This document shows positions 1-64,000 of a DNA stretch of 64,000 nt, in pieces. The stretch is from positions 19,034,001 through 19,098,000 of the forward strand of contig OZ241833.1 of assembly GCA_965202585.1 (NCBI GenBank). Reading direction: 5' to 3'. The position numbers and the translations under genes were made by a program. Under the pieces are notes generated by a model, which worked only from the letters and a program-made list of their open reading frames with translations, made no database searches and was not told where the DNA came from. Within the stretch, counting starts at the first letter, position 1. The number at the start of each line of letters is the position of its first letter. This stretch comes from Thalia democratica. Lineage: Eukaryota.

Positions 1-349
1 AAACTAATAATATATTTTAACTTGTTTTAAATCTAACTGTTGTTATTGTGTTACTGTGCTTAAGTTTTATCTAAACGTTAAGACAAAACTTTTTGTGATT
101 TATTCTTATTTATCGTAAAAAGTTCAGTATACCAACTACAAATAAAAACAAGCAGCTGAAAGTTTTACAATACATACATACTGCATAACGCTTAACCTTA
201 AATAAAGTTTTAAAAACTAATAATTTAAACTTTAAGTTATAAATATTCTAAGCAAAGCGACTCAAAATAAGTATAAGCACTTGCACACACAGTTTAACTT
301 TCACAAAATCCGATCAAAACCGAATTATCAAATCATCAATCAGTCACTG

Positions 350-720
350 CTTACTGTAAATAACATTCAACTGCGGCCAGCTCGTTTTTTGCTGATAATT
401 CTTGTGCAATAACAAGCATACACATGCTGTCATACCAAACCCAACTAGTTTTGCCAGCTATATTTTGTTCATAGCCTAAGCAGAGGCTACCCACAACGAA
501 TTCTAACAACTGGCCAATTATAACTTACGGCAGTGCGTTTATTTACACAAACAGCGGTACATACTACCCAACACGAGCTCACCTGCAAGTTTTAGGTTTT
601 CATGCGGCTATGCAAATCAGGTTTGCGCGAAGAGTCTGGGCTTTGATGTTAGTAAAAACTGCAGACGACGTGTAGTGGGTTTTTGAAATGATTAACTCAC
701 GTAATTTGTCTTGCAGTGAA
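350..720. promoter_or_regulatory. Candidate cis-regulatory island in the Tlx intron
   Basis: GC-enriched noncoding block in a very AT-rich background; POU octamer ATGCAAAT at 610-617; no ORF. Confidence 0.35.
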
Positions 721-1379
721 CGATGTCATAAAAAAAAAAACACTTGAAAAGTGGAAACAAATTCCCACGATTTTAATAGCGTATTTGTAAGTTTGAAAAC
801 TTGTCAGACTTATTTATAAAAGATGTATATTTTTCATGATTTACATTTAAATTTTTTTATCGAACCTAACGATGTGTCTGTACTTTTAACTTTATACAAT
901 CGTTCTTTCTGTGTACTACACACACATGTACAAAAATACAACCACTTATGGTAGTATAAGAATTTTTTTTTTTTATTTATGTTGTAATTTAAAAACTAAA
1001 TCAGTAGAAGCAAATATTTTCTTTTTAGTTGTTAACGTTTTGAATTACATAGTTTATTATCAAGATTATGCGCAAACTATAAAGAAAACTTTCAAATTTA
1101 TTTTATAATTGTTTATACTAAAGACTTTTAAGTATTCTCCATTATAAACTTTTTCAATGAAATTCAGTTTAAATGGTCAAATTAAAAAAAAAGAACATAT
1201 TCTTAAAGAAATATCAGATTAACTTATCAAAGCTTATTAGCCCTTAAACTTAATGCACTGCAGTCAAGAAAACCTAAAAAATCCAGCGAGTTGGACTAAA
1301 ACCAAAACTGCAAAAAAGACAATTTGTTATCTCGTGTTCACAAACACAAGCAAATTAATTGTTCGAGAATACATTTTGG

Positions 1380-1700
1380 TATTAAGCAAATGACTGCAAA
1401 GTTCACGGCGAGGCGACTTCTCGAGAGCGGGTTTCTGGCTACTCGCTGAGCTTAGCCGGGCGCCGCGTCTCCCCCTCGAGGGTGGTCCGTGCGCCACCGC
1501 CGTTCTCGTCGACAAGACAAAGCGCGGAGGCATTATTATTAAACGAGCGATATGAGGAATCTGCAACAAGCTTGATTGCTGCGATCGAAGCGTGTCAGAT
1601 CGCCGTGGCGCCGCAAATCATTCCTGCTACCTGCTGCCGTCACCACGGTTGATTGGTCATAAAGTTTTTTGCATGAGGTCGTCACTGGGCTTCTTTTTTT
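1380..1700. promoter_or_regulatory. CpG-rich island in the Tlx intron (candidate enhancer or promoter)
   Basis: Markedly GC/CpG-rich relative to flanks; reverse CCAAT (GATTGG) near 1650; the 80-aa ORF has no recognisable homology. Confidence 0.4.
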
Positions 1701-3219
1701 TTTGTTCGATTAGGAGATGTTTAACTTATTAATCTGCGGTGTTTTAAGTTGTTTTGGCTTATGTTTGTTTGGTAATGTTTTTTGAAACATATCTTTTTTT
1801 TCATAAGTATTTTCCAAAATCTAATTATAGTTGTAATTCATTTTGTTTTAATCTACTTTTATCTCATAACTTTACGGCTTGTCTTTAAAATTGCTACATT
1901 TTAGTAAAAAATTCTTTCAGTAAAAAATGAACACTTTTTTTTTTGTGTTGATGACAAAAATAAAAATGACCGAATGGTGCCGAGATAAAAGATTAGCCGC
2001 TATCACGTCTCATCAGTGTCAAAGCGGTTGTCATATTAAACCTTTACTTCTGTTTAAAAAGCATTGAGGTTTTTTATTTTGAAGTTTTTTATGAAGATTA
2101 AAATTTAAACATTTATTTAACATAACTTTTTACCTAGTTATAATAAATCGACACCGTCTGTTGCAAGATTTTATTTATTAGAATTTTTGTTTTTAGCTTA
2201 TTTATTTAAATGTAAATTATATACAGCTAATTCGTGTACTTTTATTTATTTTCTGTGTTGTAAAGCATCTTCAAAAAGAATAAATAAACATACCAAGTTT
2301 TAGACACTTTTAGTATTTTTTGCGTCAAATAATATAGTTTTAAATGGCTGACAAGCGCTTTTGCTTAAACTTGAAATAGCGCTTTTAGTTTTAATTTAAG
2401 CAAACACCGTTGAAATTCTGAGTTTAAAACCTATACTAACTGTTTTTGTAAAAGTATTTTTTAAGTTGGAGAAAAACTCAAAATCTGTTGCTTTTTAACA
2501 AGATTACATGCGCTACAGAAATACCCATTAATATTTAAATGCCATAAATCGTGCACTTAAACTACTTAAGTTGCCATTTAACGTATGAGTTTTCATTGGT
2601 AATTGACTACCTGTGCTTGCGCAAAAAGGTTTTAAACAAAAGAATATTTTTTGATTAATGTTAAGACTTTAATTGATGATTAAAATCCTTGATTGTGTAT
2701 ACGATCTAAAATAAATGATTTATTTATTACACTTTTTATGTGTTTGTAAAATCTAAATGTACAGTACTTTAGACTTTTGTTTTATTTATTTGATTTATTG
2801 GATTTATTTTTTAACAAAAACCACACATTTAATTTTTTCTTTAAATCTTAGCAAATTGTATAAGACTCACCGTTTTCATTTAATTTTAAAAAACCATAGT
2901 TATTTTGCAGAACATTTTTTTTGTTTTTATAATTAAAAATCTAAGCAAGTGATGTTACCGTTGCAATACGAAACTTTAATAAACTTTTTACCAATAAAAA
3001 AATGCATTCATTCTTTGTTGCTCGTAGCATAACGGTATTTTTGAAGCTTATGGTATAGTTTTTAAGATCTATTTAAAAAACATACAGAACATTACGTTAA
3101 ATAGGTGTTTTTTATTTTACTTTACATCTGCTGTTACTATTGTAAGTAAAACTATCTTGAAAATACAACTTTGATTTTAGCCTTGATTTTTAGATATCAA
3201 AAAAAAAATCGAGACTTAC

Positions 3220-4279
3220 GCGCAATTCGCTCTCTCCTGCTTTCCATCCACGGGAAGGTGTTTGAAAGCAGAGGCGGCCGATGGAAGTTGCATTGAGCGG
3301 AAACTTTTAATAAGCGATTAGCAGGATCGTTTATTGCTGCGATGGCTGCTGCTTGGTGGTGCGCAGCAGAGTATGAGGAATTCGGTTGAGCTTGGGCGGG
3401 ATCGCTGCCCAACTGGGAGTTGGTCGCGAGCGCCAGAGGGTTGAAACTGCTGTGAGGACCTTGGTTTGCGTTTCCGTTTCTCATGCCTCCGTTCATGCTG
3501 CTCGTCGGAATCCCGTAAAAGTTGTCTTTTCTCGAGGAGTTTTCCGCTCGAGAGTGGAGATCGGCCGTGGAAGAATCAGACCTTCCTGCCGAGCTCCTTT
3601 TATCATCGTGACCGTCGCTCGTACACCCGCTGTCGTTTTGGTAGCTCATGTTGGAATACTTTTCGTTCTTTCCGAATTTAAAGCTGTTGTTTGGCAAGCT
3701 GGAGTTGTTAACTTCCGTGTCTAGCTGGTTGTTTCGAGAACAGTCGTATGTGCTCTGACCCAAGTGTCTGTTCGGCTGCTTGTTGTTGTTGTTGTAATCA
3801 TAATAAGAGTAGCTGTTAGAAAAAAACTCTCGGGGAGTTAGATCGGCGCCGGCAAAGTTGCTAGGTTTCAGACCGACATTCTGGTAGTTTTGACCGTAGA
3901 GTCCGGAATCTCTTTGCTGGCCGTTGTAGCCTCCGTGGTGATAAAAGCCGGGATGATTTCCCAGCCGCTTGTTGTACAGCTGGTTGTTATAAAAGTCGCT
4001 CTTCCAGTAATTGCTGATTTGTGGGTAGATGTAGCCGGAGTTTTGCGTGCTTGCCATGTTTCCCTGCATTGACTTGGGCTGCGGCGAGTTGTCGTCGAAC
4101 TGGCACTGAGGGGTGTTGGAAAAGTTCTCTCTCGTCTCGGTGCTGCTGGAGTCGGTGGGCACCGGGCTCAGTATCTGGTTGATGCTGAAAGCCATCCGGT
4201 CGTGGCCGTTGAGTGAGTGCGATCCGTTTTGCGGCTGCTGTAAGTGGACGTTTTCGGGCTGGTGTCGGACTTGCTGCAT
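3220..4279 (-). CDS. Tlx: T-cell leukemia homeobox (Tlx/Hox11, NKL class) transcription factor, first coding exon; homeobox exons presumably left of the window
   Basis: First ATG at 4279, in frame with the 372-aa ORF. Eh1 Groucho-binding motif FSINQIL at 4169-4189 (vertebrate TLX has FGIDQIL). TFPWMESRR near the exon end (FPWM at 3245-3256) matches TLX TFPWMESxRR. The exon ends phase 1 at a GTAAGT donor (3219-3214), so the ORF tail KSRFFF is intronic. No WFQNRR-coding sequence found by eye in 1-3200. Confidence 0.85.
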
Positions 4280-4360
4280 TCTCGTGGTGCAAATATGCTG
4301 CTTGAATTCCACCAAGTTTTATTAAAAAGTGTTACAGAAATCTACAAAATTAAGTCGTTA

Positions 4361-4380
4361 CTGTATTATATTACAACAAA
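4361..4380 (-). promoter_or_regulatory. Candidate splice acceptor upstream of the Tlx start codon (5' UTR cis intron or trans-splice acceptor)
   Basis: Minus strand TTTGTTGTAATATAATACAG ends at 4361, about 80 nt before the ATG. No partner donor identified. Confidence 0.3.
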
Positions 4381-5189
4381 GGTCAAGAACCAAGGCGTAC
4401 TTTAATACCCAATCTTAAAAGAGTTAGTTTTAAATAAATACTGTTGTTAAGATAAATCTAAAAAGATTAGCATGTAGAAAGGTATAAGATTTTACCGGTA
4501 AAATGAGGTACTTGGTATCTTTATATAGCTAATTTTAGGTTTGTACTAAAGTTTACTATGCGTGTGCTATAAATAGCCTATTGTATTAAGCAGCTATTCT
4601 TTAGCCTGACACAAAGTACTAATTTGTTAGTCTACTAAGTCTAACTACATATAGTTTGTGAATTTAACTTAAGTTTCTAAAGTTATTATAACAAAAAAAA
4701 AATACGGTTTCGATTTATAAATTGCAACTAGCTGAAAAAATAATTAAAAAAAACATTTGTAATACTGAGTTAAATTAAAAATTTATATATTTGCTTACTA
4801 TTTTGTAGATCTTAGTATATTGAATGTTATAGCTATTAAGTTTTAATGCGTATTTTGATATATTTTTAGTAAATTAAATTTGAAGATGAAGTTGTACTGA
4901 ATATTTTATTTACAAAAATCACTTAAACATATATATGAAATGAAACTACAGTTAAATGGTAAAAAAAAAAATACTAAAAAGTAATCTCTAAGTATACACC
5001 TCTAGTATTGTTTTCAAATCTAATAATAAATTCTTTCATACTTTATCATAAAAGAAAATAAAAACAAAACTCTAACACCTGCGTGTCTAAATCAAAACTT
5101 TAGACAGTTTAAAAGATTTAAAAATTGCAAACTTTTTCAAGTACTATTGGTGCTACCGATGAGTGTAGAAACAAGTAAGTGTTCGGAGC

Positions 5190-5520
5190 AAACCAAGATA
5201 TTTTGCCTCGCCGATTTTTTCTACGCCTCTCTCTCAGTTCTTTGCTTTTGCTTGTGATGATAAAAGACGTGATCTCGCGAACAAAACTTTTGAACAACTT
5301 AAAACCGTGAATACTAAATATGTGTGCTTTAAAGAGATTACGTTCGTATTGACAAGATTTAAAATAACCCTTGGGTCCCTCGAGGAAAAGAAAGTTGGGG
5401 TCGGCCGAAAATTTAAAAAGGGCATCGTTGAGTGAAGAAAGTTTATGAATAAGCGCCCAACGCTTTTGGGTACCAAGGGAAATAAAAAGTAATTGCGAAA
5501 CATCGTTTATTGACCGCTTA
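5190..5520. promoter_or_regulatory. Candidate Tlx proximal regulatory island
   Basis: GC-enriched block about 1 kb upstream of the ATG; COE/EBF-like sites at 5367-5376, 5376-5386 and 5471-5480. Confidence 0.35.
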
Positions 5521-6159
5521 AAACCTTAAAAAAATTTTGTTTTGCTGTGGCTGCTACGAATTCTAATTGAATAAGGTTTTTTAAATGAGAAAACTAATAT
5601 TAAGTTTTTTATTGAAGTCTTTCAGAATGAGAAGAATTTACTAATTGAAAAAAATATCTTAAAAGCTATGGTATAGTTGTTGATTCTATAAATTACTTAC
5701 CCAAAACCTGTTAGTTAGATTATTAATGTTTTAGTCTTAACAAAAAATTATAAAGTTTAAAATATCTAAATAGTTTAAGTTGAAAACACTATTTTGACTA
5801 GTATCAAAAAATATTTTTTGGTTTAACTTTTATAAAGTAAAACATTTATACATCTGATCAAAACTTTTCAATTTTAAAAAAAGTTATATCTACAAATGTA
5901 TGTTTTATTCATTTTTTAAAAGAACAAATTTATACTTTGAAGCATATAAAGATAAAAAACAGTACCACTATTAAGATACGCTAACATATAAAACTTGAAC
6001 TATGTATTTTTTGAGGCTACATATGTGTATAAATAAATGGTAAAATAACTACTCCAATTAAATATTTTTAACAGACCTTTATTATCAAGCTTTTAGAATC
6101 ACTAGAAATAACGGGGTTATACTTTATTAAGTTGGTAAAAAGAAAAAAAAAGCTGAGAA

Positions 6160-6300
6160 ATGCAATCAGGGATTAAGGTGAGCATCCACCGCGGTGGCCG
6201 ATGAAAAATCTCGTAAGCGTAACTGTGCGACCGCCACTTTGTCTGCTACAAATAAAAGTTGACATCTAATCACAACAAGGCTGAGTTATTGCGGTATGTT
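6160..6300. promoter_or_regulatory. Candidate Tlx upstream enhancer island
   Basis: GGATTA (K50 homeodomain site) at about 6170; perfect 12-bp palindrome CCACCGCGGTGG at 6186-6197. Confidence 0.3.
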
Positions 6301-7349
6301 TTTATAACTTGTAAGAAATAAATCTAAAAGTAAGTCTTGATCGTTCTAGAAGTGAGCAACAAATTGTTTACACAGTTTAATTTCACAGTCTATTATAAAC
6401 AAATACACACTTTTTTACAATTATATTGCTTTATTTCAAACTTATTATTATTAAAATAAAGTTGTTTTAAAAGTAGTTATTGTAACTAAAACTTAAAATG
6501 CAAGGTTTAATATATTGTGTATTCAGTAAACTACTTAGATTAATTGCGGTGTTGTCGTAAGAATCACTTGAAATTAGTGTATCAGCAAAGTCAGTATAAC
6601 TGTCTAGATCCAAGTTATGAAAATGACACTGTATGTTGCTACTTTTATAGTCGTATCTTTTTAATGCGGTATACTTAGAAATGAAATGTAAATTGCAAGG
6701 TATATGAAAACTAATAAGTAGTATGTTTCACTTTTGTTTTAGATACAAATAAAACTATTGTATGTACTTAATAACTGTTTTTTACTAACAATAACAAACG
6801 ATACATTAATCCTTTACATAATCCTACTACTGTTTCAAAATATCTAATTTTATCTTTAAATTTAAAAGTTGAAAAGTTAAGTTAGTCAGCTAATCAAACA
6901 AATATGTTGGTGGTCTGAAAAAAACGGAACCCAAAAAATATTCTTTGCTAGATACTATGATTTTATTTTTTTTTGGCTTGATTGCTTAAAACAAACTTAT
7001 AAAGTAAAAAGAAAAAAATTGTTTACCAAAAAGCTTCGTTATAAAAATGTCAAATTTGATAATGTTTAGTGAAATACTCGTTATGTTCTTCTCTGCTATA
7101 AAAAATGCACCTAAAAAATATTATTTAGTGCTCTTTTTGTTTTACGTGATTTGACATTTTATATAATGGTATGAAATAAATTCAATATAAACATTCGTGC
7201 ATCATAACAACTAGCATTGAAATTAGCTTTATTGTTTACAAACAAAATATAATTAAAAAGAGATTGTTGTTTAGTTTACATTCTAAGCTCGAAAAGAGAT
7301 TATTACGAGATAAAAATGAGACTAATTAATCAAAAATTCTTTTGTACAA

Positions 7350-7660
7350 GAAATAATAACACATTCGCGCTAAGCCGATGAATCAGTTAAAACATTAAAT
7401 TCGCGTTTGCACAGAGAGCAGTGACAATCTTAAACGTACAATAACAAAAGGCCAAATAAATTGTTATTAATCTTGTACCTGACAAAATGTTTAAACGGCT
7501 TCAAAGACTGATGATCGTTCACAGCATTGTTATTTTGCTCATTTCGAATGAAACCCAACCGTGTCTGGCTATCGTTGTGAACTTTTAAACTTTTTCAGCG
7601 TCTGTCGAAAAACTTTTGTTTTTATATCGAGTTTAATTGCAGAGATTTGGGTTTGAGTGT
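7350..7660. promoter_or_regulatory. Candidate Tlx upstream enhancer island
   Basis: Higher-complexity noncoding block with several Sox/HMG-like sites (ACAAT, AACAAAAG, CATTGTT). Confidence 0.3.
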
Positions 7661-10639
7661 AACTCGGCTATATTAAACTTCCCATATGTTTAATAGATTA
7701 ATTTAATTTTTGTTGTTGTAAGTAGTTTTAATTACAGTTAGTTAAGTAGATTTAGTTTTATTTATCTTATATGAATAAGCTTAAGAAGGTTCTAAAAAAA
7801 AATAAAACTTTAAATAACAATTAAACAGAAGTTTATGAATAAGTTGAATAGTTAATTTAGAATCAGTTAAGTAAATATATGTTTAATTTATGTTATTGGT
7901 AGAAGTTTAGATACTACTTTAATTTAACGAATTATACTTGTGAAAAATGACTTTTAACCATTAATCGACTGATTTTTTTATATATTTTTTTCGTAAGAAT
8001 TTTATGTAATTTTTTTTTAAATACTTAAGTAAATAAAAATAAAAAAACTGCCAAGGCTGTTAAAAGTGCTTAGTTTCTTAAATAAAATAAACATAAAATT
8101 TTGAACGATAACTTAGTTATTAAAAAATTGAAAAACACAGCACTTAATAAAAAGAAATTGAACTTTTTCAAAAAGTTTATTTTTAAATCTATTAAACTTA
8201 TAACACTTTATGCAGAAAAAAAAATTCAATAAAATACTTTTTTTGAATTTATACAATTTCATTAAACTTATATAACTTAAAGTTTTTTTTTTTCAAAACT
8301 AAAATTCAATAAAAATATATATAAATGATTTAAATAATTTTTTACTTTATTTCTCAAGTAAAAGTTAAAAAAATATCTAATTTAAAACTTTATAGACTTT
8401 TTAATTCAACCTAAGTAGGTAATTAGAATTTTAAAATCAATAGTATAAAGTTCAATTATATATAAGTTACAATAAAATAAAAACTTCTGATTTATTTTCG
8501 CAAAAAAAGTTAGTTAACAAACAACTTTGTTAAAACAGTAAAATTTTTCTTAGCTAATGATTAAAAGTAGTAGTTTTTAGTTCGACATTTTTATATTTTA
8601 ATAGTAGATAAGAACGTTTAAAAGCAAGTTTTTTTTTTTTAAATCTCAAACTAAAACTGCCATCTTTAATACTTTAGTACAAATATTTCTAGCTTAAAGG
8701 TTTCCGTAAGGAAAAATGGATTCATCATTTATAGAGTTGAGTAAACCGATAGGCTTTTGTTAGGTTTTTATCATTTAGTGAGTAAAACAGATTAAGCTGC
8801 TTACAATGTTTTTTATTTGTTTACTTACAATAATGTAAAGCAATATAAAATACCTTTGCTAACCTACATTCCTTACATTTAGACTTAAGCATTTTTTATC
8901 GAATAGTTAAGTTTTTTCATTTGAAATAAGGTATTGTATATCTAATTTTATAGTGTACATATATAGCTATTTTTTCTTATAATTAACAATTATTTAAAAG
9001 CTTATTTCTTATTTTTTCAAGAATTTATTTTTTTAAGAATCAACTTATTTTGTTGTTATGACTATATTGTATAGCATTAAAATGTAGTCAATGTAAAGCT
9101 TAATAAGAGAATAGTTTTCTGTATCAACTCAGTTTTTAACTAAACTATATTTTTAAACTGTACAATCTACGACTAGTAGTTGAAGCTATCTATAATTTTT
9201 TTAAAATAAAAATAGTATGTCACAGCAGATTTGTCGTTAAAAAAATAAAATTAAATTATTGTAATTTAAAACATTAAAAAAAAAAATAATCTAAAAAAAT
9301 AAATTAGTTCAAGTTGTCAATAACGACGCCTACGACCTTATACGGTACTTTATTTATCTTGAAATTTCAACTTGATAATAAGTAAGTTTAACTAGATCAA
9401 ATAGATGTTATACAAATTTAATAGAACGTAAACTTGACCTAATATAACTGTAGGCCTTAGAATTGTCGCAGACAAACTGTGTCTAAAGTAAATTTGTAAA
9501 GTATAGAAAAGTAACAAAATAAGTTTGTTTCAGGTTGTACAAGCAGTTTTAAGATATACAAACATTGATTGAATATGGTTTACTTTAATTATAACCGAGC
9601 CAAGTTCTTAGGCTTACTTTCAAAAACTTTAATCAATCATTTAGAGATCTTTTTGACTGAAAAAAACTAGGTGTTTAATTGCATTTACGCCGTACTTTAA
9701 CACTTTAAAAATAAAAATAAAAATATGTTTGGTAAACATTCAAAAACTTTTATAATAACTATAAATGTTATAAAGTCTCGATAGAAATACAAATGTTGCA
9801 TATATGATTTCACTACAGCATATTTTAAACTATCAAAAAGGAATATATGTAAAACAGCAATCGCCAGTATGTTTAAAAAACAATTAATTTTAATTTTTAA
9901 TCATCTAATTCTGTAAATTGGCGTACAATAACAAATAGTATATATCCAGACATTTAATAATAATAAGAGTTTAGTAGTTAAACTTATTTCAATTGCAAAA
10001 TTTTTTAGCATATTTTCTTGTACAGATTAGATTTTCTAACAAGGTACTTATATTTAAAAAGTGTATAAACATAAAATTTCGTACAAAAAGTAGTTAATTT
10101 GAATATATATTTAAAAAAAGGTTTATTTCATTTTAAGACTTTCTACTGAATAAGTAAAGTTAGTTACTCTTTCTTTTGTAACACATTGTGGTGATGAGTC
10201 TCAAACATTTATACTTTATTTTAAAATATTACAAGTTGTTTTTGAGTTAGTATTTCTTGATTGTTTGTAACTGATCATTAAAAAAAATTCAAACCAGTAG
10301 CTTAACAATAATAACATTAATAAACTGCATACATTATGGTTTTTAAAACTAAATGTAAAAAACAGTTGTTTATGTCTTGTTTTGAAATTTAGTAACTTCA
10401 TTATGAATATCTCTAGATAAAAAATCTAATATTTAAAATACTAAAAAAAAACCAACATTATAAAACAAATTTTAACAAAATTCATAGTATTTAGACTGCA
10501 TTTAAAAAATATTAAGTACTAAGTTTTAACCTTAGTAACTTAAAAAGTAATTAACTTGATAAAAAAAAATATATAAAAACTATACTATAAGAAATAAATA
10601 CGCGTTTAAGTTCTAATTTCCTAAAAATAGATAACGCAA

Positions 10640-11190
10640 CAAGAAAGTTTCCCATGCACTCAACTACTTGAGCTTGTGAGTCACAAATAACAAACTACTG
10701 AGTGCAATTCCAATCCCTCGACCAAATGTCGAGATTGATTAAAAATCTGCAATGGAAAAAAAAACCAAACGAAATTTTGCATTAAAAAAAAATATCCGCA
10801 ATACTAAAAAAAAAACGAGTAAAAAATAGTTTCAACAAGTCCAAAGTTTGAACCCGAAAAATAATTCTCATTCATTCCGTCACACCGAAACGACGCAGCA
10901 GCAGTTTTAAGACGTCAGGCGCCGTGGGAGATTCCGCGGCGGTTTGATCCGTCTGGGCGCCACAACAGGGCAGTGCCATCGGCCCGTGACGTATGAAGCA
11001 AATTGGCAGCGAAGAAAGGTGGTCACATTTCTATTTGAAATTTTCATGCGAGCTCAGACGGCACTTAACAGTAAAAATAACTTTTGTGTGTCAGTTTGTG
11101 TGTGCAAATGACAAATGAGCAGTGAGCCGATGTAAAAACAATGTTTTCGTAATCCTATTACTCGTAAGCGTCAAAAACACTAAAAAGTGG
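10640..11190. promoter_or_regulatory. Candidate Tlx upstream enhancer island
   Basis: GC-rich core at 10880-11020; CRE-like GACGTCA and TGACGTA; CAAATG E-boxes; TAATCC; no ORF. Confidence 0.35.
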
Positions 11191-12179
11191 GAATATGCAT
11201 TTTTTTTAAGTTGTTTTCCTACTGTATGTTTGTTGTTTTTTTTTTACTTTAAAAGCTTGGTTGACATTAAAAAAGTTTAAACTTACCATATATCAATTTA
11301 TTAAAATAAAAAATTTCACAAAATAATTTAACTTTAGTATCTGCTTATAACTTTATTTACTTTAATTGTTAGTTGTTACATTAGTTATTTAAAAGTTTTC
11401 TATACACTTAAACTAATACTGAATTTCACAACTATGTATGTACAATGTACATTAGCTAAAAAACTAAATAGTTCATAAGCTTAAAAGCAATTAATTACAA
11501 CAAGTTATTCAAATAGTGTATGATGGCAAGTAAAATAAAATGAAAAGAATAACTAATACGCTTAAATGTTTTATGTTCAAGCATGTGTAGAGACATACAA
11601 ACAATCTTGAACTTTTATTACTTTACTTTAATATCATAACACATGCTTGACACTCTTGACATTGATTAAATTTTAAAATTTACTTCTGTTCAGAATGACA
11701 AATGAAAAAGGTAGCAGTATCTAACAGTTTTCTGATACAGAAATTTGTAAAATTTAAATTGTTTTAAGATTAAACTTAAAACTGTTTAATTAAAAAGTAC
11801 CAGTTTTTTATTAAAAAACAGTCTCAAGTATTTTTTCTGTTTTACTGTTTACTCATGTTTAGTGACCAAAACTAAATTTTTTTTTTTGTGTAGAAGATTT
11901 ATAAACCTTAGTCATTAAAAAACAGCTTAAAGTTTTATCGTGAGACAAAACTCAATTAGTTGTTCATTTAAATTTTTTTTTTTGAAATATTTTACTTGCT
12001 GTTAGTACATAAGTTTTTCTTTTAAAAGTTTAAAACTTAAAATTTCTAGCTTTTTTTAGAAAAAATCTACATATTTTTCTTACAAATGAACATATACATT
12101 AATATGTAATATAAAATCATTAAATAATAGATTTCTTATACATATCATACATCTATAGAATTACTTTGTTTACACAAGC

Positions 12180-12660
12180 AAAATTATCCGTTTAAACTTT
12201 GACCCCTACTGTAGACCGCCGCGGTTTCGCTGCCATTTTTGAAGTTGCGTAACAAATCCAAACAACAACAAAGCTACACAATCAATAAGTTAAAAAGTCT
12301 AAACACCGTGTAATCATTTCTTGCGGGTGGTAACGTTTCGCGTCAAAAAAGCGGTAGCAGCGATCAACGATGCAAGTTTTAGCTGATTTTACAAAAATAG
12401 GCTTTAAAAAAAATAAAAAAGTCAAAAGTCTAAGCGGCGAAAAATGAAATGTAATAAACGAGCTGAAGGTTATCCGATTAGGCGGCTTACATTTTGAGGT
12501 CTTTATGCATGTTTGTGCGTCGTTGAAGCGTTAATTTGTGTTTACGAAAATATTACTAAGTCTTAATTCCTGCCCAAGACTTGATCGAAAATCACTTTTG
12601 TGTATTTTGTAATTTATGAGCAATAATAAACTCAAAAAGTTTTTTTGCAGAAATGACACG
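12180..12660. promoter_or_regulatory. Candidate Tlx upstream enhancer island
   Basis: GC-enriched noncoding block; shares the 10-mer ACCGCCGCGG (12215-12224) with the 10.9-kb island in reverse orientation. Confidence 0.3.
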
Positions 12661-15600
12661 TTGACCTGATTTTTATTAACTACCATAATTAATAATATTT
12701 TAAAATTAAAAGAATAAGTTGCATGTTGAAAGTGGTGTTTTGAACAGTATTATAGTATTAAACTTTATCTTCAGATTTTTAGTTAAAAAAAAAACACAAT
12801 AAATATAAAAAAAGAAAAGATGTTATGGTTTTTTATACGTAAAGTACAAACTTTTCAAAAAGTCTTTTATGTTTTAAACTTATTTATTAATAATTTTACT
12901 GAGGAAGTTTGAAAAATACAGATAATTTTTTATTTTGTATTTTAATCTAGATTTTTTAAATTTAATACGTTGTGTACCATAGCTAAGTTTTATGAAAATT
13001 TAAAAACTAATTGTGGACACTGTGAAACAATGTAAACTAATTTAGTGCACTGCATAGTAAAGTTTATTGTATACAGTTAACTCAGAACTATTTTTGATTC
13101 AGTTTATAATGCTCTTTGGTTTTATTGTTTATAATTATAGTTATTTGTATGCATGGTTTTAATTTATTAAGTTGTTTTTTTTTTCTTATTTGCAAATGTA
13201 TGTAAATAAAGAATTAAAATATTATTTAAAAATGTGCTTTTTGATTTTTCGTTTCATACTTTCTATATTTTTTTTTAATAAGTTTTTCTGTTTAAGTTGC
13301 ACAACTTTTGATGCATAATTTCAATATTGTTACACAATAAGCAGGAATGATAATATATGTATTTTATGAGCTAAAGTTAGATTATTTTCTTAATTAAACA
13401 AAGTTGTTAAGACTTTAAGGAGGCACTTAAAATAAGACAAAATAAGAATGAATAACTTTTTCATTTTATAAACAAAATCCAATAGGAAAGCTTTGCATAA
13501 AATTTGTTTATAAAAAAGATTCATCATAAATACTACTAAAACTAAAACGTATAGTTTACTCGATTAATTATAATTTTTTTTTTAATTATTAACTTGACCA
13601 ATGATTTTTATTGTGTCGAATAATTCAAACAAATACTTCAACTATTAAATGACTTAATTTAGTTTATTTCAATCACTTTTCTATGAAGATAAAAATTTAA
13701 AAGAGTAATAAAAATGTAAAAATCTAGATTTAGACGTATTTATGACTTTTAAAACTTATCAAATATAAAATATAATATATTGAGTTTATTAAAAAAAGTA
13801 TTAAACAAAAACATGGTAATTCAAAGTAATATTTTTTATGTATTTTTAGCTATTTACTCTATGAAAAAAATAAAAATAATTTATAAGGTTATTTAAACGG
13901 AAAAACTTTTTAATGTTTTATTTTCTATGTAGATTATTTGCCATACTAAAATTTAATTAGGTTACACTACTTAAAAGCTATAGTAATTCTAAAGCTTGGA
14001 AGTAGTTTATTATTTTAAGTTTTTTTTAGTTTTTGATTTTTCTAAGACCATACTTTTGTAAGACTTTAGAATGGTCGGTGCATGTAGTGTATAATGATCT
14101 AATACCTTAACCAATACATAAAATTAAATTTATAATCAACTGAAAAACTACATTTTTCTTTTCAAACTAAAACTAAATTCTTATCCACAATAGCATAATG
14201 ACGCAGCTATATCACTGTTATATCATTGAAAATTATAGATCGTTAACTTTTTGTTTGGTTTGCATAACACAAATAAAAAATAACGACTTCTAAATTTATT
14301 TCAATAGCATTGAAAAATTAATACTGAGCTTTTGACTATTTTAAAAGGTTTTAAACAACGAAAAAAAAATCTTGAATTTACATCGAATTACAAATAAGTA
14401 CTCAATCTGATTATGAAGAAAGTTTAGTTTTTTTTAAAGCTTACTTGATGTTTATTTTCTATAAAGTAAAAAAAAACATTGTAATGTTTTCAAAATCCAT
14501 TTAAATTGCATATTACTTCTGCTTGCATTACTAGAGTGATTGTGTTAATCCTTAAATATGTTTTTTAAACAAGCTCGTTTAAGAATTTTATACATTAACT
14601 TATAACTTTTCGTTTTATATTCATTAATTGACTTTCATACTAAAAAAGGTTCAAACTAATTCCAGTTTTAGCTCAATTTAGATTAAAGTTTTGCAACAAG
14701 CTTGACAAACTTGCTTTTTAACTTTACCTGCTACTTACTATTTTTATTTGTAACTGTTTACTCATTAAAAGATATATAATATTCATAATATCAAAAACCT
14801 CCAAATTGATGTATGTGTGATAAAAAATATTTTAACCACAGTTTTAAAAACTTTCAAAAACCCGTTATAATTATCTCTTAAAAGCTTTTAAAAGGTAACA
14901 ACTAAATTTGTGTCTTAAAATATAAGTAAATCAATTCTGACTAGTAATAGATTTTTTTTAAATTTAACTAGTTCTTAAATAAGTTACTTACTTATTGAAA
15001 AATTTTAGTTGGTATGTGCTTTGCTAAAAACAATTCAATTTTGACATTTGATGAAAATGTAACGGAGTTTCAAAATTGGCATAAAGTTTGAATCATTAAT
15101 GAAATTTAACACTTTAAAATCAACATTTTAAAAACAGAAGATTAAATAGAATTATAATGAAAGTATAAGTAAAGTATAAGTAAAACTTTATCCCAGCTAC
15201 TTTTAATGTTACTTCAAATAACAAAAAACATTGTATAAATTAGAATTTAACACAATTCTCAAAATATAAAACATTTTTGCAATTCAACATTTAGAGTTTG
15301 TATATTAAAAAGTAATGTAACTATATGCTAATTAACTTTTCAACTTTTTTAAAAATTATGTACGCTGTTGACAATTAATTATGTAAAACAAAGTATACAT
15401 AAAACATGATCAAGAGTATTGTACTTGAAAATTGGTAGGTATACATTAGCTGTTTGTATTTACTTGCGGGTGTTTGTATAATGTAGAATATTTTTATTGA
15501 CTTACTTTGATTCTACAATCTTTTTTTTAAAGGTAAGTGTGAAAAGAATACTTTTTTCTGAAGCTAGCCAAACACTCGAAGTTATAATGTTACAAATTTG

Positions 15601-17619
15601 TAAAAACTTTGCTGTTTTAGTATAAAGTTACAACGTAAACCTTATTACTTAAAAATACTTAACATGCTAAGCTTTAGCTGATTCATAAGTGATTAGATAC
15701 GTTTTGTAATTTTATAACTAGTCATAAACTTGTTTGTAGTTGTTACAACAATTTTGAAAATTAAATTTACGATTTTATATCAACATTTCTAAAATGTTAC
15801 CAAACCCTTTTTTCATTATGTGGTATAAAATATTTTTAAGGTGAAATATCACTAAATAATAATCTGTTATCTATGTATTCAAGTATACAGATTTCAACTT
15901 TTAAAATATACCTAACTGAAAGTATATACTTAGGAGCTGACTTCAGAGCTACATTTTTTTGAGTTTTAAAGTAAGTTAGCTTCGTAACTAATAGATTAAA
16001 AAAAAAATATTTTTGTACAATGAGTTTTAATTTACGACAAAACTATTTAATTAATTTATAAGATATACTGCAACAACACAGATAACTTTTGCTAAATATC
16101 CTTTTTATTTATTTTTTACGAACAATTGAACATTTTTTAGACAGGCTGCTTAAACAAACATTTCTGTAGCTTTAAAAATATAAAAATACTTGATGCTTAA
16201 AAAAGTATTAAAAAAAACGTTTGCATTTATACAAAAATAGTTCAATTTATGAATAAAATTTATGAATTATACCAAACTATTAATCCTATCTCTTAAAAAA
16301 GCAAATTAATCAAAATAGCCGAAAAAAATGTTTTGAGACCGAATTTCTAAATTGTAACTAAAATTATCCTGCTCTACATTAATATAGAAATAGCAAATAC
16401 ATGAATACATCAAAAGAATTGTTAAGCACAAGCATTTATGTATTTTTTGTAATTTCTTCCCTTTTAAATGATATACTTTAAAGAAAATTTAGTAAAAATA
16501 CTTCTTTTAAGGAAAAAATATTTAAAAGTTTTAATATTTTCTACCGATTTTAAAAACCTACATGTAGATACAAAATTCAAGTATTTAATTTAGAAAATAT
16601 AACTAAGTACAATACTTTTTATTTTAAATAATTATTTTAAAGTCTAAAAAGTAATTTCAACCGAGTTGTAATAATTTGCGGCCGTAATTTTGATTATTTA
16701 GAATCGTTTAACACCAAAGCTTTAAACAGTGATGAAACATGTGTTTTTAATACGAAAGTTTAAAAAGCTATATGAACTAAAAAGCTCAATCTATCGTAAA
16801 AAATTAGAGAGTTTTAATTAACAAGTTTTTAAAATAAAAAGGCAAAAATTATTTACAACCTTTAGTTTTTAGATATTTTTATGATTTTCCTTAATAAAAA
16901 AGACTAAATTAGAAATTCTTTTAAGACTCAAAGAATCTAGAACATTTAACTTTTATATGTTCAAAAAACTATGTTTATTATTAATCAATAAAATATTTCG
17001 TTTGAAATTTAAAATTATCTTATTGAAAATAAAGATTTAAAAACTGTGTTGTCACTATAATAAGTATTTAGAACTTAAAGTAATTTATTTTAAAAGTTAT
17101 TAATTTTTAAAAGCTAGTTAATTTAATGTTAATTTAAAAAACTTGATACTCAGCAAAGTCAATAAGGCGTGTAAACGTAGTTTTTTGACCTTAAAACGTA
17201 CAATAGATATGCATGTTAAGGATTAAACTATCCTGATTCTGCTTTTTAGATGTTATATTCAACACTAAAATGTTAGATAAGTTGAAGTATGTTTTGTTAT
17301 ATTTGTATTTTTAAAATTTTCATTATTAATCAAAAAGTTTAATTTTTCATAAAATACATTTAGTTTGCATTTTTGTTTTCTAAAGTTTTATCAAGTATCA
17401 AAAAACAAAAAAAAAACTTATAGACTAAAACTCGTAAAAATAAAATTACATTTTTAAATATTACTTTACACAAGACAGTCTTTTAATCAACTTAAAATAC
17501 ATAAAAAAAATTAAAGAGCTTTTAGTGTTATGAACTTTATGAGTTAGTTTGTAGTTAAAAAAAAACAGTTTTAAATAGAAACTTTAAAACGTCAGTCTGC
17601 CTTTAATTGTGAAAATTCC

Positions 17620-18300
17620 TAAAAAAGAGCTATTACAGTATTTACGCATAAACATCTATCACCACCTCGGCCGTATACCTTTTATCTGATCAAAGTATTA
17701 GCCGTTTAGCCAAGAAAAACAAAAGACCCGTGCCATAAATATTGTTGTTCTACGGTCTCTCCTTGTGCGCTTTGCTGCCTTAACCGCATCGAGAAGTTAA
17801 AAGTACAAGTGCCTTCTCTATACCCGCTCTGATACGCGCAAGTGAGTGCCAAACTCAAATGGGGCGTTCACGTCTCCTGGCTGGATTTGTGGTGCGCGGA
17901 AGAGAAAACTGCCCGCTGTCGTCGTTGGAGGTAGAAGGCAGGCCTTCAGACGGCTGAAATGCTCAATTACAGGACTTGCGAGTCAGAGGGGCGTTTAGCT
18001 TGATCGGATGATCGGAGCTCATCGTAATCACTTGGCATCGTGCAATCGATACTCGTTATGATAACCATCGTGCGGCGCATTTGGTTGCAGCCTTCCTTTT
18101 AAATCACTCAAGCTGATTTTGTAGTTTGAAGGAGAGCACAACAAAAAGGTAGGCTTATACGTTTGTAAACATGAGGCTGGTTTACAAAAGATGATTTACA
18201 GTTCACAAAAGATTAAGTTAATGAGGGACAAGTAAGTTTAGCATCACTTCTGCGATAACAATTGAAGACAGTACACCTGTTTAGTCTTTGTAAATAGAAG
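17620..18300. promoter_or_regulatory. Large GC-enriched noncoding island (candidate distal enhancer or ncRNA exon)
   Basis: About 700 bp of high-complexity sequence; no ORF of 60 aa or more in the track; no transposon signature recognised. Confidence 0.35.
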
Positions 18301-20713
18301 ATTGAGATCAAAACAATTAATTGATAAATAAATGCAAGAATTTAAAAATTGATAATTTAAAAAACGAAATAATAATAAAAAAAAAAGTAGATAATTGAGT
18401 AGATAATTTTAAATAGTTTTGCTTAGACTTGCGTTTACATATACGCATAACGCTAAAGTAAAACTATACAATTTTTTAAGGCTATTCATATTTGTAGCAA
18501 TTATTTAAAACAAAAATGTTTCTAAAAGTGGGCGTGTTAAATAAATGACTATGGCTCTTCATATTACGAAACTTATTTTAATTTAGCTTTTTTATAATAA
18601 CATTAGTTTTTATACGTTTATTGTAATAAAAGTATTTTGTTAAGATAGTAGTTTAATAACATTTATAAAAAAGTCAGTTTTTGATTTAAAATTTATAGAA
18701 AATCATATTAACATTTACCTTGTAAACGTCAATCTGAATAAAAAAAAGCGTTTATATCATCTGTAGTGATAAGATACATAAACAACAAATTGAAAAAAAA
18801 AAACTTTGATTAAACCTGCCAAATTACCATATGAAGTGATTTATAACTTTTTTAAAAGTAAAGTTGTGCTTTGTATTTTGATCAGAATTGTAAAAGATAT
18901 ATAGACTGTGCAATGTACACTTTTTGATACATACATGAATCATAAAACAAATGTTTTTTAAAACACATAGCAACGATATAAAATAATGATTTAACGGAGA
19001 AAATGGAATACATAATCATCCATTTAATTGTCAATTTAAATACGTAAAGTCACGTTAATGCCTTGTAATTGTTTTGTTTATGCACGAAATTTTAATCTAT
19101 TGAAGTTTATCTTCAAGCTGCATTCTAAAGGTATCAATTTGTAAAAACTTTATTTTTTACGTAAACTAATAAATATAATTTTGAGTTTAATTACAAACGA
19201 TGGATTGGAAGTTTAAACTTATATAATTAAGGAATAAAACTCTTTTTTTTTAAATTTTGAGCTGTGAAATATTATTAATTTCAATACTTGAAAGTAAACT
19301 TTTTTGTAGTAAACTTTAGACTTTATTTTATTTATTACTCAATTAAGACTAAATAAAGAAGTTATAGGAAAGGTTCATGTTGGCTGGATTTATTGGTATG
19401 GTAAAATGTTTAAATGGAAAGTTTTACTAAGTATTTTGTTTTTATTCCGAATGAACCGCTTATTCATGGGCGAGAAACATGTTTCAAAACACTTATGCGA
19501 ACCAGTAAAACAGTTATAAGAACTAGTAAAACAGGTATGAGAAACAGTTTAAAAAATAAAGACATAAATAATATTTAAATTTTTAATCTATCTTACCCAA
19601 AAACTAAACTAAAAAATTCAAGTTATAACTAGTTAAAACTTAAAAAAGACTTGACATAACACATGAAGCTAAGGCTAACTACTTATGTGTACACCTAACT
19701 AAACAGTACATACACTTTCTAATGACCGCTGAAGTTTTACTCTTTTTAACAGTTCATTAGGTCAAAGGAAAAATAAAAACAAAAAGTTTGAAATTTTTAC
19801 GTAAGATATCAATTATTATCACTAAATCTAGTAACCACATGTTAAATTTATATCCTAATGCAACTATTGAAAATTTCGAAAGAAGTTATATATATAAATT
19901 TAATTTTTGAAATAAACTAAAACTTAGTTTAACTTTAGTCAATATAAATTAAAGTTATATTAAAACAAAGATTAAACATGCAATACAAAAACTTTTATAA
20001 AAAACAGAAGTTACTTAAAAAAAATTAAAAAGAAAATACTGTTTTTTCGGTGGGCAAACATAAGTTGATCTATTCCTAAAATACATATATTTTTGCTTCA
20101 AAATTTGCAGTATTTTTCTAATTACATTTTGAATAACTTTTCATTGATAATATTTTTTCAAATGAAATCTTCTACTCAATCTCTGTTTTTTCACTGTTCT
20201 TGATATATGACATATTCTTTAAATTGTTTTTGCTTTTTAAGGTATAATTTAATTGCTTAAATATTCTGTCAATTAATAAAAGTCAAAGTGTTTTATTCTT
20301 GTAGTTATTTCAGGTAAATATTTAAAATGAAAATGGTAATTATTTTTCTTTAGTTGAAATAAATAAACAGGTTAATGTCAATAATTTTTGGTTATTTGAG
20401 TTAATAATTTTTTTCTTATATATGCATGCATCTACATAAGCTTTTTTTTGCATAACTCATTTAATTCACTTTACTAAACACAAATCTATTAGTTAAATGT
20501 AAAAAATGTTTTGACACTTGAAAGATTTCATTATTGTAAAACGTTTACACTCACCAATGTCTTTTAATTAAATGTTTATGGTTAGTACATACGACGTCAT
20601 TGCTTGAAAGCTTGCTTAAATGATGTAAATTTTTTCAGTTAATCTTTTTATAATCACTTAATGGATGGTTTGACTGGTTGGGTCTGTAACTGGTTAAATA
20701 AATATCTTTCTCG

Positions 20714-20788
20714 GTTGAGTTTATACACAAACTAATAACAAAAATGATAAAATGTTTAAAACAAAACATAATCAAAGCTAGGTTAATA
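20714..20788 (-). repeat. 3' LTR core of the Gypsy element
   Basis: Ungapped direct repeat of 25671-25745; 58/75 identical by manual alignment. Confidence 0.65.
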
Positions 20789-23700
20789 TCATACATCTCA
20801 GCCAGATTTTATCTTCAAAGGAGATGAAACGATACATTTAGCTAGCAAATTAAATCATTTTAAAATAAGTTGTAAACTTAAATACAGTTTAAGTGCTAAA
20901 GATCAACAAAATTAAAATTTAAATAAACAAAAAACACTAAAAAAGTTACAATTAACTTACTTTACAATAAAATAAAAGCATAAATATAAACTGCAATTTA
21001 AACAGGTTTTTAGGTAAAACTTTCGGCATCTTAGACCCTTCTCAGGGTTCTTACACGACCGGAATGACACAGTTTATTTTGTGGCGACACTACATCGTCA
21101 ACAGAATCTCTTTCAGATAACCCGGATTTATTACTTGGATCAAAACGAGACAATACCGATTTCTCTGCTTTCTAGATGATTGGCTTGCACCCATGCAATT
21201 TGAGTCCTCAGGTGAAAGGAAGCTAGCTGGTTCTGCATTGCAAATCTTGTTATAGTTAACTCTAGCTTTGAAACTTGTTCCCTTGTGTAGGCGCATGACA
21301 TCAAAATTTACCTTGGAATTTCTTTTCTAGTCACTACCAGAAAAGACAAACTTCTGAAGTGGTATGCTTGCTTTTCTCAGATAAGTGATACTGCTTAGAG
21401 ATTTGCAACCAGGAGGATTAAACTTTCTTAGAAACTTGCGATTTCGAACAGTTAAGCGATCGAACCATTAAGCTTGACAACATATTGGTGATAACTTTTC
21501 AATTCCACTATTAATCCATTTTTCCCCGACTTGTTAGGAAAGTGACCTGTTTAGTTTTGAATCATGATCACCGCAATTCAGTGGTGGCAACGATTTGTGT
21601 GCTCACTTAAACTTTCGAGTGACTTAACATAACGAAACCTAAAAGCTACTTCCTTTTTACTCCATGCATTACGCCACGTATTTGAGATCTGTGGGTTATT
21701 GTAAGCTATAAAACTCTTTCTGATGTAAGGTAATAAGTCTTTTAAATTCGTCCTAAAAGGATCTGTGCAGGGGATAGTTTGCATCCCGGATAAGGCGTAT
21801 TTCTCTGCGTAAGTAAAGCTTGTACCATTCTGTCCTTATTTAGTTTACCATATGGGCCAACGTTTTCCGTTAACAATCGCTTAGTGGCCTTTACTACTAA
21901 TTCCGCCCTACCGTTTGACATAGGATGATATGCAGATGTCATAAGATGGTGTATACCTCATCGTTTTAGAAAATCTTTGATAACTTTTGCAAAAAAAAAA
22001 CTCTGGACCTGCATCTGAAGATATTTTAACTGGAACACCAAAAGTGACAAAAAACGACGCATAGCCTTTTTTAAACAAGATTCATTTGTACCTAATTCGA
22101 TTTTTTATTGTTCTGTCTAACCTGAAAGTCTGCAAGCAGCTACAAAATAATACCACCCTTTGAAATTAAAATAACCACAGACAATTGATTAAAAAGGAAC
22201 TTTAGGAGTCAATGGTTCAATTGAAGGTAGTCGAGGGTTGCTTGGTGCAATTAAGTTACAACTATTTCAATTTTCCCGATAAAGTTGAATGTCATTTGCT
22301 ATTCCCGGCCAATAAACAATCGCTCTTGCTCGCTTGTTCATTGCAGTGATCTCATGATGAGCAGAACGCAGCACTCTAAGATCCAGTTTCTTAATGATGA
22401 AGGAATAATTATTCTACTCACATCATCCTTAAGTATACTGCTAGGTGGTAGAAGCCTATTATGATTCAGTTCTCTTTTACGATCACCACACATGATGAAC
22501 CCATCCATCATAAATAAAGAATAGCGAATTATACTCATGCAGTTTTTATGGTAAGTGGTCTTTGGTCTCCAGAAAACCAGCTTGATTATAATTAACAAGC
22601 TTCATCATCTGTTTATCTTTCATTAGTTTCTTTTTAACTCGGTCAAAAGTCACAGCTTGAAAATTGTCACTTACTTGATGACTTGCTATGATACACTCAC
22701 TGTCTGGTAAACGCATCCCAGGTAAAATTTCAGAAGCACTTATCTCAACTTTATCTGTTGTTTCATAAATGGTTTCCACTGGATAGCATGACATTGCATC
22801 TGGAGCAAGGTTTACAGGTTTATGTAGAATATTTAATCGCCACAAAAGACTTCTCTGCTTAAACCGGAAAAGGTTCAACCGGGGATTTGCAATCTCATCA
22901 AGTGTTCTGTTTCAAAACAATTTTACCAGTGGTTTGTAGTCAGTCAGAACCAGGAAATTATCACATCCTTGTGTAAGTGCCCAAACAATCGCAAGGCTTT
23001 CTCCATCTACTGCAGCACAACTTGATTCTGAAGGTCTAAGACAGAGATAGCCTGCCAAAACAATACGCCATCCAGTTTGACAATATCCTGGCACAGCAGA
23101 GCTACAAAAGCAATGTTTCTGCGACAAAAAACAACCAATACCAGTTGTGGATCAGTCTGGCTGTATACAAGTGGGCTTTTCCAAATCGAAAACTTGTGTT
23201 CCCTTTGTTGTGGCTGCAACTATAACTTCTTTTGATTTATAGGGTGTATCATCTAGCTCATTTTCCCGTAGAACCTAGTTTTGGGACTTAGAAATGGTTT
23301 AAACACAGTCATCAAAGATTTTAACTTGTTATAATAAGAAACTTAATGTACTAAGCTAAATTAGTACAGAAGGATGTATAAACTTTACTTGTGGCTTAAT
23401 TTCAGATTTAGTAATAGTAAATCCAGCAAAATTCATTTATCTTTGTGCAAACTAGAACTTTTCAGTATTGAGTACAACTTCATTTTTTGCCATTAAATCT
23501 AAATAGTCAAACATATGCCTGTAATGGTCAGCCAACTTCTCAACTCATAAAACAGTGTCGTAAACGCATTTATCCTTCTATAATCTATTTTCATTAATTC
23601 TTCTGTCAATCATAATTTAATCATACCTACGCGTATATGGATCTCCACTAGCCAAATAACCTTGTAGTGCTACTTTGTAGTAGTACCTTCCATATGGAGT

Positions 23701-25670
23701 AAGGAATATTGTGAGATGATGATCTTCGGGTCAAAGTTGTACTGAATTCCTTTTCGATGCATCAGTCACACTTTTCCAAGTGTTTGCAGGAAATTTTCAT
23801 ACTTGAATGATTGGAAGTTTCTCGTACACAATACTTATTTAAAGGTGAGAGGTCAACAAATCTTCTATATCTACTATCAGTTTTAGCAACCACAACCATA
23901 CGATGTACCCAAAAAGACGGAACACCTACTGAAGTTTTACCAAGTACACCTAATCTATTATTCTTATCCAAAGTTTCTTTTACCTCATTTTTTCAATGTT
24001 TTGGAATTTGGGAAGCTGTTGATATTGCTTTAGGAATGGAATCTTGGACAATATGGAATTTCAAAGATTGACCTGTCATTTCTGAAAGCAATTGGTGAGT
24101 ACATCTTTTAAACGTAGATGATGCGTACCTACTCAAAAGCCAGTCTCTAATGTTTTTTGATTGCTTGCAGAAATGCAAGGAAATGGTAATTCCTTTGGTC
24201 TATCAGGAGGAGGAGTTCTAGGTATACAATCACAAGTTTGCAATTCTTCATGGATAGTATAAGATTCAATGGTCGCACCAATTCGAGAAAAATCACGACT
24301 TATTACACCAAGTTTTATGCAGGCATTTCTTGAAAGTAAAAACTTGTTCGTACATGGGCTAATATATACCATTACATTTGCTAAATGGCATTTACCTTTT
24401 ACATCTTTAGCCATCAATTACATAAAGATAGCCCCAGTTGTTTTGATCTGTTCTCTGTTGGCCGCTACTATCTTTTTTTAATTGGTAGGATATTTGACTT
24501 TTTAAAAGCATGTTTCAGGTAGCCATCAAGGTCCCATAAGCATGACTGTGCACCCGTATCTGTAACAACGTTGATTTTGCAACAATTTTGTCTAGGGAAT
24601 CCTATGTCTGAGTGTATTTGAGTGTATGCTTGTTTATCATAACATCTTTCAGTTAAATTGTAGGATGCTTCAGTGATATCGGTTCTTTCAACCGACTTAA
24701 AGAATCGAATTTGTAGTGATCAAGTTTGACTACGTTATACTATCATTAACATCAATTTCCTTATCAAAATTTTGTGTATATGATCCACCTACTAGAAGTG
24801 CATTTGTCTCATCAGCACATTTGTTGTCACCTTAATTAAAATTTTCCTGGGTTTTATCTCCAAATAAATTTTTCATTTGATTAACTACACATTGTACAAG
24901 TTACTTTACCACTTGGTTTTTGTGTGGTTTTCCTTAAGAATTTGTATGAGAAAACTGAGGGCCGTAATAGCAGGTTGTCTCATTGCGTTATGTGCCATCT
25001 CTTTTGCTTAAAAAAACTGATTGTCTCATTGACATATTTCTCATCTAGACTTCCCCATCCTATCATCTCTTTGTAGATATACTCATCTGCTAGAACTGTC
25101 ACCATAATATATTTTCTGATTATGTCTGTAAAGTCTATTAATTGATTACAGCCATCCTTCGGGCAAGTACAGGTGTAAGAGCATGTACTGACTTTTTTTC
25201 TTTAAACGGGCAGCAAATTATCTATTGTTTTAAGTCAAATCCTGTCTTGTACTAAGAAAGTCTGATTGTCGAACAACAACTAAAAACGGAATGACTGCAA
25301 GCTGCTTGATCATCTTTGAGAGCTCTCACACACATCGCCTAGATTTTCATCACAGCACTGGTAGAATAGACGACTATTTTTTGAGTCTGTCATCTCTGTG
25401 CTGTCTTTAAACATAGTCGGTTTTCGCAAAAATGTGTTCCATACCTCTTCATTACAGTCTCTCCCTATTTGAGGATGGTCCATTTTTGGAGGCTTTGGTT
25501 TTGAAGAACTTGCATTAATGTGAACATTGTTTTGTACGATAAGCAAAGAGGCAGCTACAGAAGCATCGACATCTGGTGTTTCATATGTGCAACTCTCAAG
25601 AGGGCATTTAATCACAGGCATTGTTGACTAAATTAAGTAAGACTTTATCATAAAAAAAATATATTTCTTT

Positions 25671-25745
25671 GTTGAGTTTATTCACGAACTATATACAAGA
25701 ATGATAAAGTCTGTGCAACAATACATACTGAAAGTTAAGTAAATA
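25671..25745 (-). repeat. 5' LTR core of the Gypsy element
   Basis: Direct repeat of 20714-20788, lying just upstream of the gag ATG. Confidence 0.65.
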
Positions 25746-26428
25746 CTTATGCCTGATCTTAAGGTATCCTTTTCCCTGTTTCATATTATTTATTCTCTGA
25801 AATTGTGGATTTAAATAAAAAATAGTTTTAAGATACTTTAAAAATCTTAGTATAATTCTGTAAGTTTCAATTTGACATTGAATTATTTACTTTGTATAGC
25901 TAGTTAGTAACAAAAGCGCTATAACAAAGCAACATTAAATAAACTTGTTTGAAATTTTCTGAGATTAAACTTAGTTTAATGTATTGCGATAAGCAAAAAA
26001 AAAAAGAATGGATTTTATATACTTTGTATAAAATTCATTGTTTTAAGCTGATCTAGATGAGTTAGAAAGTATTAACAGTTTTCTTTATAGTTTACAGTTT
26101 ACTATAATTCATAAAACTTAGCCAACTTAAATAAAGTATACATATTATACAAAAACTGTAAAACAAAAAGAGGAATAAGAAAAGTAAATGATTAAATATA
26201 TAATTTAACGCTTTTTTAAGGTTATCGTAAAAAATGTTTAGCCGAAAAAATGTTTTAGTGCTTATAAACAAAAATTTTTAGTTTAAAATGTATAAAAATT
26301 ATTAAAATATATTTTTTACTGTTAATTTTATAATATAAGTAAATGAAAAAAATATATATAAACAAGGGAGCCGCTTTCAAGTGAATAAATTTTTGATCTG
26401 TTTAAATAAACACATAATTTTTTCCTAG

Positions 26429-26550
26429 AGTCTTGGACAAGATGTTAAAAGGTATCCGTGGTGTGCGACTTCGATAACCGAAAGGTTCTTCGTGTACAAG
26501 GTCCTAGGACCAAACAGTTTGAGCGTTTTTTTTGTCGTTCAATAAACTAT
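26429..26550 (+). repeat. SINE-like dispersed repeat, copy 1
   Basis: About 120 bp, roughly 80-85% identical to 39284-39405. GTCTTGGACAAGAYGTTAA resembles the CCTTGGGCAAGACACTTAA motif of tRNA-derived SINEs; T-rich 3' part. Confidence 0.55.
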
Positions 26551-29003
26551 TGTTAACACGAATATTCCTATGCTAGTATTTTCCATTAATTAGATTACGA
26601 TCTTCCTAATTTCGCATTTGATCACTTTCCATGCGAATTATTAATTATTCAGATAGGTTCGATCCGAGAAATTTTCATCGAAACTAGTAATCTATCCGAT
26701 CTGAATTTACTTTTGAAATTAGAATCCTCTCAGATCCAAATACTAGTGAAAAAAATTCGGATCATGCCTTCCTTACTGAGTATGTTGATTGGTTTCTAAA
26801 GGCACTGACTTACTCTATATGGTAAAAATTACTATAAAGTTTTAGTCACATTTAAATTACCCGTAAAATTTCAATTAACAAGTTAATATTTCTTTCGTGT
26901 AGGTATATTTACTATGTACTTGACATGATTGCTTACAAAGTTAAGTAACTAAATTGTTTTTGAATGTTATTTACTGTTAAAACATGAAGTTGAAAGAATC
27001 GTTGCTAAGTTTTGTATCTAACATCTTCTGATAAAAAGTGTTATAGTAAACCAGCTAGTCTTTTTATTTTGTCTTTTGTCTTTCTTTACTTAGTTTATCT
27101 TACTGAAGTTAATTCTATAGGTATAGTATAGATATATAACTGCAGTTGTAGAAAGTTAACAGTTTAAATTTAAAAACAAACATTTTTTAGAAACAGATAG
27201 GTTTTAATTTTAGAATTTTTCTATTTTCTAATTTAAGACAAGTTATACCCTTAAGCTTACCATTCTAAACAAAACTTTTTTTTTATAAAATTTACATATT
27301 GTTTACTATTTAAAGTTAAATTATTCTAAAATAGATATCATATTCTGCTTTTTTTGGTTTAATGCATGTTTTACAATTTTTTATCTTAAAGTACAAGTGA
27401 TTAAGACTAAAAGATGTTTAAAAATTTATAGCCTTAGATATTAGTAATAAATAAGTGGTGTGTAGTTTTATGACCACTCAATTTTTCTATACAGCAGATC
27501 CAATGACAAACATTTTGAGTGTCGACATCATTTTCAATTAGCTGTAAACTAAAGCAGCAAAAAAAAAAAGATTCGGCTGTAGTTAATTAAAATTATAAAA
27601 TCTTTGAAGTACATAAAAAAAAACTAATGTTATTAAGAAAGAACTTTACATAAAATAAAATAAATTAAACTAGTAGTATTAAAAATAAGGATTTTTATTG
27701 ATAAATCATTAATAAAAAATAATTAAGTGGTCTAATGACCAGTTATAATAATTTTAAGTTTAATAGTATGTTTTTATTTAAAACTTACAATTTTTCTTAC
27801 TAAAATTCGATGTCATTAAAGTTAAACGTTAAATTTTGAAATACATTATCTACTGCCACATTAAATTAACGTTGTTTTTGCATTACTGTGATAGAGAAGT
27901 TTAAAAAAACAACATTATTTAGCTTTTTTTATAAAATCAATATTATTTGATTTTAATTAGGAAGGTTTGCTAATACACGGGTTCTTTTTCAAATTATATT
28001 TTTAAAATAATATTGTGTTTGCACTCGTGTTTACTTTAAAAATTTTATGCTCATCTATAGTTATAAGCACCCATTAAAATGTCATTAAGTATTTAAGCGA
28101 AAACTACACAATTGTAACAGTCTCAGTATTTTTTACAATAAAACAACACTCTAATAAGATTTAAATTATAAAAGAGAAAAAATATTGTTATTTTGATAAC
28201 AGTACTAAACTAAACACTTTTTATTGTAACTTTTATGTATTTTTATAAACAACATGAACGTAAAACATTAATCAGCAAAATATAATAGGGCGACGCACAA
28301 ACTTGGACGCTAAGGCTGCTGTTTTCTATGGACAACAAAGAAATTTTAAAAAGTTTCAGTTGTTATCGTTTAATTATAAGTTTTCGGCTATCGACATGTG
28401 ATATTCTTAAGCTTTTAAATTTCATAACGGTAGCCAATATAGGCGGAGCGATATCCCTTCTTAAAAAGTTCAGTGTACAAAAATAATATCAATTTAAAAT
28501 AGCTAGAACTAAATAAGCTAACGTTCAACATGAGTTTTTATATGACTAGAATTAGAGCATTGAATATTATACAATAAAACAATTTACTAACTTTATGTAA
28601 AGTAACAAAACTCCATTCAAAAATTTTTACAAACTTAGAGAAAATTATCAAAGTAGAGTATTCTAGTACACGTTCCATGTTAAATTAACTTAGACTACCT
28701 TAAATCTTAGTAAATTTAAAATTTCTACTGTAAAAATAACTCAACTTTGTTAAACAATTTATTAACCAAGTAAACATTTTTTTTTACTTTTGGTAGTGGA
28801 ATTATATGACAGGTTTTTTCTTAGAAACTAAATTTGAGTAGGTAAAACCTAGAGCTTTTCTTGCTTCCAAGCTCATAGCATTCATTATCTAAACAAGGGG
28901 TTATAAACATAAATTAAACATGCACTACACATCTAATAATAAATAAAGTTATAAATGAGTAAAATATTTTTCATACTTTGATGTTGCTTTGTAAATTTTA
29001 AAT

Positions 29004-29302
29004 CAGGGATGAGCTAACTTAGGTCCGCAAAGCTAAAATCTGCATCCGGCGAAGAATTATTCAGATAAAACATACTTTTTTAAATCAATAGAAAGAAAGT
29101 TTTTGTGTTGAAAACACTTACGTTTAGGCTTTATATTTAATAATTACCCCTGTATATTTCTCTATTTGTGCTTTTTTACTAATTTTTTGGTACACATTTT
29201 TTTTTATAATAAAAACTACAACTATTTTGAAGTAACTGCGGCCGTCGAGCAACATTTTATTGGAAAATTGGCCCGTGACTTATAAAAGACAGCCGGATCC
29301 TG
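29004..29302. mobile_element. hAT (Charlie-like) MITE, about 300 bp
   Basis: CAGG...CCTG termini with degraded TIRs (10/17 match). 8-bp TSD TTTTAAAT (28996-29003) / TTCTAAAT (29303-29310). GGTCCGC and GGCCCG subterminal motifs. Confidence 0.65.
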
Positions 29303-29459
29303 TTCTAAATAAGTTTACTTATTTGTAATAATACTTATTTATACTTAAATTAAATACAATTAAAAACAAAAAGTATTTAAGTTATATCTAATTATGTTCT
29401 TATTTCAACTTATTCAGTTAAAACGTATAAATAAATCTATCCAACTAATTACCACGACT

Positions 29460-30492
29460 ATAACACTTCCCCGATAGCCACTTTTATAAGAAAATTTTTA
29501 ATAGAAGACAATTAAAATTTCTTATAGTTGCATGAGTAATGTTAAAACTTTAATACAATCGCACAACAAAACAGTAATTTCAAACTTTAATAATAGACAT
29601 ATCAAAGCTAATACAAATAATAATTCTAGTAATAAAGTTAGTAATGACGTAGACATGTACAATATTTCTAATTATACTAATCATATTAATAATAAAAGTA
29701 ATAAAAATAATAATTTTAATACTAGGAATAATAACAGTAATAATAATGATAATCCTAATAGTAAAAATTTTAATTATGGTAACAATAATGTAAAACATAT
29801 TAAAACTTTAAAAATTAAAAATATAAGCTGTAATGATAACTTTAATTTTAATGATAATGAAAATATACATATCAACAGTACTAATAATAGTGTAGATTAT
29901 AACAATTAACGTATAACTAGAAGTATTTCTAAAATAATAAAAGAAAACTTAGAACAAATAAGTGATAATAGCGCTAAAAGTATAAGCAAAATGCAGAACA
30001 ATAAAACTATAAATAAATATTCAAAACCAACTAACCCTAATAGTAATAAGTTAAGTAATATGCCTAAAACATGTAATTGCCGTAAAATAAATAAAGATAA
30101 CTACCCATTAAAAGGTAATTGTTTAATTAAAAATGTAATTTATAAAGTTAAAGTTGAAAGTAAGGGCCCAGATAAAATTTATATCGAAAGTACAGCAGGT
30201 AGTTTCAAGGATAGATATGCTAACCATAAACATACTTTAAAAAAAAAAAAAAAAACAAAGCAAGCGTTTATCGGATTATATCTGGAGCTTTTTTCACAGG
30301 TACGGTAAAAGGCCAAACATGGTGTGGAGTATTGTTTTAAAGATCAAACATGGATCCAACGGAGTAAGTAGAATTTGCCCAACTTGCAATACAGAAAGAG
30401 CAGCAATTGCAGCAGAAGATAAAGACCTACTTCTGAATAAGCGGCAATATTTATCGAATATTTGTCCCCACAACCGACGATTCTACTTTTAA
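29460..30492 (+). mobile_element. 5'-truncated Penelope-like element: post-RT region, Asn-rich linker and GIY-YIG endonuclease, frameshifted
   Basis: HFPDSHFYKKIFNRR..SYSCMSNVKTLIQSHN motif; CNCRK..YPLKGNCLIKNVIYKVKV..KIYIESTAGSFKDRYANHK; then, in a shifted frame, LSDYIW..WSIV..CPTCNTERAAI..LLNKRQYLSNICPHNRRFYF with stop at 30490-30492. Confidence 0.85.
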
Positions 30493-33400
30493 TAACTCTG
30501 TCTATTTATGTACTAATTTATTTCACAACACTCACATTACAACCACAAACACTTGCAAGTTTAATACTTCATGTTTTAAGCTGTATAAATTATTGACCAA
30601 TTTGTTAAATTTATTATGACGTAACATTTCTGCACAACTCAATTTAATTTTCATTTTAAAAACTTGCCTATTCTTAGAGCTTTTTGAGGTCAGTGCCTAC
30701 TTTTATTAAATTTGTATTTTTTGTAGACAATTTTATAATTTTATGTTTTTATCCCAAACTTTGTTTTTAAACAATACAGTTCATTTATAGTTACTACCTA
30801 CATAAACACTATACATAATTTTACATGCTTTTTCTGCTTTTTTTCTAATGTGTGTTAATATTTTATAGACTCCGTAGATCTGTTCTTAAATTTATTTGAG
30901 AGCAGTGGAACGCCGTTAGTTGAAATAAAGTTTTAACAGAAAAACATCTGTGGTATATATTCCGATAAGCTTAGCTTATCAGGATCTCCAGTATTTAACG
31001 CCTTTTGACGTTACATCTTATATATATTTTATATGTTTTATAAGTATTTTTTCTAGTATTGTTTCTATGGTTACAAGGCTATGGGTTTCTTTCTTTGTAG
31101 AACTAAAGTAGAATACCGTCGTTTTTCAGATACCAATAATCATTAAGATAAAAGTAATATGTATACTTAGTTTTTAAGTATAGAAATACATACGACTTTA
31201 AATGACTCGAGGTGTATATAATGTTTTATTATTAATTATGAATCGGTAAAATGTTTCTACTAAAATTAGTTCTTAATTTTATTAGCTATTTCTGACACTT
31301 TACATTTAAATTTTGTTTTAAGATACCATTCTATGTTACGTCTTACAGACATTGCAATTTAATTATTGACACACCAAACTTTAATAAGAATACTTGTAGT
31401 TTTTCTCGATACTTGTGATTATGTTTTATGAAATAAGTGAAAAAAGTTAAAACAAAAAACTTTTAATTTAGTGTAAATTTCTATGTACAGGAAAATATTA
31501 AAGGGTAAAAACATTTTTTAAGCCTAGATACAACATTTGCACAATTTTGTTCACTGTAGTGACTGACTAAGTACAATGTTAAAATAAACTAGGTTTTTCA
31601 ATATATTTAAATCATTTCAGACACAAAAACTAAAAAGACAAGATACTGAAAAAAACAAAAAAAAAAAAAAACTTGAATGTCAGAAGTTTGTAAGAAGTTA
31701 GATAAATACTAAAAATTCAAGTATGGTTTTACTATTTAGTTCTTTAATTTCAAGGAAAAATGTTTATCAAAAATACTGCACGTAACTGATTACTACAAAT
31801 AAACTGACCAAAAACTAAACTTTACAATACCTTAATAATTAAATGTAAAAAAAAGCGATAACAAATTAAAAGCAAGGCCAGTTTAGCTTAGTTTTTATTT
31901 ATACTTTTTTGTGAAAATCAATAAGTAATACTTCTATTCATAATTAAAAGAACAAAATTAACCCACAAGAAAAACTTAAAGATTTTACAAACTTTATGAT
32001 AAAATTATCAATTAGATTACTTTTAAAGATTAAAGTTAGATTAATTTATTAGTCTTATAAGGTTTTGATTTCTTAAATGATGGAAACTTGTTTTTTGCTT
32101 TAACTTTTGTTGGGGTGATAGTAAAAAGATTATTACAACAAAATACAAAAAAGCACCATATTACAAATCTTAGTAAGTTTTAGAAAGTTCTTCGGTTTAC
32201 ACAACTTTAGCTTTATAGCTGAGTAATAAAAAATAGAACAGAATATATCAATAAGACTAATTTCTTACCATTACAAGTTAGTTTTAATTATAAACAAACT
32301 AAAGTTAAAGTTAAAAAGAGTTAGAATATAAACCTGATAAAAATATAGAACAATTGAAAGTTAATAAAAAAATCTTTTTGATTTTCAAAAATACACAAAA
32401 CATGGCAAGCTACTTCAAATATAATCTTAATAATATATTCTTTTTTTTTTTTAATAACAAGCTAAAGCGTGAACCATTAAAAAACATTAGTATAGTTTTT
32501 CTAAATATCTAAATAAACTAACGTGTTTTAAAACTTTCTTTTCTTAAACAAAATAGTAAGTAGGTATTACGCGACAAAATTTTAGTACTTTAAAATTAAA
32601 GTTTAAGTTTTGTAAAAAAAAAAAATAGGAAAAGTTTTTATCTTTATGAACTTAAATAAAGTTTTACCTATTTCTCGAACTGTTTTAATTTAACCTTTAC
32701 CTTTATTTTAAATTTTTCACTTCAAAGCACTTTGTTTACTAAAGAAAGTTGTTTATACATTGACTGTGTTCAGAGTATATGTATGTTTTTCTCACAAAGT
32801 ACAAATGATGTTTGGAAATTCAGAAAAAAACGGTTAAGTATAAAAATATTTTTTATAATCGATATAAAGCAACACGTTAATATTTACTTCTTTACAATTT
32901 TGTGTGTTGTCTAAATACCAAAACACTTGATAATTGTGACGACGTTTCTCAAAATTTCAGTGTAAATACCAATGGACAACATAATTATTTGCCAATTCAT
33001 CGAGCCTGTTTTTTGTGCACATTTGGCACCTGCAAGAAAAAATAAAGAGTTATACACTGTTTTGTATATAAGGTGGTTGTAATTTTAAAATTTAGTTTAA
33101 CTTTTTGTTTAACCTGTATAATTCAAGGAACAAAATAAATAGTGCATTATGTATAAATTTTTCTTTTTTTATTGTAAACTTAATAACTTGATGATAAAAT
33201 TTATTTGTTTCTTAAAAATATAAATAAAAATAAACTTAAATGCTTTTTAGAAATTATTTTTTTAACATTATTAATAACTAGTATTATAGAATTTTGTTTT
33301 TGTTTTAAGAAATTCATTTAAAAATGAGTATTTTTATTAAGTTCAGAAGCTGTTCTTATGTTGACTTAATACTCTAAATTTTTACTACTAGTTTTAGTTA

Positions 33401-33825
33401 AAGTATGTAAAAAACTCGATAATTTTTCATTATCGTAGATGCTCTATAAACTTTGCAGCTGTATATGCTTTAATTATAAAAAAGGTTTTGGTATACAAGT
33501 GAACAAATATTTTTAGCGAGAAAAATAGTGTCGTCAATGTTTAAAAGTTTTTGTGATAACCAAAACTAACTAATTGAAAAAACGACGAAATTTACATCAT
33601 AATCTTTCTTACAAAATTTTCTTAAAGTTTTATTAAACTTTTTTTAAACTAAAAAACTCAGTTTGCTTACTTGTAACTAAAATGATGAAACTAATTTTTT
33701 AACTCCTACACTAAAAATATAGTTACGTTTGTTGTAAACAATTACGAATAAAACGTTAAAATAAATCTTAAGTATATTAAAATAGCATACTCTGAACTAA
33801 GGAACCGGTATTTCTTTTAGATAAA

Positions 33826-34749
33826 ATGTTTATGAGACTAAACTTGAAGCTTGCTGTTTTATTTCTGTTCTGGAACAATTGTGTTTTGTCTAAAAGTTTT
33901 CAGCCTTACAATGACATAGATTCTAAGAATGAATTAGAAAGCAATTTATCAAACTTTGATAAACTAGATGTTGACGACTTGTTGGTAAGAAATATTTATT
34001 AGATAAATATATAATTAAACAAATTAAAAAAAAAGAAACAAAATAAACAACACGTCTAAGCTTCGAAAATATTAACTATTAATGGACTATCAGTTGGTAA
34101 TAATTATATGAGTTTAAGAAGTCTATCATAAAATATAAAATAAAAATAAAAAGCCACAAAAACATATGTCTACAATTTAAAGATAAATGGAAGTACTTAT
34201 TAAAAATTAAAACACTTAACTTTGAACTTAAAAAACGAAATAAAAAAGTTAAAAAATGTTTTTACTCATATAAAACTAATTTATAACTTTTTTATCCTAG
34301 TGGTTGTCAATAAATTCAGCGAAAACAGCTTAGTACTTTAAGACTTAGCGTTTTAAATTTTAGCAGAAAAGTAGGTCATCCATACAATTTTTAATAAAAT
34401 TTAATTAAAAAAATAATAATAACATATTTAACTCGTAGAACTTGTTTTAATAATTATAATAGTTAATTTAAAACAGGATTTACTAATTTCCGACAAAAAA
34501 GATCCTCTTTCATTTTTGAACGATGACAGTTTTCACAAAAAAGCACAAAATCCACTTTTAAACAAACTAAAGTTAGTAAACCGGCCTGAAGATATTTCTC
34601 AAACTAGAAACAAAGACTTATCTAAGTTTTCAAAACGCTCTTCAGAGATAGATCTACTTAATATACTTGGAATGCTACGAAACAAATATCTTTTCTCAAA
34701 TCTTGATAACGACATTTTGAATACCATGATAGAAAACTATAAAAAGTAG
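33826..34749 (+). CDS. Secreted prepropeptide (peptide hormone/neuropeptide precursor), 143 aa, PTH-family-like C-terminal peptide; exons 33826-33984 and 34477-34749
   Basis: Acceptor TTTCTTTTAG 5 nt before the ATG. Signal-peptide-like MFMRLNLKLAVLFLFWNNCVLS. Phase-0 intron GTAAGA...AAACAG joins the exons with no stop. Single KR at 34633-34638, followed by SSEIDLLNILGMLRNKYLFSNLDNDILNTMIENYKK-stop. AATAAA at 34775-34780. The gene model is better supported than the PTH family label. Confidence 0.7.
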
Positions 34750-36856
34750 ATTCGTGTTCTTTTTTCAAAAAATTAATAAAAATGCATTATTACTAAAATG
34801 TTAAGATTTTATTTATTTATTTTATTTTTTTAACGGTAATTATAAACTCTAAGCTACTAAAAAATACTAAATATTACAAAAGAGCTTAATATTAAAATAT
34901 TTATGAAATATTAGTATCAAAAAAAAGTTAGAAATTAAATATTAATCAGACAAGAAAACCTTCAAAAAATTTTTGATATAAAATAAACTAATAGTTAACA
35001 ATGTTTAGCAACTAAAGTATAGTAAAAAAATATTAGGTCAATGTGGTAATTATATCTAATGGTTTTTGCAAGTTTGTAAGAAAGAAAAATATAAATAAAA
35101 CTGTTTTAACTTTTATTTCACTACTTATAAAAACTTCACTCGCTTTTTACAAACTTCGTTAAAACCTTTTTAAAGTTAACTAAAAAAATAAGTAAAAGTT
35201 TAATAGAAGTTTATTTAAATGTAATATTTAAAACTAAGTAATGTTGTTATTTTCAAATGAAAATGAAAATAAATTTCATTTTAATTAAATACAATAACTC
35301 AATAAGTGATATTAACTAATAATTTACTTTATCATATATCATTATGCAATAAACTTCAGTAAAAGTTTGTACCAACATTAAAGGCTTACAATTGTTTTTG
35401 TGTTGCAACTTTTTTATTTTTTTGCGTTAATATTCCTGTTTTCTAAGTATTCATTTCTTTAAATTATTAAGATTAAAGTCTTCTTGTTAGTATAAGTACT
35501 TTTGCTTTAATTTATCTATTACCCTACCAATTTTCAACACTTTTATATCTGTTATATATTTCTGAATTACCTAAGCAAAACTTTAAAAAAAAAATTTTTT
35601 ATAACTGAACTTTTATATCATATCTAAAACAGTTTTAGAGAAACACTTAAAACAAACAACATATATAAAAAAATTAAAAAAAAACTAAAATACCAATGAT
35701 AGGATAACTAAATTAATCAAAGGTTAAAAAAAAGAAAACAGAGAAAATGAAAAATAAGACTAGAATAACATTTTAAAGTTAAGTTATATAAACTAATTAT
35801 ATTAACTATTACTACTTATCATTAATTGGAACATTACTTTTAACGAAGAGTTTACAACGGTGACAGATGTAGAACACTAATACATAAATGTTTATATAAA
35901 GTGTTGTACTGCACGTCATATAAATCTAAAAAAAAAAACGTTGTAGATACTAATAACGAACTTTATAATACTTGTGTTAATAAATAGGTATTTTCATTCA
36001 AAAGGCTAAAAGTATTACATTTTATCACAATATGCGGTAATACTATAAAAATTTTTTTAGTGGGTCCTAATAAGACGAAACTAGATCGCAGATTTTCACG
36101 AGGGCTGTTATTAAAGATAGGCCGCAGCAGTCTAGTACCTACAAAAAAAAAACATAAAACTTCGAACATTTTGCAATAATATTCAATAATTTTTTTTTTG
36201 TTAAAGTTTTTGTTTTGACGTTAAACTGTTTTCTGTTAACAAAAACAAAAAAACAATGCCGGCAACTTTGGACTATAACAAAAAGGTAGTTCAACATAAA
36301 CATGTTTTTACATTTAAAGATGAGTTTATAAATATCATATGATAACTTTTGCTAGTTATCTATTTAACTATATGTTTTTAACACTAACATATTTTTAAGT
36401 TGAAACTAAGTAGTATTTAAATTCTAATCATATTTTACAATAAAAGAAAAAATTTTTAAGGTGATAAAAAAAGTACTAGAAAAGTGATTGTACGATTTTG
36501 TAGCTTAAAGTTTAAAAAAAATTAAAACCTTTAAAAACTTATATTATAATTATAAAACTAGTATATCAGATGTTTTTAATCCGTTTATAACTAATTATCT
36601 AAAAGTTTATAGGCACAGAGAGTGAATTAATTTATTTTTGTACTTTATTATTTTTATATTGGTTATTTTATGTATTAAGTTGACAGTACAAAATTAGATC
36701 TCCCTTTTGAAAGTTATTTTTGTTTATTTTCACGTAAAGGTTGAAATTTAAAAATTAAGGATTAAGATTTTACAACAGTTAATATTTTAAAAAGTGTAAT
36801 ATTCCTTTTAGTTAAATCTATTACATTTTGTTATTATAACTTTTTTAGTTACCAAA

Positions 36857-36920
36857 AGGACTTTTTGTACACCAGGTCGTTGGACCAAACTTTTAGAACG
36901 TTTTTTTTGGTTAATAAACA
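36857..36920 (+). repeat. Partial, diverged third copy of the SINE-like repeat
   Basis: TTTTTGTACACCAGGTCGTTGGACCAAACTTTTAGAACGTTTTTTT aligns to the 3' half of copies 1 and 2. Confidence 0.4.
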
Positions 36921-37200
36921 ATAATATTAAAAACAAAGTTTTAAGTTAAGCACATTCCAATATTTTTTACAAGTAAATTTTTAATTTTAGGCTAGGGCTT
37001 TAATTCTGGGTTCAGTACTTTTAGCTGATTAAAGAAAATTTTGAAAAATATTTTAAAGGGTTTAGTTATACAATAAAAAAAGTTTTTTAACGCATTTATA
37101 GGTTTTTTATCAGTTTCTTATTAAAATGATAACTCTAAAAAAAATGTTTTTGTTTAATTTTAGTAAGTTATTTATAGAAAATTTGTTTTCTAAATACATA

Positions 37201-37284
37201 CGTCAGTCTTTGTAAGCTATCAGGAACCATTCTAAAATAGTTTTTAAAAGATCTTATAATACACTTTAAGCTAGCGTGATAAAA
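37201..37284 (+). repeat. Left arm of an inverted repeat pair (partner 40245-40330)
   Basis: About 85 bp, roughly 85% identical to the reverse complement of 40245-40330; homology starts sharply at TA|CGTCAGTC. Confidence 0.75.
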
Positions 37285-38009
37285 ATAACTACAAAAGGTA
37301 CTGTAAGCTTAGTCAGCCTAAAATAAAGAGTTTATTTATTTTTTTGACTTTAGGAACATCAAAATGAATTTTTTTATGACTTTCTAGTAAGGTATTAAAA
37401 AAGATCACCTTAAAAAAAACTATTAACTAAAAATAAAGATAATAAATACATAAACACATTAAATTCATAAACGTTTCCTTTAATTAAATTGATCTTTTGC
37501 TTTCTTCATACTACTACTAGTACTTGTTAAATACTAATTAATCTACTTAAAATGTTTATAAAACTTTTTTTTGTTAACTAGTTAGATTCAAAGACTTAAA
37601 TTGTATTTCGACTTAACTTTTTAATTAACATTATTGGTTAATAGTAAACAAAACAGAGAGCACATGCTATACGTTAACTTTAAGTATATAATTTTTATAA
37701 TACCTTAACCGGATAACTGTAGGCCGGAAACTAATACTTTGTATACTTACAAATAATTACTGTTGAATAATGTGTCAAAGGTTTTAAGTAGCTTTTTATA
37801 AGAAATTATAAACTAATAAACTTTTATTAATAAAACACTGTACTCGTAGCTTTAAAAAATAATTCATAAAAAAAGTGTATATAAAATCACATCAAAGATT
37901 TATGATAAATTAATTAAACTCTTAAAAAGTGTTTTTACAAAAAAAAAGGTTATGCCTGAGTCCTTTTTTACTCTTCGTTAAAACCTGCGAGTTTCTAGTG
38001 TAAGCCTGA

Positions 38010-38800
38010 ACATTTACTGTTATTCCTATTACAAATAAATGACTTACAGAATAATATTAGTCTTAACGTCCTCAACTTTGCAGATGACACAATGTTATAC
38101 AAAACATTCACAAAAGACACATATCTAAATGACAGTAAGAATTTTAACATAGAACTAAAAAAGGTATCTGATTGGTTTATGGGAAACAAAGTTAAACTAA
38201 ATCTTAATAAAACTAGAAGCATGTTTCTACATCAATCAAAAAAAAAATTTTTTGGAAAAATGTAGATCCGAGTGTAAAAATAGGTAAAACAGTTACAACA
38301 AACACAAGTAGCTATAAATATTTGGAAATAATTATAGACAAGATTTTAAAATGGTCAGAACACATAGAAACTATAAAAACAAAATTACAAAAAACTCTGG
38401 GTATATATTATAAAACAAGACACTTCTTAAATGAAAAAGCATTATATTTGATCTTTAATTCTTTGCTTATGATCATGTTAGATATGGCTTGTTGTGCTGG
38501 GGAAGAGCAAATAAAAAATTTATAAATGATATCAATGTTCTCATAAACAGAGCACTTAGATGCATACACTATAAAAAATGTGATGATAGTGTAAGAGAAT
38601 TAAAAACACAGAAAAAAATATTAGAAGTTGAAAATCGGTATCTATATGAATTAGGTCTGTTTATGTTTAAGTTTAACAATAATTTTTTGCCAGATAACTT
38701 TAAAAATTACTATAAAAGTGTAAAAAATGTCCATAACTATCATACCAGGTCTTAAGAAACAATTTTTTTCCTACCTATATTCAACAGCAAAATAGGTCAT
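38010..38800 (+). mobile_element. CR1/L2-type LINE fragment (C-terminal RT and downstream region), frameshifted
   Basis: INDLQNNISLNVLNFADDTMLY catalytic motif; KVSDWFMGNKVKLNLNKT; YKYLEIIIDKILKWSEHI; KNVHNYHTR. Confidence 0.85.
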
Positions 38801-38910
38801 AAACTTTTTTGTTTAAGTTTTACCTCAGGGTCAAATAATTAATAGCAAGCTAAAAATAGTAAAATAGCAAGAAAAAAAGTAAAAATCTTATGACAACCCA
38901 AAATTTTAAA

Positions 38911-39012
38911 ATCGCCCCCTTTTCGCCCCCTTACTAGTTATCGCCCACCCTTTCGCCTCCTTACTAATTATCGCCCCCAGGGGGGCGATATCGCCCATTT
39001 TCGGAAGCCCTG
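38911..39012. mobile_element. One terminus of a hAT-type MITE with subterminal repeats
   Basis: Reverse complement of the end reads CAGGGCTTCCGAAAATGGGCGATATCGCCCCC; two ~30-bp tandem units; hairpin TATCGCCCCC-AG-GGGGGCGATA; other end not found. Confidence 0.55.
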
Positions 39013-39283
39013 ATTTACATACTAAAACCTAAACGAAAAAGTCATTAAATTTTATGAATTCATTGAATATGCATACTATAAAGTTTTTTAAAGTAAAAAG
39101 GTTAGTTTTTTTATTTAAAACAAAAATCTGCTCATTTTGTTTGTGTCAGAACGCCCTTTAGATAAGTAATCATTTAATGTAAAACTTTTTAACTTCATAT
39201 TTTAAACGTAATTTAGTTTTTGACTTATCTGCGTTAGCACCTTGTATGCTAAAACAAGTTATGGACAACTATTTGACTAAAGA

Positions 39284-39405
39284 AGTCTTGGACAAGACGT
39301 TAAGCGGTATCCGTGGTGTGCGACTAGATAACCGAAAGGTTTTTGTGCACCAGGCCCTAAGACCAAATACTTTGAGCATCTTTTTTTTGTCGTTCTTGAA
39401 ACTAT
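39284..39405 (+). repeat. SINE-like dispersed repeat, copy 2
   Basis: Roughly 80-85% identical to 26429-26550. Confidence 0.55.
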
Positions 39406-40244
39406 GATAATATTAACAACTAATTTACTTGTTTTAAAATTATTCATTACATATAAAATTTAAATTAGTTGACTAATTTTATTTTTTATTGCTGTAAATT
39501 GATAAAACTTACTCGTTTCTATAGATATAAAAAAATTAATTTATAAAAACTTTTCAAATACAAGTTACCATAGAAAAATTAATTATCAGGCCAAATGTTT
39601 TTATAAGTTATTATGTTTAAAATATTAAAACAATCACCATAAAAACTTATTGCAAATGTTTCTGTACTTGTTATGTAGTTTGTTTTCTTAAATTAAGAGT
39701 AAGTAAATTAGATGTTAAAAGTTTCTTGAGCATCATTACTAAGATGTTTTTTAGTCTTTAATTATGATTGAATAATTTCTTTTATAGTAACTTTTTCAAA
39801 GTATATAAAAGTAATTGTTTTGTTTTATTATTATCGTTCAGGTAGACAAAATATAGATGCTTAAATTTAACCTATATCATGTGATCTATGTTTTTTTTTA
39901 ATGGCGTATAAAAAAGTAAGCCTATATACAGTTTAAGTACCTAATAATAACATAATTTAAGAAAATTTTATGTTGGCATACAAAACAAAAACTTGTAGAA
40001 GTATGAAGAAATAAACGAAGTAATTTAATTAAAGTAAACGCTTATGATTTTATTGTGTGTAATTTTTATTATCTTTATTTTATTGAATGGATTAGTTTTT
40101 TCTCGTTGCTCCTTTTTAAATACTTTTTGATAAAACCAAAGCAAAAAGAATGGTTTAATGCTACTAAAGGTAACATAAAAAACCTTAAAGAAAAAGCTTA
40201 ATTCTAGATTGAATAAGCTATAGCTTAAGAAATGTTTTTATATT

Positions 40245-40330
40245 TTTTATACGCACTAGCTTTAGATGTATTTTGAGATCTTTTAAAAACTATTTTTGGA
40301 TGGTTCCTGATAAGTTACAAAAGACTGACG
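40245..40330 (-). repeat. Right arm of the inverted repeat pair (partner 37201-37284)
   Basis: Ends GACTGACG|TA, the reverse complement of the left arm start. Confidence 0.75.
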
Positions 40331-41590
40331 TATTAATGAAGGTAAACACATAGTTTAGGATTAAATTGCACTACCAAAGGGCTTAGCGTTGATAGATATA
40401 CTTAAAAATATCAGGTAATAGATTTCTGAGGTCTTTAATATTTTATTACGTAAAAAAACACTTACATATTGCTTCCTTCCAATTTGTAATAAACACTTAT
40501 CAGAAATTATAAATTATTAGAACTTTTATCTTTTGATAAACCTGCTTATAGTTTTTTAAAAAACTTTTACACGTTTAAAAATCACGTTTTTTATTTATTT
40601 CTTAAATTAAATGATAGTATGTTACTTATATTTAGTATTTGAAAATATGCTATGACAAACATTTAATTTTGTTTTAGTTTATTGAAATTATTAATGTTGT
40701 ACAGTTTTTTAACAATATACAATATTTAGAGTGTTTGTAATAAAAAAAAAACGGTTTGAGCTAGCAATAAAAATAAAGTGGCAGGTTAATGCAAAAAAAA
40801 AAACTAAAAAACACTTTCGTGTTGTTGTCAAACTTATTTGAAGAAACCATAAACTTCAAAGGCCAATAATAAAAGAAATAAAAAACATAGTTAAAAAATT
40901 TACTAGAACATGTTAAATAAACAACATAATGAGTTTTGGCGGGATAAAAACAACTGTATAAAACTCGTGCATATTAAAAGTTTACAAGAAGAGTTCTCAT
41001 ATGCTGCAATTGCCTCCAACTCTTACTTGCAATTTAGGTAGAAATAGTTTAGCGATAAAATTTTATTTTCAACTTCTCCCACCTAAATTGATATAGCGTT
41101 GTTAATAATTGTCTAATAAATTTATTTTATTTTTATTTTTAAGATAGTTTTTATGAAGCAAAACAAATTATATAGATTTTTTTGATACATTAGAAAGCTA
41201 CTTAAAATCATAAAGTTTAGTAAACTATATATTAAACCCTTATTTAAAGTAAATATCATCAAATAGTTGTGCTTTCTTTATATTGAATCTTTATAAAGGG
41301 GTTTACCATCATATTGGAATCATTAGGAAAAACTATCAAAAATGTTGACAAATTTTATAAACAAATAACTTTGTATGTAAACACTGAAATTCAGAAAGTA
41401 GTTTTTTTTAATAAATCATACCTTGCAAATTGATTTTACTTTCTTATGATTTATACATTATAGCAATTGTAATAAATGCACTTTGAAAATTTTAACTTCA
41501 ACAAAATTAAAAAAAAGTAAGTATCATAGTACTTCATACTTTTAACTTTTTTAAAGTTTAATTAGTCTAATTAAGCAATAAAAAATAACC

Positions 41591-41712
41591 TTAAGCCAAA
41601 TTCATTTTCCTTTGTCTCCTTTTTCTAATAAGACATACTGTGACACATATAAGAGCGATAAGTAGAACTCCTCCGATGACTCCGACAACTATCAAGATCG
41701 TCCTCAATCGTG
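41591..41712 (-). CDS. Transmembrane helix and short basic cytoplasmic tail (last coding exon)
   Basis: [24 protein letters not shown] followed by [11 protein letters not shown]; TAA at 41591-41593. Confidence 0.85.
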
Positions 41713-44700
41713 CTGTGTTATAAAAAATGTTTTAGTGTTTTGTTTTGTCTTTAGTGAAAAATTCAGACTAATTTACGATAAAATTTATTTAAAAGTATAC
41801 CCGTTTTTAGTCGATCATTAAATATAAATTCTAGATATTCAAAAAACTCACAAAAATCTTCACACTGCGGACCATCATACATAAGTGTGCATCTAAAAAT
41901 TTTTAGTAAATTTAAAAAGTGTTTAAGTACTTTAGTAGAAAAATTTCAAATTAAGTGCTTACTTAAAATATGCACTCAATAGTATTAAACATTTTAGCTC
42001 TCTGAAAACAGATTATTTATGTACTTTTTTATAGTATTAAGGCTACATCTAAGTATTTTTCATTTAAAACTCTTACGTTTTGTAAATGGAAAACCTGACC
42101 AAACATTTTTTTTTACTTTTAATCTTACACAGAAAAATTCCTTAGTACGAGAGAATTTATAAACTAAGGAAGCCACCAAAAATAAAGTTTTCATAAACTC
42201 ACGTGCAAACAGGGTTTCCAGTTGTATTAGTAGGAGTGCAAGTTGCTCCATTCAGACAATAATCATTACTGCATTGGTCTGTAATTTTGTTTCATATTTA
42301 ATAAAAATTGTCTTAAACTAAAAAAATCTTAAATGTTGTTAAAACTACCTATACAAGTTTCATTCTCTTGAACAGTTGTACCGGGCGGACATTGGCAGGT
42401 GTAACTACCAATCGTGTCGAAGCAGTTCTGGCCAGATAGACATGGATTATCTAAGCATTCATTTACGTTTACACACTCGCTTGTACCAAATAAGTCATAT
42501 CCAGCGTTACACGAACATTCGAAACCTTTATTCGAAATATTTGATAAAGTATTAGTAGTACTTTGTTATAGTTATTTTTTTAGGTTATTTAAAAGTCTAA
42601 AACAAATTATACTTGATGACAAAAAGTAAAATTATTAGAACTAGAAACCAACATAATTAAAATTACTCATTTAAGCAAGACGACTATAACTAAACTAAAG
42701 GTATTCTTGAAAAGATAATACATAAGTAGCAGTTAACTAAAAAAAAAACGTTCTCAGAACATCACTAACAAATGATGTAGCTAAGATTATGAAGATGAAC
42801 ATTTTATACTTATTGATAAGAGTTGTCCTGAAATGCAGGATTTTTTTATTAGTAATAATGAAATACTTGAATCTGTAAATCATTTAAAAGATAAAATACT
42901 CAGAACAGCAGAAAATATACCTTCGTATTTTTTGAAACGAATTATCAGCTTTCTCATTTTCCCAATCTCGTTAATTTTTAATTGCTCTTTAGCAATATCT
43001 TTTATACCAAGGCAATGAAAAATATCTTATATTATACCAATATTCAAAAAAGGAAACAAAAATAATCCATTAAACTATAGACCAATTTCACTAACTAGTA
43101 GCTTTTGCAGATCTTTTGAACATATAATTTCATTAAAAAATACTTAATCATCTTTTCTTAAATAATCTTATTTCTCCGAAACAATTTGGTTTTCTTCCTA
43201 AACGAACTTCATGTATTCAATTATTGGATTGCCTTCATTCATGGTTAGTATCTTTTTTTACCAATAAATCTATCAATGTAATTTATACAGACATTTAGAA
43301 AGCGTTTGACTCTGTCTCTCATTTTAAGTTAATTAAAACTTTATCTCAATACAAAATTAATAGAAATCTAGTTGAATGGTTCAAAGAATTTCTTCAGGAA
43401 AGAACACAAAGAGTAGTTATCGGTAACACGTTTTCAGAATCCTTACCAATTTTTAGTGGAGTTCCGCAAGGAGGGGTTATAGGTCCACTGTTATTTATAA
43501 TTTATATAAATGATATAGCCTTAGAGGTTGACTCTAATAGCAACATTAAGCTTTTTGCAGACGACACAAAAATATTTAGCCAATCTAACTTAGTTTTACA
43601 AAAATCTTTAGATAAAATCTACTATTGGTTAAAAGAAAGGAGATTAAACCTAAATCCCAGCAAATGTCATGTTTTGAATATTCGCAAAAGTACACCTATT
43701 CCAGCGTTTGATTTTAAAATAAACAATGCAATCTTACCTAAAACTGAGGTATTTAAAGACCTTGGAATTTTTATTTCAGATAATTTGAAATGGAACCATC
43801 ATATTAACTTTATTTACCGTAATGCATCAATTTTATCTTTTCAAGTTCTAAAAAGCTTTATATCTACGGATTTGGTAATTCTCAAGAAACTGTACCTAGT
43901 TTACATCCGTCCTAAGATGGAATACAACACACCTTTATGGTCTCCATATTCTATAAAAGACATCAACCAACTAGAATCTATTCAAAAAAAATTTAAGAGA
44001 TTAATCTTTAATCGGTGCAACATTTCATATACGTCTTACATAGACAGACTAACAAAGCTTAATATAAAAACTTTAGAGTACAGAAGACTTGAATTTGATC
44101 TAATTACTTTTTTTAAACTGATTAACAATGAAACTACTATTGATTCTCAAACTTTCTTTAAACCTTATGAAAATAATTACTCACTCAGAGGTAATAATAG
44201 AAAATATACATGCAAATATCATTTCAACTATGTTGGTTGGCACAAATCTTTTTTCTATCGTTCGGTAAAAATGTGGAACAAACTTCCAAATGAACTAGTA
44301 TCGTGCAAAAATCTTAAACATTTTCGACCAAACTTAAAAAGATTTGATTTAAATAAAATATTTACCAGTAAAATTTATAAGTGATTAGTTTTGTTCATCT
44401 CTTTATCCATTGATTTGGTGTGTGGTATGTAGTTTATTGGTAGTTTAATCTGTAAGTTACACCTTTCACTTATAGATTTTAGGTACTTTTCAACTTTGAT
44501 TTTTTGGAAGGGCTGTTGTTAATGTGCTTTGGGCTTTAGATTTTGAAATAATTGAATATTCAGTTGATTCCTAAGCTAGATTTGTGAACTGTTGCTGCCA
44601 AATTTTTGAAGTGATTTTTGACTGAATTTGCCGTCATAACGAGTGGCAAATAGTAGCTGAGATGAATGTTCTGCAAGATGAAGACAGCTTCTGAAGATTT

Positions 44701-47700
44701 GACAGAAATGCTTGTTACAGGAATTTGTTGCTTTGGAACGTATAATTGGAGATTGGTGACTTTGGAATTGTTGAATATTTGGTTGTGAAAGTTTTAATTT
44801 ATTCAGTTTCTGCCTTGTATAAGTTTTATGTTTATGTTTATTTAATCACTGTAATTTGTTTTTTCTTTTTATGTTAGTGTCTTTCAGTTTAAGTGGCTTA
44901 GGTTTTAATGCCTAGGTCCTTCGTTGGACAATAAACTTAATAATAATAATAATTTAATAAATAAAAGGAATATTTAAAGACAAAAAGTTAATTATTACCC
45001 AATAACTTAAAAGTTAAAATTTTCAAAGTGAAAAATATAAAGCAAGTGTTTAAACCTCCGACAGTGTTGGTGCATATCTGATCGCATGGGGAAGGATCAG
45101 CTGCACATTCATCCACATCAGTACACTCACTTCCTGAATACCCATCATTACACGGGCAATCGTAAGTGGTGTCTGAAGTCGCATTGCAAACTGATTGATC
45201 GGGGCATGCTGCCGTCATACATGGTTCATCCACTAATATGAGTTAAAAGTCAGTTTCATAAATGTAACATGATTTCAAACATTTAAACTTTACATATTTT
45301 GGATAACTTTCTAAAGTTAAAACTAAATAAATACATATGTATACATAGTTTATTTTGAAAAACCTTTATTACTAAAGTTAAAGTAGAAATAAAAACTTAA
45401 ATACTTACCAATAACTGTATCCCTGAAATATCCTGGTTCACCTTGAGTATCATTGAAGTTTCTTAAGAGTTCTTCTGCACCTACTGGTGAGCTTGGGTCT
45501 GACAGTGCTTGAATACTGTGAATGTTTAATAACAACTATTAGACATAAAATTTTGTGAGTTTTTGGTTTGTAAAAGTTTATATACGTGAACATAGTTTGT
45601 AGAAATGCACTGTATTTTTTGGCTTTGTAAAATGTTTTCAAATAATTCTTAATTAAAAAACAACAGTTTATATCTAATAGTTATTTATTTAAACCTTACC
45701 ATATTTTACGTTATATACATTTATTCAAAATACGCTTAGTAAGTATAAATTTAGATACGCTGTCGGCGGCCTTCTACAAGTAATAGACCGAGTTAAGAGA
45801 CTCGGTTATTTGCTTGGTTATTTGCGAACGTCATACTTTTGTAATTTGTATAACAAATTAAATTAAAAAAAAAAACAACCAATCAGTTTTAGCTTTTTAA
45901 CAATGAGATTTTATACAATTCATTTACTCAAAAATTTTTTTGCTGTCATATTTACTAGTTTCAAACTTAAAAGAACTAACTAGGTGTTTTTTTTAAACAA
46001 ACGTCTATTGCGAAACTAAATAATAAGTTGTGGACCTTACTTTTCCAACCCTTGCTTTGATCAAGTTATTATCATTTTAAAACAAAAGTTAAATGAGCCC
46101 GACTTGGTGCTATCTAAAAAGAATTGCTTTTATAAATATCCTTTTTTAGTATATCAAAATTTACCTATAAAAAGTATAAAACTAATCTTTAATATAGCAA
46201 AAACAACTTACTTAACAAGAACTGATCCTTGCTGGAAAGACACGATGACAAATGTAACTGGCAAACCTGCATACTTCATTGCAAGCTGGGCGAGAACTTG
46301 AGCTTTCAAGTTAATATACGCCTCTGATGAAGCATTAAGAAGGTCTTCATTGAACTCAATACCATCGTTCAGTGTTAACTGGAGGTCAAACGCGGCTGTT
46401 GTTACGAAAAAACTTAATAGTAAAAGTTTTTGTTTTCCTTAAAATAGACCATATTTTATAAACTTTTATAGCATTTGGTTTCCACTAGAACTAGTGGATT
46501 GATGTAGAACCTACGGCTAATTTAGATGCTAAATGAAATAAATTAAAAACTTAAATAGTTTTCCTTGAGTCAAAAATTTAAACAAAAAGTCGTTCTAAAA
46601 CTCTCGATGATACAGTAATAAAAATAATATAGTTGACATTTTGTTAAAATAGTTTCAAAATATCTAGTTAGCTTTCCTATAAGTTTCGTTATAAGTTTAA
46701 ATCAAACCCTAAAAACTTACAGCTACAAGTGAGCCCGTCACCAACAAGGCCGTCCTCACAGGTACAAGTGAACTCTTCCGTTGAAACGTCAGTGCACGCG
46801 GCTCTGCTGTCGCAAGGGCTCGAAGAACACAGTGGAATGAACTCGCATTCTTCTGTTGGGGGATTTCCGATGTAGCCTGGAGCGCATGCGCACTGTGCAC
46901 TTTGGACCAACACTCCCAAGTTGGTACATTGCGCGTTTGCACCGCATGGGTTAGCTCCGCAAGGGTTCTCTGGTGGTACTAGTACAAAATTTAAGTATTA
47001 GTTAGTGGTGAAAAAAGTTAAGTTTTTAACTACAAAAAAAATTAAGTATTTTACTAACTGCTTTGCGGGTTTGTATAACAGATTCCTGAAGCTGATCCAT
47101 CGAATAATGAAATTAAATCAGTAGTAAATTCAGATGTTGAAACCAGTGTAACTCTGTTAAAAAAAGAAAAAAATGGACGGTGTTTTTAGAAAAATGTTAT
47201 ATCTATTTTTTTGTTTAATATGAATGTATATTACAAGTCTAACGACTCCATAAACTTACACAGCAAACTCATTATCGCCGTCAAATCCTTCAAACGTCTG
47301 CACAGTTGCTGCTCCTCCAAAGTTTGCGTTTATCTCTGCAACTACAGACTCCTGTGTTGGATCAATCAAAGAACAACCGCTTGCAAGTGTCAAGTAAACC
47401 TTCTGCGTCGCTGTAATTTGTAATTTTAAAAAAACTACAGTAACGTATAATTGAAAAGTATACCAATTAAGATAAACCATTTATAACTTTGTTTTTACAT
47501 GTTTATAATAAATGTAATAATAAAACTCTTAACTATAAATATTCTTAAAAAAAAAAACTAATGAAAATATTTATTAAAATTAATAAAACTAGCAAAAGTT
47601 AAATTTGTTAAAAATAATAAAAAGTTAAAACTATTTCAATGAAGTATTTTTGCATGATAAAAATAAGTTTTTAATTCTTATGGTGCAAATGTTAATAACT

Positions 47701-50700
47701 TCATATTGTTTTAAAAATTCAATTTGATCAAAAACTATCATAAGTTAAACAACGTACCGAAACAGCTGCTACCGTCACCAACAAAACCGCCTTTGCAGGC
47801 GCAAGTGAACGATCCCGGGCTGTTCTCACAGTTTGCGTTGACACTGCACAAGTCGGTACCACACTCGTCAATATCCACACATGACACCAGTGGGTTTCCT
47901 TGGTAACCACTTGGGCACGAACATACAAAGCTATTAAAACAAGTTACAACCATTTATTATTGTTGTAAAATATATTACTGCATTGTTTCTAAGGAAAGAT
48001 CTAAAAAGTATTTAATGCAAATACAAACAATTAATATTCAGCTATAAAGTTTTGTTTCAATAAAAACCACAAATAGTTTAAAATAAAAACAAAACAGAAA
48101 TTTAAAACCATAATAGAAATATTCTATGCTTTTGTACTCAGAAATTGAAATATATTAATGCGTATGTTAGTGTATTAAGAATATAATTTTTTAATTAAAG
48201 AAAGTTGCTGGTTAAAATACAAATTATTTTTTTCATATGACTTTATAAAAAATACCTTCCGTCAGTGTTGGCGCACTCGGCCGAGGTTCCGCATGGTGAC
48301 GCATCGCATTCGTTGACGTCCGTACACTCGACACCGTTTCCTTGGTAACCAGTGTTGCAAGCGCAAGTGAATCCTCCAATTACGTTCGAGCACGCAGCGT
48401 TGCTATCGCAGTTGTTAAGAGTGGGCGAACTGCATTCGTCGACGTCAATACATGAAACTCCGTCACCGCTGTGTTTAGTACGTATATTGACAAATCATTC
48501 GGTAGTTAAATTATTTAAAGTTTTCTAAGCTGATTATTGTTTAGTAATTTGACTGAGACAACACTAAATCCGATATAGTAACAACTTCAACGTAAAACAA
48601 ACCAACACAGAAAGTGGTTTACAATATAACTATTAGCTCAACAAAACTGTTGCTTCATATGTACCTGAAGCCCGCCTTGCATGTGCACGAGAATCCTGGA
48701 GCGAGGTCCTGGCAATCTGCGTTGTTGTCGCAGTTGTTCAGCGCCGGGTCCAGGCACTCGTCGATGTTCGTGCAGGTCAGCCCGTCGCCTTCGAAGCCGT
48801 CCAGGCAGGCGCACGTGTAGCTTCCCTCGGTGTCGGTGCAAGCGGCGTTGTTGTCGCAATCGTTGAGCGATGAGGAAGAACATTCGTCTACGCTCACGCA
48901 GACCTTTGATGGTAGTTAATAGTAAAAAAAATCTACTGAAAATTAGTAAGCAAATTTTTTTTTGTCAAAAAATATCTCTTTTTTAAGCTTTAGTATTTAC
49001 ATACTGTTTTAATTGAATTGGAAAATACTAACATTGTCGAGTTTATTATAGCCACTTATGCATCTGCACAAGAAACTGCCTTCGGTGTCAATGCAACCAG
49101 AATTTTCTCCGCACGGCGACGCTAGACACTCGTTTACGTTCAAGCAAGAAGTTCCTGTTTTGGTATTATATTTTTAAAAATGTAATTTAATAATCAATTT
49201 CAAATAGTATTTCATGGAAATTTCTTTCGATAAAAGGTTAAATTGAAAAGGCTATAATATAGCTCATAAACAATCTGTCAAGTGAAATACAAACCGAACT
49301 ACCATTTACAAATCAATTTATTAGACATTTTCAATACAATAAAATAAACAGATGTTAAAAACGGTTTGGTTCTGTCACTTGACAGATTGTTTATGAGCTA
49401 TATTATAGCCTTTTTGATTTGATATTTAAAACTGTACAACTGTCTGAAATAGTAGTGAATTGGCTTTTGTTCTGACCCCGGATACGGCTTACTTGATTTC
49501 CTAACTAAAGGTTAAATTGAGTAATTTATATGTCATGCTATTTGCTTTAAATTCTGCTTTACAAAACAAAAAAAACTTTTTTCACAAAACTTAAGTTTCA
49601 CGATTAAAATATTGATCAACTGAAAGAACGAAAGCAAACTTGAAAGTTTTAGTTTAACAACAAAACAACAAACCATCATAAACAAATCCGGCTGTACAAG
49701 TACATTCAAATCCAACCAACAAGTCAGTACAAGCAGCTGTGGTCGGACATGGCGTTGTGAGACATTGGTTCAGGTCTGTTAAATTTATTAGTTATCAGTT
49801 TTTGGTTATAATACGTGCATAATAGCTTAGTTTCTGAACTATTTCTGGTTTGTTTTGAAAATTCAGAGGTTTTTATTGTATTTTGATCAATCATTTTTTA
49901 AAACTGAAAATTTTGATACATTGTCATATACGGTTTAGAATAGTACTTTTCTAAACGTGTAGATGATGAATGGTGATATCATTATAGTTAAAGTGTGAAG
50001 TGTTTAAACTATAAAAAAACTAAATAAAAGTTGTAAAGCTTGTACTTTTCAAAAAAATATTTTGATAAGACAATTTTTCTAAACTACCTATTAAAGGTTT
50101 TTTTTGTTCAAGTATTTACATACTAGTTTTACATTAATAGCTTAATAACGATAATAATTCCTTGTGCTTACTGGCAGTAGGTGATCCAACAAACAATTCT
50201 CTGTTAAAGTCAGAACTGTTCTTGAATTCATTGACAAACAGCTCTGAACTTGCAATAACACGATCAGAAAACACTTGATGCCTATTTGTTTTTGTTTAAT
50301 TTTTAACTTTGCTTAATTACGTAGTAAAACTTATAAGATATCATGATATTTGTATAAAAAAACATATTACTTTAGTTAGAAATCAAACACAACCTCTTTA
50401 TAACCAAAATTAAAAAATAGGTTTAATTTTATAAAAAAATTACTTATATAATTTTAAATTAGTTCGTATAATATCTAACTTTGTATCTTACATATAAAAA
50501 TTACTATCGACTATTGTTTGGTTTATTCAGACAGGTTTTTGATTAATTTTGAAAATAATTTTCATAAGTAAACTTTGTTTCTTTAGCAAAAGCATCTATC
50601 AAAAAACGACATTCAAAAAAACTAGTATTCACCATGCAACTGTGTTATCGCCATCTTGCCAAAACTCTACGATTTGTACGTTAGAGAAACCATTGGCAGC

Positions 50701-53700
50701 AGAGTAAGCGTTGGAAAGCTCTTCTACTACCTGAGATTGCAAGGCAGCATATTCAGGCGAGCTTGTATTTCTGTATGCAGAAATGTAGCTTCCAATCTCC
50801 GAAGCACTGACAGTAACCTCAAGTGTGAAGCTCTTTACCGGACCTTTAATTTTTTTTAATTTAATTGCTTATTGTGCAATGTTTTAAATATCAAAACGTT
50901 TGATTATTTCTAAATTAAATGAAAAGTTATTTTCATCTTTTAATAAAAAGTTTTGTTAAAATTTTACGATGACTTATATAACAAAAATTTATAATAAATG
51001 CATATAATCTTTTTATATCTACACTTTGAAGAAGGTTGTAAGTAATAGATGATAAAATAATATTATTATAATATCATTATAGTTGTGTAACCTGTTTCTA
51101 CGACAAGTTCAGTCGGCTCGCTTACTCTTCCATCAGCGTTAACAGCTTGGGTCGAAAATGTGTAAACAGTGTTTAACCTGAATAGTAGTAGTCAGTTTAT
51201 TTATAAAAACTAGAAAAAAATTGTGCATAGATAATTCTTTTATTATTGTTTGAGTTGTAACTAGTTTTCTTATGTAATTTACAAAAAAAAATACAAGGTG
51301 ATACTTGCCATACTAGTGCGGTAATAAACAAAAAATAAACAAACCACTGTATGTAAACTTTATAACCCAACTAACCTAGCATTAGTGAAAATTATAGTGC
51401 TGGTTGTTTCCAAAGTTTGCGAGAAATCAACAACTCCCCCTTCAACTCCTTCGACGGTAATTGGGAGGGCTCCCATTGGCAGGACAACTGCGATTGTGAT
51501 TCCGCTGTCAACGGAAGATGACATCAGAGTCAGTTGCACAGGGTCCGTTACTGTTGTAATTTAGAAAAGGGGTTATAAGCATCATAAAACTGTTTTTAAG
51601 CTAAGTTGATAAAAATAACTGATGAAAATAGATTAAAGCTTGACTTAGTTTTTTATTTTTTATAATTAAGAAATATAAGTTAACTGAAAAATGAACTTAA
51701 TATAATAAAAAAAAACAACTTATTAATAGCTTTTACTAAGATAAGAATAAAAAAGATAAGTTATACAAAGAAAGTAAAAAAGTACTTATTATTGTAAGTA
51801 AAAGCTTCACCTAATACATTTTTAATTATGAGCAGAAACACTATTAAAAGTTTGTTACTTTGTCGGATAATGTATTTAATTAAAAAAACAACCCATGGTT
51901 TATACTACTAATGCAAAAAACCATAATAAGCTTAATAAATAAACTATACTAACCAGTGTGAACGGTTTCTGCCAAACCAAATTCGCTGGCTCCGGCATTG
52001 TAAATAGCCTTAGCTGAAACAACGTATTCTGTACCCGAAGATAGGCTCGACAGTACAACACTGGCGTCTTCTTGCGCCAATTCATCTCCGTTCACATTTA
52101 CTACATAAGACACAGCACCAGAGACCTCACTGATTGTTACCGATATTTCGTTTGTGCTAACAGAAGTCACAGAAACAGATGGTCCTCCGACAATTACTAT
52201 TTGAATGAAATTTAATTATTACTTAAACGTCATTTACGTTGTAGTTTTAGGTAAGTTTTAATTTCTGACAACCATAAAAAAAATTAAAACTTAATTTTAC
52301 TTATACAGTATACAGAAATCGTTTTAATATAAAACTTTTAAAGTATGTTTAAAATAATTTAAATAACTAACACACAATAATTTCTAACTAAAAAGATAAA
52401 ACTTGAAAAATACTAATTGAAATTAAAAAAAAAAAACTAAATCTTGCAAAAAGTATAAAAGATAACCTGTGTAGACACTAGTTGAAGTTCTACCGCTGTC
52501 TCCAGCTTCGTTACTTGCAGAAACTTTAAAAGTGTACAGAGTGCTTGGCTCGAGACCCTCGGCTCTGAACTCGTTAGTGTCTGCATCAACTCTTACTTCA
52601 ATTGCTTCTGCGCCAGAGGACTCGTCAGTGCCTGCATCAACTACGGAGGCGCTGTACCTTACAGAGTATTCGGATGCACCTTTGACTGATGCCCACTGAA
52701 TGCCGACCGAGCTGGCAGTTTGCAAAGAAACACTGACAAATGAAGGTGCCGAAGGAACTGTGTATAAATATAAAACTAAGGTTATTTATCAAAGTTTATG
52801 GATATTTTTATAATAAAGTAAGACATGCATGTTCAAGCCATGTATGAGTTTACTTGCAAATAGTTACTTTTAAAGTTTTGTCAATTTTAACATTTAGATG
52901 ATATAAAAAATACTAAAAAAAATACAACTCCAGCTTACCGGTCGTCAAATTAGCAAGTCCGGCCACTGACGGTATGCCGACCACCGTCGAAACAACTTCG
53001 ACTTGGTACGCGGTTCCTGGTTGGAGAGAAGTGACTCGAACGCTGTTGCCGTCCACGAAAGGCACGACGCCGTTCGCAACAACCACGTCCTCTTCTGCCG
53101 TCACGTCGTTCACCTCGTAAATGTTGAGATCGATGTTAGGCAGCGAGTCCCACGACAAAAAGAAGGAGGTCGAAGTTATCTCAGTGACGGAAACAACAGG
53201 CGGCGTTGGTCCTAAACGTGCAATAAAAGTTTAAGTTGTTGTGTGGTAGTGAAAAAATAGTTTTTGATGTATCTAATATCTAAGTAGGTTAAGTAGCTTT
53301 AGGCCTTAACGAACAAAATTTTAGCAGTATTTAGCTTAAATAAGTATTCGCTGGTTTAATCAAATAAGAATAAAACTTTTTTTTGCAATTTAAGTCACAA
53401 AAAAAAAACAAACTCGTTCTGATTTCGATCTGCCCGCTTTCGAAACTGTTTCCTGAAAGACCAACAGCAGTCACGCTGAACAAGTACGCGATGCCTGGTC
53501 TGAGTGACGTCACAGTGGTTTCCAGGGATGTGGTGCTCACATCTCTTGATACTGAATCATTTAGTGATCTGTAAATTTTATAAATCAGTTGTAAGCCATT
53601 TTAATAAACAAAAACATCATGTTGATACAAGAAATGCCATTGAAACTGTTTATTTAAAAAAGTTTTTAAATAGCCCATCAAACAATTTATCAGCTACCTT

Positions 53701-56700
53701 TTTATTCCTTTTAACTAAAAAAACAATCATACATGTTTTTTTTTTATTTTACGAAAAAAATGAAAAACTTTAAACAAACTAACTCTTCAACATGCACAAT
53801 ATAAAATGTTGCACCGGCTGCAGCTTCAAATGTGATAGTAACGCTGTCCGTAGTAATTGAAACTCTAGTTGGAGTACTTGAATTTGCAGGTTCTAAAAAC
53901 AATAAAATCACATCAAAAATATTTTACGCCTTCTTAAATTGATTAGGCTCTATGTAAAACTATGATTCATATGCTTACGCAGAAATATAAGAAGCGATTA
54001 GCTTTTTATTAAACCAGGTAATATTTTGTCAACTTACGAGTTATAGCGTTAATACAGTTCTCTTCTGTGAACTGCCTGACACCAACAGATACATCAGAAA
54101 CTGTTTTTCCAACTACACATAACTGGTATGAAACACCGGCTCGAATGCCATCTTCAAAGTCGAAAGTGTTGATCACGTTGCTAAAAAATTGTTTTTTAAA
54201 CTTATAGATTATTTAACAAAAAATGTTTGATTATATGATTAACTATGTTTAAACAATTATGTTTTAAAAATGTACCATAATAATTATACTATAACTTCAC
54301 TTTTAGCATAATGATTTAGTTTTAAACATTTAACCGACTTCGGTGTTTTACAATATGTTATAATTTAACTTTGTAAAAAAACATAAATATACAAAATTAA
54401 CATCTAACTTTCTTTTTACTGTAGCAATAACTGTATCTGACTGTTTGATAGTTACATCGTACTCATTTACACCTTTTGGTCTGTTTTTAATTAAAGTAAT
54501 AGAAGTCTGTGTCACAGAAACAGCATCCTCAGCAAATTGAACAGGCAACGGTCCTGTATTAATAGACAGGTGTTTTTAAAGATTTAAAATAAATAGTATA
54601 ACTTTTTTTTTCAGAATTAAATAGTCTTTAATATTAAACTATTGATATAAAGGGTTGCATTGAACAAAAAATAAAATTGAATAAGTATGTATACTAGTTT
54701 TTATAAAAATTTTATGCTGCATTACATTTTAATGAAAAATTAACAAATAAATAAGTCAAAATAATGTCTAAAACCTATAAGAAAACTAACTAGTTATTTG
54801 ATTTATAGTTTCTGATGGAATAGTACCCTGAATTTCACCAATAAAAGGCACTACGACTAAGTTGTAAACAGTTCCAGATTCTAAGTCGCTTGCTGTGAAC
54901 CCAACTTCCTCAACAACATCTTGGAAAACTTCACTGGTGCTATTTCTAAGTTGCACGGTGTAATTTGTGGCGTACTTAACTGGTTGCCAGTTAAAGGAAA
55001 TCGCATTCAAATCAACATCGATTGCTGTTACTCCTTCCGGCTGAGCAGGGCCTAAAACAAAATTAGTTTAATTTAAGTAGTCTTTGCTCAGAACCTCACT
55101 TTTCATTTAATAGCAGTAAAGTAGTGTTTTTTACCGATCGTTTTTAAATAACTTTAGTATTTGAATCAAAAATGTTTGAATTTAGAAAAATTTAAGAAGA
55201 TATCAACGCAACTTTTAATAAATAAAAGTTATAAACATTTTTTTAACTCTATACAAAGCTGTCGGTGTGTTAAGTATTGATTGATATTTAGATTACTTTA
55301 AAATAAATGTTTATACATTTTATAAGGTAAAACTGTGAATACCTGAAACTTGGGTTATGCTCTCACTGTAATTTCCAATTCCAGCAGAATAGACTGCCCT
55401 AACTGACAATTGGTAAGAAGTTGATGGTTGCACATCAAATTGACAGTTAAGCGAGTCTGATTCACACAAAAGCACGTCACCGGTTTCGCTGGTAGCACTA
55501 GCAATGTAAGATGTAGCACCGTCTACTGGGCTCCAAGTGATGTTTATCGAAGTTGAAGTTACACCAGTCACTTCTAAGCCTTGTGGGACTGCGAGTGCTA
55601 AAAGTTTTATGAAAAACGTTATTAGTTGTATAAACTTTTTTAAACACTTTGATTAGTTGATATTTGTTAGATATTTTTTTTTCATGACTGTATAAAAAAA
55701 TTTTAAACTTTTTTTCTTTAAGTTGCTTAATTTTTTTCAATTATAAGGTTTAGTTTAGGTTTAATTTAAAAATAGACTAACGTACTTGTTTATAAAAAGA
55801 AACTTGAGAATTATCGAAATAGCGTTTAAATTATAAAAAAATATCGTTTTGTTTATAAATAAAGCATCATTTATAAAGATTTTTTTCTCCTTTTATCGAC
55901 CATGATACGCTTCAGTATCTCGTAACAATTTAAATTATTTAATCAAGCCTATCATTAACACAACGTTTCCATTGTGCATGATGTTTAAAATTGAGTTGAA
56001 ACTGTTTGAAAAATTTAAATAGATCATTATTTTTAGTTCCTTATTTGAAACACGGTTTTGATTGTTAAAAAAGGGAACCTAATAAATCATACATACAACA
56101 ATTAATGACGTAGTAAGACAGTATAGTCTTTTGTTGCTATGTTTTACAAATTTGAAACTAACTGGTAGTAAACTGGGTGTCAACGTTGCCAGAGGTCAAC
56201 GAACTGCTGTCAAACAACTTAATAGCGTTCACAACTGCTCTGTATTCTGTACCGCTTTGCAGATTTATGAACGTGTAACTGGTGTCGTTGAGCACAACTT
56301 CATTCAAAAGTTCTTCCCCTCCGAACAAGGAAACACCGTATGAGGTTGCTCCGTAGGGACTTTCAAACGACAGTATGGTGAAGAAGTCAGATGAAACCGT
56401 TCTCAAATTCGTCGGATTATCAGGAACTGCATTTAAAAAAATATATATTATAGCTTTAATCTAGTGTATATTAGTTATTTATAAATAAAGCTAAGTAAAT
56501 AAACTTGTTTCATAAAAGTAAATACTAGTTTCAACATTATACGAAACAAACTTTAATAAGATTAAAATTTGAGTTCTTTAATAAATGTTATTCAACTTTA
56601 AAACTTCGTTTGCTTAGATGTAAAGTTTGTGTTAGTTTAAAAAAATTAATACTTAAGTAGTACTGATTAAAATTGTTCAAATATCAGCTTAGAGAATAAA

Positions 56701-59700
56701 TCAAAGGCTGTTCAAAGATACTAATTACGATTAAAATTCCAAAATCTTTTTATTATTATTTTATAATTAAAAATTGAAAACCTGTAATGTTATTGAAAGT
56801 CGCGATAGTTAAGTAATTTTTGATACTTTATCTTTACACTTAACAGTAAATATATAAATAACGAAAATGATTCAATTTTTTGTAAAAACTAGAAATCAAA
56901 AATGAAACTAGTTTATTAAAAAATACTCTTTCAACTGACGGTACTCATGTGTTAAGCATCTCAAATAATGCTTGCTAAGCTTAATTAGAAAAACATTTTG
57001 TTGACATATTTTTTGTATTTTAAAGTTTTATTGAATTAGTTTGTGATAGTTTGAAGTTTTAAACATTGTTAATACTAGTCTTATAAAACTTACAAATTAA
57101 TTATAGGACCTTGAAAATAGTTACACACTTATACTGTGCCAAGTATTATTAATAGTAAAGTAACCCATGGAAATAAGCAATACTTGAGGAAAAGTTAAGA
57201 TTTTTTAATCAAAGTCGCAAGGACTAACCAGTTGAAAAGGTGTTTGCTTCTCCGAAGTTACTCGAGGCACCTGAGCTGTAAACACCTCTTACTTGTACAC
57301 TATGGTTTGTTCCTCCAATTAAACCAACAACAGAACATTTCAACTCTGATGACAGGGAAGCTTCGCATTCGGCTAAAATAATATTATTTAATTATTACAC
57401 GTTTTATTAGCAAACAAAAACTTAAACTTTTACTTAAAAAAAATATATATCTTTTTTTTTTTAAAGTTAATTTAAGCTTATATTCATACTTTTGTATGTA
57501 AATATAATGTCAATAGCTGAAAGTTACATAAAAAGTGAGGAAAAGTAAGAGTACTTATTTTACTTGTTAAAGGCTGTTGTATTGAACCTTAAATGTAACG
57601 CATGATTGGGAATCAGGGCGTAGAACACATTTGAAAAATTTTAAATGTACAGCTAATCTTGCATGTAAGTATTTCGTAATTTTTTACATATATGAAAACC
57701 GGAAAATATTTGTTCAACTACTTGGTATTATATAATTTCAATGTTTTGTTTATTTTGTGCATATTAATAACCTAGTATTACGTTACATCCTATAAACTAG
57801 AACTCATGCTTTATCAAGCGCTTTAAGTTTAAATATTTTACATAAGCTAATTCAAAAGTAGTTACAGTAAAACAGCAACATAATCGAGCGACGTTTCAGT
57901 ATATTTACCTTCAGAAACGCGTGACTCTTCGCTTGATGATGCCCTTATGACGTAATGATGAACTCCCTCGTGAGGGTTCACCACACGCAGGTCAAAGCTG
58001 GAGTTGGTGGCAGCTTCCAACACCGCTGTTGCTTCAAACGGTTCTTGAACTGTATTTAATTGTTTGCTATTAGTTAACTTGGAAAGCTAATAATTTTTAC
58101 TACTTTTTTACTGTAAACAATATACAAATTCCCGTTGCTTAATTAGTTTGACTATCTAGTTTTAGTTAAAGGCTTAGTTTGTTTAGTTCTCGCTTAAAAA
58201 ATGTTTCATCTGTATAGTATTTTTGATTTGAATAAAGCTTTTCTTCAACTAATTGTATTTTAAAATAGACTCAGAAGTATATAAAATAAAATATAAACCA
58301 ACTTGTATATGTAATAAACGATTGTTCCAATCCAGAACCAAAATCGTTTTCGGCAATTATAACTATGGAGTACCTTGAACCACTTTCCAACCCTTCTATT
58401 GTAATGTTTTCAAACGAAGTATAATTTTCCTGAAGACAAATATTAATATTATGCACGAGTTAACATAGTTTATCTTTAAACGTTATACCGTAGCAAGAGA
58501 ATGTTTATGTAACTTAACATTGGTCAGACAAGAAAGAAAACTATACGGATATATATTTTTTATAATTAAGGATATTCAAGTAAAATGTTTTGATATCTTA
58601 GTTTTAATTAAAGCTGATATGTTTCTGCGCTTACAACTTTTTTACTACTTTGCTTTATCAGTTGAAACTTAAATAAGTTTATTAAAAACTTAAAACAAAA
58701 AATACTTTAGAAAACTAAGTAAAACGTTTGTCGAAGTAGCGTTTATTGTAATGTTTGTTCTGTATATATTTTTGGTTTACCAATGACCGAGAGTTCTTTT
58801 TATACACCTGCTCCTTTGACCTTCCTTATTAGCGTTAATTTCTTTTTATTTAGAAAAACACTTGAATTTATCTGCTTATTATTACTGGATTGTTTATAAC
58901 TATGCATAAAAATTTAATGCATTATTAAAAGTACGTTATATTTTTTTTACTATTTTTGAGTATTTATCCTTATAATTCATTGAAAAAATAAGTATTTTTA
59001 ACATAAAACAAATGACCGTTTACTTTAATTATTAATTTAAAGTAACGAATTAACAATAGTATATATATTTATTTGAAGTTTATCAGAAGGCATTAATATC
59101 CAAATGAGCATGAAAATATTTCCTTTATATAAAGCTTGTGTTGTTTTATTTTTGGCTCATTTTAACGTTAAAAAGTCACAAAAGCGCATTGGCAATTGTT
59201 GTTCATTGACATAAAACGTGATTTGATACATCGCTAAACTGTTTGAATAAAACTTATTATCTTATAAACTAGTATATTTCCTAGCTTTATAAGTTAACGA
59301 TAAACGTATTATAGAAGCAATTTATAACAAGTTAAAATTCGTCTAACTTTTGTCATTATAGTTTAAGAAATAAAATATATTTATAGACAGTTTTATAAAC
59401 TGTTGTTGATATCTACACTGCTATACAAAACAAAAGCTTTGATTTTAGCAATTTTAATTTATTAAGACAGGTTTTAAGTATCATATAAATGAATAGCTTC
59501 AGCTGTATATTTCGCTTACAATTAATTTAACAATTTTATGAAATATTTTTTTTTATAAAACCAGGTGTTATTTGCACCTGCTTACCTGAGAAACTCCGTT
59601 GGAAATATTCAACTTGTAATTAGTAGCTCCAAACACTGGGCTCCAAACGAAGCTTAAAGACGTGCTTGTTTGATTTGCAAGTGTGAAGTTTTGTACTCTT

Positions 59701-62700
59701 GCCGGCACTGATATGTTTAATATTTTAAAGCACTTAACTTATGCAAGTGTATACAATTTATTTTGAACAATTATTTATGTTTTACTAAAGAAAATAGTTA
59801 TTTTGAGAAAATAAATTTCTAATGAAGCACAACGTATTTGTATAGTTTAAAGAAAAACTGATTTAGTTAGTGTAAAATATTTTTATCATACGCACACGTT
59901 GTGAAATTAAATACTCCCGGGTTCGATATTGGGCCGTCTTGGTCAAAAGTAGCTACAGTCAGTGTGTAAGAAGTACCGCTTTCTAACAAAGAGAAACTTA
60001 TCGAGTTGGTCCTGCTAAAAACGGCACTTTCGGCAACCCTTCTTCCTGTGGATGCTTCCATCAGACGCAAATCGTATCCGCTGTTTTAAAAAACAAAATA
60101 TTTTATTGAAATATTACATCTATAAACAAATAAAGTGTATAAATGGTAAGTTACAACATTTTTGTTTAATCGTCATAAATTTTTCAAACATTGATAAAAA
60201 TTTTTGATTCAAAAATTAAAAATAAAAATAAAACATATGCACGAGTTTATAAAATATTTAGAACCAAAAATAAAGCTAAAGTTTAAATTTTCGAGCTAAA
60301 ACTAAAAAATTAATAACATTTGAAGCATAAACATTTACTTTCATATGGGAAATAAAGTTGATATTTTGTTTATATTTTTGTTTTCTTTTTTCTAAACTGT
60401 AGTTTAAAACAGAACGAAATAGATAAAGATACTTTAAAGTATTAGATAAAAAATATGCATTTACTTTATCAAAAAATCAAAAAAAAAAAAATTACAATAG
60501 AAGAGTTGCTGAACGTGGTGTTTCCCATTGTATTGTGATATCATTAGTAGTAATATTGGTTACACTGAATGAACTTGGATTTACTGCTCCTGTTGTAATA
60601 AACGTTGATACGTGACCATTTTATTCAAAATATATTTCAGTGTTTTATTTCACATAAAACAATCCAAGCGTAAAATAGCTTGGAATTTTCAAAGGTTAAA
60701 AAGCTTGACTTGTAAAATGATACATCAAAAAAGACAAATAAAAAATACTACTTGTTGAATTAACGATCGATACAACTGAGCTTCTTCCGAATTCTCCGAC
60801 TGCTTGTAAAGTGAAAGTAAATTCCTGCCCGCTCGGAAGTCCGGAAACCGAAAATGGGGAGTCAAAGACCGAGTAGTCGAGGTAAACATCGCTGCCCATA
60901 AGAACGGTGAAAGCGTACGAAACTGCATTCGGCTGCGGAGTGAACTCGAACTCCAGTGAGGAGCTCGTTCTTGCGATTGCCGTGAAGTTCATTACGTTTT
61001 GAGGAGCTGCAAAGTTTATTCAAGTTTAAAAACAAATTTTTAGTTAAAGTTAAGTTATAAAAACAACTACAGCCGCTTGATAAATGCATTTCAAATAGAA
61101 AAGAAAAACACGACACGAATTTTACATTCGTATACTAGGCTTGAGATTTTTTAAAAGGTTTTCAGATAAAGAATCGGCAACTTAAATCTTTATAAAACTT
61201 TCGTATCATTAAATTTGCATTAGTTATATAAATGTTTGTAAGTTAGATTTTGTTGTTTAAGTAAACCTTTTTTTATTGATACTTTTCGCTAACTACAAAC
61301 TGTTACTTTTACCATCATTTTTCGTGCAGAAACAAAGTTGCACTTTTTAGTTTATAGTTATATGTAGCCTTTTACTTTGGCAATAATATGATCTGAAAGC
61401 TTTAAAGACGCTTACCAGTTGTGAAAGTGACCACCTCTGAAGGTTCGCTTGCCGCCTGACCAATGTTTTCCTGGTCTATGCCTCTCACGGCAACCGTCAC
61501 GTTGTAAACGGTGCCTTCCTCCAAACCGGACAACTGAACTCGCTGCACGTCTTCTGATTGGTCAATTTCTCCGCTGACTTGGACGACGTCACTGGAAGAG
61601 GAGCGGGCCATCACCACATACGCGACGCTGCCTTCAGTTTGGTTAAACTGGACTTCGACGGAAGTTTGAGTGATGTTTTCGAGTTTGACGTTTGTGGGAG
61701 AGCTTGGTCCTTTAAAGAAGTATACAAATTGTTTTCGAACTCAACATTAAAATTATTAAATTTATTGTACCGTTTTTATACGTTAAAGCTTTTAAAATTT
61801 GTGTACTTTACTTGCAAATCATTAACCAAAACAGAGTTGTTTAGTTTAAAAATTTATAACAACGCTTTGTATTTAAACTTATTTTTAAAAAAATTAAATA
61901 AAATTGGAGTTTAAAGTTAACAAATCAAGGCTTTACTTGTTTGGAAATCAAAAGAAGCCTTGTCGCTTGACCCAGCTTCGTTAAAAGATGTGATTGACAG
62001 AGAGTAGTTTGTGCCTGCTCGTAAAGTGTCTTCAGTAAAATTGAAGCTTGTTGTTGTGAAAAACAAGCTGTTTGCATCATCGGCGTTCAGTGTGAAGTTA
62101 GCCAGAACTTCGCTTGCTGACTCAACAGTTAGAAAGTATGTGTCGGCTGATCTCACTGCAGGCCAAGAAAACTCTGCAGAATCGACTTCTACTCTTTCTA
62201 ATTGTACTGAGCTCGGTCTCGGTGGTGCTGTTTAGAAATTATTTAAAATGTTAAATAGTTTTTTTTATTAACAAAAAAGTAAAATACAACTCGAAATTTA
62301 AATTATTTATATATTTAGGTTGAATTAAGCCAACAATAAATAATTTTTACACCGTTTGAGCAGGTATCACGGTTAGTTCATAAAAAAATACTTTTAATCT
62401 TAAAAAAAAATTACTAACATTTGTACAGAAAATAAATCTAAAGACAAGATTTTGTGAAATAACTAAATTCATTACGATTTTTTTATTTTCTGAAAGAGTT
62501 TAATCTAAGAAAGACAGGTAATCGCAGAAATAGTCAACAAATACAATGAAACTACTGAAGCTCTTACAGTAAAACGAATAAGAACTTTAGTTAAAGTATT
62601 GACTTTTGAAATTGAAAAAGGTTACAGAGCTTTTATAAACTTTCTACAGTACTTTTTGTGTATGATTAGTTTTTTAATTGTCTTAACTTTTTTAAGATCA

Positions 62701-64000
62701 ATTTTAAACTATTTTTTTACTAATAAAATTTAAGAGAGTATTACAATATTTTTTTCGTTAAAATTTATTAGGGGTAAATATAAACAGTTTTAACAAAAGC
62801 TTTATAAAACAAAATGATCATAGAGGTTACACTATACTTACATGTGACTTGAGACACAGCAAGGACTCTTTCACTGTCGCCTGTGGAGTAACGAGCTGTT
62901 ACATAGACTGAATATTCGATTCCAGGCAACAGATCAAGTAAATTGAAGGTAGATGTGTTAGTTCTAAACGTCTAAAAAAACAAATCTTTTAAAAAACTAT
63001 ATTTATTAAAAAAATGACTTTTTTTATACTATATATATGTATTAAAATTTAAATTTTTAATAATATTTAGATTAAAAGGCTTAACTGTATGTTTAACGAT
63101 GAAAAATCAAGCTAACTTATATAAAACGAAATAACCTTCATCTGACTAAACTAATTAAAATTAAATATTTTTTCGAACAAAAAAAAAATTGTACTATAGA
63201 AACTTACAGTAAATAGGATGCTGCCGTTTTCAACATCTGCTGAATAATCAATAGCACCAGAGACCACTTCGAATAAGAGGTTGAAAGAGGTTTGCGTAAC
63301 ATCAGTCACAACAAAGTTAGACGGTTGAGGACGGTCTAAGATAAGGTTAGGTTATCATCAAAGTAAATATGTGTTTTAAATAAATATTTTTATAGTTGTT
63401 TTTATATTTAAGAAATTTTTAGCACTAATTTTTATTTTTTGTTTTAAATGTATTAAAAAGTTTGACGAATTTTTTTAATAGTTTTTTAAATGTAAAGTTT
63501 ATCAATAAATGTTTTCATTTGGATTAGTTGTTTAAAATGTACGAAATAATTTAACTTTATGAACTTATTTAAAGTACAACATTTTTATTCTTTGCTAAAA
63601 ATTAAAACAACTACTTTTTACGACTTTTTTATCAACATTTTAAATTTATCAATTTCCTACAAAGTAATCAAAAAAATAAATTGTAAAAAACTTTAAAACG
63701 ACTTAAATTATGCAGTCAGTAAAATATTGCACGCAAAAACCAACAACTAATATTGAAATTTACCAGTTTCGAAGTTTTCAGATATGCATCTTTCTCCTGC
63801 CGAGTTGACAGCACACACGGTAACAACGTACTCTGTTCCGTACAGCAAGTTTTCAAACGTGTAAGTTGGCATCCCGCGGAAAGTGTTGGTGCTTTCGACT
63901 TCTTCTAACGTGGTGGCAACCCTTAAAGTAACTCGGTAGTTGTCGACACCAATAACCTCGTCCCATTGTGACGCAACCGTGTTGTTAACCACGGTGAAGT
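41591..64000 (-). CDS. Giant single-pass membrane protein (FN3 array, SEA and Ca-binding EGF domains, TM, short tail); 5' end beyond the window
   Basis: 41 exons assembled by hand with GT-AG introns and consistent phases (7104 in-frame nt, 2367 aa plus stop): 63764-64000, 63208-63335, 62842-62971, 61937-62227, 61416-61709, 60752-61006, 60496-60589, 59896-60080, 59586-59707, 58303-58429, 57909-58049, 57229-57372, 56163-56426, 55343-55597, 54791-55051, 54409-54553, 54038-54180, 53784-53892, 53414-53568, 52939-53211, 52467-52757, 51954-52196, 51376-51550, 51092-51177, 50633-50843, 50172-50281, 49674-49775, 49033-49154, 48665-48903, 48256-48468, 47758-47930, 47260-47410, 47059-47153, 46721-46978, 46212-46395, 45409-45515, 45056-45232, 42349-42525, 42203-42278, 41852-41892, 41591-41712. 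Confidence 0.9.
42790..44965 (+). mobile_element. 5'-truncated CR1-clade LINE, antisense within an intron of the FN3/EGF gene
   Basis: [19 protein letters not shown]; [21 protein letters not shown]; LFADDTKIF; intact 236-aa C-terminal ORF at 43674-44384; 3' UTR ends in a (TAA)n tail at about 44937-44960; upstream stops and frameshifts. Confidence 0.9.
45409..46395 (-). CDS. Membrane-proximal SEA domain with GSVLV autoproteolysis-type motif
   Basis: [36 protein letters not shown]...[10 protein letters not shown]; GSVLV at 46214-46228. Confidence 0.8.
47758..49775 (-). CDS. Seven tandem EGF domains, mostly calcium-binding
   Basis: DVDEC/NVNEC/DIDEC starts and C.NT.GSF.C.C..G(F/Y).G.G..C pattern. 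Confidence 0.9.
49246..49414. repeat. Perfect 40-bp inverted repeat with an 89-bp spacer (foldback/MITE-like), intronic
   Basis: 49246-49285 is the exact reverse complement of 49375-49414. Confidence 0.9.
50172..50843 (-). CDS. First SEA-like domain (two exons)
   Basis: SFTLEV...[28 protein letters not shown]...[13 protein letters not shown] matches the SEA pattern; lacks GSVVV. Confidence 0.7.
51092..64000 (-). CDS. FN3 array (at least 17 fibronectin type III domains) of the membrane protein
   Basis: Repeating P..P..L....T..S..(W/F)..V.GA..Y...L.PGT.Y...V.A....G.S pattern; every domain boundary is a phase-1 intron. Confidence 0.9.

Follow-up and report, generated by a model that had tools for sequence, protein, structure and literature searches.

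The window analysed here, a 64,000-nt stretch of the genome of the pelagic tunicate (salp) Thalia democratica, very probably contains a real, unannotated two-exon gene for a small secreted precursor. We assign a probability of roughly 60% to the explanation that it is a lineage-restricted small protein-coding gene with the architecture of a prohormone or neuropeptide precursor. The gene keeps its exon structure in the two sister taxa compared, is under purifying selection, has invariant processing sites, and has no detectable relatives outside these taxa.

A conserved two-exon gene model

All features described below lie on the forward strand unless stated otherwise. Coding exon 1 (33826-33984) starts with the ATG at 33826 in the context AAAATG and comprises 53 codons, the last of which ends at the donor TTG/GTAAGA (33984/33985). 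It encodes a signal-like peptide and a conserved acidic N-terminal pro-region. A phase-0 intron of 492 nt (33985-34476, GTAAGA...AACAG) separates it from coding exon 2 (34477-34749), which begins after the acceptor AACAG/GAT and consists of 90 codons plus a TAG stop (34747-34749). The second exon carries the remaining pro-region, a Lys-Arg (KR), the terminal peptide and a Lys-Lys (KK). Joining the two exons (GT..AG, phase 0) gives a product of 143 aa. The initial annotation had proposed exactly this, an exon missed by the ORF track and spliced in phase 0 to a second exon, and our reading of the sequence agrees. No paralogue of the precursor was found within the 64,000-nt window. The sequence searches were run separately on positions 1-34391 and 34428-64000, leaving out the intron letters 34392-34427.

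The comparison set consisted of the window and two sister taxa (A-type and B-type) recovered from Tara Oceans metagenome contigs. Both sister taxa keep both exons, the GT and the AG, phase 0, the AAAATG context and a downstream AATAAA. At the nucleotide level exon 1 shares 97.5-98.7% identity with the two other taxa, with 4 of its 53 residues variable and no indels. Exon 2 is 89-94% identical, again with no indels. Outside the exons, the identity is 73-86% in the intron and 68-90% in the flanks. All three taxa have the identical donor GTAAGAAATATT and retain the acceptor ...AAAACAG, while the intron itself measures 492, 509 and 473 nt and has accumulated many indels. Judged from this alignment, the gene model is far beyond chance: two other taxa preserve exons, splice sites and frame, whereas intron and flanks diverge and gain indels. 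Judging by the flanks, about 9 indels would be expected over the 432 nt of exon sequence, and we counted 0 (P=1.3e-4). Third codon positions took 20 of the 34 substitutions in one comparison and 18 of the 31 in the other, and dN/dS was 0.30-0.42 (dN<dS, Fisher p=0.0015).

The constraint is unevenly distributed along the precursor. In the linker 13 of 46 residues are variable, compared with 0 of 22 at peptide positions 1-22 (p=0.01). Over these first 22 residues none of the 50 nonsynonymous sites has changed and there are 1-2 synonymous changes, while 5 of the 12 positions in residues 23-34 vary. KR and KK are both invariant in the three taxa. The motif KR-S-SEIxLxxxLG, which had been expected to hold in orthologues, is thus kept together with the rest of residues 1-22. 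The suggestion of a hidden spliced gene with the look of a secreted precursor, whose post-KR peptide is under strong purifying selection, is supported by the three-taxon comparison, and this is the appearance expected of a peptide-hormone or neuropeptide precursor. A check proposed with it was whether conservation is confined to the peptide after the KR. Residues 1-22 are indeed invariant, but the part encoded by exon 1 is equally conserved, so conservation extends beyond the post-KR peptide. Synonymous sites are unusually conserved as well, in exon 1 and in peptide codons 1-22, which leaves room for constraint at the nucleotide level. Since the comparison covers three closely related taxa, the conservation could partly reflect short divergence time.

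Precursor layout and predicted processing

The predicted signal peptide (33826-33891, 22 aa) comes from a heuristic reading. It has a basic n-region with Arg4 and Lys8, an 8-residue h-region LAVLFLFW, and a c-region NNCVLS that fits V-x-S, in which positions -3 and -1 are Val and Ser. Its Kyte-Doolittle maximum over 9 residues is 2.5, and 1 of its 22 residues varies among the taxa. The KR at 34633-34638 is the sole KR, RR or RK in the precursor and presumably serves as a prohormone-convertase site, as general processing rules would have it. After it come 36 aa (34639-34746), which leaves 34 aa without the C-terminal KK, in agreement with the initial annotation. The predicted mature peptide (34639-34740, SSEIDLLNILG...IENY) would be released once the KK (34741-34746) has been trimmed, presumably by an enzyme of the carboxypeptidase E type. 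Many neuropeptides have an amidation signal; here no Gly precedes the terminal KK (...ENY-KK), so there is none. As is usual for prohormones, conserved dibasic sites flank a peptide that varies less than the spacer.

From this layout we infer how the gene would work, through splicing, secretion and cleavage to bioactivity and receptor class. A short mRNA would start some tens of nucleotides upstream of the ATG, lose the 492-nt phase-0 intron, and be polyadenylated about 40-50 nt past the stop codon. The 143-aa product would enter the secretory pathway by means of its predicted 22-residue signal peptide. A prohormone convertase would cut after the single invariant Lys-Arg, and a carboxypeptidase would trim the invariant C-terminal Lys-Lys. 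The released peptide would be linear, cysteine-free, non-amidated, acidic (net charge -3), 34 residues long and helical, with its invariant first 22 residues as the putative receptor-acting part. The acidic N-terminal pro-region (residues 23-59, with an invariant KK at its end), which is just as conserved, may act as a sorting or chaperone segment, or may yield a second product.

Alternatively, the gene might encode a small secreted protein, about 121 residues long and not processed into a hormone, such as a component of mucus, tunic or feeding filter, or a carrier, in which the KR would be merely a surface dipeptide. Consistent with this, the whole protein including the exon-1 region is conserved save for a linker of roughly 30 residues, the product is acidic and Asn/Leu-rich and has no amidation signal, and the predicted helical segments span exon 2. 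Nevertheless, AlphaFold2 returned these segments for exon 2 without a compact fold (pTM 0.26, pLDDT 61), and in the terminal peptide it gave two helices, at a pLDDT of about 76, that form no tertiary fold. A peptide precursor, as opposed to a domain protein, is expected to show such helical segments lacking a fold. The cysteines that would stabilise a small secreted protein are absent, and the sole KR and the terminal KK, both invariant, exactly flank the most conserved segment. We consider an unprocessed protein unlikely. A separate idea, that the terminal peptide forms an amphipathic helix, was dropped, as its helical hydrophobic moment was no higher than that of shuffled sequences.

Database searches and expression

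Relatives of the prohormone-like precursor were sought in several collections. In a collection of 5.8 billion proteins there was no junction-spanning protein, and the exon 1 and exon 2 queries matched only ORF-level calls on Tara DNA contigs. When 1.84 billion protein representatives were searched with a HMMER profile, the B-type ORF was the sole match and no tunicate relative appeared. A Ciona orthologue, if any, lies past the reach of HMMER. The JGI metagenome contigs contained no relative in an exon-2 alignment scan and no exact match to the spliced junction; because zooplankton is rare in that collection, these null results are uninformative. The ESM Atlas gave only unnamed or cNMP-binding clusters with scores at chance level. 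A full-text literature search for the peptide string found no paper containing it, and a literature search on salp neuropeptides found no paper.

Six marine metatranscriptome runs contain words of the exon region, amounting to 7-19% of the sampled words. These shares are compatible with transcripts from the sister taxa; they are no higher than those in DNA metagenomes of the same project, so they do not prove expression.

Relation to the PTH family and other peptide hormones

The initial annotation had tentatively read the peptide as an invertebrate-chordate PTH-like ligand for a class B GPCR, from a match that it called short and perhaps coincidental. In the strict form of this reading, the gene would be a true PTH/PTHrP/TIP39 member, a salp counterpart of the PTH-like peptides that others have predicted for tunicates and amphioxus, and its product would activate a PTH-type class B1 receptor via S-SEIxL..LG. 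We regard this as quite improbable. The resemblance that inspired the assignment does hold: SEIDLLNILG shares 6 of 10 residues with SEIQLMHNLG of human PTH, and 7 of 14 when the comparison is extended, the match beginning one residue past the cleavage site. An anchored shuffle test of one peptide against one hormone, designed post hoc after the match had been seen, gave P=3.4e-4, a value that is lost once the numbers of hormone families and candidate precursors are corrected for. Among 17 class B ligands, PTH(1-34), for which we used a string identical to PDB chain 1et1_A, had the best Smith-Waterman score (z=2.7, p=0.02; about 0.3 after correction for 17). The length of 34 residues fits as well, and the invariant N-terminal 22 residues would suit a ligand that activates its receptor by its N-terminus.

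The searches that recognise members of the family gave no support for the assignment, nor did the corrected alignment score. The profiles PF01279 (Parathyroid) and PF14980 (TIP39) had no match at E<=10 to exon 2 or to any of the three peptides (window, A-type and B-type), while controls of equal length were detected by Pfam: PTH(1-34) with E=1.8e-6, PTHrP(1-36) with 5.7e-15 and TIP39 with 1.8e-24. Single-sequence and profile searches of the PDB returned no chain of PTH, PTHrP or an analogue, and BLASTP produced no alignment to PTH. TIP39 itself was missed by the PTH(1-34) search. Tests of this kind are low-powered for 34-residue peptides, so PTH membership is unproven.

The individual residues tell a mixed story. 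Of the eight N-terminal positions common to PTH and PTHrP, four are matched. Relative to the activation motif x-V-S-E-x-Q-L-(M/L)-H-(D/N)-x-G-K, the salp peptide has equivalents of Ser, Glu, Leu7 and Gly12, together with the PTH-specific Ile5 and Leu11; by contrast, it lacks Val2, Gln6, His9, Lys13 and the MH(D/N), a motif of the PTH-family N-terminus (PMC4354418). Because Ile5 and Leu11, two of the six identities, are found in PTH and not in PTHrP, they are weak evidence for descent from a lineage predating the PTH/PTHrP duplication. In PTH(15-34) the receptor-binding helix relies on Arg20, Trp/Phe23, Leu24 and Leu28. The C-terminal half of the salp peptide is acidic, unlike the basic one of PTH, and has no counterparts of Arg20, Trp23 and Leu24, residues 19-27 being F-S-N-L-D-N-D-I-L. 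The local alignment to PTH works only with a gap of 5 residues, and no equivalent of the Arg or the Trp emerges from it.

Gene and precursor architecture can be compared in the same way. As in the PTH family (PF01279), a secreted precursor carries a dibasic KR immediately ahead of its peptide, which is linear, helical and about 34 residues long. The string S-E-I-x-L-x-x-x-L-G near the N-terminus of the peptide also occurs in human PTH. In common with the family, conservation within the peptide is highest in its N-terminal part, and the pre-pro-peptide is spread over two coding exons. The salp pro-region, however, has 85 residues compared with 6 in PTH, and the salp peptide ends its precursor whereas PTH runs on to residue 84. 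In pth genes the coding intron lies immediately before the KR, within a three-exon gene with a 5'-UTR exon (PMC4354418). The salp coding intron lies 52 codons upstream of the KR and departs from this rule.

The layout resembles that of TIP39/PTH2, as had been noticed before: a C-terminal mature peptide, linear, helical and non-amidated, follows a long pro-region in a precursor of about 100-140 residues. The likeness is one of layout and not of sequence, there being no sequence similarity to TIP39 (z=-0.6) and no PF14980 match. A TIP39 gene was not found by others in Ciona or amphioxus (PMC3483286). In the precursors of CRH, urocortin and DH44, too, a long pro-region leads up to a helical C-terminal peptide of about 40 residues that has an I/L-D-L motif close to its N-terminus. 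Their family requires a Gly-Lys/Arg amidation signal. The salp precursor lacks this signal, its alignment scores against these hormones are at shuffle level (z 0.2-1.7), and there is no Pfam match.

Low-similarity PTH-like peptides have been described from tunicates and amphioxus (PMC4354418, PMC5640766), and Ciona carries two PTHR-like receptors (PMC3483286). The present peptide resembles the predicted ones in coming from the same animal group and in being a low-similarity candidate ligand for PTHR-like receptors. Mirabeau and Joly are said to have predicted tunicate and amphioxus PTH-like peptides in 2013, and On et al. reportedly paired ligand and receptor for PTH-like peptides of amphioxus in 2015. 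It is very doubtful that the peptide is the natural ligand of a salp PTHR-like class B1 receptor, that is, a diverged PTH/TIP39-type hormone combining a PTH-like N-terminus with a TIP39-like layout. A class B1 GPCR, including one of the PTH type, is possible as its receptor and was indicated by no test.

The peptide hormones of thaliaceans (salps) are an essentially unstudied field. To our knowledge, the tunicate class B1 receptors, including the two Ciona PTHR-like genes, have no well-characterised ligands yet. With its conserved, apparently unannotated, single-peptide design, the precursor offers a cheap and concrete candidate ligand, and a linear peptide of 34 residues is easily synthesised and can be assayed directly on tunicate orphan receptors. 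If it were a true PTH-type ligand, it would help to date the origin of PTH signalling; as a true ligand of a PTHR-like receptor, it would bridge, at the sequence level, the PTH peptides of vertebrates and the corresponding peptides of invertebrate chordates. If it is not of the PTH type, it would be another fast-evolving, lineage-restricted peptide gene missed by standard prediction in very AT-rich genomes.

Flanking elements and an upstream conserved block

A putative core promoter (33773-33799) lies 27-53 nt before the ATG. It comprises a TATA-like TATATTAAAATA (33773-33784), which is partly retained in the alignment, followed by a 15-nt GCATACTCTGAACTA block (33785-33799) that is identical in the three taxa. 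Between this element and the start codon, an AG dinucleotide (33819-33820) stands 5 nt ahead of the ATG as a putative acceptor of a 5'-UTR intron; it could alternatively be a trans-splice acceptor. The AG had been pointed out before as mirroring the position of the 5' UTR intron of PTH. The window and the A-type contigs both have it, following a T-rich tract. In the three-taxon alignment it is absent from the B-type contigs, which read TTAATTAT/ATAAAATG, and the proposed parallel with PTH is thus not conserved across the three taxa. On the 3' side, an AATAAA polyadenylation signal (34775-34780) sits 26 nt past the stop codon, within the block TTTTTTCAA.AAAT.AATAAAAATG that is conserved in the three taxa; the DNA farther downstream diverges.

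Another conserved block (32830-33090, no strand assigned) lies about 740-1000 nt upstream of the gene. It is non-coding, contains the invariant TATATAAGG, and is about 96% identical in all three taxa, compared with 74-86% in its surroundings. That such a clearly non-coding block, about 0.8 kb upstream, is equally conserved, and that synonymous sites in exon 1 and peptide codons 1-22 are nearly as conserved as non-synonymous ones, would fit a view of the two exons as conserved elements or ncRNA exons with chance open frames in an AT-rich genome, which is hardly credible given that canonical splice sites, a GT donor and an AG acceptor with phase 0 maintained, mark the end of conservation, that the 432 nt show no indel (P~1e-4) together with a third-position bias and dN<dS, and that an ATG with a signal-like peptide, a stop and an AATAAA are conserved in the correct order. 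As for the upstream block itself, it was considered as an RNA gene and rejected, having no Rfam match and no folding excess on either strand. From its proximity, it may be a cis-regulatory module of the peptide gene.

A probable two-exon gene conserved in three taxa

The candidate gene stands alone in a gene-poor, AT-rich stretch (~26-43 kb), where G+C is ~21-23% around the gene, as against a range of 21-36% over the window. Exon 1 (33826-33984, +) opens with the ATG at 33826 in an AAAATG context and runs for 53 codons to a canonical donor (TTG/GTAAGA at 33984/33985). As read from the sequence, exon 2 (34477-34749, +) starts after the acceptor AAAACAG/GAT and carries 90 codons before a TAG stop at 34747-34749. 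The exons would join in phase 0 and give a predicted product of 143 aa. The gene structure of the initial annotation was confirmed as observed, and very probably this is a real gene.

We searched each exon against a 5.8-billion-protein collection and then retrieved the contigs of the matches. All matches were ORFs called on marine metagenome contigs from Tara Oceans. These contigs yielded 16 loci, of which L001-L004 make up one sequence type (A-type) and L005-L016 the other (B-type); within each type the sequence does not differ between samples. Counting the window, the comparison covered three related taxa. In all three taxa, the exons occur in the same order with the AG acceptor and reading phase kept and with an identical donor, GTAAGAAATATT, while intron length is 492, 509 and 473 nt. 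Nucleotide identity was 97.5-98.7% in exon 1 and 89-94% in exon 2, against 73-86% in the intron and 68-90% in the 360-400 nt on either side; along the syntenic A-type contig L001 (11.5 kb), a sliding identity comparison had the two exons as peaks. There were no indels in the 432 exon bases, where ~9 would be expected for the window against the B-type (P=1.3e-4), and the non-coding flanks showed 0.9-2.1 indel events per 100 nt. Third codon positions held 20/34 and 18/31 of the substitutions. The Nei-Gojobori dN/dS was 0.30-0.42, and dN<dS was significant for the window against the B-type (Fisher p=0.0015). Sequence kept upstream of the gene includes a TATA-like motif and a block of 15 nt, GCATACTCTGAACTA, and AATAAA lies 26 nt past the stop codon within a conserved downstream block. 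Together, the exon, splice-site, indel, substitution and flank data make a strong comparative case, and we are highly confident that this is a small, complete, two-exon protein-coding gene.

Evidence on transcription came from sampled 31-mers of the gene region, 7-19% of which were contained in six marine metatranscriptome runs. This share is about what A-type or B-type transcripts or DNA would give, since long identical runs exist only in exon 1 and at the start of the peptide region. DNA metagenomes from the same project contain similar shares, so the metatranscriptome words can only hint at expression. No protein spanning the exon junction was present in the 5.8-billion-protein collection, and the junction string had no match in JGI metagenome contigs.

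Constraint along a predicted prohormone-like precursor

At its N-terminus, the precursor carries two basic residues and a hydrophobic core of 8 residues, with V-L-S ahead of a likely cut that follows residue 22; the single Cys lies within this signal region. There is one KR (34633-34638) and there are two KK sites. After the KR, the precursor ends in a 34-residue peptide (34639-34740) followed by KK. The peptide carries a net charge of -3 and lacks both Cys and an amidation signal; its helical hydrophobic moment showed no excess over shuffles.

We counted the variable residues over the precursor in the three taxa. The signal peptide varied at 1/22 residues, the N-terminal pro-region (residues 23-59) at 3/37 and the linker (residues 60-105) at 13/46. 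The KR (0/2), peptide positions 1-22 (0/22) and the terminal KK (0/2) were invariant, and peptide positions 23-34 varied at 5/12. The linker differed significantly from peptide positions 1-22 (p=0.01), so the predicted conservation of the post-KR peptide holds, its N-terminal two thirds being invariant. The further expectation that only this peptide would be conserved was not borne out, because the region encoded by exon 1 is nearly as constrained. This acidic region, which ends at an invariant KK, may serve in sorting or constitute a second product. At the nucleotide level, dS was only 0-0.14 for exon 1 (33826-33984) and peptide codons 1-22 (34639-34704), in contrast to an intron divergence of 14-27% and a linker dS of 0.16-0.29; a possible cause is AT mutation bias at two-fold degenerate codons, or else some additional constraint at the nucleotide level.

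AlphaFold2, run on exon 2 with the three-sequence alignment, predicted short helices without a tertiary fold (pLDDT 61, pTM 0.26). The peptide contains two of these helices, at residues 6-17 and 24-35 of its 36 with the KK included. This prediction is more in keeping with a precursor that is processed than with a small folded protein. Among 1.84 billion representative proteins, a HMMER profile search matched only the B-type ORF, the ESM Atlas gave no useful relative, and there was no paralogue within the 64-kb window. Full-text literature searches returned no paper with the peptide string and no study of salp neuropeptides. The best reading is an orphan peptide-precursor gene: with a probability of roughly 0.6, it encodes a lineage-restricted, prohormone-like precursor in which KR cleavage and then KK trimming would release the conserved 34-residue peptide.

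Relationship to parathyroid hormone

The initial annotation had proposed that the peptide is PTH-like. Its counts were all correct, including 6/10 identities between the peptide and SEIQLMHNLG of human PTH. The peptide matches only 4/8 N-terminal positions common to PTH and PTHrP, and among the six identities, Ile5 and Leu11 are specific to PTH. In a Smith-Waterman panel of 17 class B ligands, PTH ranked first (score 29, z=2.7) in an alignment that needs a five-residue gap; the p value of 0.02 for the single comparison becomes ~0.3 after correction. An N-terminus-anchored test gave P=3.4e-4, a value from a test designed post hoc, after the match had been seen, which must be multiplied by the number of recallable hormone families and of candidate precursors read. 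Tunicate and amphioxus PTH-like peptides were predicted by Mirabeau and Joly (2013), as cited in PMC4354418 and PMC5640766, and PMC3483286 reports two PTHR-like receptors in Ciona.

The database searches did not support membership. At E<=10, exon 2 and the peptides of the three taxa matched no Parathyroid (PF01279), TIP39 (PF14980), CRF or other hormone family in Pfam, whereas the positive controls PTH(1-34), PTHrP(1-36) and TIP39 were found at 1.8e-6, 5.7e-15 and 1.8e-24. In the PDB, where chains of PTH, PTHrP and analogues number in the dozens, both the single-sequence and the three-taxon profile search matched only unrelated helices. BLASTP gave no alignment of the peptide with PTH(1-34); the PTH(1-34) string used matches PDB 1et1_A exactly. 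The power of these negatives is limited: with PTH(1-34) as the query, PTHrP comes up only at E ~0.1 and TIP39 not at all, and the homology of the published invertebrate-chordate peptides to the vertebrate family is said to be relatively low.

Residues and gene structure also argue against membership. The peptide has L-N-I in place of the MH(D/N) motif, regarded as ancestral for PTH peptides (PMC4354418); it lacks Val2, and its counterpart of the receptor-ectodomain-binding region is acidic, without equivalents of Arg20, Trp23 and Leu24. The intron lies 52 codons upstream of the KR, unlike in pth genes, for which the same paper places the coding intron immediately before the KR site. An AG 5 nt before the ATG, which had seemed to mirror the PTH 5'-UTR intron, is missing in the B-type. 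True homology to the PTH family seems improbable on these sequences, and the resemblance would be a lead instead of a family assignment.

Surroundings of the gene

Conservation exceeds that of the coding exons in a non-coding block of ~260 nt (32830-33090), which has ~96% identity in the three taxa against 74-86% around it and an invariant TATATAAGG near 33067. Rfam gave no match for the block, and RNA folding was not in excess on either strand. The block is probably a cis-regulatory module (enhancer or promoter), which possibly serves the candidate gene.

Also upstream, the window and the A-type have a 4.2-kb segment (28347-32580), with Asn-rich ORFs at 29532-30308, which the B-type lacks at the same place. 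Part of it (29462-29894) is inverted downstream of the gene in the B-type contig L010 (2900-4942), where it falls within an ORF of 680 aa that matches no Pfam family. Being absent in place and partly inverted elsewhere in the B-type, the segment is probably a mobile element.

At 3197-4315 (-), a 372-aa ORF has an eh1-like FSINQIL near its start and FPWMESRRE at its end, which by eye we take to be a Pbx-interaction hexapeptide of the kind seen in homeobox proteins of the Tlx/Hox11 type. The ORF, in which Pfam finds no family, has the appearance of a homeobox gene's first coding exon, with the homeodomain exon further downstream. A 236-aa ORF at 43674-44384 (+), without a Pfam match at E<=0.01, resembles by eye the C-terminal portion of ORF2 from a non-LTR retrotransposon. 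Two fibronectin type III exons (PF00041) at 52423-52725 (-) and 60696-60992 (-), with E=5e-9 and 6e-3, belong to a larger minus-strand gene at 52-61 kb.

Follow-up and report, generated by a model that had tools for sequence, protein, structure and literature searches.

A giant salp type I membrane protein with a long FN3 array and a membrane end laid out like that of SEA-type membrane mucins

In SEA-type membrane mucins, cleavage within the SEA domain yields halves that stay non-covalently joined, and force makes this domain unfold or dissociate (PMC9578598, PMC10556640). They are said to have arisen in vertebrates (PMC9578598). Muc13 consists of PTS, SEA, EGF and transmembrane (TM) segments, and the PTS part of chicken Muc13 spans many exons (PMC1552070). 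A related set of modules, FN3, calcium-binding EGF, SEA and TM, is combined in UMODL1/olfactorin (PMC8874799). Very long FN3 arrays on a single-pass anchor are found in PTPRQ, PTPRB and usherin. The nematode proteins MUA-3 and MUP-4, which have no FN3 rod, have EGF arrays with SEA, vWA, LDLa and TM segments, and their long cytoplasmic tail binds filaments.

Here we describe a gene of the salp Thalia democratica whose product resembles each of these layouts in part. The stretch analysed (hereafter the window; 64,000 nucleotides of contig OZ241833.1, free of any N) holds the 3' half of one real, transcribed gene, which lies on the minus strand and occupies 40 exons there. These encode, in order, 16 FN3 domains, a 58-residue piece, SEA1, seven EGF domains, an 83-residue module, two EGF domains, SEA3, four EGF domains, a TM helix and an 11-residue tail. 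The spliced model thus reproduces the order from SEA1 to the tail that had been proposed from the letters alone (hereafter the sequence-only reading). The features are, from the N-terminal side:

51954..64000, minus strand: FN3 #22-#37 (16 FN3 in 24 exons), by Pfam fn3 and, with the exons spliced, our own FN3 profile
51376..51550, minus strand: 58-residue exon, lying after the last FN3 and before SEA1 and fitting the flanking exons in phase
50172..50806, minus strand: SEA1, exons 50806-50633 and 50281-50172, by Pfam SEA, our own SEA profile and hmmalign
47758..49775, minus strand: EGF1-EGF7, five exons, by Pfam EGF_CA, EGF_3 and cEGF and the spliced sequence
47059..47410, minus strand: 83-residue Cys-poor module, exons 47410-47260 and 47153-47059, single copy in the genome
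46721..46978, minus strand: EGF8-EGF9, non-calcium-binding type, by Pfam EGF_3 and EGF; junction 46721/46395 in RNA contigs
45409..46395, minus strand: SEA3, exons 46395-46212 and 45515-45409, by our own SEA profile and RNA-contig junctions
41852..45232, minus strand: EGF10-EGF13, exons 45232-45056, 42525-42349, 42278-42203 and 41892-41852, by Pfam EGF families
41590..41712, minus strand: last coding exon, with SRLRT, the TM helix, the 11-residue tail and the stop TAA (41593-41591); junction 41852/41712 in RNA contigs
41083..41589, minus strand: 3'UTR intron (GT..AG), beginning one base past the stop codon; RNA-contig joint 41080/41588 (cut +2) in three runs
41001..41082, minus strand: start of the 3'UTR exon, from RNA contigs; it runs at least 130 nt further, below 41001

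The gene extends about 21 kb, and possibly 40 kb, past the window. The whole-gene model comprises 91 phase-consistent, stop-free exons, and those from 85461 (coordinates continued past the window) to 41591 join in one frame without a stop. Upstream of the window lie a fourth SEA-type domain (SEA0), three further EGF domains and threonine-rich exons, giving a full order of a putative Thr-rich region, 3 EGF, one FN3, SEA0, 36 FN3 and then SEA1 onward (7 EGF, 83-residue module, 2 EGF, SEA3, 4 EGF, TM and the basic tail). The protein is at least 4,429 residues long, and this rises to ~4,860 if the gene includes the Thr-rich exons upstream. FN3 domains, as delimited by our own profile, make up ~3,200 of the 4,429 core residues, and the model contains 16 EGF domains, 10 calcium-binding EGF consensus motifs and 112 N-glycosylation sequons, with a pI of ~4. 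Extending the model in the 5' direction, as had been called for, brought in further FN3, SEA and EGF domains; the signal peptide it was meant to reach did not emerge, since two hydrophobicity scans across ~85.3-115.4 kb (coordinates continued past the window) returned no convincing candidate for it or for a first exon. One candidate, at 87933 in the same continued coordinates, was rejected as being in the wrong phase.

Each of the last seven splice junctions of the coding region is confirmed in RNA contigs from marine metatranscriptomes (3 runs, 2 studies). These contigs cover 46978-41001, and the model upstream of 46978 is ab initio; the FN3 exons are linked to the SEA, EGF and TM exons because the exon phases fit and no stop or start signal lies between them. 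Between 46978 and the 3' end the junctions leave no room for a hidden exon, and the contigs splice the TM exon, past the stop, to the 3'UTR exon. Because the 3'UTR intron directly follows the stop codon, there is no downstream catalytic domain, and the earlier description of a very long type I membrane protein lacking such a domain holds. Only short open frames occur in the 3'UTR exon and in the sequence downstream of the stop.

The FN3 array contains 37 domains in the whole model, including a block of 16 that has been duplicated once; FN3 #22-#37 are its second copy, and the first FN3 exon of the window ends at 64018, just past the window edge. Pfam fn3 matched all ten single-exon FN3 domains tested in the window, seven of them above the curated cut-off. 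A 'GAxxY' motif follows strand B of the domains, and their subtype is essentially confined to this gene within the genome. At least 17 FN3 had been counted in the window, but a profile built from the gene's own FN3 domains finds 16. The exon at 51376-51550, considered as a seventeenth, was rejected as having no FN3-profile or other Pfam signal; the first strand of SEA1 probably comes from the C-terminal end of this exon.

Three SEA domains, SEA0, SEA1 and SEA3, are supported by profiles and detect one another. SEA1, the middle one, scores 27.8 bits against Pfam SEA at 50632-50868, above the cut-off, and 33.4 bits against our own SEA profile; hmmalign places Gly-Asp rather than Gly-Ser in its cleavage column, and SEA1 is therefore probably not self-cleaving. 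SEA3 reaches 55.2 bits with our own profile (Pfam SEA is weak on the half-domain exon) and has GSVLV in the cleavage column, the predicted autoproteolysis site reading FQQ-G|S-VLV; the N-terminal SEA0 also bears the Gly-Ser self-cleavage motif. The 83-residue module had been labelled SEA-like, a label that lacks statistical support. It matched neither Pfam nor our own SEA profile and was not recruited by jackhmmer, and hhalign compared it with SEA at E=0.12. It is tied to SEA only by weakly resembling SEA1 (z=2.7, attained by 7 of 300 shuffles), with which it has DGDN in common where GSVVV would sit. An atlas search with its 49-residue exon gave only chance-level phage and bacterial clusters.

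Pfam EGF_CA, EGF_3 and cEGF together match every EGF exon. EGF1-EGF7 are mostly of the calcium-binding type (NVNEC, SVDEC, NIDEC, DVDEC, DVNEC, DIDEC), and EGF10-EGF13, all four junctions of which are present in RNA contigs, are conserved in a related salp. A 2.5-kb intron within the EGF10-EGF13 region contains a LINE remnant. The TM helix includes a GVIGG motif, and together with the juxtamembrane segment it gives a weak, sub-cut-off match to the Pfam ErbB1 TM-juxtamembrane model. The 11-residue cytoplasmic tail is basic and ends in -MNLA, which is not a class I PDZ motif.

On the orthologous contig of the related salp the splice sites are kept and exons are 86-97% identical, compared with ~70% for two well-aligned introns; SEA3 is 83% identical. 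The ectodomain dN/dS is 0.27, and the exons are under purifying selection. Across 39 codons of the last coding exon, which holds TM helix and tail, the protein is identical, with 0 non-synonymous and 4 synonymous changes. For the apical location, the mechanosensing and the ERM binding of the basic cluster that the sequence-only reading conjectured, this identity is the one observation that bears on them.

The gene is single-copy, and no paralogs of SEA3 or of the 83-residue module were found in the same genome. When the SEA3 exon was searched against 1.84 billion representatives, the 10 matches were two exon-sized salp fragments and multi-SEA proteins of fish and amphioxus, these proteins being 37-51% identical over short stretches only. 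No annotated ortholog was among them, in line with the earlier failure to match the architecture to a named family. A PDB sequence search with the same exon gave no meaningful match, no FN3-bearing relative was recovered when the SEA/EGF region at the C-terminus of the amphioxus protein served as query, and a literature search found no description of an FN3-SEA-EGF membrane architecture in tunicates. The SEA sequences nearest to SEA3 outside salps are those of giant multi-SEA/EGF membrane proteins of amphioxus (P0006 and P0019, annotated 'TECTA' or 'serine-rich adhesin for platelets-like') and of multi-SEA proteins from fish (P0001, P0005 and P0007). All five lack FN3, and numerous SEA domains dominate their chains. 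P0006 ends in EGF-SEA(GS)-EGF-TM like the salp protein, although its tail is ~200 residues long.

The membrane end resembles that of a described system. As suggested before, the membrane-proximal EGF-SEA-EGF-TM layout, with a Gly-Ser motif in SEA3, is that of SEA-type membrane mucins, and MUC13, MUC3, MUC12 and MUC17 are likewise type I proteins with these elements in this order and large, glycosylated ectodomains (in the salp protein, glycosylation is predicted from sequons). The bulk of these mucins is PTS, whereas about three quarters of the salp ectodomain is folded FN3 with no PTS in the window, and for this reason the protein is not a mucin by definition. It also differs in that three or four SEA-type domains are distributed over the chain, in its 16 EGF domains, in a tail much shorter than any membrane mucin has and with no class I PDZ motif, and in its tunicate rather than vertebrate host. 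MUC16-like proteins carry a tandem array of many SEA domains after the PTS, whereas the three profile-supported SEA domains here stand apart between FN3 and EGF arrays.

The sequence-only reading correctly reported no phosphatase, ZP or Ser/Thr repeats in the window. Its proposal that FN3 domains replace the mucin stalk may, however, be too simple, since Thr-rich exons sit upstream of the window. A conserved Thr-rich exon of 59 residues lies directly upstream of the first EGF exon, followed further upstream by an array of Thr-rich mini-exons (~370 residues at 29% Thr) whose membership in the gene is putative. A repeat search gave the array a period of 1,058 bp, beyond the limit of Tandem Repeats Finder, which for that reason did not detect it. 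A search for spliced transcripts containing the Thr-rich exon returned only genomic open-frame fragments of relatives. If this N-terminal region belongs to the gene, it would resemble chicken Muc13 in its many small repeat exons.

Other described systems match in part. UMODL1 has the combination FN3, EGF, SEA and TM in common with the salp protein but only two FN3, together with EMI, WAP and ZP domains that the salp model lacks. No exon scanned with Pfam (recovered model, N-terminus not included) matched WAP or ZP, every residue from SEA1 to the TM helix belongs to an EGF domain, a SEA domain or the 83-residue module, and no unassigned stretch in the model fits a ZP domain. PTPRQ, PTPRB and usherin resemble it in their FN3 arrays but have no SEA and EGF modules between rod and membrane. 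PTPRQ and PTPRB continue into a phosphatase domain, whereas the salp protein stops 11 residues past the TM helix, as confirmed by RNA. Usherin has a PDZ-binding C-terminus, unlike -MNLA, and its LamG-like, laminin N-terminal and laminin-EGF domains were not found in the exons scanned, the extreme N-terminus lying outside the recovered model. MUA-3 and MUP-4, which act at the interface of epidermis and exoskeleton, also place EGF arrays before SEA and TM; neither vWA nor LDLa is present in the salp gene model.

The reading that we favour, and regard as reasonably probable, is that the protein is a surface tether that can break away, of the same kind as SEA-type membrane mucins, with a rod of folded FN3 and EGF domains. 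SEA3, and probably SEA0, would cut themselves at Gly-Ser while folding, as happens in SEA-type membrane mucins, and the mature protein would be a non-covalent heterodimer in which the long rod is held on a small EGF4-TM stub. The rod, of FN3 and calcium-stiffened EGF domains, would measure ~150-200 nm and be heavily N-glycosylated. Under mechanical load the SEA joint would part and the rod be shed, sparing the membrane from tearing. Such a tether would protect the cell surface, act as a spacer or provide adhesion, and would not work as a receptor enzyme.

Much the same features could be read as a matrix-anchoring adhesion receptor whose rod fastens the tunic or cuticle to the epidermis. This would account for the EGF arrays, membrane-proximal SEA and TM helix held in common with MUA-3 and MUP-4, for weak, sub-cut-off matches of two EGF exons to Pfam EGF_Mua-3 and for the strict conservation of TM helix and tail; long FN3 rods, moreover, are frequent in matrix proteins. 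We nevertheless consider it unlikely: 11 residues are too few for the intermediate-filament-binding tail of the nematode proteins, their vWA and LDLa domains are missing, and a cleavable SEA domain beside the membrane makes a weak anchor. The brevity of the basic tail also weighs against a signalling precursor, in which loss of the ectodomain at SEA3 by force or protease would expose the EGF4-TM stub or free EGF-bearing ligand fragments. Other membrane proteins do have SEA-like domains that gate their regulated proteolysis (PMC10556640), and the identity between species of the GVIGG-bearing helix and juxtamembrane segment, like the ErbB1 resemblance, would suit such a role. So short a tail is implausible as a released signalling fragment, however, no receptor-binding EGF signature is apparent, and a rod of 37 FN3 domains would be needless, making this reading improbable.

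Two further alternatives concern the gene itself. The limit of RNA coverage at 46978 leaves the upstream model ab initio, and an upstream secreted FN3 protein might have been read together with a downstream SEA/EGF/TM protein. This is very improbable given the stop-free, in-frame chain from 85461 to 41591 and the short introns between the FN3 and SEA1 exons, where there is no signal-peptide start codon, terminal exon or other break. We give still less credence to descent, after phosphatase loss, from an R3-type receptor tyrosine phosphatase with an FN3-only ectodomain (as in PTPRB and PTPRQ). A long FN3 array on a single TM helix and the 'GAxxY' motif, which we take to be frequent in R3 phosphatase ectodomains, speak for it; those ectodomains are not known to contain SEA or EGF, whereas this one has SEA and 16 EGF domains, and no phosphatase remnant is seen downstream, where a UTR intron and exon come after the stop and the open frames are all short.

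Each module of the favoured tether is an ordinary extracellular one, and the tether is no new kind of system; giant mosaics of modules of this sort, specific to the lineage, are a common feature of this genome. What is new is an FN3/EGF rod on a mucin-like membrane end, for which we found no described counterpart, and a tunicate protein of this construction bears on the origin of the membrane module. Tentatively, and with more doubt than confidence, we suggest that a 'structured mucin' exists in the sister group of vertebrates, with an EGF-SEA-EGF-TM end, ~37 FN3 domains replacing most of the sugar-coated stalk, and self-cleaving SEA0 and SEA3 bracketing the rod as mechanical fuses. If this were true, the anchoring module of membrane mucins would predate vertebrates, and the protein would be a natural example of a force-limited rod tether that would test whether a disordered glycosylated stalk and a rod of folded domains do the same surface job. 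The two predicted self-cleaving SEA joints flanking a ~3,200-residue rod would offer a tractable natural system in which to test the SEA domain as a mechanical fuse. For salp biology, the protein is a candidate major surface or tunic-interface component.

The FN3-SEA-EGF gene is real, expressed, conserved, present in single copy and much larger than the window. All of its coding open frames lie on the minus strand of C9:19034001-19098000, a stretch with zero N from an AT-rich source assembly of 802 Mb (G000). The exon chain was assembled with a splice-aware procedure combining codon log-odds and splice-site matrices, which was retrained on confident exons, and was patched by hand at four junctions. 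Ten single-exon FN3 domains were compared with Pfam fn3; every one matched, and seven exceeded the curated cut-off. Pfam SEA scored 27.8 bits at 50632-50868, above its cut-off, and matched weakly at 46211-46438, and all EGF exons were matched by Pfam models (EGF_CA, EGF_3, cEGF). Towards the C-terminus, the product runs from the last FN3 through a 58-residue unassigned piece, SEA1 (the SEA domain after the FN3 array), EGF1-7, an 83-residue Cys-poor module, EGF8-9, SEA3 (the membrane-proximal SEA domain), EGF10-13, the residues SRLRT, a TM helix of 24 residues and a tail of 11 residues, with the stop codon at 41591-41593. The domain order proposed in the sequence-only reading thus matches the spliced model exactly, although its count of at least 17 FN3 in the window becomes 16 with a profile made from 19 FN3 exons of the gene itself, and its label of "SEA-like" for the 83-residue module is a tentative one. 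The module and SEA1 have in common a DGDN turn and the preceding helix-like stretch (z=2.7); there was no statistical support for the module as a SEA domain from the SEA profile, hhalign or jackhmmer.

Exons of the same style continue into the 60 kb past the window end (numbered here beyond 64000), and the whole gene is about twice the part in the window. The whole model contains 37 FN3 by the gene's own profile, two of them weak, and beyond the window it also has the following features:

about 82.3-82.5 and 80.0-80.1 kb, minus strand: exons of SEA0, the N-terminal SEA domain, 22.8 bits against our own SEA profile
83.5-85.5 kb, minus strand: three EGF exons, matched by Pfam EGF_3/EGF_CA, two of the three above cut-offs
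85867-85691, minus strand: Thr-rich exon of 59 residues, with an open frame 84-94% identical in three ENA variants

A jackhmmer run with SEA0 reached 70 bits and recovered SEA1 and SEA3 as well. The core, which begins with the first EGF exon and ends at the stop codon, comprises 4,429 residues (473 kDa). Further upstream, at 96.5-103.6 kb, there are at least 14 small exons, mostly of 72-99 nt, all of phase 1-1 and flanked by good splice sites; when the Thr-rich exon at 85.8 kb is counted with them, Thr makes up 29% of the residues. The model that includes them has 4,862 residues, a pI of about 4 and 112 N-glycosylation sequons. The small exons sit within a tandem genomic unit of 1,058 bp whose copies are up to 96% identical, with at least four copies in L007:4864-9380, a fetched stretch corresponding to 98.9-103.4 kb, and each unit has two or three phase 1-1 exons of ~87 nt for Thr/Ser/Asn-rich peptides with NTT sequons. 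The exons of this array may be a multi-exon, mucin-like N-terminus of the FN3-SEA-EGF gene, or they may belong to a separate gene. Joined in frame to the 85.8-kb Thr-rich exon, they could form a PTS-like region of many exons, the kind described for chicken Muc13, in which the PTS region is split over many exons (PMC1552070). Extending the model 5' had been suggested as the way to a signal peptide; the extended model did not yield one.

The FN3 array itself has an internal history. Domains 6-21 pair with domains 22-37 at an offset of 16 at most positions, and the two blocks of 16 FN3 share 32% identity across 1,404 columns; their alignment score is 1,792, where shuffled sequences reach no more than 36. 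Both copies, at 51954-64018 (the second copy, which is the one in the window) and at 64.3-75.5 kb (fetched stretches L004/L005), agree in which FN3 domains are split and which occupy a single exon, and their comparison indicates that the block was duplicated once, long ago. Otherwise the FN3 domains share only ~22% identity with one another, so the array did not expand recently.

Conservation was assessed in a related species, whose ENA contig L010 has the exons from SEA3 to the stop codon with every splice site retained. Exon DNA is 86-97% identical and two well-aligned introns are ~70% identical; some 15-20% of the residues in the ectodomain exons differ, with a dN/dS of 0.27 (213 codons). 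The juxtamembrane segment, TM helix and tail are encoded by 39 codons (41594-41712, minus strand; L010:2935-3054), in which there are no non-synonymous and four synonymous changes. The helix has a GVIGG motif and two cysteines close to the inner leaflet, and the tail is basic. Such strict conservation suggests that the helix and tail contact a partner or lipid in or at the membrane; the ERM binding raised in the sequence-only reading would be only one possibility. Within the genome that the window comes from, the exons of SEA3 and of the 83-residue module are each single copy, and the FN3 profile matches almost only this gene genome-wide.

Against 1.84 billion representative proteins, the SEA3 exon matched two salp fragments the size of an exon (87% and 75% identical) and otherwise only multi-SEA fish proteins, unnamed ENA proteins and an amphioxus protein of 6,184 residues, whose C-terminus has a comparable EGF-SEA(GS)-EGF-TM order; none of the non-salp proteins has FN3. 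The SEA/EGF region of the amphioxus protein, used as a query, returned paralogs in amphioxus, a 'zonadhesin-like' protein of Ciona and hemicentins; an FN3-SEA-EGF protein was again absent. We found no description of an FN3-SEA-EGF membrane architecture in the literature. UMODL1, a named FN3/EGF/SEA protein, also has EMI, WAP and ZP domains (PMC8874799), all of which are absent here. The product is best placed as a variant among the SEA-type membrane-tethered glycoproteins, with no ortholog or description found in searches that used unspliced queries. Separately, two ENA proteins of 1,858-1,977 residues (P0004 and P0008) have long Ser/Thr-rich regions, four to five GS-site SEA domains, a TM helix and a short tail, and look like SEA-type membrane mucins of probably non-vertebrate marine source.

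Several neighbouring elements were also noted:

42785-44381, plus strand: LINE remnant in the 2.5-kb intron that splits EGF11, with a 361-residue open frame at 43299-44381 (Pfam RVT_1, E=1.8e-23)
37999-38752, plus strand: reverse-transcriptase fragments downstream of the gene (weak RVT_1, E=1e-4)
L009:1313-2887 (another fetched stretch), minus strand: intronless BACK and Kelch open frame of 525 codons, no BTB match

The LINE insertion is absent from L010, where the orthologous intron is only ~360 nt. Contigs of one RNA run (X2) overlie the remnant with 90-99% identity, and as most stay below 99% this RNA probably comes from other LINE copies. The downstream fragments are probably a decayed LINE. 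The Kelch frame has ~70 distinct relatives with 30-47% identity, plus one with 77%, all from marine ENA assemblies, which suggests that intronless Kelch genes have greatly expanded within the lineage. An intronic 94-nt stretch (63598-63692), 76% identical to two sites 2 kb apart on another contig of the assembly (C8:53475956-53478061), is probably a small dispersed repeat.

Of the words sampled from 45000-53300, 6-10% occur in five RNA runs, which are marine metatranscriptomes from two studies, and contigs from three of the five were compared with 41001-47000. Their seven coding joints (46721/46395, 46212/45515, 45409/45232, 45056/42525, 42349/42278, 42203/41892 and 41852/41712) are all GT..AG on the minus strand and agree with the exon model. 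An eighth joint defines one further feature:

41083-41589, minus strand: 3' UTR intron of 507 nt, beginning one base past the stop codon (RNA-contig joint 41590/41082)

This placement in the RNA contigs indicates that the coding sequence ends with the 11-residue tail. The TAAG/GT context of the intron is also present in L010.

Less probable readings than a tether are an anchor in the tunic, a precursor for signalling, two genes taken for one, and an R3 phosphatase that has degenerated. The RNA contigs join the stop-codon exon to an exon that is 3' UTR and has short open frames only; no catalytic domain lies downstream. The contigs stop short of the FN3 exons; that these and the SEA/EGF/TM exons form one gene is argued by the model, in which the exons are uninterrupted, phase-compatible and free of stops.

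As for the tether, tandem calcium-binding EGF domains of the fibrillin type are stiff rods, and FN3 arrays are extensible ones. In our SEA profile, built from 86 instances taken from database hits, the cleavage column is GS in 26 of the 86 seeds. SEA0 (...RPG-STVA) and SEA3 (...QQG-SVLV) have Gly-Ser in this column whereas SEA1 has Gly-Asp, and self-cleavage is therefore predicted for SEA0 and SEA3 and not for SEA1. While they fold, SEA-type membrane mucins are cut within the SEA domain, and they arrive at the surface as non-covalent heterodimers; the domain reacts to tension, and force is required for its dissociation (PMC9578598, PMC10556640). From the known behaviour of SEA domains, tandem EGF domains and FN3 arrays, we infer that a long glycosylated rod would sit on an EGF4-TM stub via a breakable joint at SEA3, and that SEA0 would be a second breakable joint, near the distal end of the rod.
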